Below, piece by piece: positions 1 to 64,000 of a stretch of DNA of 64,000 nucleotides. Position numbers and translations under genes: made by a program. Where the stretch lies: NCBI GenBank assembly GCA_002269645.1, contig NIVC01001913.1, forward strand, positions 158,537-222,536. The letters run 5' to 3'. Within the stretch, counting starts at the first letter, position 1, and the number at the start of each line of letters is the position of its first letter. Source of the DNA: Macrostomum lignano (Eukaryota). The notes below the pieces were generated by a model that did no database searches, was not told the origin of the DNA, and worked only from the letters and a program-made list of their open reading frames with translations.

Positions 1-426
1 TGTCCAAGAAGCTACGCCGCGAGGTGTACGCCCTAGACTGCGAGATGATCTACACAGACGCCGGCAAAGAGCTGGCCCGAGTCACGGTGATCGATCGCAG
101 TTTGTCAGTCGTTTACGACCGCCTGGTGCACCCGTCGGCTCCGATAGTTGACTGCAATACTCGCTTCTCCGGGCTGCGAGCCGAGCAGCTGGTCAGCGCC
201 CAGCACCGGCTAGCCGACGTGCAAGACGAACTGCTGAAACTGATCTATTCCACTAGCATACTCATTGGACACAGTCTGGAAAGCGATCTCCAAGTGTTGA
301 AGCTGCGTCATGGCACTGTTGTGGATACTAGCATCGTGTTTCCGCATCGGCAGGGCCTGCCCAAGAAGCGAGCATTGCGCAATCTGGCTAGCGAGATTCT
401 TAATAAGATTATTCAGACTGGCGGCG
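1..426 (+). CDS. REXO1: RNA exonuclease 1 homolog (DEDDh exonuclease), penultimate exon, 5' partial
   Basis: ExoI motif YALDCEM, then DCNTRFSG, LIGHSLESDL (ExoII), VVDTSIVFPH and KRALRNLA. Phase-1 donor G|GTGAGT at 426/427. Confidence 0.93.
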
Positions 427-499
427 GTGAGTTGGGTGGGGTTTCAGTTTCTATAGTCTAAATATTGTATGTTTAATACTCTCGTTGGGTTATTAGAAT

Positions 500-1835
500 A
501 GCCGTATCCATGGGAAATCCCCGTTGCTAAAATGTCTGTATCCTAGGAAAATCCCAGTTGCTGAAATGTCTGTATCCTAAGGAAATCCCAGTTGCTAAAA
601 TGACTGTATCCTAGGGAAATCCCAGTTGCTGAAATGTCTGTATCCTAAGGAAATCCCAGTTGCTAAAATGACTGTATCCTAAGGAAATCCCAGTTGCTAA
701 AATGACTGTATCCTAGGGAATCCCAGTTGCTGAAATGAGTCAAGGGAAATCCCAGTTTCTAAAATGACTGTATCCTAAGGAAATCCCAGTTGCTGAAATG
801 TCTGTATCCTAGGGAATCCCAGTTGCTGAAATGTCTGTATCCTAGGGAATCCCAGTTGCTGAAATGAGTCAAGGGAAATCCCAGTTTCTAAAATGACTGT
901 ATCCTAAGGAAATCCCAGTTGCTGAAATGTCTGTATCCTAGGGAATCCCAGTTGCTGAAATGTCTGTATCCTAGGGAATCCCAGTTGCTAAAATGAGTCA
1001 AGGGAAATCCCAGTTGCTAAAATGACTGTATCCTAAGGAAATCCCAGTTGCTGAAATGTCTGTATCCTAGGGAATCCCAGTTGCTGAAATGTCTGTATTC
1101 TAGGGAAATCCCAGTTGCTGAAATGTCTGTATCCTAGGGAATCCCAGTTGCTAAAATGAGTCAAGGGAAATCCCAGTTGCTAAAATGACTGTATCCTAAG
1201 GAAATCCCAGTTGCTGAAATGTCTGTATCCTAGGGAATCCCAGTTGCTGAAATGTCTGTATTCTAGGGAAATCCCAGTTGCTGAAATGTCTGTATCCTAG
1301 GGAAATCCCAGTTGCTAGAATGACTATCCTAGGAAAATCCCAGTTGCTAGGATGACTGTATCCATGGGAAATCCCCGTTGCTAAAATGAGTCAAGGGAAA
1401 TCCCAGCAGCTAGAATGACTGTATCCTAAGGAAATTCCAGTTGCTAGGATATATTAGTACTTAAGGAAAATCCGAGCAGTTAGAATGACTGTATCCTAGG
1501 AAAATCCCAGTTGCTAGGATGACTGTATCCATGGGAAATCCCAGTTGCTAGAATGATGTATCCATGGGAAATCCCTGTTGCCAAATTGACTGTAACCAAG
1601 GGAAATCCTAGTAGCTAGAATGACTGTATCCTAGGAAAATCCCAGTTGCTAGGATGACTGTATCCTAGGAAAATCCCAGTTGCTAGGATAACTGTATCCT
1701 AGGAAAATCCCAGTTGCTAGGATAACTGTATCCATGGGAAATCCCAGTTGCTAGGATAACTGTATCCATGGGAAATCCCAGTTGCTAGAATGATGTATCC
1801 AAGAAAAATAGCTGTATCCAAGGTAAATATTAGTT
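500..1835. repeat. ~33-34 bp minisatellite filling the REXO1 intron
   Basis: Unit approx. GTATCCTAGGGAAATCCCAGTTGCTGAAATGTCT, with variants. Confidence 0.92.
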
Positions 1836-1890
1836 GCTAGATGTGCAAAAAATCCGTTACAATGCTACTGACCTTATCATTGCGCTGCAG

Positions 1891-1991
1891 ATGCTGGCCA
1901 CGATTCCAGCGAGGACGCTCAAGCCTGCATGGAGCTGATGTTCTACAAGCTGACGGAGGATCTCAAAAAGTGCAAATTCTCCTCTTCTTGA
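1891..1991 (+). CDS. REXO1: REXO1-like exonuclease, last coding exon
   Basis: Acceptor ctgcag|AT at 1890/1891 joins in phase 1 to give DAGHDSSEDAQACMELM (ExoIII GHDSxEDA motif). Stop TGA 1989-1991; AATAAA at 2248 and 2360. Confidence 0.9.
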
Positions 1992-2459
1992 TGACCTCAG
2001 CTTCACTTATTTCCCAATTTTTCCTCTCGAGCTGGTGTTTGTGTTTTTTTCTGTGCAACGCGTTGTTTGCATTTTTCTGGCGTTTTGTTTGTATCCTATT
2101 TTTATGACTTTAATACATAATGCTTGCTACTTACTACTTTAATATCAGTAGCACATTTTTCGCATTGCAATTTGCACCGTCATGGTGAGCCAGACAGCTG
2201 GCTGCATATGAGAGTTGGTTAGCCACTCATTACTTTTCTCAAATCAGAATAAAATTTTATTGGTTTCTTGCACGCAACAGATCTATTTATAGTAGTACTG
2301 ATTAGCTTTCGTATTAAAAGTGTATGCAGATTATTTGTTTTAAATAGTGAAATTATTTGAATAAAACAGTGGTTCTTTAATTATTAATAATTTGTCTTCT
2401 CTCGTGGTCGGATGTTTAATAGTGTCTGTGCTCAAGTTAATCACAGAAGTTAATGCAAT

Positions 2460-3365
2460 TGCAGGTGCGGCTTAGATAATTATATTTGCGACTCAGATAA
2501 TTGGCTCAGATAATTACAGGTGCGGCTCTGATAATTACAGGTGTGGCTCAGATAATTACACATGTGGCTCAGATAATTACAGATGCGGCTCAGGTAATTA
2601 CAGGTGTGGCTCAGATAATTACAGGTGTGGCTCAGATAAGTACAGATGCGACTCTGATAATTACACATGTGGCTCAGATAATTACAGATGCGGCTCAGGT
2701 AATTACAGGTATGGCTCAGATAATTACAGGTGTGGCTCAGATAAGTACAGATGCGACTCAGATAATTACAGGTGCGGCTCAGATAATTACAGGTGCGGCT
2801 CAGGTAATTACAGGTATGGCTCAGATAATTACAGGTGCGACTCAGATAATTACAGGTGCGGCTCAGATAATTACAGATGCGGCTCAGGTAATTACAGGTG
2901 TAGCTCAGATAATTACAGGTGTGGCTCAGATAAGTACAGATGCGGCTCTGATAATTACAGATGTGTGTCAAATAATTACAGGTGTGGCTCAGGTAATTAC
3001 AGGTATGGCTCAGATTATTACAGATGTAGCTCAGATAATTACAGGTGTGGCTCAGATAATTACAGATGCGGCTCAGGTAATTACAGGTATGGCTAAGATA
3101 ATTACAGGTGTGGCTCAGATAAGTACAGATGCGGCTCTGATAATTACAGATGTGGCTCAGGTAACTACAGATGCGGCTCTGATAATTACAGGTGCGGCTC
3201 AGGCAATTACAGATGTGTGTTAGATAATTACAGGTGTGGCTCAGATAATTACAGGTGCGGCTCAGGTAGTTACAGGTGTGGCTCTGATAATTACAGATGC
3301 GGCTCTGATAATTAGAGGTGCGGCTCAGGTAATTAGGGGTACGGTCTATATAATTACAGGTGCTA
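2460..3365. repeat. 21-bp minisatellite
   Basis: Unit GGCTCAGATAATTACAGGTGT; produces the spurious AQIITGV ORFs. Confidence 0.93.
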
Positions 3366-3909
3366 GTTTAGTTAGGAGTAATTACATAACTGGTCCAATA
3401 GAAATACTATAGTTTTCGCCATATTGAATGATTCAAGTCAAGCATCTGTACACAAGCGTCAGCCTTACCAGGGACCATAACTAGTATTTATACGTCATAA
3501 AAGGCGAGTTTCTTAAAAAATGTCGGCAATATACAAAATCTACCTAACTTTGAACAAGCAATACACTTCTTCTTGTAGTGCGCAATAACCCTGCCGCCAC
3601 TACAAAAGTGCAGATTTTTTCTGAACAAGCAGACTAGGCTTCCTTTTAGAAGTAAACTAGGTCGCATCACTTGATGCTTGAACTGCGCGCTGAACAACTC
3701 TTTCTGTGTCGGAAAATTGTAGTTTATTGTTGCCGGCAAAAAATCCTATCCAGGCACCCCGTATGCAGGTGAATGAGTAGTCAAACCGCTTGGCCTCCTG
3801 AAAATGCAAGCCTGCCAGATAGCCGATTTTTTCGGATGCGCAATAGCGCTATAAAGTACATGTGCACCAGTGCTGATCAACACTTGTCGAGCACTTTCCC
3901 GATTTATAG

Positions 3910-4700
3910 ACTGGCTAATCCTACATCTGAGGTCTGACTAATCTTACATCTGAGGTCGAACACTTTCCCGATTTATAGACTTGTTAATCCTACATCTGAG
4001 GTCTGGCTAATACCATATCTGAGGTCTGGCTAATCCTACATCTGAGGTCTGGCTAATACCATATCTGAGGTCTGGCTAATCCTACATCTGAGGTCTGGCT
4101 AATACCATATCTGAGGTCTGGCTAATCCCACATCTGAGGTCTGGCTAATACCATATCTGAGGTCTGGCTAATCTTACATCTGAGGTCGAACACTTTCCCG
4201 ATTTATAGACTTGTTAATCCTACATCTGAGGTCTGGCTAATACCATATCTGAGGTCTGGCTAATCCTACATCTGAGGTCTGGCTAATCCCACATCTGAGG
4301 TCTGGCTAATCCCACATCTGAGGTCTGGCTAATCCCACATCTGAGGTCTGGCTAATCCCACATCTGAGGTCTGGCTAATCCCACATCTGAGGTCTGGCTA
4401 ATCCCACATCTGAGGTCTGGCTAATCCCACATCTGAGGTCTGGCTAATCCCACATCTGAGGTCTGGCTAATCCCACATCTGAGGTCTGGCTAATCCCACA
4501 TCTGAGGTCTGGCTAATCCCACATCTGAGGTCTGGCTAATCCCACATCTGAGGTCTGGCTAATCCTACATCTGAGGTCTGGCTAATACCACATCTGAGGT
4601 CTGGCTAATACCACATCTGAGGTCTGGCTAATACCATATCTGAGGTCTGGCTAATCCCACATCTGAGGTCTGGCTAATTCCATATCTGAAGTCTGACTAA
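3910..4700. repeat. 23-bp minisatellite
   Basis: Unit TCTGGCTAATCCCACATCTGAGG. Confidence 0.93.
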
Positions 4701-6497
4701 TTTTGTTTTAATAAGCACACGAAAATTGGAAAAACGCATTTGTTATACTGTCCGATAGCACTGTCAGCAATGCAACGGAGATATGTATAGCTGTTGCGGG
4801 TGTGTAGGCGTCAGTTCGAGACTCTTCGTGTTATGTTTTCCCCGAGGTCGTGTCAATCCAAACACAACCCTTTATTAATCCTCCATTCCATACAGAGGCA
4901 TGGGCCAGTATGCGGAAGAATTGTCGCCCAGAAAAGTTTTGTACTTTTTGCTGTACGCTGTTTGTTGGGCTGCAGATCCCGGCCAATATTTTACCTTCTT
5001 TTCATTTACGCAAGTGTTTACCGAGCAAACAGAAAGTTTTTTAATTTTTACCGACCTGCCGGTTTTATTGCTATTAATAATCATAGACAGTATAATGGCT
5101 GATATAAATATGATTCTGTAAGAGCGCCAAAGAGCGCCCTATGAGCGCCAAACTCTCTTAATAAAGTAAAGGGCGCCAAACTCTTAGTAAAGTAAGGGGC
5201 GCCAAACTTTTACTAAAGGATCGCCGACACTTATATAGCGATCCGGTTATGGTTTCTGTTGAAATTTATTCATCAAAATTATGCAACAATAATTTGTTTC
5301 TTTAGTAGCTTTATTTCGTTCTTTTAGGTGCGAGGCCATAAAGTGTTTATATTTCGACTATTCATATACATATATAGACAACTTGTTCAGTCTTTTCGGT
5401 CCAACAAAAATCTGTTCGTACTTTTTTTGGCGGAGGCCGGTGCCCATCTCCGGGTTGTGATAATTGGAAATTTCGCCTTTTCGTCAAGCTTGGTTGCTAC
5501 TGACGCCCACACTAATTATTGATCCCAGTGGCTGGATAGATTGCGAATCAGAATGGGATAAATCTTGGCTTGTGGAGGGGATTCAACTCATGAGCTGGCG
5601 GGAGCTGGCGGGAGCTGCAGCACGAGTAACTTGTTTGAGATGCAAAAAAAGAAGATTTTTCCAAGATTTCTGGAATGAAATCTTCGAGAGCGGCGAGAAA
5701 TGGGAAATCCCTCCCAAAGGGATTTGTCCCCTCCTGCGTAGGGGGGAATCAACAAGTTATGGGAGGGCCACTTTTTTCCGGTTACCCGTTTGTCACGCGG
5801 GGCTGCTGGCACTCGTTCGCTTGTTCACGTGGTTTTTCAATGGGAAACTTTGAATTAGGGTTACAGGGTTTTGCTAGATCATAAGCCAAACTTGTAACTT
5901 TTTTTGGTTTTTAAAAGTTGACTTTCTTTTAAAAATGTTACATACGTGGATAAAAATAGAACATTTTCTATTAGAATCTGTTTGAGCTATGCCCTATCGC
6001 CGGTACCGTTCGCTGCAATTTGATACAAATCTCGCTTGGCGTCATCCCGGTGTCGGTGGCGTCCGGTTTTCGGATCTCGAGGCTGCCTTGCTAAATTAAA
6101 TTTTCATTTCTTCAAAGACACTGGCATTACGGCTGAACCATTTCAAGGTGAGCCATTTTATAACGGTGGCAGTTGCTGCTACAACTTCAGCAATTTGTCG
6201 AATAAACAGGGCGCTACACTCGCTGATCGTGTGGTCACGTGGCAGGTTTTTCCGGAAGTTTCCCGTTCTTCAGCACTGAATCCCCAATGCCTCACCTGCT
6301 GGACTTCCGAATTGCAGATGCAGCCAGCAGGTGTTTTGTCCGAGCTGCGCTCACAAGTTTATCAAGCTGCTTTTTCATGAACTGCTGCCAGGGACCGGCA
6401 AGCAAGCAAAGTTGCGGCGAGTTTCCAGCTGCTCCTGTCTCTGCAGTGTTTTGTCTGGACGGATTTGTCTATGGCCAAACCCATGGCTCGCACTCAT

Positions 6498-6537
6498 ACA
6501 CACAGGGTGTACAGCCGCCCTCTTGACTTTCTAATCA
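6498..6537 (-). mobile_element. Fragment of the SINE central conserved block
   Basis: Minus strand TGATTAGAAAGTCAAGAGGGCGGCTGTACACCCTGTGTG closely matches TGATTAGGAAGTCAGGGCCGCTGTACACCCTGTGTG at ~34750-34785. Confidence 0.5.
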
Positions 6538-7084
6538 AGAATGATTAGAGGTGGCCCTGATTGGTGTAAATCACACGACAAACCTGTTGACCTCCCTTCA
6601 AGTTGTCGGCCCCTAAGCAACAGAAGTCTCTTCAATATGCGCCAGAAGAAAAGTCCGATATGAAATCCTCAGCCCCGCAACAGATGGCCCAGCGCCCAAG
6701 GTCGGCACCGCCTGCCCTATTCGTCCTGGCTCATCTGCCTTCTCATCGTTTACTCCTCTGAGAGGTGATTGATGCTTTTGACCTTTGCATGATCCGTCAG
6801 AGCAGTTCCCTTTCATTTTCCCTCAAACTGCTGACTAAATTATGCGTAGAAACAGCTGCAGATCCGACTGAGTCATTTCTCCGTGGATTGGGCGTGTGTT
6901 GCGCTTTGAACTGGCAAGAATTTCATTTGTAGCTGCTGAGCTCATGTTGCAGTCTGTGCTTCCTTCACCACATTAAATTGTAGCTTTCTTTTAAAGGCAA
7001 TCCAGCTGTCGTTTGCTTTTTTCTGGACAGCCTATTTTGTGAAATCGAATCCTGCCACTCTCCTTCTATTCGCTCTTAGCTTCC

Positions 7085-8215
7085 TACTATCCGCTCTCTA
7101 CTACCCGCTCTCTACTATCCGCTCTCTACTATCCGCTCTCTACTACCCGCTCTCTACTACCCGTTCTCTACTATCCGCTCTCTACTATCCGCTCTCTACT
7201 ATCCGCTCTCTACTATCCGCTCTCTACTATCCGCTCTCTACTATCCGCTCTCTACTATCCGCTCTCTACTATCCGCTCTCTACTATCCGCTCTCTACTAT
7301 CCGCTCTCTACTATCCGCTCTCTACTATCCGCTCTCTACTATCCGCTCTCTACTATCCGCTCTCTACTATCCGCTTTCTACTGTCTGCTCTCTACTATCC
7401 GCTCTCTACTATCCGCTCTCTACTATCCGCTCTCTACTATCCACTATCTACTATCCGCTCTCTACTATCCACTCTCTACTATCCGCTCTCTACTATCCGC
7501 TCTCTACTATCCGCTCTCTACTATCCGCTCTCTACTATCCGCTCTCTACTATCCGCTCTCTACTATCCGCTCTCTACTCTCCGCTTTCTACCTTCTGCTC
7601 TCTACTCACCGCTCTCTACTATCCGCTCTCTACTCTCCGCTTTCTAACTTCTGCTCTCTACTTACCGCTCTCTACTATCCGCTCTCTACTCACCGCTCTC
7701 TACTATCCGCTCTCTACTCTCCGCTTTCTACCTTCTGCTCTCTACTCACCGCTCTCTACTATCCGCTCTCTACTCTCCGCTTTCTAACTTCTGCTCTCTA
7801 CTTACCGCTCTCTACTATCCGCTCTCTACTCACCGCTCTCTACTATCCGCTCTCTACTCTCCGCTTTCTACCTTCTGCTCTCTACTTACCGCTTTCTACT
7901 ATCCGCTCTCTACTACCCGCTCTCTACTTTCTGCTCTCTACTCACCGCTCTCTACTATCCGCTCTCTACTCTCCGCTTTCTACCTTCTGCTCTCTACTCA
8001 CCGCTCTCTACTATCCGCTCTCTACTCTCCGCTTTCTAACTTCTGCTCTCTACTTACCGCTCTCTACTATCCGCTCTCTACTCACCGCTCTCTACTATCC
8101 GCTCTCTACTCTCCGCTTTCTACCTTCTGCTCTCTACTTACCGCTTTCTACTATCCGCTCTCTACTACCCGCTCTCTACTTTCTGCTCTCTACTCTCCGC
8201 TCTCCGCTCTCCACT
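7085..8215. repeat. 14-bp pyrimidine-rich minisatellite
   Basis: Unit TCTCTACTATCCGC, degenerating towards the 3' end. Confidence 0.93.
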
Positions 8216-8631
8216 CTGCTTAATCCTGCATCTCTTTTTCCCCCATCCACTCCCGCTATTTCCCGCTCCCCACCTTCCTTCCAGTTCAGCCTAGCGTTAA
8301 AAACGCCTCTCCAGTCTGACTGTCGGCACTTGCAATTCATTTTAATCAGCGTCCCGTGACTGGCCTGAATGCATTGTCAGGCCTCTCTTACTAACACATT
8401 GTCTAGAGAATGGCTCAGAGAGAGAATTTCGGTCTCAATTTGCAGACGATGGCCCAGCAACCAAAAAGCGCTTTAGCCAGGCTGCAATCAGCGAACGTTT
8501 TTATTCATTAGTATCTGGTTCGTCTATGTGATTCACTGTCGTGGTTATTTCATCTCGTTGCCATAATAGGACTTATAGGATTTTTAATAACGACTCTAAA
8601 AGCTATCTGAATTTTGCTTGGGATAACTTGC

Positions 8632-11600
8632 GTGAGACAGAGATTGAGAGTGAGACTGTGGGTGAGAGTGAGACAGTGGGTGAGAGTGAGACATTGGGTG
8701 AGAGTGAGACAGTGGGTGAGAGTGAGACAGTGGGTGAGAGTGAGACAGTGGGTGAGAGTGAGACAGTGGGTGAGGGTGAGACAGTGGGTGAGAGTGAGAC
8801 AGAGATTGAAAATGAGACAGGGATTGAGAGTGAGACAGAGATTGAGAGTGAGACAGAGATTGAGAGTGAGACAGAGATTGAAAATGAGACAGAGATTGAG
8901 AGTGAGACAGAGATTGAGAGTGAGACAGGGATTGAGAGTGAGACAGAGATTGAGAGTGAGGCAGAGATTGAGAGTGAGACTGTGGGTGAGAGTGAGACAG
9001 TGGGTGAGAGTGAGACATTGGGTGAGAGTGAGACAGTGGGTGAGAGTGAGACAGTGGGTGAGAGTGAGACAGTGGGTGAGAGTGAGACAGTGGGTGAGGG
9101 TGAGACAGTGGGTGAGAGTGAGACAGAGATTGAAAATGAGACAGGGATTGAGAGTGAGACAGAGATTGAGAGTGAGACAGGGATTGAGAGTGAGACAGAG
9201 ATTGAAAATGAGACAGGGATTGAGAGTGAGACAGAGATTGAGAGTGAGACAGAGATTGAGAGTGAGACAGAGATTGAGAGTGAGACAGAGATTGAGAGTG
9301 AAACAGAGATTGAGAGTGAAACAGAGATTGAGAGTGAGACAGAGATTGAGAGTGAGACAGAGATTGAGAGTGAGACAGGGATTGAGAGTGAGACAGAGAT
9401 TGAGAGTGAGTCTGAGATTGAGAGTGAGACAGAGATTGAGAGTGAGACAGAGATTGAGAGTGAAACAGAGATTGAGAGTGAGACAGAGATTGAGAGTGAG
9501 ACAGAGATTGAGAGTGAGACAGAGATTGAAAATGAGACAGGGATTGAGAGTGAGACAGAGATTGAGAGTGAGTCAGAGATTGAGAGTGAGACAGAGATGA
9601 AAATGAGACAGGGATTGAGAGTGAGACAGAGATTGAGAGTGAGACAGAGATTGAGAGTGAGACAGGGATTGAGAGTGAGACAGAGATTGAGAGTGAGTCA
9701 GAGATTGAGAGTGAGACAGAGATTGAGAGTGAGACAGAGATTGAGAGTGAGACAGAGATTGAGAGTGAGACAGAGATTGAGAGTGAAACAGAGATTGAGA
9801 GTGAGACAGAGATTGAGAGTGAGACAGAGATTGAGAGTGAGACAGGGATTGAGAGTGAGACAGAGATTGAGAGTGAGTCAGAGATTGAGAGTGAGACAGG
9901 GATTGAAAATGAGACAGGGATTGAGAGTGAGACAGAGATTGAGAGTGAGACAGGGATTGAGAGTGAGACAGAGATTGAGAGTGAGACAGAGATTGAGAGT
10001 GAGTCAGAGATTGAGAGTGAGACAGAGATTGAGAGTGAGTCAGAGATTGAGAGTGAGACAGAGATTGAGAGTGAGGCAGAGATTGAGAGTGAGACAGAGA
10101 TTGAGAGTGAGACAGGGATTGAGAGTGAGACAGAGATTGAGAGTGAGTCAGAGATTGAGAGTGAGACAGAGATTGAGAGTGAGACAGAGATTGAGAGTGA
10201 AACAGAGATTGAGAGTGAGACAGAGATTGAGAGTGAAACAGAGATTGAGAGTGAGACAGAGATTAAAAATGAGTCAGAGATTGAGAGTGAGACAGGGATT
10301 GAAAATGAGACAGGGATTGAGAGTGAGACAGAGATTGAGAGTGAGACAGGGATTGAGAGTGAGACAGAGATTGAGAGTGAGACAGAGATTGAGAGTGAGT
10401 CAGAGATTGAGAGTGAGACAGAGATTGAGAGTGAGACAGGGATTGAGAGTGAGACAGAGATTGAGAGTGAGACAGAGATTGAGAGTGAGTCAGAGATTGA
10501 GAGTGAGACAGAGATTGAGAGTGAGTCAGAGATTGTGAGTGAGACAGAGATTGAGAGTGAGTCAGAGATTGAGAGTGAGACAGAGATTGAGAGTGAGTCA
10601 GAGATTGAGAGTGAGACAGAGATTGAGAGTGAGTCAGAGATTGTGAGTGAGACAGAGATTGAGAGTGAAACAGAGATTGAGAGTGAGACAGAGATTGAGA
10701 GTGAGACAGAGATTGAGAGTGAAACAGAGATTGAGAGTGAGACAGAGATTGAGAGTGAGACAGAGATTGAGAGTGAGACAGAGATTGAGAGTGAGACAGA
10801 GATTGAGAGTGAGACAGAGATTGAGAGTGAAACAGAGATTGAGAGTGAGACAGAGATTGAAAATGAGACAGAGATTGAGAGTGAGACAGAGATTGAGAGT
10901 GAGACAGAGATTGAAAATGAGACAGGGATTGAGAGTGAGACAGAGATTGAGAGTGAGACAGAGATTGAGAGTGAAACAGAGATTGAGAGTGAGACAGAGA
11001 TGAAAATGAGACAGGGATTGAGAGTGAGACAGAGATTGAGAGTGAGACAGGGATTCAGAGTGAGACAGGGATTGAGAGTGAGACAGAGATTGAGAGTGAG
11101 TCAGAGATTGAGAGTGAGACAGAGATTGAGAGTGAAACAGAGATTGAGAGTGAGACAGAGATTGAGAGTGAGACAGAGATTGAGAGTGAGACAGAGATTG
11201 AGAGTGAGACAGGGATTGAGAGTGAGACTGAGATTGAGAGTGAGACAGAGATTGAGAGTGAGACAGAGATTGAGAGTGAGACAGGGATTGAGAGTGAGAC
11301 AGAGATTGAGAGTGAGACAGGGATTCAGAGTGAGACAGGGATTGAGAGTGAGGCAGAGATTGAGAGTGAGACAGAGATTGAGAGTGAGTCAGAGATTGAG
11401 AGTGAGACAGAGATTGAGAGTGAGGCAGAGATTGAGAGTGAGACAGAGATTGAGAGTGAGACAGAGATTGAGAGTGAGGCAGAGATTGAGAGTGAGACAG
11501 AGATTGAGAGTGAGACAGGGATTGAGAGTGAGACAGAGATTGAGAGTGAGTCAGAGATTGAGAGTGAGACTGTGGGTGAGAGTGAGACAGTGGGTGAGAG

Positions 11601-14600
11601 TGAGACATTGGGTGAGAGTGAGACAGTGGGTGAGAGTGAGACAGTGGGTGAGAGTGAGACAGTGGGTGAGAGTGAGACAGTGGGTGAGGGTGAGACAGTG
11701 GGTGAGAGTGAGACAGAGATTGAGAGTGAGACAGAGATTGAGAGTGAGACAGGGATTGAGAGTGAGACAGAGATTGAAAATGAGACAGGGATTGAGAGTG
11801 AGACAGAGATTGAGAGTGAGGCAGAGATTGAGAGAGAGACAGAGATTGAGAGTGAGACAGAGATTGAGAGTGAGTCAGAGATTGAGAGTGAGACTGTGGG
11901 TGAGAGTGAGACAGTGGGTGAGAGTGAGACATTGGGTGAGAGTGAGACAGTGGGTGAGAGTGAGACAGTGGGTGAGAGTGAGACAGTGGGTGAGGGTGAG
12001 ACAGTGGGTGAGAGTGAGACAGAGATTGAAAATGAGACAGAGATTGAGAGTGAGACAGAGATTGAGAGTGAGACAGAGATTGAGAGTGAGACAGAGATTG
12101 AAAATGAGACAGGGATTGAGAGTGAGACAGAGATTGAGAGTGAAACAGAGATTGAGAGTAAGACAGAGATTGAAAATGAGACAGGGATTGAGAGTGAGAC
12201 AGAGATTGAGAGTGAGACAGAGATTGAGAGTGAGACAGAGATTGAGAGTGAGACAGAGATTGAGAGTGAGGCAGAGATTGAGAGTGAGACAGAGATTGAG
12301 AGTGAGACAGGGATTGAGAGTGAGACAGAGATTGAGAGTGAGACAGAGATTGAGAGTGAGACAGAGATTGAGAGTGAGACAGAGATTGAGAGTGAGACAG
12401 AGATTGAGAGTGGGACAGAGATTGAGAGTGAGACAGAGATTGAGAGTGAGACAGAGATTGAGAGTGAGACAGAGATTGAGAGTGAGACAGAGATTGAGAG
12501 TGAAACAGAGATTGAGAGTGAGACAGAGATTGAGAGTGAAACAGAGATTGAAAATGAGACAGGGATTGAGAGTGAGACAGAGATTGAGAGTGAGTCAGAG
12601 ATTGAGAGTGAGACAGAGATTGAGAGTGAGTCAGAGATTGAGAGTGAGGCAGAGATTGAGAGTGAGACAGAGATTGAGAGTGAGTCAGAGATTGAGAGTG
12701 AGACAGAGATTGAGAGTGAGACAGAGATTGAGAGTGAGACAGAGATTGAGAGTGAGACAGAGATTGAGAGTGAGACAGAGATTGAGAGTGAGTCAGAGAT
12801 TGAGAGTGAAACAGAGATTGAGAGTGAGACAGAGATTGAGAGTGAGACAGAGATTGAGAGTGAGACAGGGATTGAGAGTGAGGCAGAGATTGAGAGTGAG
12901 ACAGAGATTGAGAGTGAGACAGAGATTGAGAGTGAGACAGGGATTGAGAGTGAGACAGAGATTGAGAGTGAGACAGGGATTGAGAGTGAGTCAGAGATTG
13001 AGAGTGAGGCAGAGATTGAGAGTGAGACAGAGATTGAGAGTGAGTCAGAGATTGAGAGTGAGACAGAGATTGAGAGTGAGGCAGAGATTGAGAGTGAGAC
13101 AGAGATTGAGAGTGAGACAGGGATTGAGAGTGAGACAGAGATTGAGAGTGAGACAGAGATTGAGAGTGAGACAGAGATTGAGAATGAGACAGAGATTGAG
13201 AGTGAGACAGAGATTGAGAGTGAGACAGAGATTGAGAGTGAGACAGAGATTGAGAGTGAGACAGAGATTGAGAGTGAGACAGAGATTGAGAGTGAGTCAG
13301 AGATTGAGAGTGAAACAGAGATTGAGAGTGAGACAGAGATTGAGAGTGAAACAGAGATTGAAAAAGAGACAGGGATTGAGAGTGAGACAGAGATTGAGAG
13401 TGAGTCAGAGATTGAGAGTGAGACAGAGATTGAGAGTGAGGCAGAGATTGAGAGTGAGACAGAGATTGAGAGTGAGACAGGGATTGAGAGTGAGTCAGAG
13501 ATTGAGAGTGAGTCAGAGATTGAGAGTGAGACAGAGATTGAGAGTGAGACAGAGATTGAGAGTGAGACAGAGATTGAGAGTGAGACAGAGATTGAGAGTG
13601 AGACAGAGATTGAGAGTGAGACAGAGATTGAGAGTGAGACAGAGATTGAGAGTGAGACAGAGATTGAGAGTGAGACAGAGATTGAGAGTGAGACAGAGAT
13701 TGAGAGTGAGACAGAGATTGAAAATGAGACAGGGATTGAGAGTGAGACAGAGATTGAGAGTGAGACAGGGATTGAGAGTGAGACAGAGATTGAGAGTGAG
13801 ACAGAGATTGAGAGTGAGACAGAGATTGAGAGTGAGACAGGGATTGAGAGTGAGTCAGAGATTGAGAGTGAGACAGAGATTGAGAGTGAGACAGGGATTG
13901 AGAGTGAGACAGAGATTGAGAGTGAGACAGAGATTGAGAGTGAGACAGAGATTGAAAATGAGACAGAGATTGAGAGTGAGACAGAGATTGAGAGTGAGTC
14001 AGAGATTGAGAGTGAGACAGAGATTGAAAATGAGACAGGGATTGAGAGTGAGACAGAGATTGAGAGTGAGACAGAGATTGAGAGTGAGACAGAGATTGAA
14101 AATGAGACAGGGATTGAGAGTGAGACAGAGATTGAGAGTGAGACAGGGATTGAGAGTGAGACAGAGATTGAGAGTGAGACAGAGATTGAGAGTGAGACAG
14201 AGATTGAGAGTGAGACAGAGATTGAGAGTGAGACAGAGATTGAGAGTGAGACAGAGATTGAGAGTGAGACAGAGATTGAGAGTGAGACAGAGATTGAGAG
14301 TGAGACAGAGATTGAGAGTGAGTCAGAGATTGAGAGTGAAACAGAGATTGAGAGTGAGGCAGAGATTGAGAGTGAGACAGAGATTGAGAGTGAGACAGGG
14401 ATTGAGAGTGAGACAGAGATTGAGAGTGAGTCAGAGATTGAGAGTGAGACTGTGGGTGAGAGTGAGACAGTGGGTGAGAGTGAGACATTGGGTGAGAGTG
14501 AGACAGTGGGTGAGAGTGAGACAGTGGGTGAGAGTGAGACAGTGGGTGAGAGTGAGACAGTGGGTGAGGGTGAGACAGTGGGTGAGAGTGAGACAGAGAT

Positions 14601-17600
14601 TGAAAATGAGACAGGGATTGAGAGTGAGACAGAGATTGAGAGTGAGACAGAGATTGAGAGTGAGACAGAGATTGAAAATGAGACAGGGATTGAGAGTGAG
14701 ACAGAGATTGAGAGTGAGTCAGAGATTGAGAGTGAGACAGAGATTGAGAGTGAGACAGGGATTGAGAGTGAGACAGAGATTGAGAGTGAGACAGAGATTG
14801 AGAGTGAGACAGAGATTGAAAATGAGACAGGGATTGAGAGTGAGACAGAGATTGAGAGTGAGACAGGGATTGAGAGTGAGACAGAGATTGAGAGTGAGAC
14901 AGAGATTGAGAGTGAGACAGAGATTGAGAGTGAGACAGAGATTGAGAGTGAGACAGAGATTGAGAGTGAGACAGAGATTGAGAGTGAGACAGAGATTGAG
15001 AGTGAGACAGAGATTGAGAGTGAGACAGAGATTGAGAGTGAGTCAGAGATTGAGAGTGAAACAGAGATTGAGAGTGAGGCAGAGATTGAGAGTGAGACAG
15101 AGATTGAGAGTGAGACAGGGATTGAGAGTGAGACAGAGATTGAGAGTGAGTCAGAGATTGAGAGTGAGACTGTGGGTGAGAGTGAGACAGTGGGTGAGAG
15201 TGAGACATTGGGAGAGTGAGACAGTGGGTGAGAGTGAGACAGTGGGTGAGAGTGAGACAGTGGGTGAGAGTGAGACAGTGGGTGAGGGTGAGACAGTGGG
15301 TGAGAGTGAGACAGAGATTGAAAATGAGACAGGGATTGAGAGTGAGACAGAGATTGAGAGTGAGACAGAGATTGAGAGTGAGACAGAGATTGAAAATGAG
15401 ACAGGGATTGAGAGTGAGACAGAGATTGAGAGTGAAACAGAGATTGAGAGTGAGACAGAGATTGAAAATGAGACAGGGATTGAGAGTGAGACAGAGATTG
15501 AGAGTGAGACAGAGATTGAGAGTGAGTCAGAGATTGAGAGTGAGGCAGAGATTGAGAGTGAGACAGAGATTGAGAGTGAGTCAGAGATTGAGAGTGAGAC
15601 AGAGATTGAGAGTGAGTCAGAGATTGAGAGTGAGACAGAGATTGAGAGTGAGGCAGAGATTGAGAGTGAGACAGAGATTGAGAGTGAGACAGAGATTGAG
15701 AGTGAGACAGAGATTGAGAGTGAGACAGAGATTGAGAGTGAGACAGAGATTGAGAGTGAGACAGAGATTGAGAGTGAGACAGAGATTGCGAGTGAGACAG
15801 AGATTGAGAGTGAGACAGAGATTGAGAGTGAGACAGAGATTGAGAGTGAGACAGAGATTGAGAGTGAGACAGAGATTGAGAGTGAACAGAGATTGAGAGT
15901 GAGACAGAGATTGAGAGTGAAACAGAGATTGAAAATGAGACAGGGATTGAGAGTGAGACAGAGATTGAGAGTGAGTCAGAGATTGAGAGTGAGACAGAGA
16001 TTGAGAGTGAGGCAGAGATTGAGAGTGAGACAGAGATTGAGAGTGAGACAGGGATTGAGAGTGAGACAGAGATTGAGAGTGAGTCAGAGATTGAGAGTGA
16101 GGCAGAGATTGAGAGTGAGACAGAGATTGAGAGTGAGACAGAGATTGAGAGTGAGACAGAGATTGAGAGTGAGACAGAGATTGAGAGTGAGTCAGAGATT
16201 GAGAGTGAGACAGGGATTGAGAGTGAGACAGAGATTGAGAGTGAGACAGGGATTGAGAGTGAGACAGAGATTGAGAGTGAGACAGGGATTGAGAGTGAGT
16301 CAGAGATTGAGAGTGAGGCAGAGATTGAGAGTGAGACAGAGATTGAGAGTGAGTCAGAGATTGAGAGTGAGACAGAGATTGAGAGTGAGGCAGAGATTGA
16401 AAGTGAGACAGAGATTGAGAGTGAGACAGAGATTGAGAGTGAGTCAGAGATTGAGAGTGAGACAGAGATTGAAAGTGAGACAGAGATTGAGAATGAGACA
16501 GAGATTGAGAGTGAGACAGAGATTGAGAGTGAGACAGAGATTGAGAGTGAGACAGAGATTGAGAGTGAGACAGAGATTGAGAGTGAGACAGAGATTGAGA
16601 GTGAGGCAGAGATTGAGAGTGAAACAGAGATTGAGAGTGAGACAGAGATTGAGAGTGAAACAGAGATTGAAAAAGAGACAGGGATTGAGAGTGAGACAGA
16701 GATTGAGAGTGAGTCAGAGATTGAGAGTGAGTCAGAGATTGAGAGTGAGGCAGAGATTGAGAGTGAGACAGAGATTGAGAGTGAGTCAGAGATTGAGAGT
16801 GAGACAGAGATTGAGAGTGAGGCAGAGATTGAGAGTGAGACAGAGATTGAGAGTGAGACAGGGATTGAGAGTGAGACAGAGATTGAGAGTGAGACAGAGA
16901 TTGAGAGTGAGACAGAGATTGAGAGTGAGACAGAGATTGAGAGTGAGACAGAGATTGAGAGTGAGACAGAGACTGAGAGTGAGTCAGAGATTGAGAGTGA
17001 GACAGAGATTGAGAGTGAGTCAGAGATTGAGAGTGAGTCAGAGATTGAGAGTGAGTCAGAGATTGAGAGTGAGACAGAGATTGAGAGTGAGGCAGAGATT
17101 GAGAGTGAGACAGAGATTGAGAGTGAGACAGGGATTGAGAGTGAGACAGAGATTGAGAGTGAGACAGAGATTGAGAGTGAGACAGAGATTGAGAGTGAGA
17201 CAGAGATTGAGAGTGAGACAGAGATTGAGAGTGAGTCAGAGATTGAGAGTGAGACAGAGATTGAGAGTGAGGCAGAGATTGAGAGTGAGACAGAGATTGA
17301 GAGTGAGACAGGATTGAGAGTGAGACAGAGATTGAGAGTGAGTCAGAGATTGAGAGTGAGACAGAGATTGAGAGTGAGACAGAGATTGAGAGTGAGACAG
17401 AGATTGAGAGTGAGACAGAGATTGAGAGTGAGACAGAGATTGAGAGTGAGACAGAGATTGAGAGTGAGACAGAGATTGAGAGTGAGACAGAGATTGAGAG
17501 TGAGACAGAGATTGAGAGTGAGACAGAGATTGAGAGTGAGACAGAGATTGAGAGTGAGACAGAGATTGAGAGTGAGACAGAGATTGAGAGTGAGACAGAG

Positions 17601-20223
17601 ATTGAGAGTGAGACAGAGATTGAGAGTGAGACAGGGATTGAGAGTGAGACAGAGATTGAGAGTGAGACAGGGATTGAGAGTGAGTCAGAGATTGAGAGTG
17701 AGGCAGAGATTGAGAGTGAGACAGAGATTGAGAGTGAGTCAGAGATTGAGAGTGAGACAGAGATTGAGAGTGAGGCAGAGATTGAGAGTGAGACAGAGAT
17801 TGAGAGTGAGACAGGGATTGAGAGTGAGACAGAGATTGAGAGTGAGACAGAGATTGAGAGTGAGACAGAGATTGAGAATGAGACAGAGATTGAGAGTGAG
17901 ACAGAGATTGAGAGTGAGACAGGGATTGAGAGTGAGACAGAGATTGAGAGTGAGACAGAGATTGAGAGTGAGACAGAGATTGAGAGTGAGTCAGAGATTG
18001 AGAGTGAAACAGAGATTGAGAGTGAGACAGAGATTGAGAGTGAAACAGAGATTGAAAAAGAGACAGGGATTGAGAGTGAGACAGAGATTGAGAGTGAGTC
18101 AGAGATTGAGAGTGAGACAGAGATTGAGAGTGAGGCAGAGATTGAGAGTGAGTCAGAGATTGAGAGTGAGACAGGGATTGAGAGTGAGTCAGAGATTGAG
18201 AGTGAGTCAGAGATTGAGAGTGAGGCAGAGATTGAGAGTGAGACAGAGATTGAGAGTGAGACAGAGATTGAGAGTGAGACAGAGATTGAGAGTGAGACAG
18301 AGATTCAGAGTGAGACAGAGATTGAAAATGAGACAGGGATTGAGAGTGAGACAGAGATTGAGAGTGAGTCAGAGATTGAGAGTGAGACAGGGATTGAGAG
18401 TGAGACAGGGATTGAGAGTGAGTCAGAGATTGAGAGTGGGACAGAGATTGAGAGTGAGACAGAGATTGAGAGTGAGACAGGGATTCAGAGTGAGTCAGAG
18501 ATTGAGAGTGAGACAGAGATTGAGAGTGAGACAGGGATTGAGAGTGAGACAGAGATTGAGAGTGAGACAGAGATTGAGAGTGAGACAGAGATTGAAAATG
18601 AGACAGGAATTGAGAGTGAGACAGAGATTGAGAGTGAGTCAGAGATTGAGAGTGAGACAGAGATTGAAAATGAGACAGGGATTGAGAGTGAGACAGAGAT
18701 TGAGAGTGAGACAGAGATTGAGAGTGAGACAGAGATTGAAAATGAGACAGGGATTGAGAGTGAGACAGAGATTGAGAGTGAGACAGAGATTGAGAGTGAG
18801 ACAGAGATTGAGAGTGAGACAGAGATTGAGAGTGAGACAGAGATTGAGAGTGAGACAGAGATTGAGAGTGAGACAGAGATTGAGAGTGAACAGAGATTGA
18901 GAGTGAGGCAGAGATTGAGAGTGAGACAGAGATTGAGAGTGAGACAGGGATTGAGAGTGAGACAGAGATTGAGAGTGAGTCAGAGATTGAGAGTGAGACT
19001 GTGGGTGAGAGTGAGACAGTGGGTGAGAGTGAGACATTGGGTGAGAGTGAGACAGTGGGTGAGAGTGAGACAGTGGGTGAGAGTGAGACAGGGGTGAGAG
19101 TGAGTCAGAGATTGAGAGTGAGGCAGAGATTGAGAGTGAGACAGAGATTGAGAGTGAGTCAGAGATTGAGAGTGAGACAGAGATTGAGAGTGAGACAGAG
19201 ATTGAGAGTGAGACAGAGATTGAGAGTGAGACAGAGATTGAGAGTGAGACAGAGATTGAGAGTGAGACAGAGATTGAGAGTGAGACAGAGATTGAGAGTG
19301 AGACAGAGATTGAGAGTGAGACAGAGATTGAGAGTGAGACAGAGATTGAGAGTGAGACAGAGATTGAGAGTGAGACAGAGATTGAGAGTGAGACAGAGAT
19401 TGAGAGTGAGACAGAGATTGAGAGTGAGACAGAGATTGAGAGTGAGTCAGAGATTGAGAGTGAGACAGAGATTGAGTGAGGCAGAGATTGAGAGTGAGAC
19501 AGAGATTGAAGTGAGACAGGGATTGAGAGTGAGACAGAGATTGAGAGTGAGTCAGAGATTGAGAGTGAGACAGAGATTGAGAGTGAGACAGCAGAGATTG
19601 AGAGTGAGACAGAGATTGAAGAGTGAGACAGGGATTGAGAGTGAGACAGAGATTGAGAGTGAGTCAGAGATTGAGAGTGAGACAGAGATTGAGAGTGAGA
19701 CAGAGATTGAGAGTGAGACAGAGATTGAGAGTGAGACAGGGATTGAGAGTGAGACAGAGATTGAGAGTGAGTCAGAGATTGAGAGTGAGACAGAGATTGA
19801 GAGTGAGACAGAGATTGAGAGTGAGACAGAGATTGAGAGTGAGACAGAGATTGAGAGTGAGACAGAGATTGAGAGTGAGACAGAGATTGAGAGTGAGACA
19901 GAGATTGAGAGTGAGACAGAGATTGAGAGTGAGACAGAGATTGAGAGTGAGACAGAGATTGAGAGTGAGACAGAGATTGAGAGTGAGACAGAGATTGAGA
20001 GTGAGACAGAGATTGAGAGTGAGACAGAGATTGAGAGTGAGACAGAGATTGAGAGTGAGACAGAGATTGAGAGTGAGACAGAGATTGAGAGTGAGACAGA
20101 GATTGAGAGTGAGACAGAGATTGAGAGTGAGACAGAGATTGAGAGTGAGACAGAGATTGAGAGTGAGTCAGAGATTGAGAGTGAGACAGAGATTGAGAGT
20201 GAGGCAGAGATTGAGAGTGAGAC
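8632..20223. repeat. 18-bp purine-rich satellite, main array (~11.6 kb) with higher-order variant blocks
   Basis: Unit GAGACAGAGATTGAGAGT; variant blocks of GAGACAGTGGGTGAGAGT start at 8652, 8976, 11566, 11890, 14446, 15166 and 18995. Confidence 0.97.
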
Positions 20224-21125
20224 TGTAGTGCATGCGCCCTTGTCAGTTGGCAGGGCGCGTTGCACTTTGGGGCTGGTTGGGGGGGTTGGCGGGCGTGGCA
20301 GGGTTTGGCCGCCGGCCGGGCTTTGCGCGTGCCCCTCCCCAGCCGTGCCCCTGCCCCGTGCTCAGGGCTGGTTGGCTGCGGCCGGGCCAGCTTTGGCGCG
20401 GGTGCTGCCCCTCCCCCCTTAGGCGGGGTTTTGATTGGCTGGGCCGGCGTGGTTTGTTTTGGTGAGCTTAGCCGGTGGGGCCGTCTGCCCCAGGGTTTGG
20501 GTGCTATTTATGGTGCGACTCTGGCTCTTGCCCACCTCCTGCGTGCTTTTTGTGTTTTGGTGTGCTCCGAGAGTGCAAGCGCGAGACCTGATAAAAGAAA
20601 CAGCAACATTAGCTACTTCGATAAAAGAAACAGCAACATTAGCTACTTCGATAAAAGAAACACAATAGCCTAATTGAGAAGAGTCTTGGAGAATTAAGAA
20701 GAAGTCGGAAACTGCGCTTGAGACCTGCGAATAATAAACGGGGAACAGTCATCTGGCCACTGGTAAGCCGCCTGCTGTTTGAGTCCTTTCTTTTCGGGAA
20801 GCTTGCTAGGCCGAATTCTTGCCAGAGCGTCATAACGCCGGGAGACCACATAGCTTCTGTAGTACGGTACCGTTTACCATATATATTGCGTACGCCCTAC
20901 GGTATAGAGAATAGAAGCACTCAAGAGTGTCACCATACCTCGAGCCGCAGCGTGAACTCTGAGTGTCACAACACCAGAGGGATCGAATTATTATCGCAGA
21001 GCGTCGCCACGCCTGCTCGTCGTATTCATAAAAGTACAGACAGAGCGTCACAACGTCTGTTATATCACATATAATATATATATTGTACTCGGGACTGGGC
21101 ACCCAAGCCGACCCGGGTTACAACA
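20224..21125. mobile_element. Probable solo LTR (Ty3/Gypsy-like), 902 bp, inserted in the satellite
   Basis: Unique sequence with termini TGTAGT...ACAACA (TG..CA, imperfect inverted repeat), flanked by a 4-bp direct repeat AGAC (20220-20223 and 21126-21129). The satellite resumes in register afterwards. Internal AATAAA near 20733 and a ~2.7x 30-bp internal tandem. No coding potential recognised. Confidence 0.65.
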
Positions 21126-22430
21126 AGACAGAGATTGAGAGTGAGACAGAGATTGAGAGTGAGACAGAGATTGAGAGTGAGACAGGGATTGAGAGTGAGA
21201 CAGAGATTGAGAGTGAGTCAGAGATTGAGAGTGAGGCAGAGATTGAGAGTGAGACAGAGATTGAGAGTGAGACAGAGATTGAGAGTGAGACAGAGATTGA
21301 GAGTGAGACAGAGATTGAGAGTGAGACAGAGATTGAGAGTGAGACAGAGATTGAGAGTGAGACAGAGATTGAGAGTGAAACAGAGATTGAGAGTGAGACA
21401 GAGATTGAGAGTGAGACAGAGATTGAGAGTGAAACAGAGATTGAGAGTGAGACAGAGATTGAGAGTGAAACAGAGATTGAGAGTGAGACAGAGATTGAGA
21501 GTGAGACAGAGATTGGGAGTGAGACAGAGATTGAGAGTGAGACAGAGATTGAAAATGAGACAGGGATTGAGAGTGAGACAGAGATTGAGAGTGAGTCAGA
21601 GATTGAGAGTGAGACAGAGATTGAGAGTGAGGCAGAGATTGAGAGTGAGACAGGGATTGAGAGTGAGACAGAGATTGAGAGTGAGTCAGAGATTGAGAGT
21701 GAGGCAGAGATTGAGAGTGAGACAGAGATTGAGAGTGAGACAGAGATTGAGAGTGAGACAGAGATTGAGAGTGAGACAGAGATTGAGAGTGAGACAGGGA
21801 TTGAGAGTGAGACAGAGATTGAGAGTGAGACAGAGATTGAGAGTGAGACAGGGATTGAGAGTGAGACAGAGATTGAGAGTGAGACAGAGATTGAGAGTGA
21901 GACAGAGATTGAAAATGAGACAGGGATTGAGAGTGAGACAGAGATTGAGAGTGAGTCAGAGATTGAGAGTGAGGCAGAGATTGAGAGTGAGACAGAGATT
22001 GAGAGTGAGACAGAGATTGAGAGTGAGACAGGGATTGAGAGTGAGACAGAGATTGAGAGTGAGACAGAGATTGAGAGTGAGACAGGGATTGAGAGTGAGA
22101 CAGAGATTGAGAGTGAGACAGAGATTGAGAGTGAAACAGAGATTGAGATTGAGACAGAGATTGAGAGTGAGACAGAGATTGAGAGTGAGACAGAGATTGA
22201 GAGTGAGACAGGGATTGAGAGTGAGACAGAGATTGAGAGTGAGACAGAGATTGAGAGTGAGACAGGGATTGAGAGTGAGACAGAGATTGAGAGTGAGACA
22301 GAGATTGAGAGTGAAACAGAGATTGAGATTGAGACAGAGATTTAGAGTGAGACAGAGATTGAGAGTGAGTCAGAGATTGAGAGTGAGGCAGAGATTGAGA
22401 GTGAGACAGAGAGTGAGGCAGAGACAGAGA
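21126..22430. repeat. 18-bp satellite, continuation after the insertion
   Basis: Same GAGACAGAGATTGAGAGT unit. Confidence 0.95.
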
Positions 22431-23221
22431 CAGAAAGTCAGGGTTGCAGTACAGCCTGTGTGCATGAGTGCAGTGCTTGCGTACAGTATTGGTGCGCTTG
22501 AAAGTGCTCAGGAGTCAGTGGAACGGGCAGAACTGCCTCAGAGCTGGTTGTGGGACCGATGTCAACGAAGGCCACCTGTGAATAGTTATCTTCCATCAAT
22601 TATATCATTCTCTTATGACAAGCAACAGAACGCTGCACTTTTATCGTTGGCAACAAGGACATTTTCTTTTTATAGCCAGCAAGGAAAGGCCCTCATCAAA
22701 ATCTTTCTCATCTGCAGCTCCGCCCTCTGGTTGACCGGATTTCGGCTAAGAATCGTTGCTGGGCAAAGCAGTCTCTCGAAGAAGGCTGATATGGCGGATA
22801 AAACCAGCGGATGAAAAGAAGTTAAGTGGGGCTCTGGACTCGCTTCGGCCTCTCAAATGTATCTATATATTTTTTCCTTGTTGCCCCACCCCACCGAGCG
22901 CGTGCGCTCTTCCGGCCGAGGAAATCGAGAAGCCGCCCGCTGGCTTCATCAGAGTCTCCTTCTGCTGCTCTGCGGAGCTCTCTCTGCTTCTGTTTGAGGA
23001 CTCTCTCCAGGCTATTCAACTGCCTGAGCCCAATTTGCCTTATGCAATTCTGCTCAGGATTTCGGTGCTTGCGTGTACCCTATTGCGAACGATACCTGCC
23101 TGCGGGAGATACACGCAGACGGGGATGCCGCTTCCCTGGATTTAAGCGCTTAGAAAAATTCTCCCCGATTTACACCGAGAGCATTTGATGGACTGACAGG
23201 AAGTAAATCAAGGTCACGTGT

Positions 23222-24560
23222 GTGAGAGTGAGACAGAGGGGGAGAGTGAGACATTGGGTGAGAGTGAGCCAGTGGGTGAGAGTGAGACATTGGGTGAGAG
23301 TGAGCCAGTGGGTGAGAGTAAGACAGTGGGGTGAGGGGGAGACAGAGATTGAGAGTGAGACAGTGGGTGAGAGTGAGACATTGGGTGAGAGTGAGACAGT
23401 GAGTGAGAGTTAGATAGTGGGTGAGAGTAAGACAGAGGGGAGAGTGAGACAGAGGGGGAGAGTGAGACAGTGGGTGAGAGTGAGACAGAGGGGGAGAGTG
23501 AGACAGTGGGTGAGGGGGAGACATTGGGTGAGAGTGAGACAGTGGGTGAGAGTGAGACATTGGGTGAGAGTGAGACAGTGGGGGAGAGTGAGACACATTG
23601 GGTGAGAGTGAGACAGAGGGTGAGAGTGAGACATTGGTTGAGAGTGAGACAGTGGGTGAGAGTGAGACATTGGGTGAGAGTGAGATATTGGGTGAGAGTG
23701 AGACAGAGGGTGAGAGTGAGACATTGGTTGAGAGTGAGACAATGGTTGAGAGTGAGACAGAGGGTGAGAGTGAGACATTGGGTGAGAGTGAGCCAGTGGG
23801 TGAGAGTAAGACAGTGGGGTGAGGGGGAGACAGAGATTGAGAGTGAGACAGTGGGTGAGAGTGAGACATTGGGTGAGAGTGAGACAGTGAGTGAGAGTTA
23901 GATAGTGGGTGAGAGTAAGACAGAGGGGAGAGTGAGACAGAGGGGGAGAGTGAGACAGTGGGTGAGAGTGAGACAGAGGGGGAGAGTGAGACAGTGGGTG
24001 AGGGGGAGACATTGGGTGAGAGTGAGACAGTGGGTGAGAGTGAGACATTGGGTGAGAGTGAGACAGTGGGGGAGAGTGAGACATTGGGTGAGAGTGAGAC
24101 AGAGGGTGAGAGTGAGACATTGGTTGAGAGTGAGACAGTGGGTGAGAGTGAGACATTGGGTGAGAGTGAGATATTGGGTGAGAGTGAGACAGAGGGTGAG
24201 AGTGAGACATTGGTTGAGAGTGAGACAATGGTTGAGAGTGAGACAGAGGGTGAGAGTGAGACATTGGGTGAGAGTGATACATTGGGTGAGAGTGAGACAG
24301 TGAGTGAGAGTGAGACATTGGGTGAGAGTGAGACAGAGGGTGAGAGTGAGACATTGGGTGAGAGTGAGACAGAGGGTGAGAGTGAGACATTGGGTGAGAG
24401 TGAGACCGAGGGTGAGAGTGATACATTGGGTGAGAGTGAGACAGTGAGTGAGAGTGAGACATTGGGTGAGAGTGAGACAGAGGGGGAGAGTGAGACATTG
24501 GGTGAGAGTGAGACAGAGGGTGAGAGTGAGACATTGGGTGAGAGTGAGCCAGTGGGTGAG
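23222..24560. repeat. 18-bp satellite, variant array
   Basis: Units GAGACAGTGGGTGAGAGT, GAGACATTGGGTGAGAGT and GAGACAGAGGGTGAGAGT. Confidence 0.93.
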
Positions 24561-25261
24561 AACCAAAGCCAAATTGCAGGCTCATTCCCTGAGGCTTGGA
24601 TTCTCTCCGACTCGAGCCGGGACGTCCGTGCGTGACGGCGCATACGAGGGGGGCTGCGTTGTTGTCCGCTCGTCCCCCTCAGCCTCCCAGGGCACCTACT
24701 TAAACCTGGCCTCATCGCTACTCAGTCAGCTGCTGCCCCCGCACTCCGCACCTCACTCCTGCCACGTTTTGGTTTGGTTGGCTGGGCGGCGTGGGGGCGG
24801 CGGCGAGATGAGTTCATCTCAGGTCAAGCTTTGCCGCGCCTTCTCTTATTCAGCCCTGGATGAGCAGCTGGGGCTGGCCTGGATCGGGAGGGGGCGGTTC
24901 TGCCTGGGGTTTGAGCTTCTGTCCCTCAATCACTTTCCCAATCCTCCCAAGCAGTCGCAGTTGAGATGAGCTCACTTTTCTTACTTTTAAAGAGCTGCCA
25001 TTAAAGCCCCTTTCTCCTTCTCGCCTTAAATTTGCTTTTGCACGCCTCCGTGATACCGCCCGCCTCACACGGAAGCTCTCTAATTACTCTTGCTTTATGA
25101 GGCTTCGGTTCTTCAAGATCTCTTGGATGTCCCAGGCAGTGCTGCATACATTTTGAAAACAGCCATGAGTGGCAAATTGCAGTAGTATACAGTTTTTGCT
25201 AATTTTTTACAATTTTAGCAATGTCCGCGCACCATAGCTACAATGATGCGAAGGAAGAAAA

Positions 25262-26045
25262 TGACTAAAAATAGTGATCAACAATGACTTATAATAGTGA
25301 TCAACAATGACTGAAAATAGTGATCAACAATGACTTATAATAGTGATTAACAATGACTGAAAATAGTGATCAACAATGACTGAAAATAGTGATCAACAAT
25401 GACTGAAAATAGTGATCAACAATGACTGAAAATAGTGATCAACAATGACTGAAAATAGTGATCAACAATGACTGAAAATAGTGATCAACAATGACCGAAA
25501 ATAGTGATCAACAATGACTGAAAATAGTGATCAACAGTGACTGAAAATAGTGATCAACAATGACTGAAAATAGTGATCAACAATGACTGAAAATAGTGAT
25601 CAACAATGACTGAAAATATTGATCAACAATGACCGAAAGTAGTGATCAACAATGACTAAAATAGTGATCAACAATGACTGAAAATAGTGATCAACAATGA
25701 CTGAAAATAGTGATCAACAATGACTGAAAATAGTGATCAACAATGACTGAAAATATTGATCAACAATGACCGAAAATACGAGTTGGTGATCAACAATGAC
25801 CGAAGATATGAGTTGGTGATCAACAATGACCGAAGATATGAGTTGGTGATCAACAATGACCGAAGATATGAGTTGGTGATCAACAATGACCGAAGATATG
25901 AGTTGGTGATCAACAATGACCGAAGATACGAGTTGGTGATCAACAATGACCGAAGATATGAGTTGGTGATCAACAATGACCGAAGATACGAGTTGGTGAT
26001 CAACAATGACCGAAGATACGAGTTGGTGATCAACAATGACCGAAA
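25262..26045. repeat. Compound minisatellite: 23-bp array switching to a 30-bp array at ~25770
   Basis: AATGACTGAAAATAGTGATCAAC, then GATCAACAATGACCGAAGATATGAGTTGGT; shared core GTGATCAACAATGAC. Confidence 0.92.
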
Positions 26046-26745
26046 TGAATGGCACTAACCGAAAAGTACAGAGCAATTTTCAATTTGGCAGTCATGCCGC
26101 CTGCAATGCATGACTGTCGAGAAGCCGCTGCCACAATGCGAATAAAAAGAATTCTTAATTGAACTCTTTGAATCTGGAATATAATCAGATAGCCGGGTAG
26201 TCAGGCCGGCCTCCCACGCTGAAGTCAAGAGTCTTGTCCTTTGTCTTCGCTAATGGACCCAACTGTATCGTTGCATTAGGAAAATTTCATTTTTTTCGCC
26301 TCCGCCCACAAAGTCTTGGATAAAAGCCAAGTCTGCTGACTCTCCACTTCCTTCTTTTAAACCTCCATCTTTGTTGCGACCCAACCCCGTGGCGTCAACG
26401 TTTGCAATTGCGCAGCGCTGGGCGACTTTCTTGTCAATTGGGAATCGGGCCGGCTATAGAGCTGGCCGGCTTTTATCCGCCCCCTGCTATTCCCCTCACC
26501 CCCTCCCCGACCCACCGTATTCAGCACTCCCTACACCCTCCATCACAGCCGTCCCTTCTTCCCCAACCACCAATCCATCCCCAGCGTCCCCTCCCTGGCC
26601 GCCCCTCCCCCCAACCCCGAGTGCCTCGCCAGCACCCCCACCATGGACTATTTTAGCGGCACCGGGGGCGCTCCGCCGCTGCCCCAGCTGTTCTGTTATC
26701 CCGCTGCCTCCGCCCACGCATCCACCACCGCAGCCTGTCAGTCTG

Positions 26746-28071
26746 ATGGCCACCGACAATTCCAGCGACTTACAAAACCGGCCACCACGCCAGCTGGAGA
26801 CGGCCCTCGGCGCATCTGGCGTCGCCGTCATTCTCCTGGCCGGCGCCGCCGCCAACGCCGTCGCCCTGGCGCTGACCCTCCGCCGCGGCGCCCAGTCGAA
26901 GTTGCACTCGATTTTTGTTGGCAACCTGGCGCTGGCCGACCTGCTGGTCACGCTGCTCACCCCGGCCGCCTGGTATTTCTACGTCTGGCCGCCGGCCGCC
27001 GGCCACTCTCGGGCGGCCCGCTGGACCGAGGCCGCCGTGCAGGCCGCCCAGTCAGCCTCCGTCTGTGCCGTAGTGGCCGTGACAATCGACCGAACCTGCC
27101 TGGTGTTCCGGCCGATCAAGTACCGCCTGAGCCACCGCCGGCTCACCCCCATGCTGCTGGCCGGCCTCGCCTGGGTGCTGTGCACCGTCGGCCAGGCGCC
27201 CAGACTCGGCTTGGGCCCGGACGGCCGTCGCCTCTTCCAGCGGCTGCACATTGTCGCCGAATTCGCCGCCGCCCTGTGCGCCTTGGCCGTCTGCAACTTC
27301 ACCATCTGCCGGCAGATTGAACGGAGCAGGAAGCTCAAGTTCCTGCGCAGGCACTCGGGCTACTCAACCGACTGCGGTGGCGGCGGCGGCGGCGGCTCCA
27401 CCAGGCAGCTGCTGACCACAGGAAAGCCGTGCGGCCCCGCCGCCAGGAAGTGCTCCGTCCCCGTCAATGTCGGACAGACAGCCGCCGCCGCTGCCACCTC
27501 CGCCGGCGCCGCCAAACTCCTGGAGAGGCCGCAGCGGAGGAACACCCTCTGCGATTTGGGCGTTGTTGGCTGCACCGGAGGCGCCGGCCCGGTCGGCGGA
27601 ACCGCGACTCCTTTGCACCGCGGCGACACCCGCCTGAGCCTGCAGTCGATGCAGCGACTGTCTCTGGACGCCAATTCGCGTCGCTACGCTCGCCAGCGCG
27701 ACTCCGAGGAGGTGATCAACGAGATCCTGGCCAAGCAGCACCGCCGGGCGCTGCGGACCCTCGTCCTGCTGGTGCTGCTCTTTGTCGTCTGCCGGGCGCC
27801 GCGGGCGGCGCTTTCCGGCGCCGAGTGGCTCGGTCTGCTGCCAGCGGGGCTGTTCAGGCCCTGCAGCTTCTACCTGGAGCTGCTGGTGCACCTCAATAGC
27901 GTCCTGGACCCATTTGCCTACGTGTTCTGCGGCAACCGGCTGTGCCATCGGCGAACTCGGGCCGGATTTAAAGCGGCCGGAGGTCGCCTGCGCGCCTGCT
28001 GCTGCCGCTGCTGCCGCGGTGGCTGCGTCGGCGGGGACGAGGCCGATGCAGGATCGCGGTTCGACTTCTGA
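26746..28071 (+). CDS. Rhodopsin-like (class A) 7TM GPCR, orphan, intronless CDS, 441 aa
   Basis: TM1 GAAAN, TM2 NLALADLL, TM3 IDRT (DRY variant), TM4 W, long ICL3, TM6 FVVCRAP, TM7 HLNSVLDPFAY, Cys-rich C-tail. ATG at 26746 gives a short N-terminus with an N-glycosylation sequon (NSS). Confidence 0.9.
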   Translation: MATDNSSDLQNRPPRQLETALGASGVAVILLAGAAANAVALALTLRRGAQSKLHSIFVGNLALADLLVTLLTPAAWYFYVWPPAAGHSRAARWTEAAVQAAQSASVCAVVAVTIDRTCLVFRPIKYRLSHRRLTPMLLAGLAWVLCTVGQAPRLGLGPDGRRLFQRLHIVAEFAAALCALAVCNFTICRQIERSRKLKFLRRHSGYSTDCGGGGGGGSTRQLLTTGKPCGPAARKCSVPVNVGQTAAAAATSAGAAKLLERPQRRNTLCDLGVVGCTGGAGPVGGTATPLHRGDTRLSLQSMQRLSLDANSRRYARQRDSEEVINEILAKQHRRALRTLVLLVLLFVVCRAPRAALSGAEWLGLLPAGLFRPCSFYLELLVHLNSVLDPFAYVFCGNRLCHRRTRAGFKAAGGRLRACCCRCCRGGCVGGDEADAGSRFDF

Positions 28072-28283
28072 TGCTGAAACTCGACCTCGTCGCCGTGCAA
28101 AATGCTTTGTTTTTCCCCGCTGATGAGTGGGGAGATAAATAACAGTGACTATTGTTTGGTGGAGGCCTGGCGCGAGCTGCCAGTCCGGACCGTTGTACAC
28201 TCCCCATCCCTTTCAATGTGTTTTCTTAATGAGTTTTGTACACATCTATTCTGCGAGTACTTACTGTTGTCCTTTTAGTAGTT

Positions 28284-28304
28284 CTGTCTGTGTGTCTGTC
28301 TGTG

Positions 28305-28355
<51 letters not shown>

Positions 28356-28376
28356 GTGTCTGTCTGTCTGTCTGTG

Positions 28377-28437
<61 letters not shown>

Positions 28438-28447
28438 GCCTGTCTGT
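28284..28447. repeat. (TGTC)n microsatellite
   Basis: Direct reading. Confidence 0.95.
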
Positions 28448-28854
28448 TGTTAAAATACTGAGCCAGCGGGCCAGAATAGGCCAGCTATTAGGGCTGTTTC
28501 TATTGTTTATTTTGTGTCGCTTTTTAAAATCTAAATAGCCGTAGATCGGCCTCCGCTTGGATATACTGCTTAGCAATCAAAGAGAACAGTCTATCTATCA
28601 GATTTTGCCATAGACAAAAGCTATTTCTATTTTAGCAGTTTTCGCCCTGACAATGTCAAGCCTAAGCGCCATTTAATTTGTAATAATTTGTGTAATACTT
28701 CTTCTAAAATATATCATCGTCCTATCTGTAAGTATTGCACCTTAATAAATGTACTTTTTCACTGAAGATACTAGAACTACATGTACATACTCTTTTGCGG
28801 TCTTCCTACCTGCTAAATTATTGGTGGAAAATTGGCGGAAAAAGAGGGGCAAAC

Positions 28855-29300
28855 AGATGAGATGCTAATGCGGTAACCAGCTGAGGTGCTACTATGGTAA
28901 CTAGGTGCTAATGGGGTAACCAGCTGAGGTGCTAATGGGGTAACCAGCTGAGGTGCTAATGGGGTAACCAGCTGAGGTGCTAATGGGGTAACCAGCTGAG
29001 GTGCTAATGGGGTAACCAGCTGAGGTGCTAATGGGGTAACCAGCTGAGGTGCTAATGGGGTAACCAGCTGAGGTGCTAATGGGGTAACCAGCTGAGGTGC
29101 TAATGGGGTAACCAGCTGAGGTGCTAATGGGGTAACCAGCTGAGGTGCTAATGGGGTAACCAGCTGAGGTGCTAATGGGGTAACCAGCTGAGATGCTAAT
29201 GGGGTAACCAGCTGAGGTGCTATTGGGGTAACCAGCTGAGATGCTAATGGGGTAACCAGCTGAGGTGCTATTGGGGTAACCAGCTGAGGTGCTAATGGAG
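28855..29300. repeat. 24-bp minisatellite
   Basis: Unit CTGAGGTGCTAATGGGGTAACCAG. Confidence 0.95.
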
Positions 29301-29804
29301 CGTTCAAGTTGACCAAATTTAAGACACCTTAGAGCGAATTTTTATCGGATGTTACCAAAACGTTAACTCTTTACTCTATATTAGTATTTTCTCTTTTCAA
29401 GGCCCAGAAAATCATTGCTAAAATGAAACAATATCAACGATTGCTTTGAGAGCAGAAGGCTGCCTCGCCCACTCACTAACTACTCGTATATATTGACCAA
29501 CCAGCTCTGGCGGCACGTATAGCACTTAGCAAGGATTAACTACTCAAGAATGAATTATCGCGCACTGTATTATCCAGATTGCCTTATCTTACGCTTTTGA
29601 TTTTAGTCAAATTTTGCTAAACTCTTTTTTAACCTTCTTAGCGTTGATTTCAATCAAGGATAGCGCTTACATTTAGTAATTGGTTAGAGATCTAGTATAT
29701 TTAGATTTGCTGGATCCTACTTAGTGCTGCCCTCTTAAATTGTATAGCTGCTGAAAAAGTAAGCAAACTATGAAACAGGTTGTCCTGGAAGGTAAAGAGG
29801 GAAT

Positions 29805-30375
29805 TCTTGAGGGTAAAGGGGAATCTCAGAATGTGATGGGGAATCTCAAAATGTGATGGGGAATCCCGGAATGTGATAGGGAATCCGCGAATGTGATAGG
29901 GAATCCGCGAATGTGATAGGGAATCCCAGAATGTGATAGGGAATTCCAGAATGTGATTGGGGATCCCAGAATGTGATTGGGAATCCCTGAATGTGATGGG
30001 GAATACCAGAATGTGATTGAAGATCCCAGAATGTGATAGGGAATACCAGAATGTGATTGAAGATCCCAGAATGTGATAGGGAATACCATAATGTGATTGA
30101 AGATCCCAGAATGTGATAGGGAATCCCAGAATGCGATATGGAATCCCAGAATGTAATAGGGAATCCCAGAATGTAATAGGGAATACCAGAATGTGATGGG
30201 GAATCCCAGAATGTAATTGGGAATCCCTGAATGCGATAGCGAATCCCATAATGTGATTGGGAATACCAGAATTGATGGGGAATCCCAGAATGCGATAGGG
30301 AATCCCTGAATGTGATAGGAAATCCTAGAATAGGATAGGGAATCCTAGAATGTGATAGGAAATCCTAGAATGTGG
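29805..30375. repeat. 20-bp minisatellite
   Basis: Unit approx. GGGAATCCCAGAATGTGATA. Confidence 0.9.
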
Positions 30376-30887
30376 TGGGGGAACTCCGGCTCCCAGAAGT
30401 AACTAGGCAATTATGTCGCCATTCTATATAGAGTGATTTAGAATTCTGCATTTGCAGTTTTCACTGTCAACCAGCAGTTCCGGATAGAAATGTAGTTTTC
30501 CTAGAATGCTAATTTTGCAGAACCTGGTCGGCTGGCCCCTAGGCTAGCGAAGACAACCCAGAGCTGTGTGCACTTTTGCATAGCTGAAATTCCCCACGAT
30601 GCTGCCCTGCGATGCGCAACATCTGCAGGGGGGTGGGGTTGGGCATTCCGATCCAATATTCGACCAAAGTCGAAGTCAAATTGGTGGAATTGGCTATGAC
30701 AGCAATCAACCGAGCCAAAGACACATGGGATTTCTCCCCCCCCCCCTCGGAAACAATTGCCTTGCGGCAGCCAGATAAGGATCCTACGAGCGTACACGAT
30801 AGGTGAAGATTAAGTACTTGTAGTAGGCTGCGACCTACTTTTGGATCCTGAGGGTTTTGACGGAAGCCTGGAGCCACTGGAGATTTT

Positions 30888-31175
30888 AGAGGACCACTGA
30901 GGATCATGACAGACCACTGAGGATCATGACAGACCACTGAGGATCATGACAGACCACTGAGGATCATGACAGACCACTGAGGATCATGACAGACCACTGA
31001 GGATCATGACAGACCACTGAGGATCATGACAGACCACTGAGGATCATGACAGACCACTGAGGATCATGACAGACCACTGAGGATCATGACAGACCACTGA
31101 GGATCATGACAGACCACTGAGGATCATGACATACCACTGAGGATCATGACAGACCACTGAGGATCATGATCTACC
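30888..31175. repeat. 20-bp minisatellite
   Basis: Unit GACCACTGAGGATCATGACA. Confidence 0.95.
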
Positions 31176-31550
31176 ACTCTGGATCTTAAACGAATCATGA
31201 ATACTACAAGGGACCACGAAATATCAAGAAGAACCCGTGATGATAAATGAAGGACCACTAATGGTCATGAGGCACCCGATGAAGAGCATGAGGTAGCCAT
31301 GCCCTAGAGACCATCAGGCACAGGTAACTGCAGATCATGAAAGACCAATGAAGACTCTGAAATTGCCACTGAATCCAGCGAAGATCCTTTCCTTCAGGTA
31401 AAACAAGCCCACAGACTCAATAACATAATCCCAGCGAAATAAACAAGCCAACGAGTAGTATGCGTCATAAGTAGTAGCTTTATTTTAACCGATCAGTGTT
31501 GAATTTCGCCAACTGGGAGCCATCCCTATCAGGTCAGCTCAACTGTTCAG

Positions 31551-31874
31551 TCAGTCCATGTTGGAGTTCACTGGCGGAGCCGCCACCAGTTTGTACCGCA
31601 GCTCCTCCGTGCAGGCAGTCAACTCGGCCAGCAGGCTCTGGTAGGCCGCTCGGACAGTCCGGAACTCGGCCACCAGTTGGCCGAAGCGGGCGGCTTTGCA
31701 CTCGGCCGCCGCCGCCGGCTGCTCGAAGGACTTCCTCGGCCGCTGGTACCGATGCCCGCCGTTGCTGTTGCCGCTCGGCGAGGACACGATGAAGCCATCG
31801 GCCCGGCTGTCCGTCAGCAGGCAGGCGGCCACGCAGCAGCTGACCGCTAGGAGAAGTTGGCAAGCCTTCGACAT
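31551..31874 (-). CDS. Small secreted protein / putative neuropeptide prohormone, 107 aa
   Basis: Signal-peptide-like MSKACQLLLAVSCCVAACLLTDSRA, dibasic RK site, then a C-x28-C helical segment. GC3-rich codons. 5'-UTR intron 31963-31884 (GTGAGT...CAG); minus-strand AATAAA at 31484-31479. Confidence 0.75.
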   Translation of the reverse strand: MSKACQLLLAVSCCVAACLLTDSRADGFIVSSPSGNSNGGHRYQRPRKSFEQPAAAAECKAARFGQLVAEFRTVRAAYQSLLAELTACTEELRYKLVAAPPVNSNMD

Positions 31875-32364
31875 TGGCGACTACTGAAAAGCATAAATCC
31901 AAGAATTATTGTGCAACTTCACAGACAGCAGAATAAAGAGTTAATATCGTTTCCTTTACTCACCCGAGTATTGCTTGAGTTCTGAAATTCGTCTGTGCAA
32001 CGGAAGGAGGAATGTGTGGCATCGATGATTGCCCGGCTGTTCGATCTTTTATACTGGGACACCCTTAATTACCTTAGAGATGGCTTCCATTGATTTGCTT
32101 TCTCATTTTCTGCGTCTTTTTGCTGAAGAAATGTGTTTGGTAATCTGTGAAGCCTTGGAAATGCTGTTGCGTGCTAATTTATCTATAGAGCTCTTGTGTC
32201 TTCGTGTTCAAACATCTGAGTCCGCTCTAATCCCTGGCTGGCTAATTACTTTTCCCAAATTGCTAATCAACAGGTGCTTAAATGGTTCATGATTGGAGCG
32301 ATTTTGAAATATTTTGAAAGGATTCCTGAAGTCTGTGCGGAAAAAAATGGAAAAATGTAGGTTG

Positions 32365-33065
32365 CAGGTGTTGTCTGGAGTGGCACAGGTGCTGTCTGGA
32401 GTGGCACAGGTGCTGTCTGGAGTGGCACAGGTGCTGTCTGGAGTGGCACAGGTGCTGTCTGGAGTGGCACAGGTGCTGTCTGGAGTGGCACAGGTGCTGT
32501 CTGGAGTGGCGTTGCACAGGTGCTGTCTGGAGTGGCGTGGCACAGGTGCTGTCTGGAGTGGCACAGGTGCTAGATGGAGTGACACAGGGGCTAGCTGGAG
32601 TGACACAGGTGCTAGCTGGAGTGGCACAGGGGCTAGCTGGAGTGGCACAGGTGCTGTCTGGAGTGGCACAGGTGCTAGATGGAGTGACACAGGGGCTAGC
32701 TGGAGTGACACAGGTGCTAGCTGGAGTGGCACAGGGGCTAGCTGGAGTGGCACAGGTGCTAGCTGGAGTGACACAGGTGCTAGCTGGAGTGACACAGGTG
32801 CTAGCTGGAGTGACACAGGTGCTAGCTGGAGTGACACAGGTGCTAGCTGGAGTGGCACAGGTGCTAGCTGGAGTGGCACAGGGGCTAGCTGGAGTGACAC
32901 AGGTGCTAGCTGGAGTGACACAGGTGCTAGCTGGAGTGGCACAGGGGCTAGCTGGAGTGACACAGGTGCTAGCTGGAGTGACACAGGTGCTAGCTGGAGT
33001 GACACAGGTGCTAGCTGGAGTGGCACAGGGGCTAGCTGGAGTGACACAGGTGCTAGCTGGAGTGA
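32365..33065. repeat. 21-bp minisatellite with two sub-variants
   Basis: GGAGTGGCACAGGTGCTGTCT, then GGAGTGACACAGGTGCTAGCT. Confidence 0.93.
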
Positions 33066-34584
33066 CTAGTGAGTGGAGCAACTGTACGCCATCATGCATT
33101 CAATAAACTTTCTGCACTGTTGTGACAGTTTTGGATCACTTCAGCCCTATTAATTGAAAGTACAGACTAAATCCCCAGAATTTACTGAAATAATCAAGTT
33201 GCAGTTAAGAAGGATGAAGCACCCAGTGGGGTAGAATTTTCGGAAGCAAGTTGCAGCTCATCAAGTGGGACTCTGAGGCAGACCGAACGGCAAAAATATT
33301 TTTCAGCCAAGTCCCACTGGAATTGAGTGAATATTCGCTTCGGAAATGGGGAATAAATTTTGTTCTTAACAAGGAACTTTACTCCATCGAACGAATGCCT
33401 GCTGAATTTTTTAAAAGCAAGCCGAGCGCTGAGTCGCTACTGCAGCACTCAAAATTAGCCAGTTTGTCAAAACAAATCCTGCACATCCACAAGATTAGCA
33501 AGCAAGAGGGAAGCAACAAGCGGAGAGTACGAGCTATCCAGGCCAGGCCCACCTCCTCCCACCTCCCACCTCCGCCGCCCACTCCTTTGCGGGCCTCGAT
33601 GGGTGGCAATTTAAACGCCTCAGCCGCTGAAAGTGTTGTTTTTGCTTGAGGTAGCCGCGCGCGATCAGGTGTCCATTGGGATGGCCGGATTAACACGGCC
33701 ATCCCGGCGAGGTGCGCGTGTGTTCGGCATCAGTGAAGCGCCACTTCTCCCTCCCCCTCTTTTGGATTTCCGTCTTGCATTTCCCTATTGCCAAATTCTC
33801 GCCTAAAAAAAATTCGGCGAAAAGGCATGCCAGCCGAGGTCCTGACCTCAGGCCGAAGTCAGCGAGGGTCAAACCTGATGCGCCCCAACCCCCGCCCCGC
33901 ATTCCAGGCACGCTAGAGTGCTTGGTTTCTGTTTAGGAGGGCGGGGTCCAAGAGTCCAGATCACTTCAATCTGCAATGTTGGTGACCTCTCCCGGCAGAG
34001 AGGGCGGCAACGATCATTGAAGCCGTCAACAGGCTGTAGAGAGCGGGTCGGTGGCGGGCAAAAAAAGCAGTCCAAAAAACATATTTTCCCCAGTAACGGC
34101 GATTTGTCTGACTACAGAGTGGCGGATGTGGGAGGACAGAAAAGGACACTAAAGAGCTTTGGGGTGGGACTCGTCTCTCTCGCTTCGACCCGAACTGCGA
34201 GCGTAAAGGAATTCCGCAAAAGAATTTCTGCAACAAGCAAAGAAGAAAGAAGCAGAAGCTGCTTCCATCCGCATTCCGGGCATTCCTTTCCGTTGTCTTT
34301 CTGTCAGCAGCACTTTCGATGCGTGCAGCGCGCGGAATTATCAATGTGTCGGCGGCAGGTTTGTTTATTCGCGTGCGCTCTGATCTGATTACCAATTCCG
34401 GCAGGGCGCATCCGCATCGGCGAGTGGTTGCTGCAGAAGCTGGCACTGTCGTCTGGCACGTGATGATGATACTGCAGCTTGATTGACAGGGCAGGAACGA
34501 ATCGGACTGTATGCATTTGAGCTACTTACAACTAGTAAGTAGTATTCAGGAGTAAATCGCACTTATTTATTTGCGGAAACCAAA

Positions 34585-34872
34585 AATTGCAGAGCGGAAA
34601 ACTACCGCGCCAAGACCCCTGGTTCGATTCCGTGAGCGGCCGCACTCATTCGGGGCTGTGTGTGCACAAAAGTTAGCCCCTGGGGGATGTCTTGCGATTC
34701 ACCGCCCATGAGGATCAACCCCAAAGTCACAGAGAGTGTACATACCGGATGATTAGGAAGTCAGGGCCGCTGTACACCCTGTGTGAGCGTGTGTGTCAAG
34801 TCCATGTGTACAGTATTGGCGGGCTTCTTTGCGCTCACGAGTCAGCGGAATGGGCGGAATTGCTTGCAGGGG
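34585..34872 (+). mobile_element. tRNA-derived SINE, degenerate copy
   Basis: B-box GGTTCGATTCC at 34621-34631. Central blocks AAGTCAGGGCCGCTGTACACCCTGTGTGAG and GAGTCAGCGGAATGGGC are shared with the element at 56152-56511. Confidence 0.65.
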
Positions 34873-35158
34873 GAGTTGCTGAGATGCCAAGGCTGATGAG
34901 GGAATTGCTGAGATGCCAAGGCTGATGAGGGAATTGCTGAAATGCCAAGGCTGATGAGGGAATTGCTGAGATGCCAAGGCTGATGAGAGAGAGTTGCTGA
35001 GATGCCAAGGCTGATGAGAGAGTTGCTGAGATGCCAAGGCTGATGAGAGAGTTGCTGAGATGCCAAGGCTGATGAGAGAGTTGCTGAGATGCCAAGGCTG
35101 ATGAGAGAGTTGCTGAGATGCCAAGGCTGATGAGAGAGTTGCTGAGGTGCCAAGGCTG
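34873..35158. repeat. 29-bp minisatellite
   Basis: Unit GTTGCTGAGATGCCAAGGCTGATGAGAGA. Confidence 0.93.
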
Positions 35159-35400
35159 ACGTCAGAAGCTACATGTAGTTTATTCAAAAAAATTATTCCA
35201 TTCTTTGTTGGCTTCTCGAAGGGGGTGTGCGCTGATTGCTACTTCAGAGAAGTAGTTACTTGCAAAAGCTCTATTTTTAGAAACTTCTGTGTCTATGGTC
35301 CCTGGGGTCCAACGGAGCTACGGCAGCTCAGTTCGCTAAGCTGAGTTCGAGTTTTCATTCCGTTCGAGCGCGGCGCTAAGCATCTAGTCAGCTGATCAGC

Positions 35401-35656
35401 ATGTCTTTCGCCACCCGGCCACCTATCTACACGGACTTGGACCGGACAGATCCTCTGGCCGAGCGCGGGCTGGTGAAGGTGCCCGAAGGATTTTTCTCTG
35501 CCGAGCATCCCAACACAAAGATGATGGCCAACCTGCTGATGCAGGGCGACTACACTCGACTGCGATCGCTGATGGACCGCAGCAATGCGGGGGCGACTGC
35601 CATCTTCCAGGTGGCCGACCGGGGCTGCCAGAACAACAAACGGTCCATGTTTCACA
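35401..35656 (+). CDS. Orphan 7-exon gene, exon 1
   Basis: ATG at 35401 with an in-frame TAA upstream; MSFATRPPIYTDLDRTDP...RSMFH; phase-1 donor A|GTGAGC. Confidence 0.72.
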
Positions 35657-35699
35657 GTGAGCTGCCCGCCAGTGCCTGCTGCTGTTTCGCTGCTCACTG

Positions 35700-36101
<402 letters not shown>

Positions 36102-36292
36102 CGGCTGGCTGGGTCTGTCCGAATGTCTCTTCGGATGTGACTGTCTGGCTGCGTCTGTTCAGTTGTCTCAGTCTATCTAATCACATTTTCATTCATGCTC
36201 GTCTCTCAACTTTCTACCGGTAAGAATTCTACTTCAACCTGCGACCCTGCGAACCCCTCACCCAGGGCAGGCAGTCCTCTACCTGTCCCTAG

Positions 36293-36521
36293 TCGGACTG
36301 GCCATCTACTTCAACAAAGGTTCGGCAGCGTCGCTCCTCATCAAAGAGGGCGGAGCCGCCCTGCTGCGCAGCCAATTCGCCACCGGGGTGCAGAGCAGCG
36401 ACGATATTCTGACGTTTCCAGCCGAGTACATCGCCGTGCTGATGGAATCCTTCGACTGCGTGGCCCCGCTGATCCGGCTGCGCTTCTGGGAACCCTACGA
36501 GACCTCCTCGCTGCTGTACCG
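36293..36521 (+). CDS. Orphan 7-exon gene, exon 2 (weak ankyrin-like segment)
   Basis: Acceptor ccctag|; phase 1 in gives IGLAIYFNKGSAASLLIKEGGA...; phase-2 donor CG|GTGGGT. Confidence 0.75.
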
Positions 36522-36604
36522 GTGGGTGCCCGGGATTGGAGACGATTGAGATTGTGTGATATCCAGAGGGATGGATTAGGACATTTGATTTAACCGAATG
36601 CAGT

Positions 36605-37312
36605 CTGATGAGACTGGGTGAGATTGAGTGAGATTGAGTGAGATTGGATGAGATTGAGTGAGATTTGGTGAGATTGAGAGAGACTGGTGAGATTGAGTAA
36701 GATTGAGTGAGATTGGGTGAGATTGGGTGAGACTCATGGAGATTATGTGAAATTGGGTGAGACTGATGGAAATTGAGTGAGACTGAGTGAGATTGGGTGA
36801 GATTGGGTGAGATTGAGTAAGATTGAGTAAGACTGGGTGAGATTGCGTGAGATTGGGTGAGATTGGGTGAGATTGGGTGAGACTGAGTGAGATTGGGTTA
36901 GATTGGGTGAGATTGAGTAAGATTGAGTAAGATTGGGTGAGTTTGGGTGAGATTGGGTGAGACTGATGGAGATTGAGTAAGATTGGGTGAGACTGATGGA
37001 AATTAGGTGAGACTGAGTGAGATTGGGTGAGATTGGGTGAGATTGGGTGAGACTGATGGAAATTGAATGAGACGGAGTGAGATTGGGTGAGATTGAGTAA
37101 AATTGGGTAGGGCTGGTTGAGATTGCGTGAGATTGGGTGAGATTGGGTGAGACTGAGGGAGATTGGGTGAGATTGGGTGAGATTTGGTGAGACTGAGTGA
37201 GATTGGGTGAGATTGGGTGAGATTGAGTCAGATTGGGTGAGACTGAGTGAGATAGGGTGAGATAGAGTGAGATAGAGTGATATAGAGTGAGATGGAGTGA
37301 GATTGGGTAAGA
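36605..37312. repeat. 10-bp repeat (GAGATTGGGT/GAGATTGAGT), intron 2
   Basis: Direct reading. Confidence 0.9.
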
Positions 37313-37406
37313 TTTGGTTTATATTTGCAATGTGTCTAAGACTGATTACCAGTGATGTTGACATAGAGCATATTCGAGGTCAGGCAAGATGTCCGGAACC
37401 CCGCAG

Positions 37407-37597
37407 GCGCCGCTACCTGCAGATGCGAACTCCAATCGTGGGCTACCCGGACCTGCTGCGCTGCGCTCTGCTTCGCAACCCCAACTACAATCTCAGCGGC
37501 TTCCTCATCAGCGCCAGGCGGGAGACTACCAACTTCTCACTGTCCAGACTCATCTATCTTGGCTCCATAATGGTGCAGCACTTCGACATCGACTTTT
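37407..37597 (+). CDS. Orphan 7-exon gene, exon 3
   Basis: Acceptor ccgcag|G; RRYLQMRTPIVGYPDLLRCALLRNPNY...HFDIDF; phase-1 donor T|GTAGGT. Confidence 0.68.
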
Positions 37598-37664
37598 GTA
37601 GGTCCCGCTTTCATCATCTTTGGTTTCATTTAAACCCACGAGTCTCCGCCTAAAAACTTCCCGC

Positions 37665-37898
37665 ATATCACCCGCTCCATCACCCGCTCCATCACCCGCT
37701 CCATCACCCGCTCCATCACCCGCTCCATCACCTGCTCCATCACCCGCTCCATCACCCGCTCCATCACCCGCTCCATCACCCGCTCCATCACCCGCTCCAT
37801 CACCCGCTCTATCACCCGCTCCATCACCCGCTCTATCACCCGCTCCATCACCCGCTCCATCACCCGCTCCGTCACCCGCTCCATCACCCGCTCCATCA
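37665..37898. repeat. 12-bp repeat (ATCACCCGCTCC), intron 3
   Basis: Direct reading. Confidence 0.93.
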
Positions 37899-37905
37899 CT
37901 CGCAG

Positions 37906-38198
37906 CCGCCAGTGTCGGCATCCGTCGCACTTTCGACGCGACCTCTGGGCCCCGCTTTGTTCTGCCCAACCTGTGCAGCCTGCAGCGCCGCCTGCTCACC
38001 CTGGCCGTCTACCAGGACCCGAACGGCCGGCTGCTCAGCCAGGTGCTCGCCGGCCTCAAAGAGTGCAACCAGGCTGGGGCGCACCTGGTAACCATGCTGC
38101 CTCAGGCTGTTGGCGGCAGCCTGCTGCTGTGGCTGCAGGAGCTGGTCTCAGCTGAGCACAACGGCCAACTGTTCCGGTGTCTGGGCGCTAGAACGGAG
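37906..38198 (+). CDS. Orphan 7-exon gene, exon 4
   Basis: Acceptor ctcgcag|CC; SASVGIRRTFDATSGPRFVLPNL...LGARTE; phase-0 donor GAG|GTCTGT. Confidence 0.75.
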
Positions 38199-38943
<745 letters not shown>

Positions 38944-39162
38944 GTCACTATTAAAAACGCACCCCATCCTCAGAAGCTGCTGCAATCGGAGCCGGACGAT
39001 GCCTTCACTCCGCGCTGCCTCCGCGATCACTACCTGCGCTACGACGCTCTGAACTGCCTCTCCCTGTTGCTCAGCCTGCTGGCCAGGCACAAAGTCGGAC
39101 GGATGGACTCGCTGGGCTTCGCCAGACGCATCATGGATGCGGCGTGCGGGATTTCTATACAG
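38944..39162 (+). CDS. Orphan 7-exon gene, exon 5
   Basis: Acceptor ctgtcag|; VTIKNAPHPQKLLQSEPDD...ACGISIQ (73 codons); phase-0 donor. Confidence 0.72.
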
Positions 39163-39261
39163 GTGGTGGGGCTGCTAGAATGGGGATTTCTTGGAATGAT
39201 TTGTAAAATAATATTTAGAGTAGCTCGTATGCATATTTTGCTGGACCTTTTATTGCCCGAT

Positions 39262-39593
39262 TCCTGATACCCGAATCCCAATACCCGAATTGCAATACCC
39301 GAATTGCAATACCCGAATCCCAATACCCGAATTGCAATACCCGAATTGTAATACCCGAATCCCAATACGTGAATCCCAATACCCGATTCCTAATACCCGA
39401 TTCCCAATACCCAAATGCCAATACCCAAATGCCAATAGACAAATCCCAACACCCAAATCCCAATACCCGAATCCCAACAGAAAAATCCCAATTCCCGAAT
39501 CCCAACACCCGAATCCCAACACCCGAATCCCAACACCCGAATCCCAACACCCGAATCCCAACACCCGAATCCCAACACCCGAATCCCAACACC
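39262..39593. repeat. 14-bp repeat (CCCGAATCCCAATA/ACA), intron 5
   Basis: Direct reading. Confidence 0.9.
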
Positions 39594-39598
39594 CACAG

Positions 39599-39805
39599 GC
39601 CGGACTGGCCATACCGCTATTCAGCTATGCCTGGCCGGACCACCTGCTGGCGCTGGCGTCGCTGGTCAACCCGCTGACCCCGGCTGGCGGCGTCGGCTTC
39701 GAGGAGTTCGCCCGGCTGCTGCAGCACCTGCCCGGCTACGCCAGCGCGGCCGGCTACGGCGCTACCGACAAATGGCGGGCCTCGATTCGGAAATCCATTC
39801 TGCAG
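39599..39805 (+). CDS. Orphan 7-exon gene, exon 6
   Basis: Acceptor cccacag|; [22 protein letters not shown]...IRKSILQ (69 codons); donor CAG|GTTGGC. Confidence 0.78.
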
Positions 39806-39889
39806 GTTGGCGCCTCGAATCTGAGCCCGATTTTGAATAAAATACCCAAAGTTTATGGCAAAGCCCAATACACCACACCCAATAACAAA

Positions 39890-41357
39890 AAACCAAAACC
39901 CAATACCTAATACCCAATACCCAATACTCAACACCCAAATACCCCAATACCAATACCCAATACCCAATACCCAATAGCCACGACCCAATACCCAACACCC
40001 AACACCCAACACCCAATACCCAATACCCAACACCCAACACCCAATACCCAACACCCAACACCCAATACCCAATACCCAATACCCAACACCCAACACCCAA
40101 CACCCAACACCCAATACCCAATACCCAGCACCCAATACCCAACACCCAACACCCAATACCCAACACCCAACACCCAACACCCAAAACCCAATACCCAACA
40201 CCCAACACCCAATACCCAATACCCAATACCCAACACCCAATACCCAACACCCAATACCCAACACCCAATACCCAATACCCAATACCCAATAGCCACGACC
40301 CAATACCCAATACCCAATAGCCAACACCCAATACCCAATACCCAATACCCAACACCCAATACCCAATACCCAACACCCAATACCCAACACCCAATACCCA
40401 ACACCCAATACCCAACACCCAATACCCAACACCCAATACCCAACACCCAATACCCAACACCCAATACCCAATACCCAATACCCAACACCCAATACCCAAC
40501 ACCCAATACCCAACACCCAATACCCAATACCCAATACCCAACACCCAATACCCAACACCCAATACCCAATACCCAACACCCAACACCCAATACCCAATAC
40601 CCAATACCCAATACCCAATACCCAATACCCAACACCCAACACCCAATACCCAATACCCAATACCCAACACCCAACACCCAATACCCAACACCCAATACCC
40701 AACACCCAATACCCAACACCCAATACCCAACACCCAACACCCAACACCCAATACCCAATACCCAACACCCAACACCCAACACCCAATACCCAATACCCAA
40801 CACCCAACACCCAACACCCAATACCCAACACCCAACACCCAATACCCAATACCCAATACCCAACACCCAATACCCAACACCCAATACCCAACACCCAACA
40901 CCCAATACCCAATACCCAACACCCAACACCCAACACCCAATACCCAATACCCAACACCCAACACCCAACACCCAACACCCAATACCCAATACCCAGCACC
41001 CAACACCCAACACCCAATACCCAACACCCAACACCCAACACCCAAAACCCAATACCCAATACCCAATACCCAACACCCAACACCCAATACCCAATACCCA
41101 AAACCCAATACCCAATACCCAACACCCAACACCCAATACCCAACACCCAACACCCAATACCCAACACCTAATACCCAATACCCAACACCCAATACCCAAC
41201 ACCCAATACCCAACACCCAATACCCAATACCCAATACCCAACACCCAACACCCAATACCCAACACCCAATACCCAACACCCAATACCCAATACCCAATAC
41301 CCAATACCCAACACCCAATACCCAACACCCAACACCCAATACCCAACACCCAATACC
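39890..41357. repeat. 7-bp satellite (CCCAATA/CCCAACA)n, intron 6
   Basis: Direct reading; the minus strand has GGG tracts every 7 nt. Confidence 0.95.
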
Positions 41358-41400
41358 CTGTCCCTTCATTCAAAACCGGGCTCTCCCCTCCGCCTCACAG

Positions 41401-41766
41401 CTGAACTGGAAGGCCGCCCAGCAGGCCACGCCGGAGCTGCTGGCAGGCCGGACTCCGGTGCCGCTAACCGTGAACTCTGGCGCGGCCATCCCGGTGCAGG
41501 TGTCGCAGGAGCAGGACACAGACGCCGGCTGGAGCGCGTCCGAGCAGGAGCGCCGGGTGAGTTCGCCGGACTACGCCGCCTTCTACCGGCAGTTCGAGCA
41601 GCGCTACCGCCTGCTGGCCAGCTGCCTTCGACTGCCGGCCTCGCAGCAGCCGCTGCCTCTGCCGCTAGCTGTTGAGTTCAGCGAGGACTCGACGTTCCGC
41701 CAGGCGCTGCAGCGAGTCGGCGGCAGCTTCGGCGGCTTCGGCGGCCACGCGTCGTCCGACAGTTGA
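41401..41766 (+). CDS. Orphan 7-exon gene, last exon
   Basis: Acceptor ctcccctccgcctcacag|; LNWKAAQQ...YRQFEQRYRLLASCLRLP...SSDS*. The seven exons total 1761 nt = 586 aa plus stop. Confidence 0.78.
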   Translation: MNWKAAQQATPELLAGRTPVPLTVNSGAAIPVQVSQEQDTDAGWSASEQERRVSSPDYAAFYRQFEQRYRLLASCLRLPASQQPLPLPLAVEFSEDSTFRQALQRVGGSFGGFGGHASSDS

Positions 41767-42069
41767 TTTTGTTTTACTTTGCATCTCTTTTTGAATTGGA
41801 TTTCAGTTGCGTCTTGAAGAGAAAAAAAATATATACACAAACCCATTCGGGAGCTCTTATTTGCACTCGGTTTTAAAATCCAGAAGGCAATTTGCAATTT
41901 AATTTTTTGAGTGTGTACGTATCTGAGCTGACTGATTATGAGAAGCCGCTGATTGTGAGTCATGCTTGTGCATGCTCAGGGGTCAGGGGAATGGCCATGG
42001 CTGCTTGCCTCATCTCTGGACCCGGGTTGACTGCCCACCTTTAATTATCTTATTAACCATTTGGTTTGC

Positions 42070-42750
42070 TCAAAATAGCAACATAAGAGTTATCATTTAG
42101 TGTGCTCAAAATAGCAACATAAGAGTTATCATTTAGTGTGCTCAAAATAGCAACATAAGAGTTATCATTTAGTGTGCTCAAAATAGCAACATAAGAGTAT
42201 CATTTAGTGTGCTCAAAATAACATGAGAGTATCATTTGGTGTGCTCAAAATAACATGAGATTACTATTTAGTGTGCTCAAAATAGCAACATAAGAGTATC
42301 ATCTAGTGTGCTCAAAATAACATGAGAGTATCATTTAGTGTGCTCAAAATAGCAACATAAGAGTATCATTTAGTGTGCTCAAAATAACATGAGAGTATCA
42401 TTTGGTGTGCTCAAAATAACATGAGAGTATCATTTAGTGTGCTCAAAATAGCAACATAAGAGTTATCATTTAGTGTGCTCAAAATAGCAACATAAGAGTA
42501 TCATCTAGTGTGCTCAAAATAACATGAGAGTATCATTTAGTGTGCTCAAAATAGCAACATAAGAGTTATCATTTAGTGTGCTCAAAATAGCAACATAAGA
42601 GTATCATTAAGTGTGCTCAAAATAACATGAGAGTATCCTTTTGTGTGCTCAAAATAACATGAGAGTATCATTTAGTGTACTCAAAATAACATGAGAGTAT
42701 CATTTAGTGTGCTCAAAATAACATGAGAGTATCATTTAGTGTACTCAAAT
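42070..42750. repeat. 32-36 bp AT-rich minisatellite
   Basis: Unit approx. GTATCATTTAGTGTGCTCAAAATA(GC)AACAT(A/G)AGA. Confidence 0.9.
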
Positions 42751-43089
42751 CACATTGCGACAATCGACTTTGCCCAAAAAACATTTACCGAGATAGGAAC
42801 TGCAAATATTTTAGATTTTTAGATTCATAGATTTTTCAGGGTTATCTTATTAGCAATACAGAAGTCATATAATATCTTATAGTTCACAAGAAGTTTCGAA
42901 TATCCTAGATTATATATATACTCATCGGCGAGTTTTGTCCCAGCTCGTGAAATACAAAAAAAATTCTTCACTTCAACTTTCTACTGAACAGAAGTAGTTT
43001 ACACGCAAATTTTTGATTAATTTTCTTGGAAACGGATTTTCCTATCCTTCTGCCAAAATCGGCCGCGATGGCTTTAAGCTAAAAGTGAA

Positions 43090-43520
43090 TCAAAAGTGCA
43101 GATAGATCTGGGACATTTGCAGCGGCTCCCACTGGCCCGTGGCGCCGAACCAGCCCATGTACTGGATGTCGCCAATATCGCCATTACGATCGAAAATGCC
43201 GTTGGGATTGGCCTCGCTGCAGTTGTCTCCGGTGCCGAACCACCAGCCGCTGTTGCCGTAAGCCTGCGAGCAGGCCTGGCCTGGCGAGCCCACTGGATAA
43301 TCGAAGGTGGCGAACTCGGCACCTCGGCTGGCCAGCATTGAGTCTCCGAAATTGACGGAGCCCTTTTGGTACTTGGAGTAGTTCATGGCGTACCCTTCAG
43401 TTGGGCCCTTCACGGTGAAGTCGAGGTACTTGCATTTGTAATATTTTCCGTCAATACCGCTCAGAACGGACATCGACACGCTCACATTTCCACTTGTCAG
43501 CTGATGGAGTCTGTCCAGCC
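43090..43520 (-). CDS. Fibrinogen-related (FReD/FBG) domain, last exon
   Basis: Phase-1 acceptor ccgcag|GG; GLDRLHQLT, FGDSM, FATFD, CSQAYGNSGWWF, CSEANPNG, MGW; stop TGA 43092-43090. Confidence 0.9.
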
Positions 43521-43563
43521 CTGCGGCGCGGTGATCGGCCATGCTGAATTGCTGCTACTGAGT

Positions 43564-44745
43564 ACCTGATACCCGATACCCGATACCCGATACCCGATAC
43601 CCGATACCCGATACCCAACACCCGATACCCGATACCCGATACCCAACACCCGATACCCGAAACCCGATACCCGATACCCAACACCCGATACCCGATACCC
43701 GATACCCGATACCCGATACCCGATACCCAACACCCGATACCCGATACCCGATACCCGATACCCGATACCCGATACCCAACACCCGATACCCGATTACCGA
43801 TACCCAACACCCGATACCCGATACCCGATACCCAACACCCGATACCCGATACCCGATACCCGATACCCGATACCCGATACCCGATACCCAACACCCGATA
43901 CCCGATACCCGATACCCGATACCCGATACCCAACACCCGATACCCGATACCTGATACCCGATACCCGATACCCAACACCCGATACCCGATACCTGATACC
44001 CGATACCCGATACCCAACACCCAATACCCGATACCCGAAACCCGATATTCGATACCCAAGACCCGATACCCGATACCCGATACCCGATACCCGATACCCA
44101 ACAACCGATACCCGATACCCGATACCCAACACCCGATACCCGATACCCGATACCCAACACCCGATACCCGATACCCGATACCCGATACCCAACACCCGAT
44201 ACCCGATACCCGATACCCGATACCCGATACCCGATACCCGATACCCAACACCCGATACCCGATACCTGATACCCGATACCCGATACCCAACACCCGATAC
44301 CCTATACCTGATACCCGATACCCGATACCCGATACCCGATACCCGATACCCGATACCCGATACCCAACACCCGATACCCGATACCTGATACCCGATACCC
44401 GATACCCAACACCCGATACCCTATACCTGATACCCGATACCCGATACCCAACACCCGATACCCGATACCCGAAACCCGATACCCGATACCCGACACCCGA
44501 TATCTAAAACCCGATACCCGCGATACCCAACACCCGATACCTAAAACCCGATACCCGCGATACCCAACACCCGATACCAAAAACCCGATACCCAATACTT
44601 TTTACTCGATACCCGATACCCGGCCGATACCCTGTATCCGATACCCTGTACCGGATACCCTGTACCCGATACCCTGTACCCGATACCCAATACCCTGTAC
44701 CCGATTCCCGATGCCCAATACCCGATACCTGATAACCGGTACCCA
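43564..44745. repeat. 7-bp satellite (CCCGATA/CCCAACA)n in the FReD intron
   Basis: Direct reading. Confidence 0.95.
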
Positions 44746-44934
44746 ACATCCAAATTTACCCATTTAAGGCAGTTGAAGCATGCTGTTGGACGCAATAAAT
44801 GTGGTTCATTGGTCTGTGATAAAGCTTCTTACATTGCTTGCGATGTAACTACAAATACTTTGAAAATCTATAAAGACAATTTCAAATCTAGAGGCAATAA
44901 GAAGATAAGAGCAATTCCTCGTGACAACTCTCAC

Positions 44935-45057
44935 CTAGCCAGAAATTCGTTTTGTCGCCGAATCCATTGACGTAGTCAGACCAGCTTCGCTCGAAGCTCA
45001 CGGCGCTATTATAGCGTTTCTGCACCAGGCACTTGGTCGAATTCGTGGGCTCGGATC
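44935..45057 (-). CDS. FReD domain, N-terminal exon
   Basis: Acceptor ttttctcag|GA; LVQKRYNSAVSFERSWSDYVNGFGDKTNFWLG; donor G|GTGAGA; phase 1 to phase 1. Confidence 0.9.
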
Positions 45058-45194
45058 CTGAGAAAATAGATTTTTAAATCATAGATGGAAACAGAATAAA
45101 GCATACGGATGAACCGCTTCAATAGTGAGTGGCACTAAATTCATTTGGCCGTCTGCTAGTGTTTTTCAGAGAAATTTGCGCACTTCTCCAAGGA

Positions 45195-45742
45195 ACATTT
45201 GGGCCCGGCCATAGACTACAGAAACCTATTGATTCCCTTCTTGGGTCCAGCCATAGACTACAGAAACCTATTGATTCCCCGCTTGGACCCGGCCATAGAC
45301 TACAGAAACCTATTGATTCCCCGCTTGGACCCGGCCATAGACTACAGAAACCTATTTATTCCCTTCTTGGGTCCAGCCATAGACTACAGAAACCTATTGA
45401 TTCCCCGCTTGGACCCGGCCATAGACTACAGAAACCTATTGATTCCCCGCTTGGACCCGGCCATAGACTACAGAAACCTATTGATTCCCCGCTTGGACCC
45501 GGCCATAGACTACTGAAACCTACTGATTCCCCGCTTGGGTCCGGCCATAGACTACAGAAACCTATTTATTCCCCACTGGGACCCGGGCCATAGACTACAG
45601 AAACCTATTTATTCCCCACTGGGACCCGGGCCATAGACTACAGAAACCTATTTATTCCCCACTGGGACCCGGGCCATAGACTACAGAAACCTATTTATTC
45701 CCCACTGGGACCCGGGCCATAGACTACAGAAACCTATTTATT
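45195..45742. repeat. ~42-bp minisatellite in the PAN-FReD intron
   Basis: Unit approx. GGCCATAGACTACAGAAACCTATTGATTCCCCGCTTGGACCC. Confidence 0.92.
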
Positions 45743-45826
45743 TGGAGTTGTTTTTCGGCGTCCTGCTGCTTCAGCCATTCACGAGTTCAAAGTAAAAAAT
45801 GCATGTACAAGTGTAAACAATGTTAC

Positions 45827-46048
45827 CAGATTTTCGGTACAAGGTGGAATTCTCCGGTAGGTAGTTGAAGCAGCCATCCCGGCTAGTTGACATCTCGCAC
45901 TCCGATGTGGAGTCGTTGAATCGAAACGAGCGGCAGGTCGGACTGGCCAGGCATTTCAACACGCAGTCGGACTTTGAGACGGTGATGGAAGAGGGGGAGT
46001 CCACGCAGGCGCAGGTTGTCTGCGGCACAGCTTCGAAATCGGCCGAGG
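45827..46048 (-). CDS. PAN/apple domain exon of the PAN-FReD protein (5' end of gene unresolved)
   Basis: Acceptor cacttttccgcag|; DCVLKCLASPTCRSFRFNDSTSECEMS (PAN cysteine pattern); phase-1 donor G|GTAACA matches the FReD exon. Confidence 0.78.
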
Positions 46049-46279
46049 CTGCGGAAAAGTGAGCATAGTTTAAATATGCGAATTCGAAGTCGTTAAGCGT
46101 GGAAACGACGGAAAGGCCCACCAATGCTGCTTTACCACAAAAAGTCGATGCCTTTCTTAAGAAACAGAGAAATTCCTAAAGGTAGTTGAAGCAAATTTTA
46201 GTTTTCATTTTTGTTTTTGTTTTAAATTTCTGCTTCAGGATTGGTATATCACAGTCGAGCACATGCACCTGTATTATTC

Positions 46280-46385
46280 TATGCAGTCGGGGGTTCGATT
46301 CTCGACTCACTCAGAACAATTTGTGTCATTGAGCAAGCCAAGTAACTCTGCACATTGCTTCAGTTCACCCCAGCTGTCATTCTAT
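46280..46385 (+). mobile_element. Degenerate tRNA-SINE head with CORE-like domain
   Basis: B-box-like GGTTCGATTCT, then TGTGTCATTGAGCAAGCCAAGTAACTC...TTCAGTTCACCCCAGCTGT, resembling the CORE-SINE consensus as recalled. Confidence 0.45.
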
Positions 46386-47224
46386 GCACAAGTGCCATGG
46401 ACAATAAAAGTTCATCAAGCTATTTTTCATCGAATGCTACCTGAGACTGATAAGCAAGCAAAGTCGTGACGAAATTTTAGCTGAGCCCGTCTCTGTAGTG
46501 TGTCTTTCTAGAAGAATTTTATAGATTTCTCGAATCAGTTTGTCTATGGCCAAACCACATTCACATAACGCTCAAAACGCAAAGCCTTGCGAAATTCGTT
46601 CAGAAACACGCAAGTGCGCGTATTCTAAGCGTTGCCGTTCTACAATCGTTCTTTTTTAGCTATTTTTATGACAAATGAAGACTTCTCAACTTACCAGAGA
46701 TGCAGTGGATGAGCAGCAGAGCAGAGAATAGGGCCAGCATGTTGCAAGCAGAGTTACAATTACCGCGCAAGCCAGAGGTGTATCTGATTTTCAGGGTGGC
46801 TTTCATTTATAGCTGCTTCCATGAAACTAGTGTAAGATCATTGCTGCTGATTTGCCTGCTTATTGACTTTGCAATCTTCTCTATTTTTGAGCTGTTGTTG
46901 CTCCTGGCAACCGGAACAGCAGGAAATTGCTGTCGGGTGTGAGAACGCGAGTTAAAATCATGGGGACCACGGGTTAAAAGACGAATACCGATGTAAAAGA
47001 CTTGTTTGAACTGACTTGTTAGCTTTGGGAGAAAAGCTGTCTCACTCCCGGACTACCTTGGCTATCTGACAGCCTCACCAGCTTTAAAAAACCAATCGAC
47101 ATCCTGCTGAAAGCTTCTAGAAATTTCCCTGCAATTACGAGCGTAGAAGACAGACAAGCCAAGTAGAGAAAGAGGAGTCGGAGAATTTGGCTGAAATTCA
47201 AATTACTACGTAGACAAGCAGTAA

Positions 47225-47555
<331 letters not shown>

Positions 47556-48559
47556 GCAAATAAGAAAAACAGAGGCCGGGTTAATTATATTTGCATCAGC
47601 ACGGAGGCGCGCAGTCCCGCGACCGGGTAGCAAAGCTGAGCTCCAGGCAAAAAAGCATAGGGTATATTGCCTGCTATTTTTCGGTTGTAATTTATTTAAC
47701 TTAATTCTTTAGACATACAGTATGCATACACGCTCAGTTACTAATAGTAGCAGTAGTAGTGTATTTCTCACTCAGTAAGCAGGCATTTTCAGAAAAATCG
47801 CGGCTAGTGACACAAAGATGAAATTTGCAATTAAAACAATTATAAAAATTTCAGCTTTTTTCAACGCCATGATATGAGGGTCTGTATTGAATTAATAGAA
47901 TAACTGTTAAATTAGGCAGCAATTTACAAGCAGCATAGATCAGCGGTCGGGCTGCATGACTAAAAAAGTCACACTGCTTATAGTGCCGTCATACACTACT
48001 GGCAGCCTATGTTTAGCATTTATTATTACTACATAGATCAGAACGGTAGCGACGAATTAGAAGATCACTTTAATAGCTTTTCGTTTTATCTGACTTTAAA
48101 ATCACCTTTAGAATAAATTTAGCACCTTGTAATGAGTGTACAGTAATGGAAAATGTTGAATAATAAATAAAAATTGTTTTAACTTTTAACAATCACAAAA
48201 ATACAGTCGAAATAAAACTTAAATCGATTCAACAAAAGGCCGTTCCGTTTTCAATTAATTTAAAAGCATGCAAAAATGGCTGCAGTAAATATTGGGCCAA
48301 AAATTTCTAACCAAGCACGCAAAAAGGCTTTTCTAGCTCATATTCAGCGGGCAGCATGTTCTTACAAAATCTTGATGGATACAAGCAGGTGCATCAAAGG
48401 TTTTTATCCAAAATTCTAAAAAAATAGCACTAAAAAGGCAATAGGGAAACAGAGGCACGCTTTGGGAAGAGAATGGTTGGCTGATGAATAAAACACTAGA
48501 TAAAAGGGCTTGACGATGATATTTCTAATTTACAGTGTTGAACAACAGTCATTAAATGG

Positions 48560-48750
48560 TTACACCCACCTCAATCCATATCCTAACCCACTAGCCGCGC
48601 TGCGACACCCACCTCACTCCTTTTCCTTACCCACTAGCCGCGCTGCAACACCCACCTCACTCCATATCCTTATCCAGTAGCCGCGTTGCGACACCCACCT
48701 CACTTCTTTTCCTTACCCACTAGCCGCGCTGCGACACCCACCTCACTCCA
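48560..48750. repeat. 43-bp minisatellite, copy 1 (3' of the FERM-SPRY stop codon)
   Basis: Unit CACCCACCTCACTCCATTTTCTAACCCACTAGCCGCGCTGCGA, more diverged than copy 2. Confidence 0.85.
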
Positions 48751-49039
48751 TTTGTCTCACTCGCATCTAGCCATAATATGACATACACTTCATTTTTGCA
48801 GGCTTTTAAATTTACTACACGTTTGAGCTCAAATAATCCTGGCCTTCATTCGCCAAAATACACGAGCTAGTTAGAGTAACCGCAGCCTATATATTACTAA
48901 TCCATAGAAATATAAAAAGGCAGTTGTCAATGGCTGGTCAGAAGTATTCAATGGCTGCAAGAAATGTTTTTGTTAAATATTTCGTAACTAGTGCGACACG
49001 CATTTAGGACCGGACAAAGGGGGAGAGCAAGAACCGCTT

Positions 49040-49174
49040 CTAGATTTCGCTCTCGTGCTTCGGAGGCGATTTCCTGGCATCGATGGTGGACATGCTGAAA
49101 TCGTTTACATTCTCGTCCATGATTTTGTCTTTTCGGCTTAGGCCGGTCTGCTCGAAGATAATGTCATTTAGAAT
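49040..49174 (-). CDS. FERM-SPRY protein, last exon (4.1 C-terminal-domain-like)
   Basis: Acceptor tttttccag|; ILNDIIFEQTGLSRKDKIMDENVNDFSMSTIDARKSPPKHESEI*; phase 0. Confidence 0.72.
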   Translation of the reverse strand: MLNDIIFEQTGLSRKDKIMDENVNDFSMSTIDARKSPPKHESEI

Positions 49175-49429
49175 CTGGAAAAAATGAGTTACAGTGGATG
49201 AGTTTCATTAGAAGTGGAACTAATAAATTAGCTTTCTCAAATCCTTTAAAAAAATCTACCATTCATAGTCATTTAACTAAGTTCATGTAGGTCCCCTTCT
49301 AGACATAGCTCGTAGAAAGACCAATACAAAAGCTATTCATATTGCCTTGGATTCTTACCAATCAGCAATGATTTGATTAAATAAAGACAACAGTCTAGCA
49401 GACATAAAAAGCTTTGCCGCGCAGCGACG

Positions 49430-49730
49430 CCTCCCTCACTCCATTTTCTAACCCACTAGCCGCGCCGCGACACCCACCTTACTCCATTTCCTACACCCAC
49501 TAGCCGCGCTGCGACACCCACCTCACTCCATTTTCTAACCCACTAGCCGCGCTGCGACACCCACCTCACTCCATTTTTTAACCCACTAGCCGCGCTGCAA
49601 TACCCACCTCACTCCATTTTCTAACCCACTAGCCGCGCTGCGACACCCACCTCACTCCATTTTCTAACCCACTAGCCGCGCTGCAATACCCACCTCACTC
49701 CATTTTCTAACCCACTAGCCGCGCGGAGAC
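49430..49730. repeat. 43-bp minisatellite, copy 2 (last intron)
   Basis: Same unit as 48560-48750. Confidence 0.9.
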
Positions 49731-49998
49731 GCTCCACTTTTCTCACCCTCGTCGAGCCACAATCAAGACAGATAAAGAATCCTTAGTCTTGGAGCGAATC
49801 GTGGTGTATTGTGGTGTTATACAGGATAAGAACACATTAAAGAATATTTTGTACTAATCTTAAGATATCTAGAAATTTATTAAGGTCAGTCTGTTAAGCT
49901 ATTCAATCAACAATGAACAGCCTGAAGCCCTGGATTGACCCGCTTGTGAAGGAGGGGTTGAACACGGTTGCCCCACGTATCCGCGCATGAAATCTTAC

Positions 49999-50091
49999 AT
50001 CGTCCTCTTCGCCGCCCTCCTCGTAGATGGCCGGATTGCGCCGGCCTGTGCGAGTCTCCTTGCGGGTCAGCTTGGATGCGCCAGACTTGAT
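49999..50091 (-). CDS. FERM-SPRY protein, 4.1-CTD-like exon
   Basis: cggcag|IKSGASKLTRKETRTGRRNPAIYEEGGEEDD|GTAAGA; phase 0-0; resembles 4.1 VKGG..ETRIEKR..D.D as recalled. Confidence 0.72.
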
Positions 50092-50342
50092 CTGCCGAAT
50101 TGGAGATTTGCGATGAGTTGAAGCCAATTTAAAAAGCTTAATTTCAAGTAAGTTTCAAGGCTCCTTTGTCACCTGGGGTCTGGGCCACCTGATGGATGAC
50201 TCTTATCACCTGGGCCATTTGAAGGCGTTTATCATCACCTGGGCCATTTGGGTCTTATCACCTGCGCCATTTAGAAGGCGGCTTCTATCACCTGAACCCT
50301 TAACCGGACTCACTCACGTTTACAGTATCTTACTGCACTCAC

Positions 50343-50528
50343 CGACTTCTCCAAATGCTCAGACGAGGCGGCGTCGCCTTCCGGCACTGCCGGGCCGCGC
50401 GTCTCAATCACCTTGCTGGTGATCACCTGGCGGGTCTTCTTGCTGCGCACAATCTTCTTCGTGACAGTGTTGCCGTGCTCGTCAACGTACGTCACTATTT
50501 CCTCCTCGGGCTCGCCGACTTGCTCGCT
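50343..50528 (-). CDS. FERM-SPRY protein, exon
   Basis: atcgcag|SEQVGEPEEEIVTYVDEHGNTVTKKIVRSKK...EHLEKS|GTGAGT; phase 0-0. Confidence 0.75.
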
Positions 50529-50566
50529 CTGCGATAGGATGGCAGTGGATTGCTAATCTAGCCAAT

Positions 50567-50730
50567 ACATGGATGCAGAAATAGAATGGATTGCTAATCT
50601 AGCCAATACATGGATGCAGAAATAGAATGGATTGCTAATCTAGCCAATACATGGATGCAGAAATAGAATGGATTGCTAATCTAGCCAATACATGGATGCA
50701 GAAATAGAATGGATTGCTAATCTAGTCAAC
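50567..50730. repeat. 41-bp minisatellite (intronic)
   Basis: Unit GGATTGCTAATCTAGCCAATACATGGATGCAGAAATAGAAT. Confidence 0.9.
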
Positions 50731-51180
50731 ATGGACGAACCGATAGACAGGTTTCTAGCCAATATGGATAAAAAAACAGAATGAGTAAGATAATATGGAA
50801 CATATGCGCCACTACATAACCAGTGACATGCATTTTATCGAATCTCCATTTAGAAAAGGATATTGCTATTTGGTTTACAGCATAATGCACTGGTGTAAAA
50901 AACTTAATGCTTGGTCAAAGGCAGCATGAGAATATCTGAATTGATAGAACTGCCCATTTCTTCCAGTTAAAAATATTGATTAATACTGTCATTTCGTTAA
51001 CTGTAATCTATATCCGTGTTGCAATGGCATACTTAAGTTTATGTTTATGTTTATGGTCATATATCAAAGGCATGCAAAAACATGCATGTCATACTCGTGT
51101 AAACATAAATATTAATAAGAATTTTCTGTTTTATACGTTTTATTTAAAGAAGACTTCAAAATTCACAATCGCCTATTTAC

Positions 51181-51267
51181 AGTAGTGACACTAATCTCCT
51201 CATTCTGCTGCTTCCGAGTCGCATCCGCTTGTTGCTGCTGCCGCTGCGATTCAACTTTTTCAACGTC
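51181..51267 (-). CDS. Candidate symmetric (cassette) exon of the FERM-SPRY gene
   Basis: gaaag|DVEKVESQRQQQQADATRKQQNEEISVTT|GTAAAT; 87 nt; phase 0-0. Confidence 0.45.
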
Positions 51268-51376
51268 CTTTCGGCGAGTATAAAGACAATCATAGTTGAA
51301 CAACAGAATAGCTAACTCAGAACTAACCTTAGTTTTCCTAAATGGAATTTAAATAGGGAAATTCAAAGCAACTGAC

Positions 51377-51520
51377 CTCGGTGCGACTCTCCAGAACCGT
51401 GACCGACTGACCCTCCGAGCCGCCAGCGTTGCCCCTCGGCTTGGGGCTGGGAGCTCGGATCTGGGGCTTGTTCTCCCTGATCATGTCGTATTTCTGGTCA
51501 ACCGCCGGTAGGTTGGAGGC
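51377..51520 (-). CDS. FERM-SPRY protein, exon
   Basis: tgcgcag|ASNLPAVDQKYDMIRENKPQ...LESRTE|GTCAGT; phase 0-0. Confidence 0.72.
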
Positions 51521-51691
51521 CTGCGCAATAGTTGAAAAATTGAGCAAGAAGAGTGAGTAGTGAGCATATTTTAAAAATACAATAGAGTTGGATAAATTAT
51601 TGTGCAGTTCAAAGAAAACAAAGAAAATAAAAAACATAAAAGCATATGTGAAATGAAGTGCTAAAGAAATCATGTGTGTCATAGCCAGTCT

Positions 51692-52335
51692 TGGGGGTAA
51701 GGAAATGGAGTGGGGTGGGTGTCTCAGCGAGGCTTGGGCGGAGTGAGGTGTTTGTTAAAGCGAGTCGAGGGGTAAGGAAATGGAGTGGGGTGGGTGTCTC
51801 AGCGAGGCTTGGGCGGAGTGAGGTGTTTGTTAAAGCGAGTCGAGGGGTAAGGAAATGGAGTGGGGTGGGTGTCTCAGCGAGGCTTGGGCGGAGTGAGGTG
51901 TTTGTTAAAGCGAGTCGAGGGGTAAGGAAATGGAGTGGGGTGGGTGTCTCAGCGAGGCTTGGGGGGAGTGAGGTGTTTGTTAAAGCGAGTCGAGGGGTAA
52001 GGAAATGGAGTGGGGTGGGTGTCTCAGCGAGGCTTGGGGGAGTGAGGTGTTTGTTAAAGCGAGTCGAGGGGTAAGGAAATGGAGTGGGGTGGGTGTCTCA
52101 GCGAGGCTTGGGGGGAGTGAGGTGTTTGTTAAAGCGAGTCGAGGGGTAAGGAAATGGAGTGGGGTGGGTGTCTCAGCGAGGCTTGGGGGGAGTGAGGTGT
52201 TTGTTAAAGCGAGTCGAGGGGTAAGGAAATGGAGTGGGGTGGGTGTCTCAGCGAGGCTTGGGGGGAGTGAGGTGTTTGTTAAAGCGAGTCGAGGGGTCAG
52301 GAAATGGAGTGGGGTGGGTGTCATAGCGAGCCTTG
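51692..52335. repeat. 75-bp minisatellite (intronic, ~8.5 copies)
   Basis: Unit begins GGGGTAAGGAAATGGAGTGGGGTGGGTGTCTCAGCGAGGCTTGGG... Confidence 0.93.
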
Positions 52336-52836
52336 GAAGTGAGGAAGTTACCTTACATAAAGGTGGGTTGGTGTTTCAGCGAGACTTGAGTAGGGAAATG
52401 GTGTTGGATCAGGCTAGTTCACCACTAGTTAGCAGTGTGCGTGTTCGATTAATCAATCACTAAATCATTTTTTCTGTAGTTTTCTTTGAGCTTTCTTGAT
52501 TTTCTTTACGAGCTAACCAGTGCCTGTTTGCATGTATACTGTTACTGTGTTTTTTCTATGCTTGCACCAACTAGTGGAAAAAATGTGGAAATAGTTTCAT
52601 TACAAGCTAGCATAAGAGGCAACGATTGGCATGCAGGGGGACAAAAGGCGGCGACAAGGATAAATATTTGATAAAATGGAAACCGATGTCGAGCTTGAAG
52701 CCAATAAGCTATAATTCCAGACGTACTCCGAGTAGAAAACAGTAAAGCAACCGAAAAGAAAGTGCAACAATTATTAAGCATGCAGTTCTTTGCTGCGATT
52801 TAGAAAGGAGTCTAAAAAGCAATTCGCGCCCCAAAC

Positions 52837-52905
52837 CCGTTTGGCGAGGCTGTCCCGGATCGAGTTCGGTTCGGCGTATTTGAAGCCTCGTTTTTTTGGC
52901 TTGCG
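52837..52905 (-). CDS. Candidate symmetric (cassette) exon with a basic NLS-like motif
   Basis: gattttccag|RKPKKRGFKYAEPNSIRDSLAKR|GTTTGG; 69 nt; phase 0-0. Confidence 0.45.
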
Positions 52906-53104
52906 CTGGAAAATCGTTATGCCATTGAGTGAATTGTGAACTCGTCCCCTAGCTTGAATCAAATTAATATTGAACTGCTTGCGAGATCAATGTTATGCTT
53001 CTGCTCTAATACGAGTTACGGGCGTAGTCACGTTTTCTTCATTGGATCGCTTCTGTGAGGTGCATCTTTAGGGCGCAATCATTGGGGAGGGGGTGTCATC
53101 GATG

Positions 53105-53260
53105 AGGCTAGCACCAGAGCCAGAGGCGCCAGCAGCACCAGTGGCGCCAGCAGCACTAGGCGCGCCAGCAGCACCAGTAGCGCCAGCAGCACCAGGGGCG
53201 CCAGCACCTCCAGTGGCGCCAGCAGCACTAGGCGCGCCAGCAGCACCAGGGGCGCCACAG
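53105..53260. repeat. Short GC-rich tandem repeat (GCGCCAGCAGCACCA...)
   Basis: Direct reading. Confidence 0.8.
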
Positions 53261-53391
53261 CTACTGTAAAGGGGGCGCCCCAGATTTTGTCAGCCTATTA
53301 AAAGAGGGGGTGCCGTCCCCTGCCCCTCTCTAGCTACGCCGGCCCCTGCTATGAGCGAGAATGCAAGAAAATGATGTTGCATCATCCGAAC

Positions 53392-53886
53392 CTCCATAAT
53401 GCCGGCCCTGCTACTCGGCTGGATGGAAGACTCGGGCGCCAGGCAGACAGGCGTCCAGTCCGGACCAGGTGGATAACGGAACGGCCGCTGTCCAAGATTC
53501 ACGTCCAACGTCTGGTCTCGCATGGCAACAGTTGGAAAGAAGGACTCGCGCTCGAGCATGTCCTGCTGCAGACTGTAGGCCGGTCCGAACGGCTGGCCGT
53601 TCTTAGCGAACTGCAGTTCGCCATTGTTGAAATCGAAAAAGCAGCCAATGACGTCGCCTTTGGCGTAGGGCTCGCCGTAGGCTTCGATCTCGTCGTCGAA
53701 TAGCTTCTTGCCCTGGTTGCCGGCCAGGCCGAAGCCTTCGTGGTCGGCGCCGTAGCCCCAGCCGTTGGCGTCGCGCCCGACGTCCAGCAAGCCGGACTCG
53801 GTGGTCCAGCCGACACGGCCGAGGCCGCCGGACTCCAGGGGCTCCGCCTCCCAGTAGAACCGGCCGCCCTCGCTGCCTTTCAGGCC
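53392..53886 (-). CDS. FERM-SPRY protein, SPRY domain 2 (DDX1-type)
   Basis: cttccag|GLKGSEGGRFYWE...GRVGW...LDVGRD..GWGYG...GKK...YGEPY..GDVIGCFFD..NG.L.FAKNG...FFPTVAM...NLG..PFRYPPG...IME|GTTCGG; 165 codons; phase 0-0. Confidence 0.88.
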
Positions 53887-54136
53887 CTGGAAGTGTTGGT
53901 GTTGCAGCGACTTTCTTAGTCATCTATTCAACTCGTTTACTGTTCTCTCTTAGTCTAGTTCAATCTGGTTCTCTCTCTCTCTTGCGCAGCTTTCTGATTG
54001 GCTCTTTAATTTTATCCCCTTTCTCAGTCCCGCACTCCACCCCCTCCTTTCTTATCTACGCCGAACCCGTAATTGATTTTAAACAAATAAACTTGTTTTG
54101 GGCCAAGTGCCTTAGGCACTGCCTGGGTTTTTAATC

Positions 54137-54602
54137 TTAGGCAGCCGCTACTTCCAATGGATTCTTCCACAGGCAGCCGCTACTTCCAATGGATTCTTCC
54201 ACAGGCAGCCGCTACTTCCAATGGATTCTTCCACAGGCAGCCGCTACTTCCAATGGATTCTTCCACAGGCAGCCGCTACTTCCAATGGATTCTTCCACAG
54301 GCAACCGCTACTTCCAATGGATTCTTCCACAGGCAGCCGCTCCTTCCAATGGATTCTTCCACAGGCAGCCGCTCCTTCCAATGGATTCTTCCACAGGCAG
54401 CCGCTACTTCCAATGGATTCTTCCACAGGCAGCCGCTACTTCCAATGGATTCTTCCACAGGCAGCCGCTACTTCCAATGGATTCTTCCACAGGCAACCGC
54501 TACTTCCAGTGGATTCTTCCACAAACAGCCGCTACTTCCAGTGGATTATTCCACAGGCAACCGCTACTTCCAATGGATTCTTCCACAGACAGCCGCTACT
54601 CC
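54137..54602. repeat. 32-bp minisatellite (intronic)
   Basis: Unit GGCAGCCGCTACTTCCAATGGATTCTTCCACA. Confidence 0.93.
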
Positions 54603-54648
54603 CAAAGGATACAGAAGCGCACACATTATCACAGGAAGCTGTACTCAC

Positions 54649-55185
54649 CTTGTTGGCCCGAACGCCCTGCCAACCAAAGCCCAGCTGGCCCTGCGCGGAC
54701 AGCTGGTCGGGTCCCAGTTGCAGGCCCGGCCCGCTGGTGTCGTGCGGGTTCAACCGCCAGCTGCGTGGATTGTCCAAAGTTTGGTTGGCGAGCGCCAGGC
54801 CCACCGGACGCCAGGCTCCGCCGGGTGGATAGGCGAGCGGTCTGGACGGATCGTCGCCAAAGTTCCAGTCAGCTGCGGCGCCGTCGCGAAGGCAGGCGGC
54901 CGGATAAACAGCCTGCGGGCCGCCGGAGGGACCGTCGCCACCACGGGACTTCCTGTTACCGCCAGCAGTGCCTGTCGGAGTAAAGAAGTCGGCTGGCAGC
55001 TGGTGCGCGGGCCCTAGCTCTTTGCCGTTGACCGCGTAGGTGACGGTGCCGTTGTCGAGGTCCAGGTAGGCGCCGACTATGTCACCAGTCATCAGCTGGA
55101 CACCGTATTGCTCGGAGACTCCATCTAGCATCTTCTGGGCGTGTCGGCCGGCCGGGTCGGTGCCAAAACCGCAGCCGTGGTTGTC
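54649..55185 (-). CDS. FERM-SPRY protein, second half of SPRY 1 and start of SPRY 2
   Basis: gcccccag|DNHGCGFG...YG...GDIVGAYLDLDNG...NGKELG...YPAACL...NFG...YPPG...WRLNPHD...GWQGVRANK|GTGAGT; 179 codons. Confidence 0.88.
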
Positions 55186-55227
55186 CTGGGGGCGGGGAAG
55201 GAACGCACTGGCTGATTTTCTATTATC

Positions 55228-55520
55228 AACTCTGCTCTACACCTCTCCACTCTGCTCTACACCTCTCCACTCTGCTCTACACCTCTCCACTCTGCTCTAC
55301 ACCTCTCCACTCTGCTCTACACCTCTCCACTCTGCTCTACACCTCTCCACTCTGCTCTACACCTCTCCACTCTGCTCTACACCTCTCCACTCCTATCTAC
55401 ACCTCTCCGCTCCTATCTACACCTCTCCGCTCCTATCTACACCTCTCCGCTCCTATCTACACCTCTCCGCTCCTATCTACACCTCTCCGCTCCTATCTAC
55501 ACCTCTCCGCTCCTATCTAC
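55228..55520. repeat. 20-bp minisatellite (intronic)
   Basis: Unit CTCTGCTCTACACCTCTCCA, later CTCCTATCTACACCTCTCCG. Confidence 0.93.
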
Positions 55521-55591
55521 GAGTACATCCCTCCACACCCTTGTAGTCCCCTAATTGGTTCCTCTCATCCCATCCTGGCTGCTCGTCTCAC

Positions 55592-56025
55592 CCGTCCGAG
55601 GTTGAGATCGGCGTTGCCGTCCGCCCAGCCGACCCGCGCCTCCACCGGCTGGTCGGAGGGCCCGTCTCCCCGCACAGCGGTCTCGTAGTACCACTTGCCG
55701 CCAGCCGAGGCCCGGATGCCGCGGTCCGCCCGGCAGCCCTGCCAGTCGCGAACCCCGGCCGGGCAGGCGCCGGCGCAGCGCACGGGGTCCATGCCAGCGG
55801 CCAGGTAGGGGTCGGCGTCTGATGGATTCATCTGCCAGCGAATCGGCCTGTCAACGTCCAGCTCGGGCCGGCGGTCGTACTGCTCTCGTCGGTTCACCGG
55901 CGGCAGCAGCGGCGCGCCCATGCTGGCGCCCTGTCGGTTGGACATCGCGTAGGTGTCGTCGTTGGTCAAGCCCGAGGTGCCAGCGCCGCCGGCGCCCGTT
56001 CGAGCCTCACGGTTGTAGGCGTCGT
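55592..56025 (-). CDS. FERM-SPRY protein, linker and first half of SPRY 1
   Basis: cgcgcag|AC (phase 1) ...WQMNPSD...WQGCRADRG...GGKWYYET...ARVGWA...LNLGR|GTGAGA; matches the DDX1 SPRY start (WQMNPYD..WHGCRA..GKHYYE..RVGW) as recalled. Confidence 0.85.
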
Positions 56026-56151
56026 CTGCGCGAATGATGATTTGAAAATGTTTTGATTTTGTTTTAACAATTTTAATAGAAACTGTTTGAGACAGTTAGA
56101 CTAAAGTTCATTAATTAGTCCCTGGATATCCGAACGCCGAACTCATTGACC

Positions 56152-56511
56152 TTATTATTATTTTTATTAGAGGCAGGGGGTTGTGTGCACCCTGGCGCAA
56201 TTTAAGCGTCATTGGCACACAACCGGCGAGAGGCATTACTGCCCATTCCGCCGACTCCCCTGAGCAGGCATACAAGCGCGCGGATACGTACGCAGGCACA
56301 CACTCACACAGGAGTGTACAGCGGCCCTAACTTTATCAATTGTTAGGCATGTACACTTCACTGCGCCTTAAGGGGTTGGCTCTCAAGGCCGTTAATTGCA
56401 CAAGCGAGCCAAGCAAGATTCCAATCCAGCCCAAATTAATGTGGCTGCACTTGGAATCGAGCCTGGGTCGCGGCACACCAGAGCAGCTGCGCTACCGCTG
56501 GGCTACGGCCC
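56152..56511 (-). mobile_element. tRNA-derived SINE, near full length (~360 bp)
   Basis: Head GGGCCGTAGCCCAGCGGTAG (A box) ... GGCTCGATTCC (B box); central block shared with the 34.6 kb copy; A-rich (AAT)n tail; candidate 8-bp target-site duplication TTGACCTT at 56146-56153 and 56513-56520. Confidence 0.75.
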
Positions 56512-56624
56512 TTTGACCTTTCTTTCTTAAAGATTTCGCACCGAGTTGACCTCGGCTGACCTTTTCGTTTTTCCTTTGGTCCATTCCGCACTACGTGACC
56601 TTAGTTAAACCCTTTGCGTCCCGC

Positions 56625-56940
56625 ACTTGTGTGACCTCAATCGACCCCTGTTCTCCTCAGTCCCGCATTTGTGTGACCTCAATCGACCCCTGTTCTCCTC
56701 AGTCCCGCATTTTTGTGACCTCAATCGACCCCTGTTCTCCTCAGTCCCGCACTGTGTGACCTCAATCGACCCCTGTTCTCCTCAGTCCCGCACTGTGTGA
56801 CCTCAATCGACCCCTGTTCTCCTCAGTCCCGCACTGTGTGACCTCAATCGACCCCTGTTCTCCTCAGTCCCGCACTGTGTGACCTCAATCGACCCCTGTT
56901 CTCCTCAGTCCCGCACTGTGTGACCTCAATCGACCCCTCC
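56625..56940. repeat. 41-bp minisatellite (intronic)
   Basis: Unit TGTGTGACCTCAATCGACCCCTGTTCTCCTCAGTCCCGCAC. Confidence 0.93.
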
Positions 56941-57744
56941 CTTACTAAACTGCTTGATATATTGCAGAGAATCACAGGCTGAAAGTGCATCAATCGGATT
57001 TGTAATAGCGTAGTTGCCTAAGCTGAAAATTATAAGCACGGTAGTCAGGCGTTTCTTACAAAGAATTCATCGCACAAATAGCAGGCTGTGGAATACTCGT
57101 ATGCTTCTATCGCAACCGCAATAAATTTTCAATGGGCATTAATAAATTATTCGTCTACTGAAGCAAGCAGATCTTAATATTATAGAAGTTAAATGCATGC
57201 CACATCAAATATTTAAATGACAATTAAAGTGACCAGTTTGTACTTCTATTTCTCCTTTATTGTAAAGAATCATAGACCTTTGAACAGAGCATCTGGACTA
57301 TACAGTCCAGACGTTCGCACTACTGGCTTGAATTGTATTGCCCAAATTGATATTATGCCACACCGCCAATGCGAGTGTGTTAGACAGAAAAAAGCATTAA
57401 ATTACCAGAGTTAGGCATTGGTTAGCAATATCCAAATATATTACAAATTTTTCTACAAATCTACAAATTTTTTAAATTAAAAACTATCAACAGACCGTCG
57501 AATCCTTCGTCTACTTTAGCTTTTGTAGGGCCGCCTGCAGTGAAATTAAAAGTGCATTGCAATAATAATAGTACAATTGTGTGGATGTGCCAGCGATTCA
57601 CTGGGCCTGCTGATGAAAGTTAATTAATAAATAGTGCTTTTAAAGTACGTAAAGAACTTTTTAAATCGATGCTTTTAACGTTACACATGCTATTTAGAAA
57701 TTACTTGTTAGTTACTAGAATTAGACTATATGCATAGTGCTGAT

Positions 57745-59075
57745 GGCTGACACCCTGGCTCTCTGACACCCTGGCTCTGACACCCTGGCTCTCTGACACC
57801 CTGGCTCTGACACCCTGGCTCTCTGACACCCTGGCTCTCTGACACCCTGGCTCTTTGACACCCTGGCTCCCTGACACCCTGGCTCTCTGACACCCTGGCT
57901 CTTTGACACCCTGGCTCCCTGACACCCTGGCTCTCTGACACCCTGGCTCTCTGACACCCTGGCTCTGACACCCTGGCTCTCTGACACCCTGGCTCTCTGA
58001 CACCCTGGCTCTTTGACACCCTGGCTCCCTGACACCCTGGCTCTCTGACACCCTGGCTCTGACACCCTGGCTCTCTGACACCCTGGCTCTGACACCCTGG
58101 CTCTCTGACACCCTGGCTCTGACACCCTGGCTCTCTGACACCCTGGCTCTCTGACACCCTGGCTCTTTGACACCCTGGCTCCCTGACACCCTGGCTCTCT
58201 GACACCCTGGCTCTGACACCCTGGCTCTCTGACACCCTGGCTCTCTGACACCCTGGCTCTTTGACACCCTGGCTCCCTGACACCCTGGCTCTCTGACACC
58301 CTGGCTCTGACACCCTGGCTCTCTGACACCGTGGTTCTCTGACACCCTGGCTCTGACACCCTGGCTCTCTGACACCCTGGCTCCCTGACACCCTGGCTCT
58401 CTGACACCCTGGCTCTGACACCCTAGCTCTCTGACACCCTGGCTCTGACACCCTGGCTCTGACACCCTGGTTCTCTGACACCCTGGCTCTCTGACACCCT
58501 GGCTCTCTGACACCCTGGCTCTGACACCCTGGCTCTCTGACACCCTGGCTCTCTGACACCCTGGCTCTTTGACACCCTGGCTCCCTGACACCCTGGCTCT
58601 GACACCCTAGCTCTCTGACACCCTGGCTCTGACACCCTGGCTCTGACACCCTGGCTCTCTGACACCCTGGCTCTCTGACACCCTGGCTCTCTGACACCCT
58701 GGCTCTGACACCCTAGCTCTCTGACACCCTGGCTCTGACACCCTGGCTCTGACACCCTGGCTCTGACACCCTGGCTCTCTGACACCCTGGCTCTCTGACA
58801 CCCTGGCTCTCTGACACCCTGGCTCCCTGACACCCTGGCTCTGACACCCTGGCTCTCTGACACCCTGGCTCTCTGACACCCTGGCTCTTTGACACCCTGG
58901 CTCTCTGACACCCTGGCTCTGACACCCTGGCTCTGACACCCTGGCTCTCTGACACCCTGGCTCCCTGACACCCTGGCTCTGACACCCTGGCTCTCTGACA
59001 CCCTGGCTCCCTGACACCCTGGCTCCCTGGCACCCTGGCTCTCTGACACTCTAGCTCTCTGACACCCCGGCTCTG
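57745..59075. repeat. 14/16-bp mixed minisatellite (intronic)
   Basis: CCCTGGCTCT(CT)GACA. Confidence 0.95.
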
Positions 59076-59205
59076 ATGCTCTGCCAATCCAACTCTAAAG
59101 TAGCTAGCTGCCTTGTCAGAAAGATTACCATGTATTTGCTTGATGGTCAGCGTAGGAGCTAAAAATGCGACAGATATGAACATCGGCAAAAGCAGCAATG
59201 CGTAC

Positions 59206-59358
59206 CCTTCTTCTTGAAGCTCTTGCGCATGCCAGGGGTAACTTGCACCTCCTGGTAGGCGCCCGACTGGTCGTTCTGCGAGTCCCGGATGCCGGTGCCC
59301 ACTTGCCCTTGAAGGTGCCGGGAATGTGCGGCTTCTGCGGTTCTCGGCGGACTTCAAT
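59206..59358 (-). CDS. FERM-SPRY protein, post-FERM linker exon (reading phase conflict)
   Basis: Acceptor cctcag|A gives FFR-LKSAE (phase 2), but the best donor G|GTACGC needs the +1 frame (...MRKSFKKK) to join the next exon. A 1-nt indel or an alternative donor is implied. Confidence 0.55.
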
Positions 59359-59542
59359 CTGAGGATCATTCAATTTTGCTAACATTATTTGCTACTTGCT
59401 TACTATAAGTAGGTTAAATGCGTTTGCAACTCGAAAACAAAAATACCATTAGAAGATTAAATCAATAATTGAATTGTTTCTAAAAAAAGAGTTATATAAA
59501 TAGACTAGTAGGAACTTTTGTTCATGAGCACAATAAGCTAAC

Positions 59543-59970
59543 CTGAAGAATCCGTGATGCTCAACCACAGCCCGCCAGAGTCGCTTAGCCAGCTTCGATG
59601 AGGCGCACTTGAACTCAAACAGAGTCTCCGACTTGGGGTCGCGCTCGTTATCCCCGGTGCGAATCGACACCTTGAGCGTGCTGCCCTTGTAGGACACTTT
59701 GAGAATCTTCGGCCAGGAGAAGCGGTTAATCCGGAGGTTGTTGCGGTACACCAGAACGCCGCCGTGGTAAACTCCAAGGAGGACCTCCTCGCCAGAGGCG
59801 TCCTTAGACTCGTGCAAATCGACGCCGTACATGGCGAGCTTCTTGGCGTTCCGCAGGAAGTGCAGGTCGGCCTCCTCCGGAGTCATGCGCTGGTGCGTGC
59901 GGTGCAGCTCGCTGACTCGCTCGGCCAGCTCGGCGTTGTTTCGGTACTCCTCCGGACAGAACGGGCAGTC
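59543..59970 (-). CDS. Protein 4.1/coracle-family FERM domain (end of F2 lobe and F3 lobe)
   Basis: ELHRTHQRMTPEEADLHFLRNAKKLAMYGVDLH, RINRFSWPKILKVSYKG, FKCASSKLAKRLWRAVVEHHGFFR; acceptor gcccag|GAC, donor AG|GTTAGC. Confidence 0.93.
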
Positions 59971-60339
59971 CTGGGCGGCGAAGTTTAAACTAGGAAAATC
60001 AATTGCCAACTCTTTCCATCTTGAGAGGGATAATACCGGATAAATGGGGATATTCTAGATCAGGGGTTGGCGAAGCCTCTCTATCCGGCCATTGGGTCCT
60101 CGGAAACTTCACGATAGCAATCCGGTCTGCCAGGGTTTGTGTCTCTTCTCAGCTGTCTTCTCTCAAATATCTGTCCCGCAGTCATCCGCTATGTTCTCTA
60201 CCTGACCCCTGTTCTAGATCCTTATTGAGCCTTTGTTTATTGACATGTCGAGGTACTACATGAGCTGTAGCAATTCGATAAAAAGTCAATCAAGCGAGCC
60301 CTGACTTTCTCATCGTCAGCTCTGCGCTTACAGACTTAC

Positions 60340-60572
60340 ATTCAAGTACATCAGCGAGTTCATCTTCTCGTCCAACGGATCGAAATCGCCAACTTCAGAC
60401 TGCAGCACGTAGCTGCCCAGGATGATGTAGGTGATGAAACTGCAAGGCAGCAGCTCGGCCATGAGGTTCTGCCGAATCTGCAGCGCCATGTAGTAGCGGG
60501 TGAGATTCTCCCGCAGATTCTCCGGGTCGGGCGGGTAGAACTTCACCATGAACTCCAGCTTCCACTCGTTCT
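60340..60572 (-). CDS. Protein 4.1/coracle-family FERM domain (F1/F2 junction exon; upstream exons not found in the window)
   Basis: WKLEFMVKFYPPDP.NL.ENLTRYYMALQIRQ.L....LPCSF.T..ILGSY.LQSEVGDFDP; acceptor tttccgccag|, donor AAT|GTAAGT. Confidence 0.93.
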
Positions 60573-60654
60573 CTGGCGGAAACAAATTTGAGAAAAAGAG
60601 ATATCGAATCAACTGGAATGCTTGATGACATAGTGTGGGTCTTAACTCGTGGGT

Positions 60655-61295
60655 CCTGCTGCTACCCTCCGTGATACTTCAGTGCCCCTGCTGCTACCCT
60701 CCGTGCTACTTCAGTGCCCCTGCTGCTACCCTCCGTGATACTTCAGTGCCCCTGCAGCAATACTTTCCGTGATACTTCAGTGCCCCTGCAGCAATACTTT
60801 CCGTGATACTTCAGTGCCCCTGCAGCAATACTTTCCGTGATACTTCAGTGCCCCTGCAGCAATACTTTCCGTGATACTTCAGTGCCCCTGCAGCAATACT
60901 TTCCGTGATACTTCAGTGCCCCTGCAGCAATACCCTCCGTGATACTTCAGTGCCCCTGCAGCAATACCCTCTGAGCTACTTCAGTGCCCCTGCAGCAATA
61001 CCCTTCGTGATACTTCAGTGCCCCTGCAGCAATACCTCCCGTGATACTTCAGTGCCCCTGCAGCAATACCTTCCGTGATACTTCAGTGCCCCTGCAGCAA
61101 TATCCTCCGTGATACTTCAGTGCCCCTGCAGCAATACCTTCCGTGATACTTCAGTGCCCCTGCAGCAATACCCTCTGAGCTACTTCAGTGCCCTGCAGCA
61201 ATACCCTCCGTGCTACTTCAGTGCCCCTGCAGAAATACCCTCCTGCGTGCTACTTCAGTGCCCCTGCAGCAATACCCTCCGTGCTACTTCAGCAC
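60655..61295. repeat. ~34-bp minisatellite
   Basis: Unit TGATACTTCAGTGCCCCTGCAGCAATACTTTCCG. Confidence 0.92.
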
Positions 61296-62264
61296 CTTGC
61301 AACTACCCCTCCAGTACGCAGTTAGGCTTGAAACAAAGTTGTCTAGTAAGCAACATGCCTCATTCGAATAAAGCCATCTATAGCATACGAAGGTCGCAGA
61401 TGAAACATATATAGCGGTGGAAATTGTCGAAAATAGGCTTATAGAAATTCTAAACTGTTTGGTCAAAGATTTGCTTATAAGATTTGGCCAGGAGAAGAAG
61501 TGCCCTTACCGACGCTTTAATTTAAAGCCCTTGCTTGTGTGTCTTATGTTCCATGCTTCAATTATAGGTTTCCTGACTTTTGTAGCGGTCTGACTAGCTG
61601 TTTCAGGCAACTATTAGAGAATGTAAGCAAACCGCATGGCCTAGTGATCTCTTTACCAAAATCTTGCAGTAATGCTTAACTGAAATAAAAATTTGGGGCT
61701 TGTGATAGCAATTTACCGAAATTTCTTTTCCATGGCTGAAGCAATGATACCCATATTCAGAAAGTGGAAGCAGACAGCTTAAGGCTGACTGCAGCCAAAC
61801 CAAAATTATGAGATACAACAAGCAGCCTGAATATGTCTGCCAGCAGCCTCCGCCCAAGGCCTTAGTCACCACTTCGCGTACGACTTGTGGAACGCACACA
61901 AAGGGCGGTGGGGGGTAGACAGTGACTAAATACCCCCCCCCCACACATCAAGCCTCTTCTCTCAGACACGGCTTCAGAATTTTTTTGTGCTGTGTGCCAG
62001 GCCGTTGACTAAAGCTGCTCCGACGGCTGCCGGGGCTCTGCTGGCCGCGGGTTTGTCACTAAACTGCGCAGAAGCTGACTCGAATAGTTTCTTATTTTGC
62101 ATTTAGCTATTTAGCTCGTAGTAACCGTCACTTATTAGTTGAACAGTCATAATCAGCAATTAGAATGGCATTGTGGGAAAATAAATCTGCTTAATACAAA
62201 GAAAGAATCTGTTAAAAACAGCCGTGAAAAAAAGTGTGGTGAATGAGACACTAAGTATTGCGAA

Positions 62265-63966
62265 TGAAATAGTTGACATGAGCAATGAACAGTTGGCATG
62301 AGCAATGAACAGTTGGCATGAGGAATGAACAGTTGGCATGAGGAATGAACAGTTGGCATGAGGAATGAACAGTTGGCATGAGGAATGAACAGTTGATAAT
62401 GATGAATGAACAGTTGGCAATGATGAATGAACAGTTGGCAATGATGAATGAACAGTTGGCATGAGGAATGAACAGTTGATAATGATGAATGAACAGTTGG
62501 CAATGATGAATGAACAGTTGGCATGAGGAATGAACAGTTGATAATGATGAATGAACAGTTGATAATGATGAATGAACAGTTGATAATGATGAATGAACAG
62601 TTGATAATGATGAATGAACAGTTGGCAATGATGAATGAACAGTTGATAATGAGGAATGAACAGTTGGCAATGATGAATGAACAGTTGATAATGATGAATG
62701 AACAGTTGATAATGATGAATGAACAGTTGATAATGATGAATGAACAGTTGATAATGATGAATGAACAGTTGGCAATGATGAATGAACAGTTGATAATGAG
62801 GAATGAACAGTTGGCAATGATGAATGAACAGTTGGCAATGATGAATGAACAGTTGATAATGATGAATGAACAGTTGATAATGATGAATGAACAGTTGATA
62901 ATGAGGAATGAACAGTTGATAATGATGAATGAACAGTTGATAATGATGAATGAACTGTTGGCAATGATGAATGAACAGTTGATAATGATGAATGAACTGT
63001 TGATAATGATGAATGAACTGTTGGCAATGATGAATGAACAGTTGATAATGATGAATGAACAGTTGATAATGATGAATGAACAGTTGATAATGATGAATGA
63101 ACAGTTGATAATGATGAATGAACTGTTGGCAATGATGAATGAACAGTTGATAATGATGAATGAACTGTTGATAATGATGAATGAACAGTTGATAATGATG
63201 AATGAACAGTTGATAATGATGAATGAACAGTTGGCAATGATGAATGAACAGTTGATAATGATGAATGAACTGTTGGCAATGATGAATGAACAGTTGATAA
63301 TGATGAATGAACAGTTGATAATGATGAATGAACAGTTGATAATGAGGAATGAACAGTTGATAATGATGAATGAACAGTTGATAATGATGAATGAACTGTT
63401 GGCAATGATGAATGAACAGTTGATAATGATGAATGAACTGTTGATAATGATGAATGAACAGTTGATAATGATGAATGAACAGTTGATAATGATGAATGAA
63501 CAGTTGCAATGATGAATGAACAGTTGATAATGATGAATGAACTGTTGGCAATGATGAATGAACAGTTGATAATGATGAATGAACAGTTGATAATGATGAA
63601 TGAACAGTTGATAATGATGAATGAACAGTTGATAATGATGAATGAACAGTTGATAATGATGAATGAACAGTTTGCAATGATGAATGAACAGTTGATAATG
63701 ATGAATGAACAGTTGATAATGATGAATGAACAGTTGATAATGATGAATGAACTGTTGGCAATGATGAATGAACAGTTGATAATGATGAATGAACAGTTGA
63801 TAATGATGAATGAACAGTTGATAATGATGAATGAACAGTTGATAATGATGAATGAACTGTTGATAATGATGAATGAACCGTTGATAATGATGAATGAACA
63901 GTTGATAATGATGAATGAACCGTTGATAATGATGAATGAACAGTTGATAATGATGAATGAACAGTT
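62265..63966. repeat. 20/21-bp minisatellite
   Basis: GAGGAATGAACAGTTGGCAT, then AATGAACAGTTGATAATGATG. Confidence 0.95.
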
Positions 63967-64000
63967 CCTGTCCTTCGACCTCAGGACTCCAGAGTCAGCC

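What the first reader, a model, noticed from the sequence alone, without database searches (positions are those of the whole stretch)
49040..60572. Protein-4.1/coracle-like gene carrying two tandem DDX1-type SPRY domains (FERM - SPRY - SPRY - 4.1-CTD)
Seen in sequence: ten minus-strand exons with canonical splice sites, in order FERM (60572-60340, 59970-59543), linker (59358-59206), SPRY1/SPRY2 (56025-55592, 55185-54649, 53886-53392), then 51520-51377, 50528-50343, 50091-49999 and 49174-49040. From SPRY1 to the stop every junction is in phase (about 945 codons visible in total). Established knowledge: the FERM motifs are 4.1/coracle type; 4.1 proteins end in a CTD like the last exons here; WQMNP.D/W.GCRA/GK.YYE/RVGW is the SPRY subtype of the DEAD-box helicase DDX1; I know of no SPRY domain in canonical 4.1 proteins. 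Inference: a DDX1-like SPRY was recruited and duplicated between FERM and CTD, giving a membrane-cytoskeleton or junction adaptor with extra interaction modules. The SPRY block enters in phase 1 and leaves in phase 0, so it cannot be cleanly skipped.
Basis: partly seen in the sequence, partly recalled or inferred. Interest (0 to 1): 0.85.

Follow-up and report, generated by a model that had tools for sequence, protein, structure and literature searches.

The report
Flatworm protein-4.1 gene with two SPRY domains
This is a real gene for a membrane-skeleton adaptor of the protein 4.1 family that carries two extra protein-binding (SPRY) modules of the type found in the RNA helicase DDX1; the same design is present, unnamed or misnamed, in many flatworm genomes but nobody seems to have described it.

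Summary
All ten minus-strand exons exist with AG/GT borders and open frames. They encode FERM_M and FERM_C of the protein-4.1 subtype, then two SPRY domains whose closest solved relative, by sequence and by fold, is the DDX1 SPRY. The tail is conserved.

Three corrections are needed:
- A 39-nt micro-exon (57534-57496) lies between the linker exon and SPRY1.
- The linker exon (59358-59206) is two bases short of the open frame. As assembled, the frame stops in the micro-exon. This is probably two assembly indels, less likely a recent lesion.
- The "4.1-CTD" is not found by Pfam. Profile-profile comparison recovers only a divergent core motif of about 40 residues.

The single-gene reading is strongly supported. 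An uninterrupted 1088-aa ORF on 3.5-kb transcript-like contigs from a related species is 80% identical and colinear with all 11 exons. The FERM-SPRY-SPRY design also occurs in Macrostomum, trematodes, cestodes and a monogenean, and in no other phylum among the top hits of an exhaustive search.

The architecture is therefore already in databases, partly mislabelled "DDX1". I found no paper describing it. It is a flatworm-specific variant of protein 4.1, of moderate interest. The biochemical role of the SPRY pair is inferred, not shown.

The parts
60340..60572 (-). Exon A: start of FERM_M (lobe B). First exon visible in the window; FERM_N and the start codon lie beyond 64000.
   Evidence: AG/GT borders and open frame. 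Pfam FERM_M. 92% aa identity to P0005 residues 134-210.
59543..59970 (-). Exon B: rest of FERM_M plus FERM_C, ending ...VVEHHGFF.
   Evidence: 80% aa identity to P0005 residues 211-362.
59206..59358 (-). Exon C: FA-like linker (RLKSAE-K-PQKPHIPGTFKGKWA-P-GIRDSQNDQSGAYQEVQVTPGMRKSFKKK). It is two bases short (about 59341/59340 and about 59296-59293), so three reading frames are used in turn.
   Evidence: Nucleotide alignment to cDNA L001 shows two 1-nt gaps. The corrected reading matches P0005 and M. lignano P0012 and the start of the canonical 4.1 FA region (hhalign). As assembled it gives a premature stop.
57496..57534 (-). Exon D: new 39-nt micro-exon (G-GPTKAKVDEGFD-D), phase 1 in and phase 1 out.
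   Evidence: tblastn of P0005 residues 406-417. CAG|GC...ACG|GTCTGT borders and match to cDNA 1345-1383.
55592..56025 (-). Exon E: low-complexity linker and first half of SPRY1 (RWQMNPSDAD..., WQGCRADRG, KWYYE, RVGWA).
   Evidence: 79% aa identity to P0005.
54649..55185 (-). Exon F: second half of SPRY1, with a disordered Gly-rich insert, and start of SPRY2 (SWRLNPHD..., WQGVRANK).
   Evidence: 81% aa identity to P0005. AF2 pLDDT is below 50 only in the insert, residues 165-181 of the block.
53392..53886 (-). Exon G: core and end of SPRY2.
   Evidence: 81% aa identity to P0005.
51377..51520 (-). Exon H: tail linker (NLPAVDQKYDMIRENKPQI...).
   Evidence: Conserved in P0005 and M. lignano P0004.
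50343..50528 (-). Exon I: conserved tail motif GEPEEEIVTYVDEHGNTVTKKIVRSKKTRQVITSKVIE.
   Evidence: 83% aa identity to P0005. The same motif occurs in M. lignano, Cichlidogyrus and Mesocestoides proteins.
49999..50091 (-). Exon J: first half of the 4.1-CTD-like core (KETRTGRRNPAIYEEGGEEDD).
   Evidence: hhalign to an alignment of 94 canonical 4.1 CTDs: probability 86-91%, P about 1e-6 to 5e-6.
49040..49174 (-). Exon K: second half of the CTD-like core (ILNDIIFEQTGLSRKD...) and stop codon TAG at 49042-49040.
   Evidence: 80% aa identity to the C-terminus of P0005, which ends at the same residue.

Best explanation
The window holds the 3' eleven exons of the orthologue of a flatworm-specific member of the protein 4.1 / coracle family. 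The start of the gene lies outside the window.

Shown: one mRNA encodes a 4.1-type FERM domain, a short FA-like linker, two tandem DDX1-type SPRY domains and a tail. The tail keeps a degenerate copy of the 4.1 C-terminal-domain core.

Shown or inferred from trees: a DDX1-like SPRY unit entered the variable middle of an ancestral 4.1 gene, where vertebrate 4.1 has its spectrin-actin-binding region. It was duplicated before Macrostomorpha and Neodermata split and has been kept under purifying selection since.

Inferred mechanism: the FERM domain docks the protein on the cytoplasmic tails of membrane proteins and on the inner leaflet, as in 4.1 and coracle. The two SPRY domains, predicted to form one rigid two-domain unit, act as added protein-binding platforms. 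The CTD-like motif keeps one ancestral partner site. This would make a cortical or junctional scaffold with extra clients.

The two missing bases in the linker exon are most likely assembly errors.
For: Gene model:
- Exons, splice sites and frames are confirmed.
- All 11 exons are colinear and contiguous with cDNA-like contig L001.

One transcript:
- P0005 is a 1088-aa uninterrupted ORF on 3.5-kb Logan contigs from two runs (SRR28338163 and SRR28338164). It is 80% identical over query residues 1-943 in a single stretch.
- A 1105-aa member of the Dicrocoelium cluster also sits on a 3975-nt Logan contig.

Domains:
- Pfam finds FERM_M, FERM_C and two SPRY domains; orthologues add FERM_N.
- The FERM is closest to 4.1R and 4.1B (5e-72) and to named band-4.1 proteins of molluscs, arthropods and vertebrates at 50-55% identity.
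- Both SPRYs are closest to the DDX1 SPRY by sequence.
- They are also closest by predicted fold: AF2 pLDDT 86.8 and pTM 0.81; Foldseek top hit 4xw3, E 3.5e-21, TM 0.91-0.93, rmsd 1.5 A.

Family and history:
- FERM plus two SPRYs occur in one protein in Dicrocoelium, Echinostoma, Clonorchis, Mesocestoides (two paralogues), Schistocephalus and Cichlidogyrus. Fragmentary Macrostomum and Paragonimus models join the end of FERM to SPRY.
- SPRY1 and SPRY2 clades are each monophyletic.
- Substitutions against the relative's cDNA fall 101/69/304 on codon positions 1/2/3.

Tail and linker:
- CTD-like core: hhalign probability 86-91%.
- FA-like start.

Literature: the DDX1 SPRY has been proposed as a protein-protein interaction platform (PMC4555926).
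Against: - As assembled, the linker exon is out of frame and the FERM reading frame ends in the micro-exon.
- No transcript data exist for this species itself.
- Pfam detects no FA, SAB or 4_1_CTD in this protein or in any orthologue, so the tail is only weakly 4.1-like.
- No binding partner, localisation or phenotype is known for any family member.
- The adaptor mechanism rests entirely on what FERM and SPRY domains do elsewhere.
That they are cDNA is inferred from the absence of all ten introns.
Confidence: 0.8

Rival explanations
1. The copy in this window is a recently inactivated pseudogene or null allele of the FERM-SPRY gene. The two 1-nt deletions in the linker exon are real and the mRNA ends in the micro-exon.
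For: There are two 1-nt gaps relative to cDNA L001 within about 50 nt. A premature TAA appears in exon D when the exons are read as assembled.
Against: - All other exons (about 2.7 kb) are open and show a third-position substitution bias.
- The three frame segments of exon C each still match P0005 and M. lignano P0012 at protein level, so any lesion must be very recent.
- Indels of single bases are a common fault of long-read assemblies (general knowledge).
Confidence: 0.13
2. The frameshift is real but bypassed. An internal donor CAA|GTGGGC (exon end at 59303) joins to the micro-exon and gives an open frame, producing an isoform that lacks 33 residues of the linker.
For: The spliced product with this donor is open all the way to the normal stop codon.
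Against: - The skipped part is conserved in protein sequence in P0005 and in M. lignano.
- The donor is only moderately good.
- No transcript supports it.
- An in-frame result has a one-in-three chance of arising by accident.
Confidence: 0.04
3. Two neighbouring genes, a short 4.1-like FERM gene and a separate SPRY-SPRY gene, are wrongly merged.
For: - Some database models contain only the SPRY part: M. lignano P0001 and S. japonicum P0276.
- The assembled frame breaks between FERM and SPRY.
Against: - Uninterrupted full-length ORFs lie on transcript-like contigs from two runs and in the Dicrocoelium cluster.
- FERM and SPRY are joined in seven or more independent gene models.
- The linker and micro-exon are conserved.
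- The SPRY-only models start mid-sequence without an initiator Met (P0001 begins AAATAS...).
Confidence: 0.02
4. It is a fragment or derivative of the DEAD-box helicase DDX1, as NCBI names the Clonorchis, Cichlidogyrus and S. japonicum proteins.
For: The best non-family matches of the SPRY units are DDX1.
Against: Pfam finds no DEAD or Helicase_C domain in the window protein or in the full-length orthologues. The flanks are FERM and a 4.1-like tail.
Confidence: 0.01

Closest known systems
Protein 4.1 / band 4.1-like (EPB41, EPB41L1-3) and Drosophila Coracle
   Same: - The FERM domain is 50-55% identical to named 4.1 proteins, and its best PDB matches are 4.1B and 4.1R.
- It has the HHxFFRL end and the start of the FA region.
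- The C-terminal core motif ETR...I.G(D/E).D.D..L..AI.E...P is recognisable by profile-profile comparison.
- The overall order is FERM, variable middle, C-terminal tail.
   Different: - Two SPRY domains (about 430 residues) occupy the middle.
- There is no SAB.
- FA and CTD fall below Pfam detection.
- The tail is much shorter and more divergent.
SPRY domain of the DEAD-box helicase DDX1 (PDB 4xw3; PMC4555926)
   Same: - Same SPRY subtype, including the N-terminal WQMNPxD extension.
- 35-43% identity.
- Phmmer E-values of 7e-23 and 1.3e-29.
- Predicted fold superposes at TM 0.91-0.93, rmsd 1.5 A.
   Different: - It is not inserted in a RecA-like helicase core.
- It is present twice in tandem.
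- SPRY1 carries a disordered Gly-rich insert.
- Whether the conserved basic patch of DDX1 is kept was not tested.
Unnamed flatworm database proteins. Full FERM + two-SPRY models: E. caproni A0A183A9Y8, M. corti A0A158QTF4 and A0A0R3U4P0, S. solidus A0A183SNI9, D. dendriticum CAH8602423.1, C. sinensis GAA30691.2 ('DDX1, partial'), C. casuarinus KAL3319268.1 ('DEAD box helicase 1, partial'). Partial models: M. lignano A0A1I8JP83, S. japonicum 'DDX1' (P0276).
   Same: The full models share the FERM-SPRY-SPRY(-tail) architecture. They are orthologues or paralogues at 35-57% identity in the SPRY block. The window groups with Macrostomum.
   Different: - They are only automatic annotations, and several models are truncated or frameshifted. 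The M. lignano model stops within SPRY1, and the S. japonicum model has SPRY domains only.
- Neodermatans have two paralogue groups.
- The parasite tails differ.

Membership tests
Protein 4.1 family (EPB41 / coracle) | FERM domain of the 4.1 subtype | tested here: met
   Pfam FERM_M and FERM_C. PDB 4.1B and 4.1R score 5e-72, against FARP 1e-41 and ERM 1e-19. The nearest named proteins are band 4.1 / 4.1-like. FERM_N is seen only in orthologue P0005 and lies outside the window.
Protein 4.1 family (EPB41 / coracle) | FERM-adjacent (FA) region after HHxFFRL | tested here: inconclusive
   No Pfam FA (PF08736) hit in the window protein or the orthologues. hhalign aligns the first 26 residues with canonical FA starts (probability 97.7%), but that stretch includes the FERM end.
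Protein 4.1 family (EPB41 / coracle) | Spectrin-actin-binding (SAB) domain | tested here: not met
   No Pfam SAB hit. From my own knowledge, SAB is a vertebrate feature that invertebrate coracle also lacks, so this does not exclude 4.1 ancestry.
Protein 4.1 family (EPB41 / coracle) | C-terminal domain (4_1_CTD) | tested here: inconclusive
   No Pfam hit at E<=10. A local HMM built from 94 canonical CTDs gives E=1.2 for the window tail but 4e-4 for the Dicrocoelium orthologue. hhalign of the family tail against the CTD alignment gives probability 86-91% and P 1e-6 to 5e-6 over 37-43 columns.
DDX1 (DEAD-box helicase 1) | SPRY domain of the DDX1 subtype | tested here: met
DDX1 (DEAD-box helicase 1) | SPRY inserted in a DEAD-box helicase core (DEAD and Helicase_C domains) | tested here: not met
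   Pfam finds no helicase domain in the window protein or in the full-length orthologues. It is therefore not a DDX1.
Flatworm FERM-SPRY-SPRY proteins (unnamed family) | Colinear full-length similarity: FERM, linker, SPRY1, SPRY2, tail | tested here: met
   P0005 is 80% identical in a single stretch over all 943 query residues. All exons map in order. SPRY1 and SPRY2 fall in the respective orthologue clades.
Flatworm FERM-SPRY-SPRY proteins (unnamed family) | Intact reading frame in this genome | tested here: not met
   Exon C is 2 nt short, giving a premature stop as assembled. This is probably an assembly artefact, which cannot be tested here without reads.

The most novel reading that the evidence does not exclude
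Flatworms may have no canonical 4.1/coracle. Their only 4.1 orthologue(s) would then be this SPRY-bearing form, created once by capture and duplication of a DDX1 SPRY. The design would be a synapomorphy at phylum level or of Rhabditophora. It would rewire the junction and tegument cortex to a set of SPRY clients, and it would be a parasite protein architecture absent from vertebrate hosts.
Probability: 0.4. Interest if true: 0.6.

Novelty: new variant of a known kind. Interest (0 to 1): 0.42.

Why it matters
Protein 4.1 and coracle organise membrane domains and septate junctions. A lineage in which that scaffold permanently carries two DDX1-type SPRY modules is a clear case of domain capture. 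It offers a handle on what the poorly understood DDX1 SPRY surface binds.

The family spans free-living and parasitic flatworms (flukes, tapeworms, monogeneans) and was not seen in other phyla. It could therefore mark flatworm-specific cortex or tegument biology.

On the practical side, several public entries named "DDX1" are misannotated members of this family. The gene model here also needs a micro-exon and a check of two missing bases.

Tried and rejected
- **Full-length word-index search.** The search with the 943-aa model timed out. Shorter queries and an alignment query returned only a handful of flatworm proteins, so that index is too insensitive to map the distribution.
- **Domain searches on the tail and linker.** Pfam at E<=10 found nothing for the tail or for either reading of the linker. 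A PDB sequence search of the tail gave only chance hits to designed 'Pizza' proteins.
- **Hidden exons.** I looked for further coding exons between 59.2 and 56.0 kb by six-frame ORFs. The micro-exon sat unnoticed inside a 52-aa ORF in that list; it was only recognised once the orthologue was available.
- **Start of the gene.** No match to P0005 residues 1-133 or cDNA 1-532 exists anywhere in the window, so the 5' part of the gene cannot be described.
- **Organism of the relative.** Searching the literature for the SRA run numbers found nothing.
- **Prior description.** Literature searches for FERM+SPRY fusions found nothing relevant.
- **DDX1 fragment.** I considered and rejected this reading because there is no helicase domain.
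- **Canonical flatworm 4.1.** I did not establish whether flatworms also keep a canonical 4.1. The best FERM-only hits that I looked up were molluscs, arthropods, an echinoderm and agnathans.

Full report
**1. The observation**

I extracted the ten minus-strand exons of the finding and translated them.
- Every exon is preceded by AG and followed by GT. The last ends in TAG at 49042-49040.
- Each has one long open frame.
- From 56025 to the stop, the concatenated exons read as a single open frame.

Pfam gives the following:
- FERM_M (1.9e-21) and FERM_C (5.6e-23) in exons 60572-60340 and 59970-59543.
- Two SPRY domains (2.8e-31) in exons 56025-53392.

The features are therefore real and far beyond chance.

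The SPRY exons sum to 1466 nt, which is not a multiple of three.

**2. Domain subtypes**

*FERM.* Against all PDB sequences, the FERM part matches:

| Match | E-value |
|---|---|
| band 4.1-like 3 and erythroid 4.1R | 5e-72 |
| FARP1/2 | about 1e-41 |
| PTPN3 | 7e-31 |
| merlin / ERM | about 1e-19 |

Named relatives in the large protein collection are band 4.1, 4.1-like and coracle-type proteins of molluscs, arthropods, echinoderms and vertebrates, at 50-55% identity.

*SPRY.* Each SPRY unit on its own hits the DDX1 SPRY crystal structure 4xw3 best. SPRY1 scores 7e-23 and SPRY2 scores 1.3e-29. The next family (ryanodine receptor, RanBP9/10, ASH2L) is at 1e-10 or worse. The match includes the N-terminal WQMNPxD extension.

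An AlphaFold2 model of the 437-residue SPRY block, built on an 11-sequence family alignment, has mean pLDDT 86.8 and pTM 0.81. Only a Gly-rich insert in SPRY1 is disordered. Its top Foldseek match in the PDB is again 4xw3: E 3.5e-21, TM 0.91-0.93 on the target, rmsd 1.5 A.

The '4.1-type FERM' and 'DDX1-type SPRY' statements are confirmed.

**3. One gene or two**

An exhaustive phmmer search of 1.84 billion representative proteins with the spliced model returned P0005. P0005 is 1088 aa and 80% identical. It matches query residues 1-943 as a single stretch onto its residues 135-1088.

P0005 is encoded as an uninterrupted ORF on 3.5-kb contigs assembled from two sequencing runs, SRR28338163 and SRR28338164 (Pfam FERM_N, FERM_M, FERM_C, SPRY). 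The window's orthologue has ten introns in the same stretch. These contigs must therefore be transcripts of a related species (an inference).

tblastn and blastn place the cDNA on the window exon by exon, in order and without leftover cDNA between exon A and the stop.

The next best hits also combine FERM and two SPRYs in one protein:
- Dicrocoelium dendriticum (one cluster member lies on a 3975-nt Logan contig)
- Echinostoma caproni
- Mesocestoides corti (two paralogues)
- Schistocephalus solidus
- Cichlidogyrus casuarinus
- Clonorchis sinensis

Fragmentary models from Macrostomum lignano and Paragonimus kellicotti join the end of FERM to SPRY. Schistosome entries appear with an alignment query.

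All other proteins in the top 150 match through FERM only. Any protein with this FERM plus two such SPRYs would outrank them. Within this collection the architecture is therefore seen only in Platyhelminthes.

**4. Corrections to the gene model**

(a) P0005 residues 406-417 map to 57532-57497. The sequence there is CAG|GC GGC CCT ACA AAA GCT AAA GTA GAC GAA GGA TTC GAC G|GTCTGT. This is a 39-nt exon (57534-57496) that enters and leaves in phase 1 and matches cDNA 1345-1383.

(b) Exon C (59358-59206) is 153 nt where the cDNA has 155. One base is missing at about 59341/59340 (GAGAA^CCG) and one at about 59296-59293 (GCACC^GGC).

- With two placeholder bases it reads RLKSAE-x-PQKPHIPGTFKGKWA-P-GIRDSQNDQSGAYQEVQVTPGMRKSFKKK.
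- That reading matches P0005 (RLKSAEKPQKPHIPGTFKGRYATGMRGQQNDQSGAYPEVQVTSDMRKSFKKK) and M. lignano P0012.
- The 11-exon model then gives a 958-codon open frame.
- As assembled, the FERM frame instead runs into TAA in the micro-exon.

Substitutions between the window and the relative's cDNA fall 101/69/304 on codon positions 1/2/3 over all exons, exon C included. I therefore read the two gaps as assembly indels or a very recent lesion.

An internal donor at 59303 would also restore the frame, but nothing supports its use.

(c) FERM_N and the start codon are not in the window.

**5. The tail**

Pfam finds no 4_1_CTD, FA or SAB in the window protein, even at E<=10, nor in seven orthologues. PDB sequences give nothing.

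I collected the CTDs of 94 canonical 4.1 proteins among the hits and built an HMM.
- It hits the Dicrocoelium tail motif ADRALNAAIFETTRFNPHISV weakly (E 4e-4 in a set of 23).
- It hits the Mesocestoides motif weakly.
- It does not hit the window tail (E 1.2).

Profile-profile comparison of an alignment of flatworm tails with the canonical CTD alignment gives probability 86-91% and P 1e-6 to 5e-6. It aligns KETRTGRRNPAIYEEGGEEDDILNDIIFEQTGLSRKD with ETRVEKKIxIxGDxDiDHDqALAxAIqEAtxmnPDm.

The tail is best called a degenerate 4.1 CTD core. Likewise, only the first part of the FA region is recognisable.

**6. History**

A neighbour-joining tree of SPRY units from nine flatworm proteins plus the window, rooted on human DDX1, puts all SPRY1 units in one clade and all SPRY2 units in another.
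- The window sits next to the Logan relative and Macrostomum lignano.
- SPRY1 and SPRY2 are 37% identical to each other and 35-37% identical to DDX1.
- The tandem duplication therefore predates the split of Macrostomorpha and Neodermata.
- Neodermatans show two paralogue groups.

The window thus most likely comes from a free-living flatworm nearer to Macrostomum than to the parasites (an inference).

**7. Mechanism**

What is shown: the architecture, its conservation under purifying selection, and its expression as one mRNA in relatives.

What is inferred from established knowledge of the families:
- 4.1-type FERM domains dock on the cytoplasmic tails of membrane proteins and on phosphoinositides.
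- In invertebrates, coracle works at septate junctions.
- SPRY domains are protein-binding modules. For DDX1, a conserved basic patch has been proposed as the interaction platform (PMC4555926).

The most likely function is therefore a cortical or junctional scaffold whose middle part recruits additional proteins through a rigid SPRY tandem. No experiment on any family member was found.

**8. Novelty**

Literature searches for FERM with SPRY and band 4.1, DDX1 or flatworm terms found no description.

The sequences are, however, already in UniProt and NCBI with automatic names. Three of these are wrongly called DDX1.

I rate it a new variant of a known kind (protein 4.1) and of moderate interest. 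Domain capture is common, but this case is old, constitutive, apparently phylum-restricted and unstudied.

Noticed in passing
window 48562-63966 (introns and 3' flank of the gene): Most introns of the gene (eight of the ten within the window), its 3' flank and the intron upstream of exon A each hold a minisatellite array. Examples: 62262-63966 (21/42-nt unit, about 80 copies), 57747-59074 (16-nt unit, 86 copies), 60663-61292, 56618-56938, 55229-55512, 54139-54610, 51694-52336 and 50546-50729. The same 43-nt unit lies on both sides of the last exon (49416-49724 and 48562-48753).
   Followed up: partly
window about 8500-24700: About 14-16 kb of strand-asymmetric short-unit satellite with GC skew about +0.75. 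It creates artefactual ORFs of up to 2260 aa ('ETEIES...', 'RQRLRV...').
   Followed up: no
window 26371-28071 (+): A single-exon ORF of 566 aa with a rhodopsin-family GPCR domain (7tm_1, 7.5e-18). It sits in a GC-rich island (64% GC).
   Followed up: partly
window 43090-43542 (-) and 45771-46124 (-): An exon encoding a fibrinogen C-terminal globular domain (2.2e-12), with an upstream exon encoding a PAN/apple domain (2.6e-7). They may belong to one gene, just downstream of the 4.1-like gene on the same strand.
   Followed up: partly
window 24-461 (+): An ORF cut by the window start that looks by eye like the exonuclease domain of a REX/RNA exonuclease. It has no Pfam hit at 1e-3.
   Followed up: partly
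database proteins P0010, P0011, P0276 (not in the window): NCBI names the Cichlidogyrus casuarinus, Clonorchis sinensis and Schistosoma japonicum members of this family 'DDX1' or 'DEAD box helicase 1'. P0010 was scanned with Pfam and has FERM and SPRY domains only, with no helicase domain. P0276's precomputed Pfam annotation lists SPRY only. P0011 was not scanned. The names are probably annotation errors carried over from best-hit naming.
   Followed up: partly
window 59290-59345 (-): Two single-base gaps lie within about 50 nt of one exon, while about 2.7 kb of the other coding sequence is clean. If these are assembly errors, they may point to locally poor polishing next to the 1.3-kb 16-nt minisatellite at 57747-59074.
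   Followed up: partly
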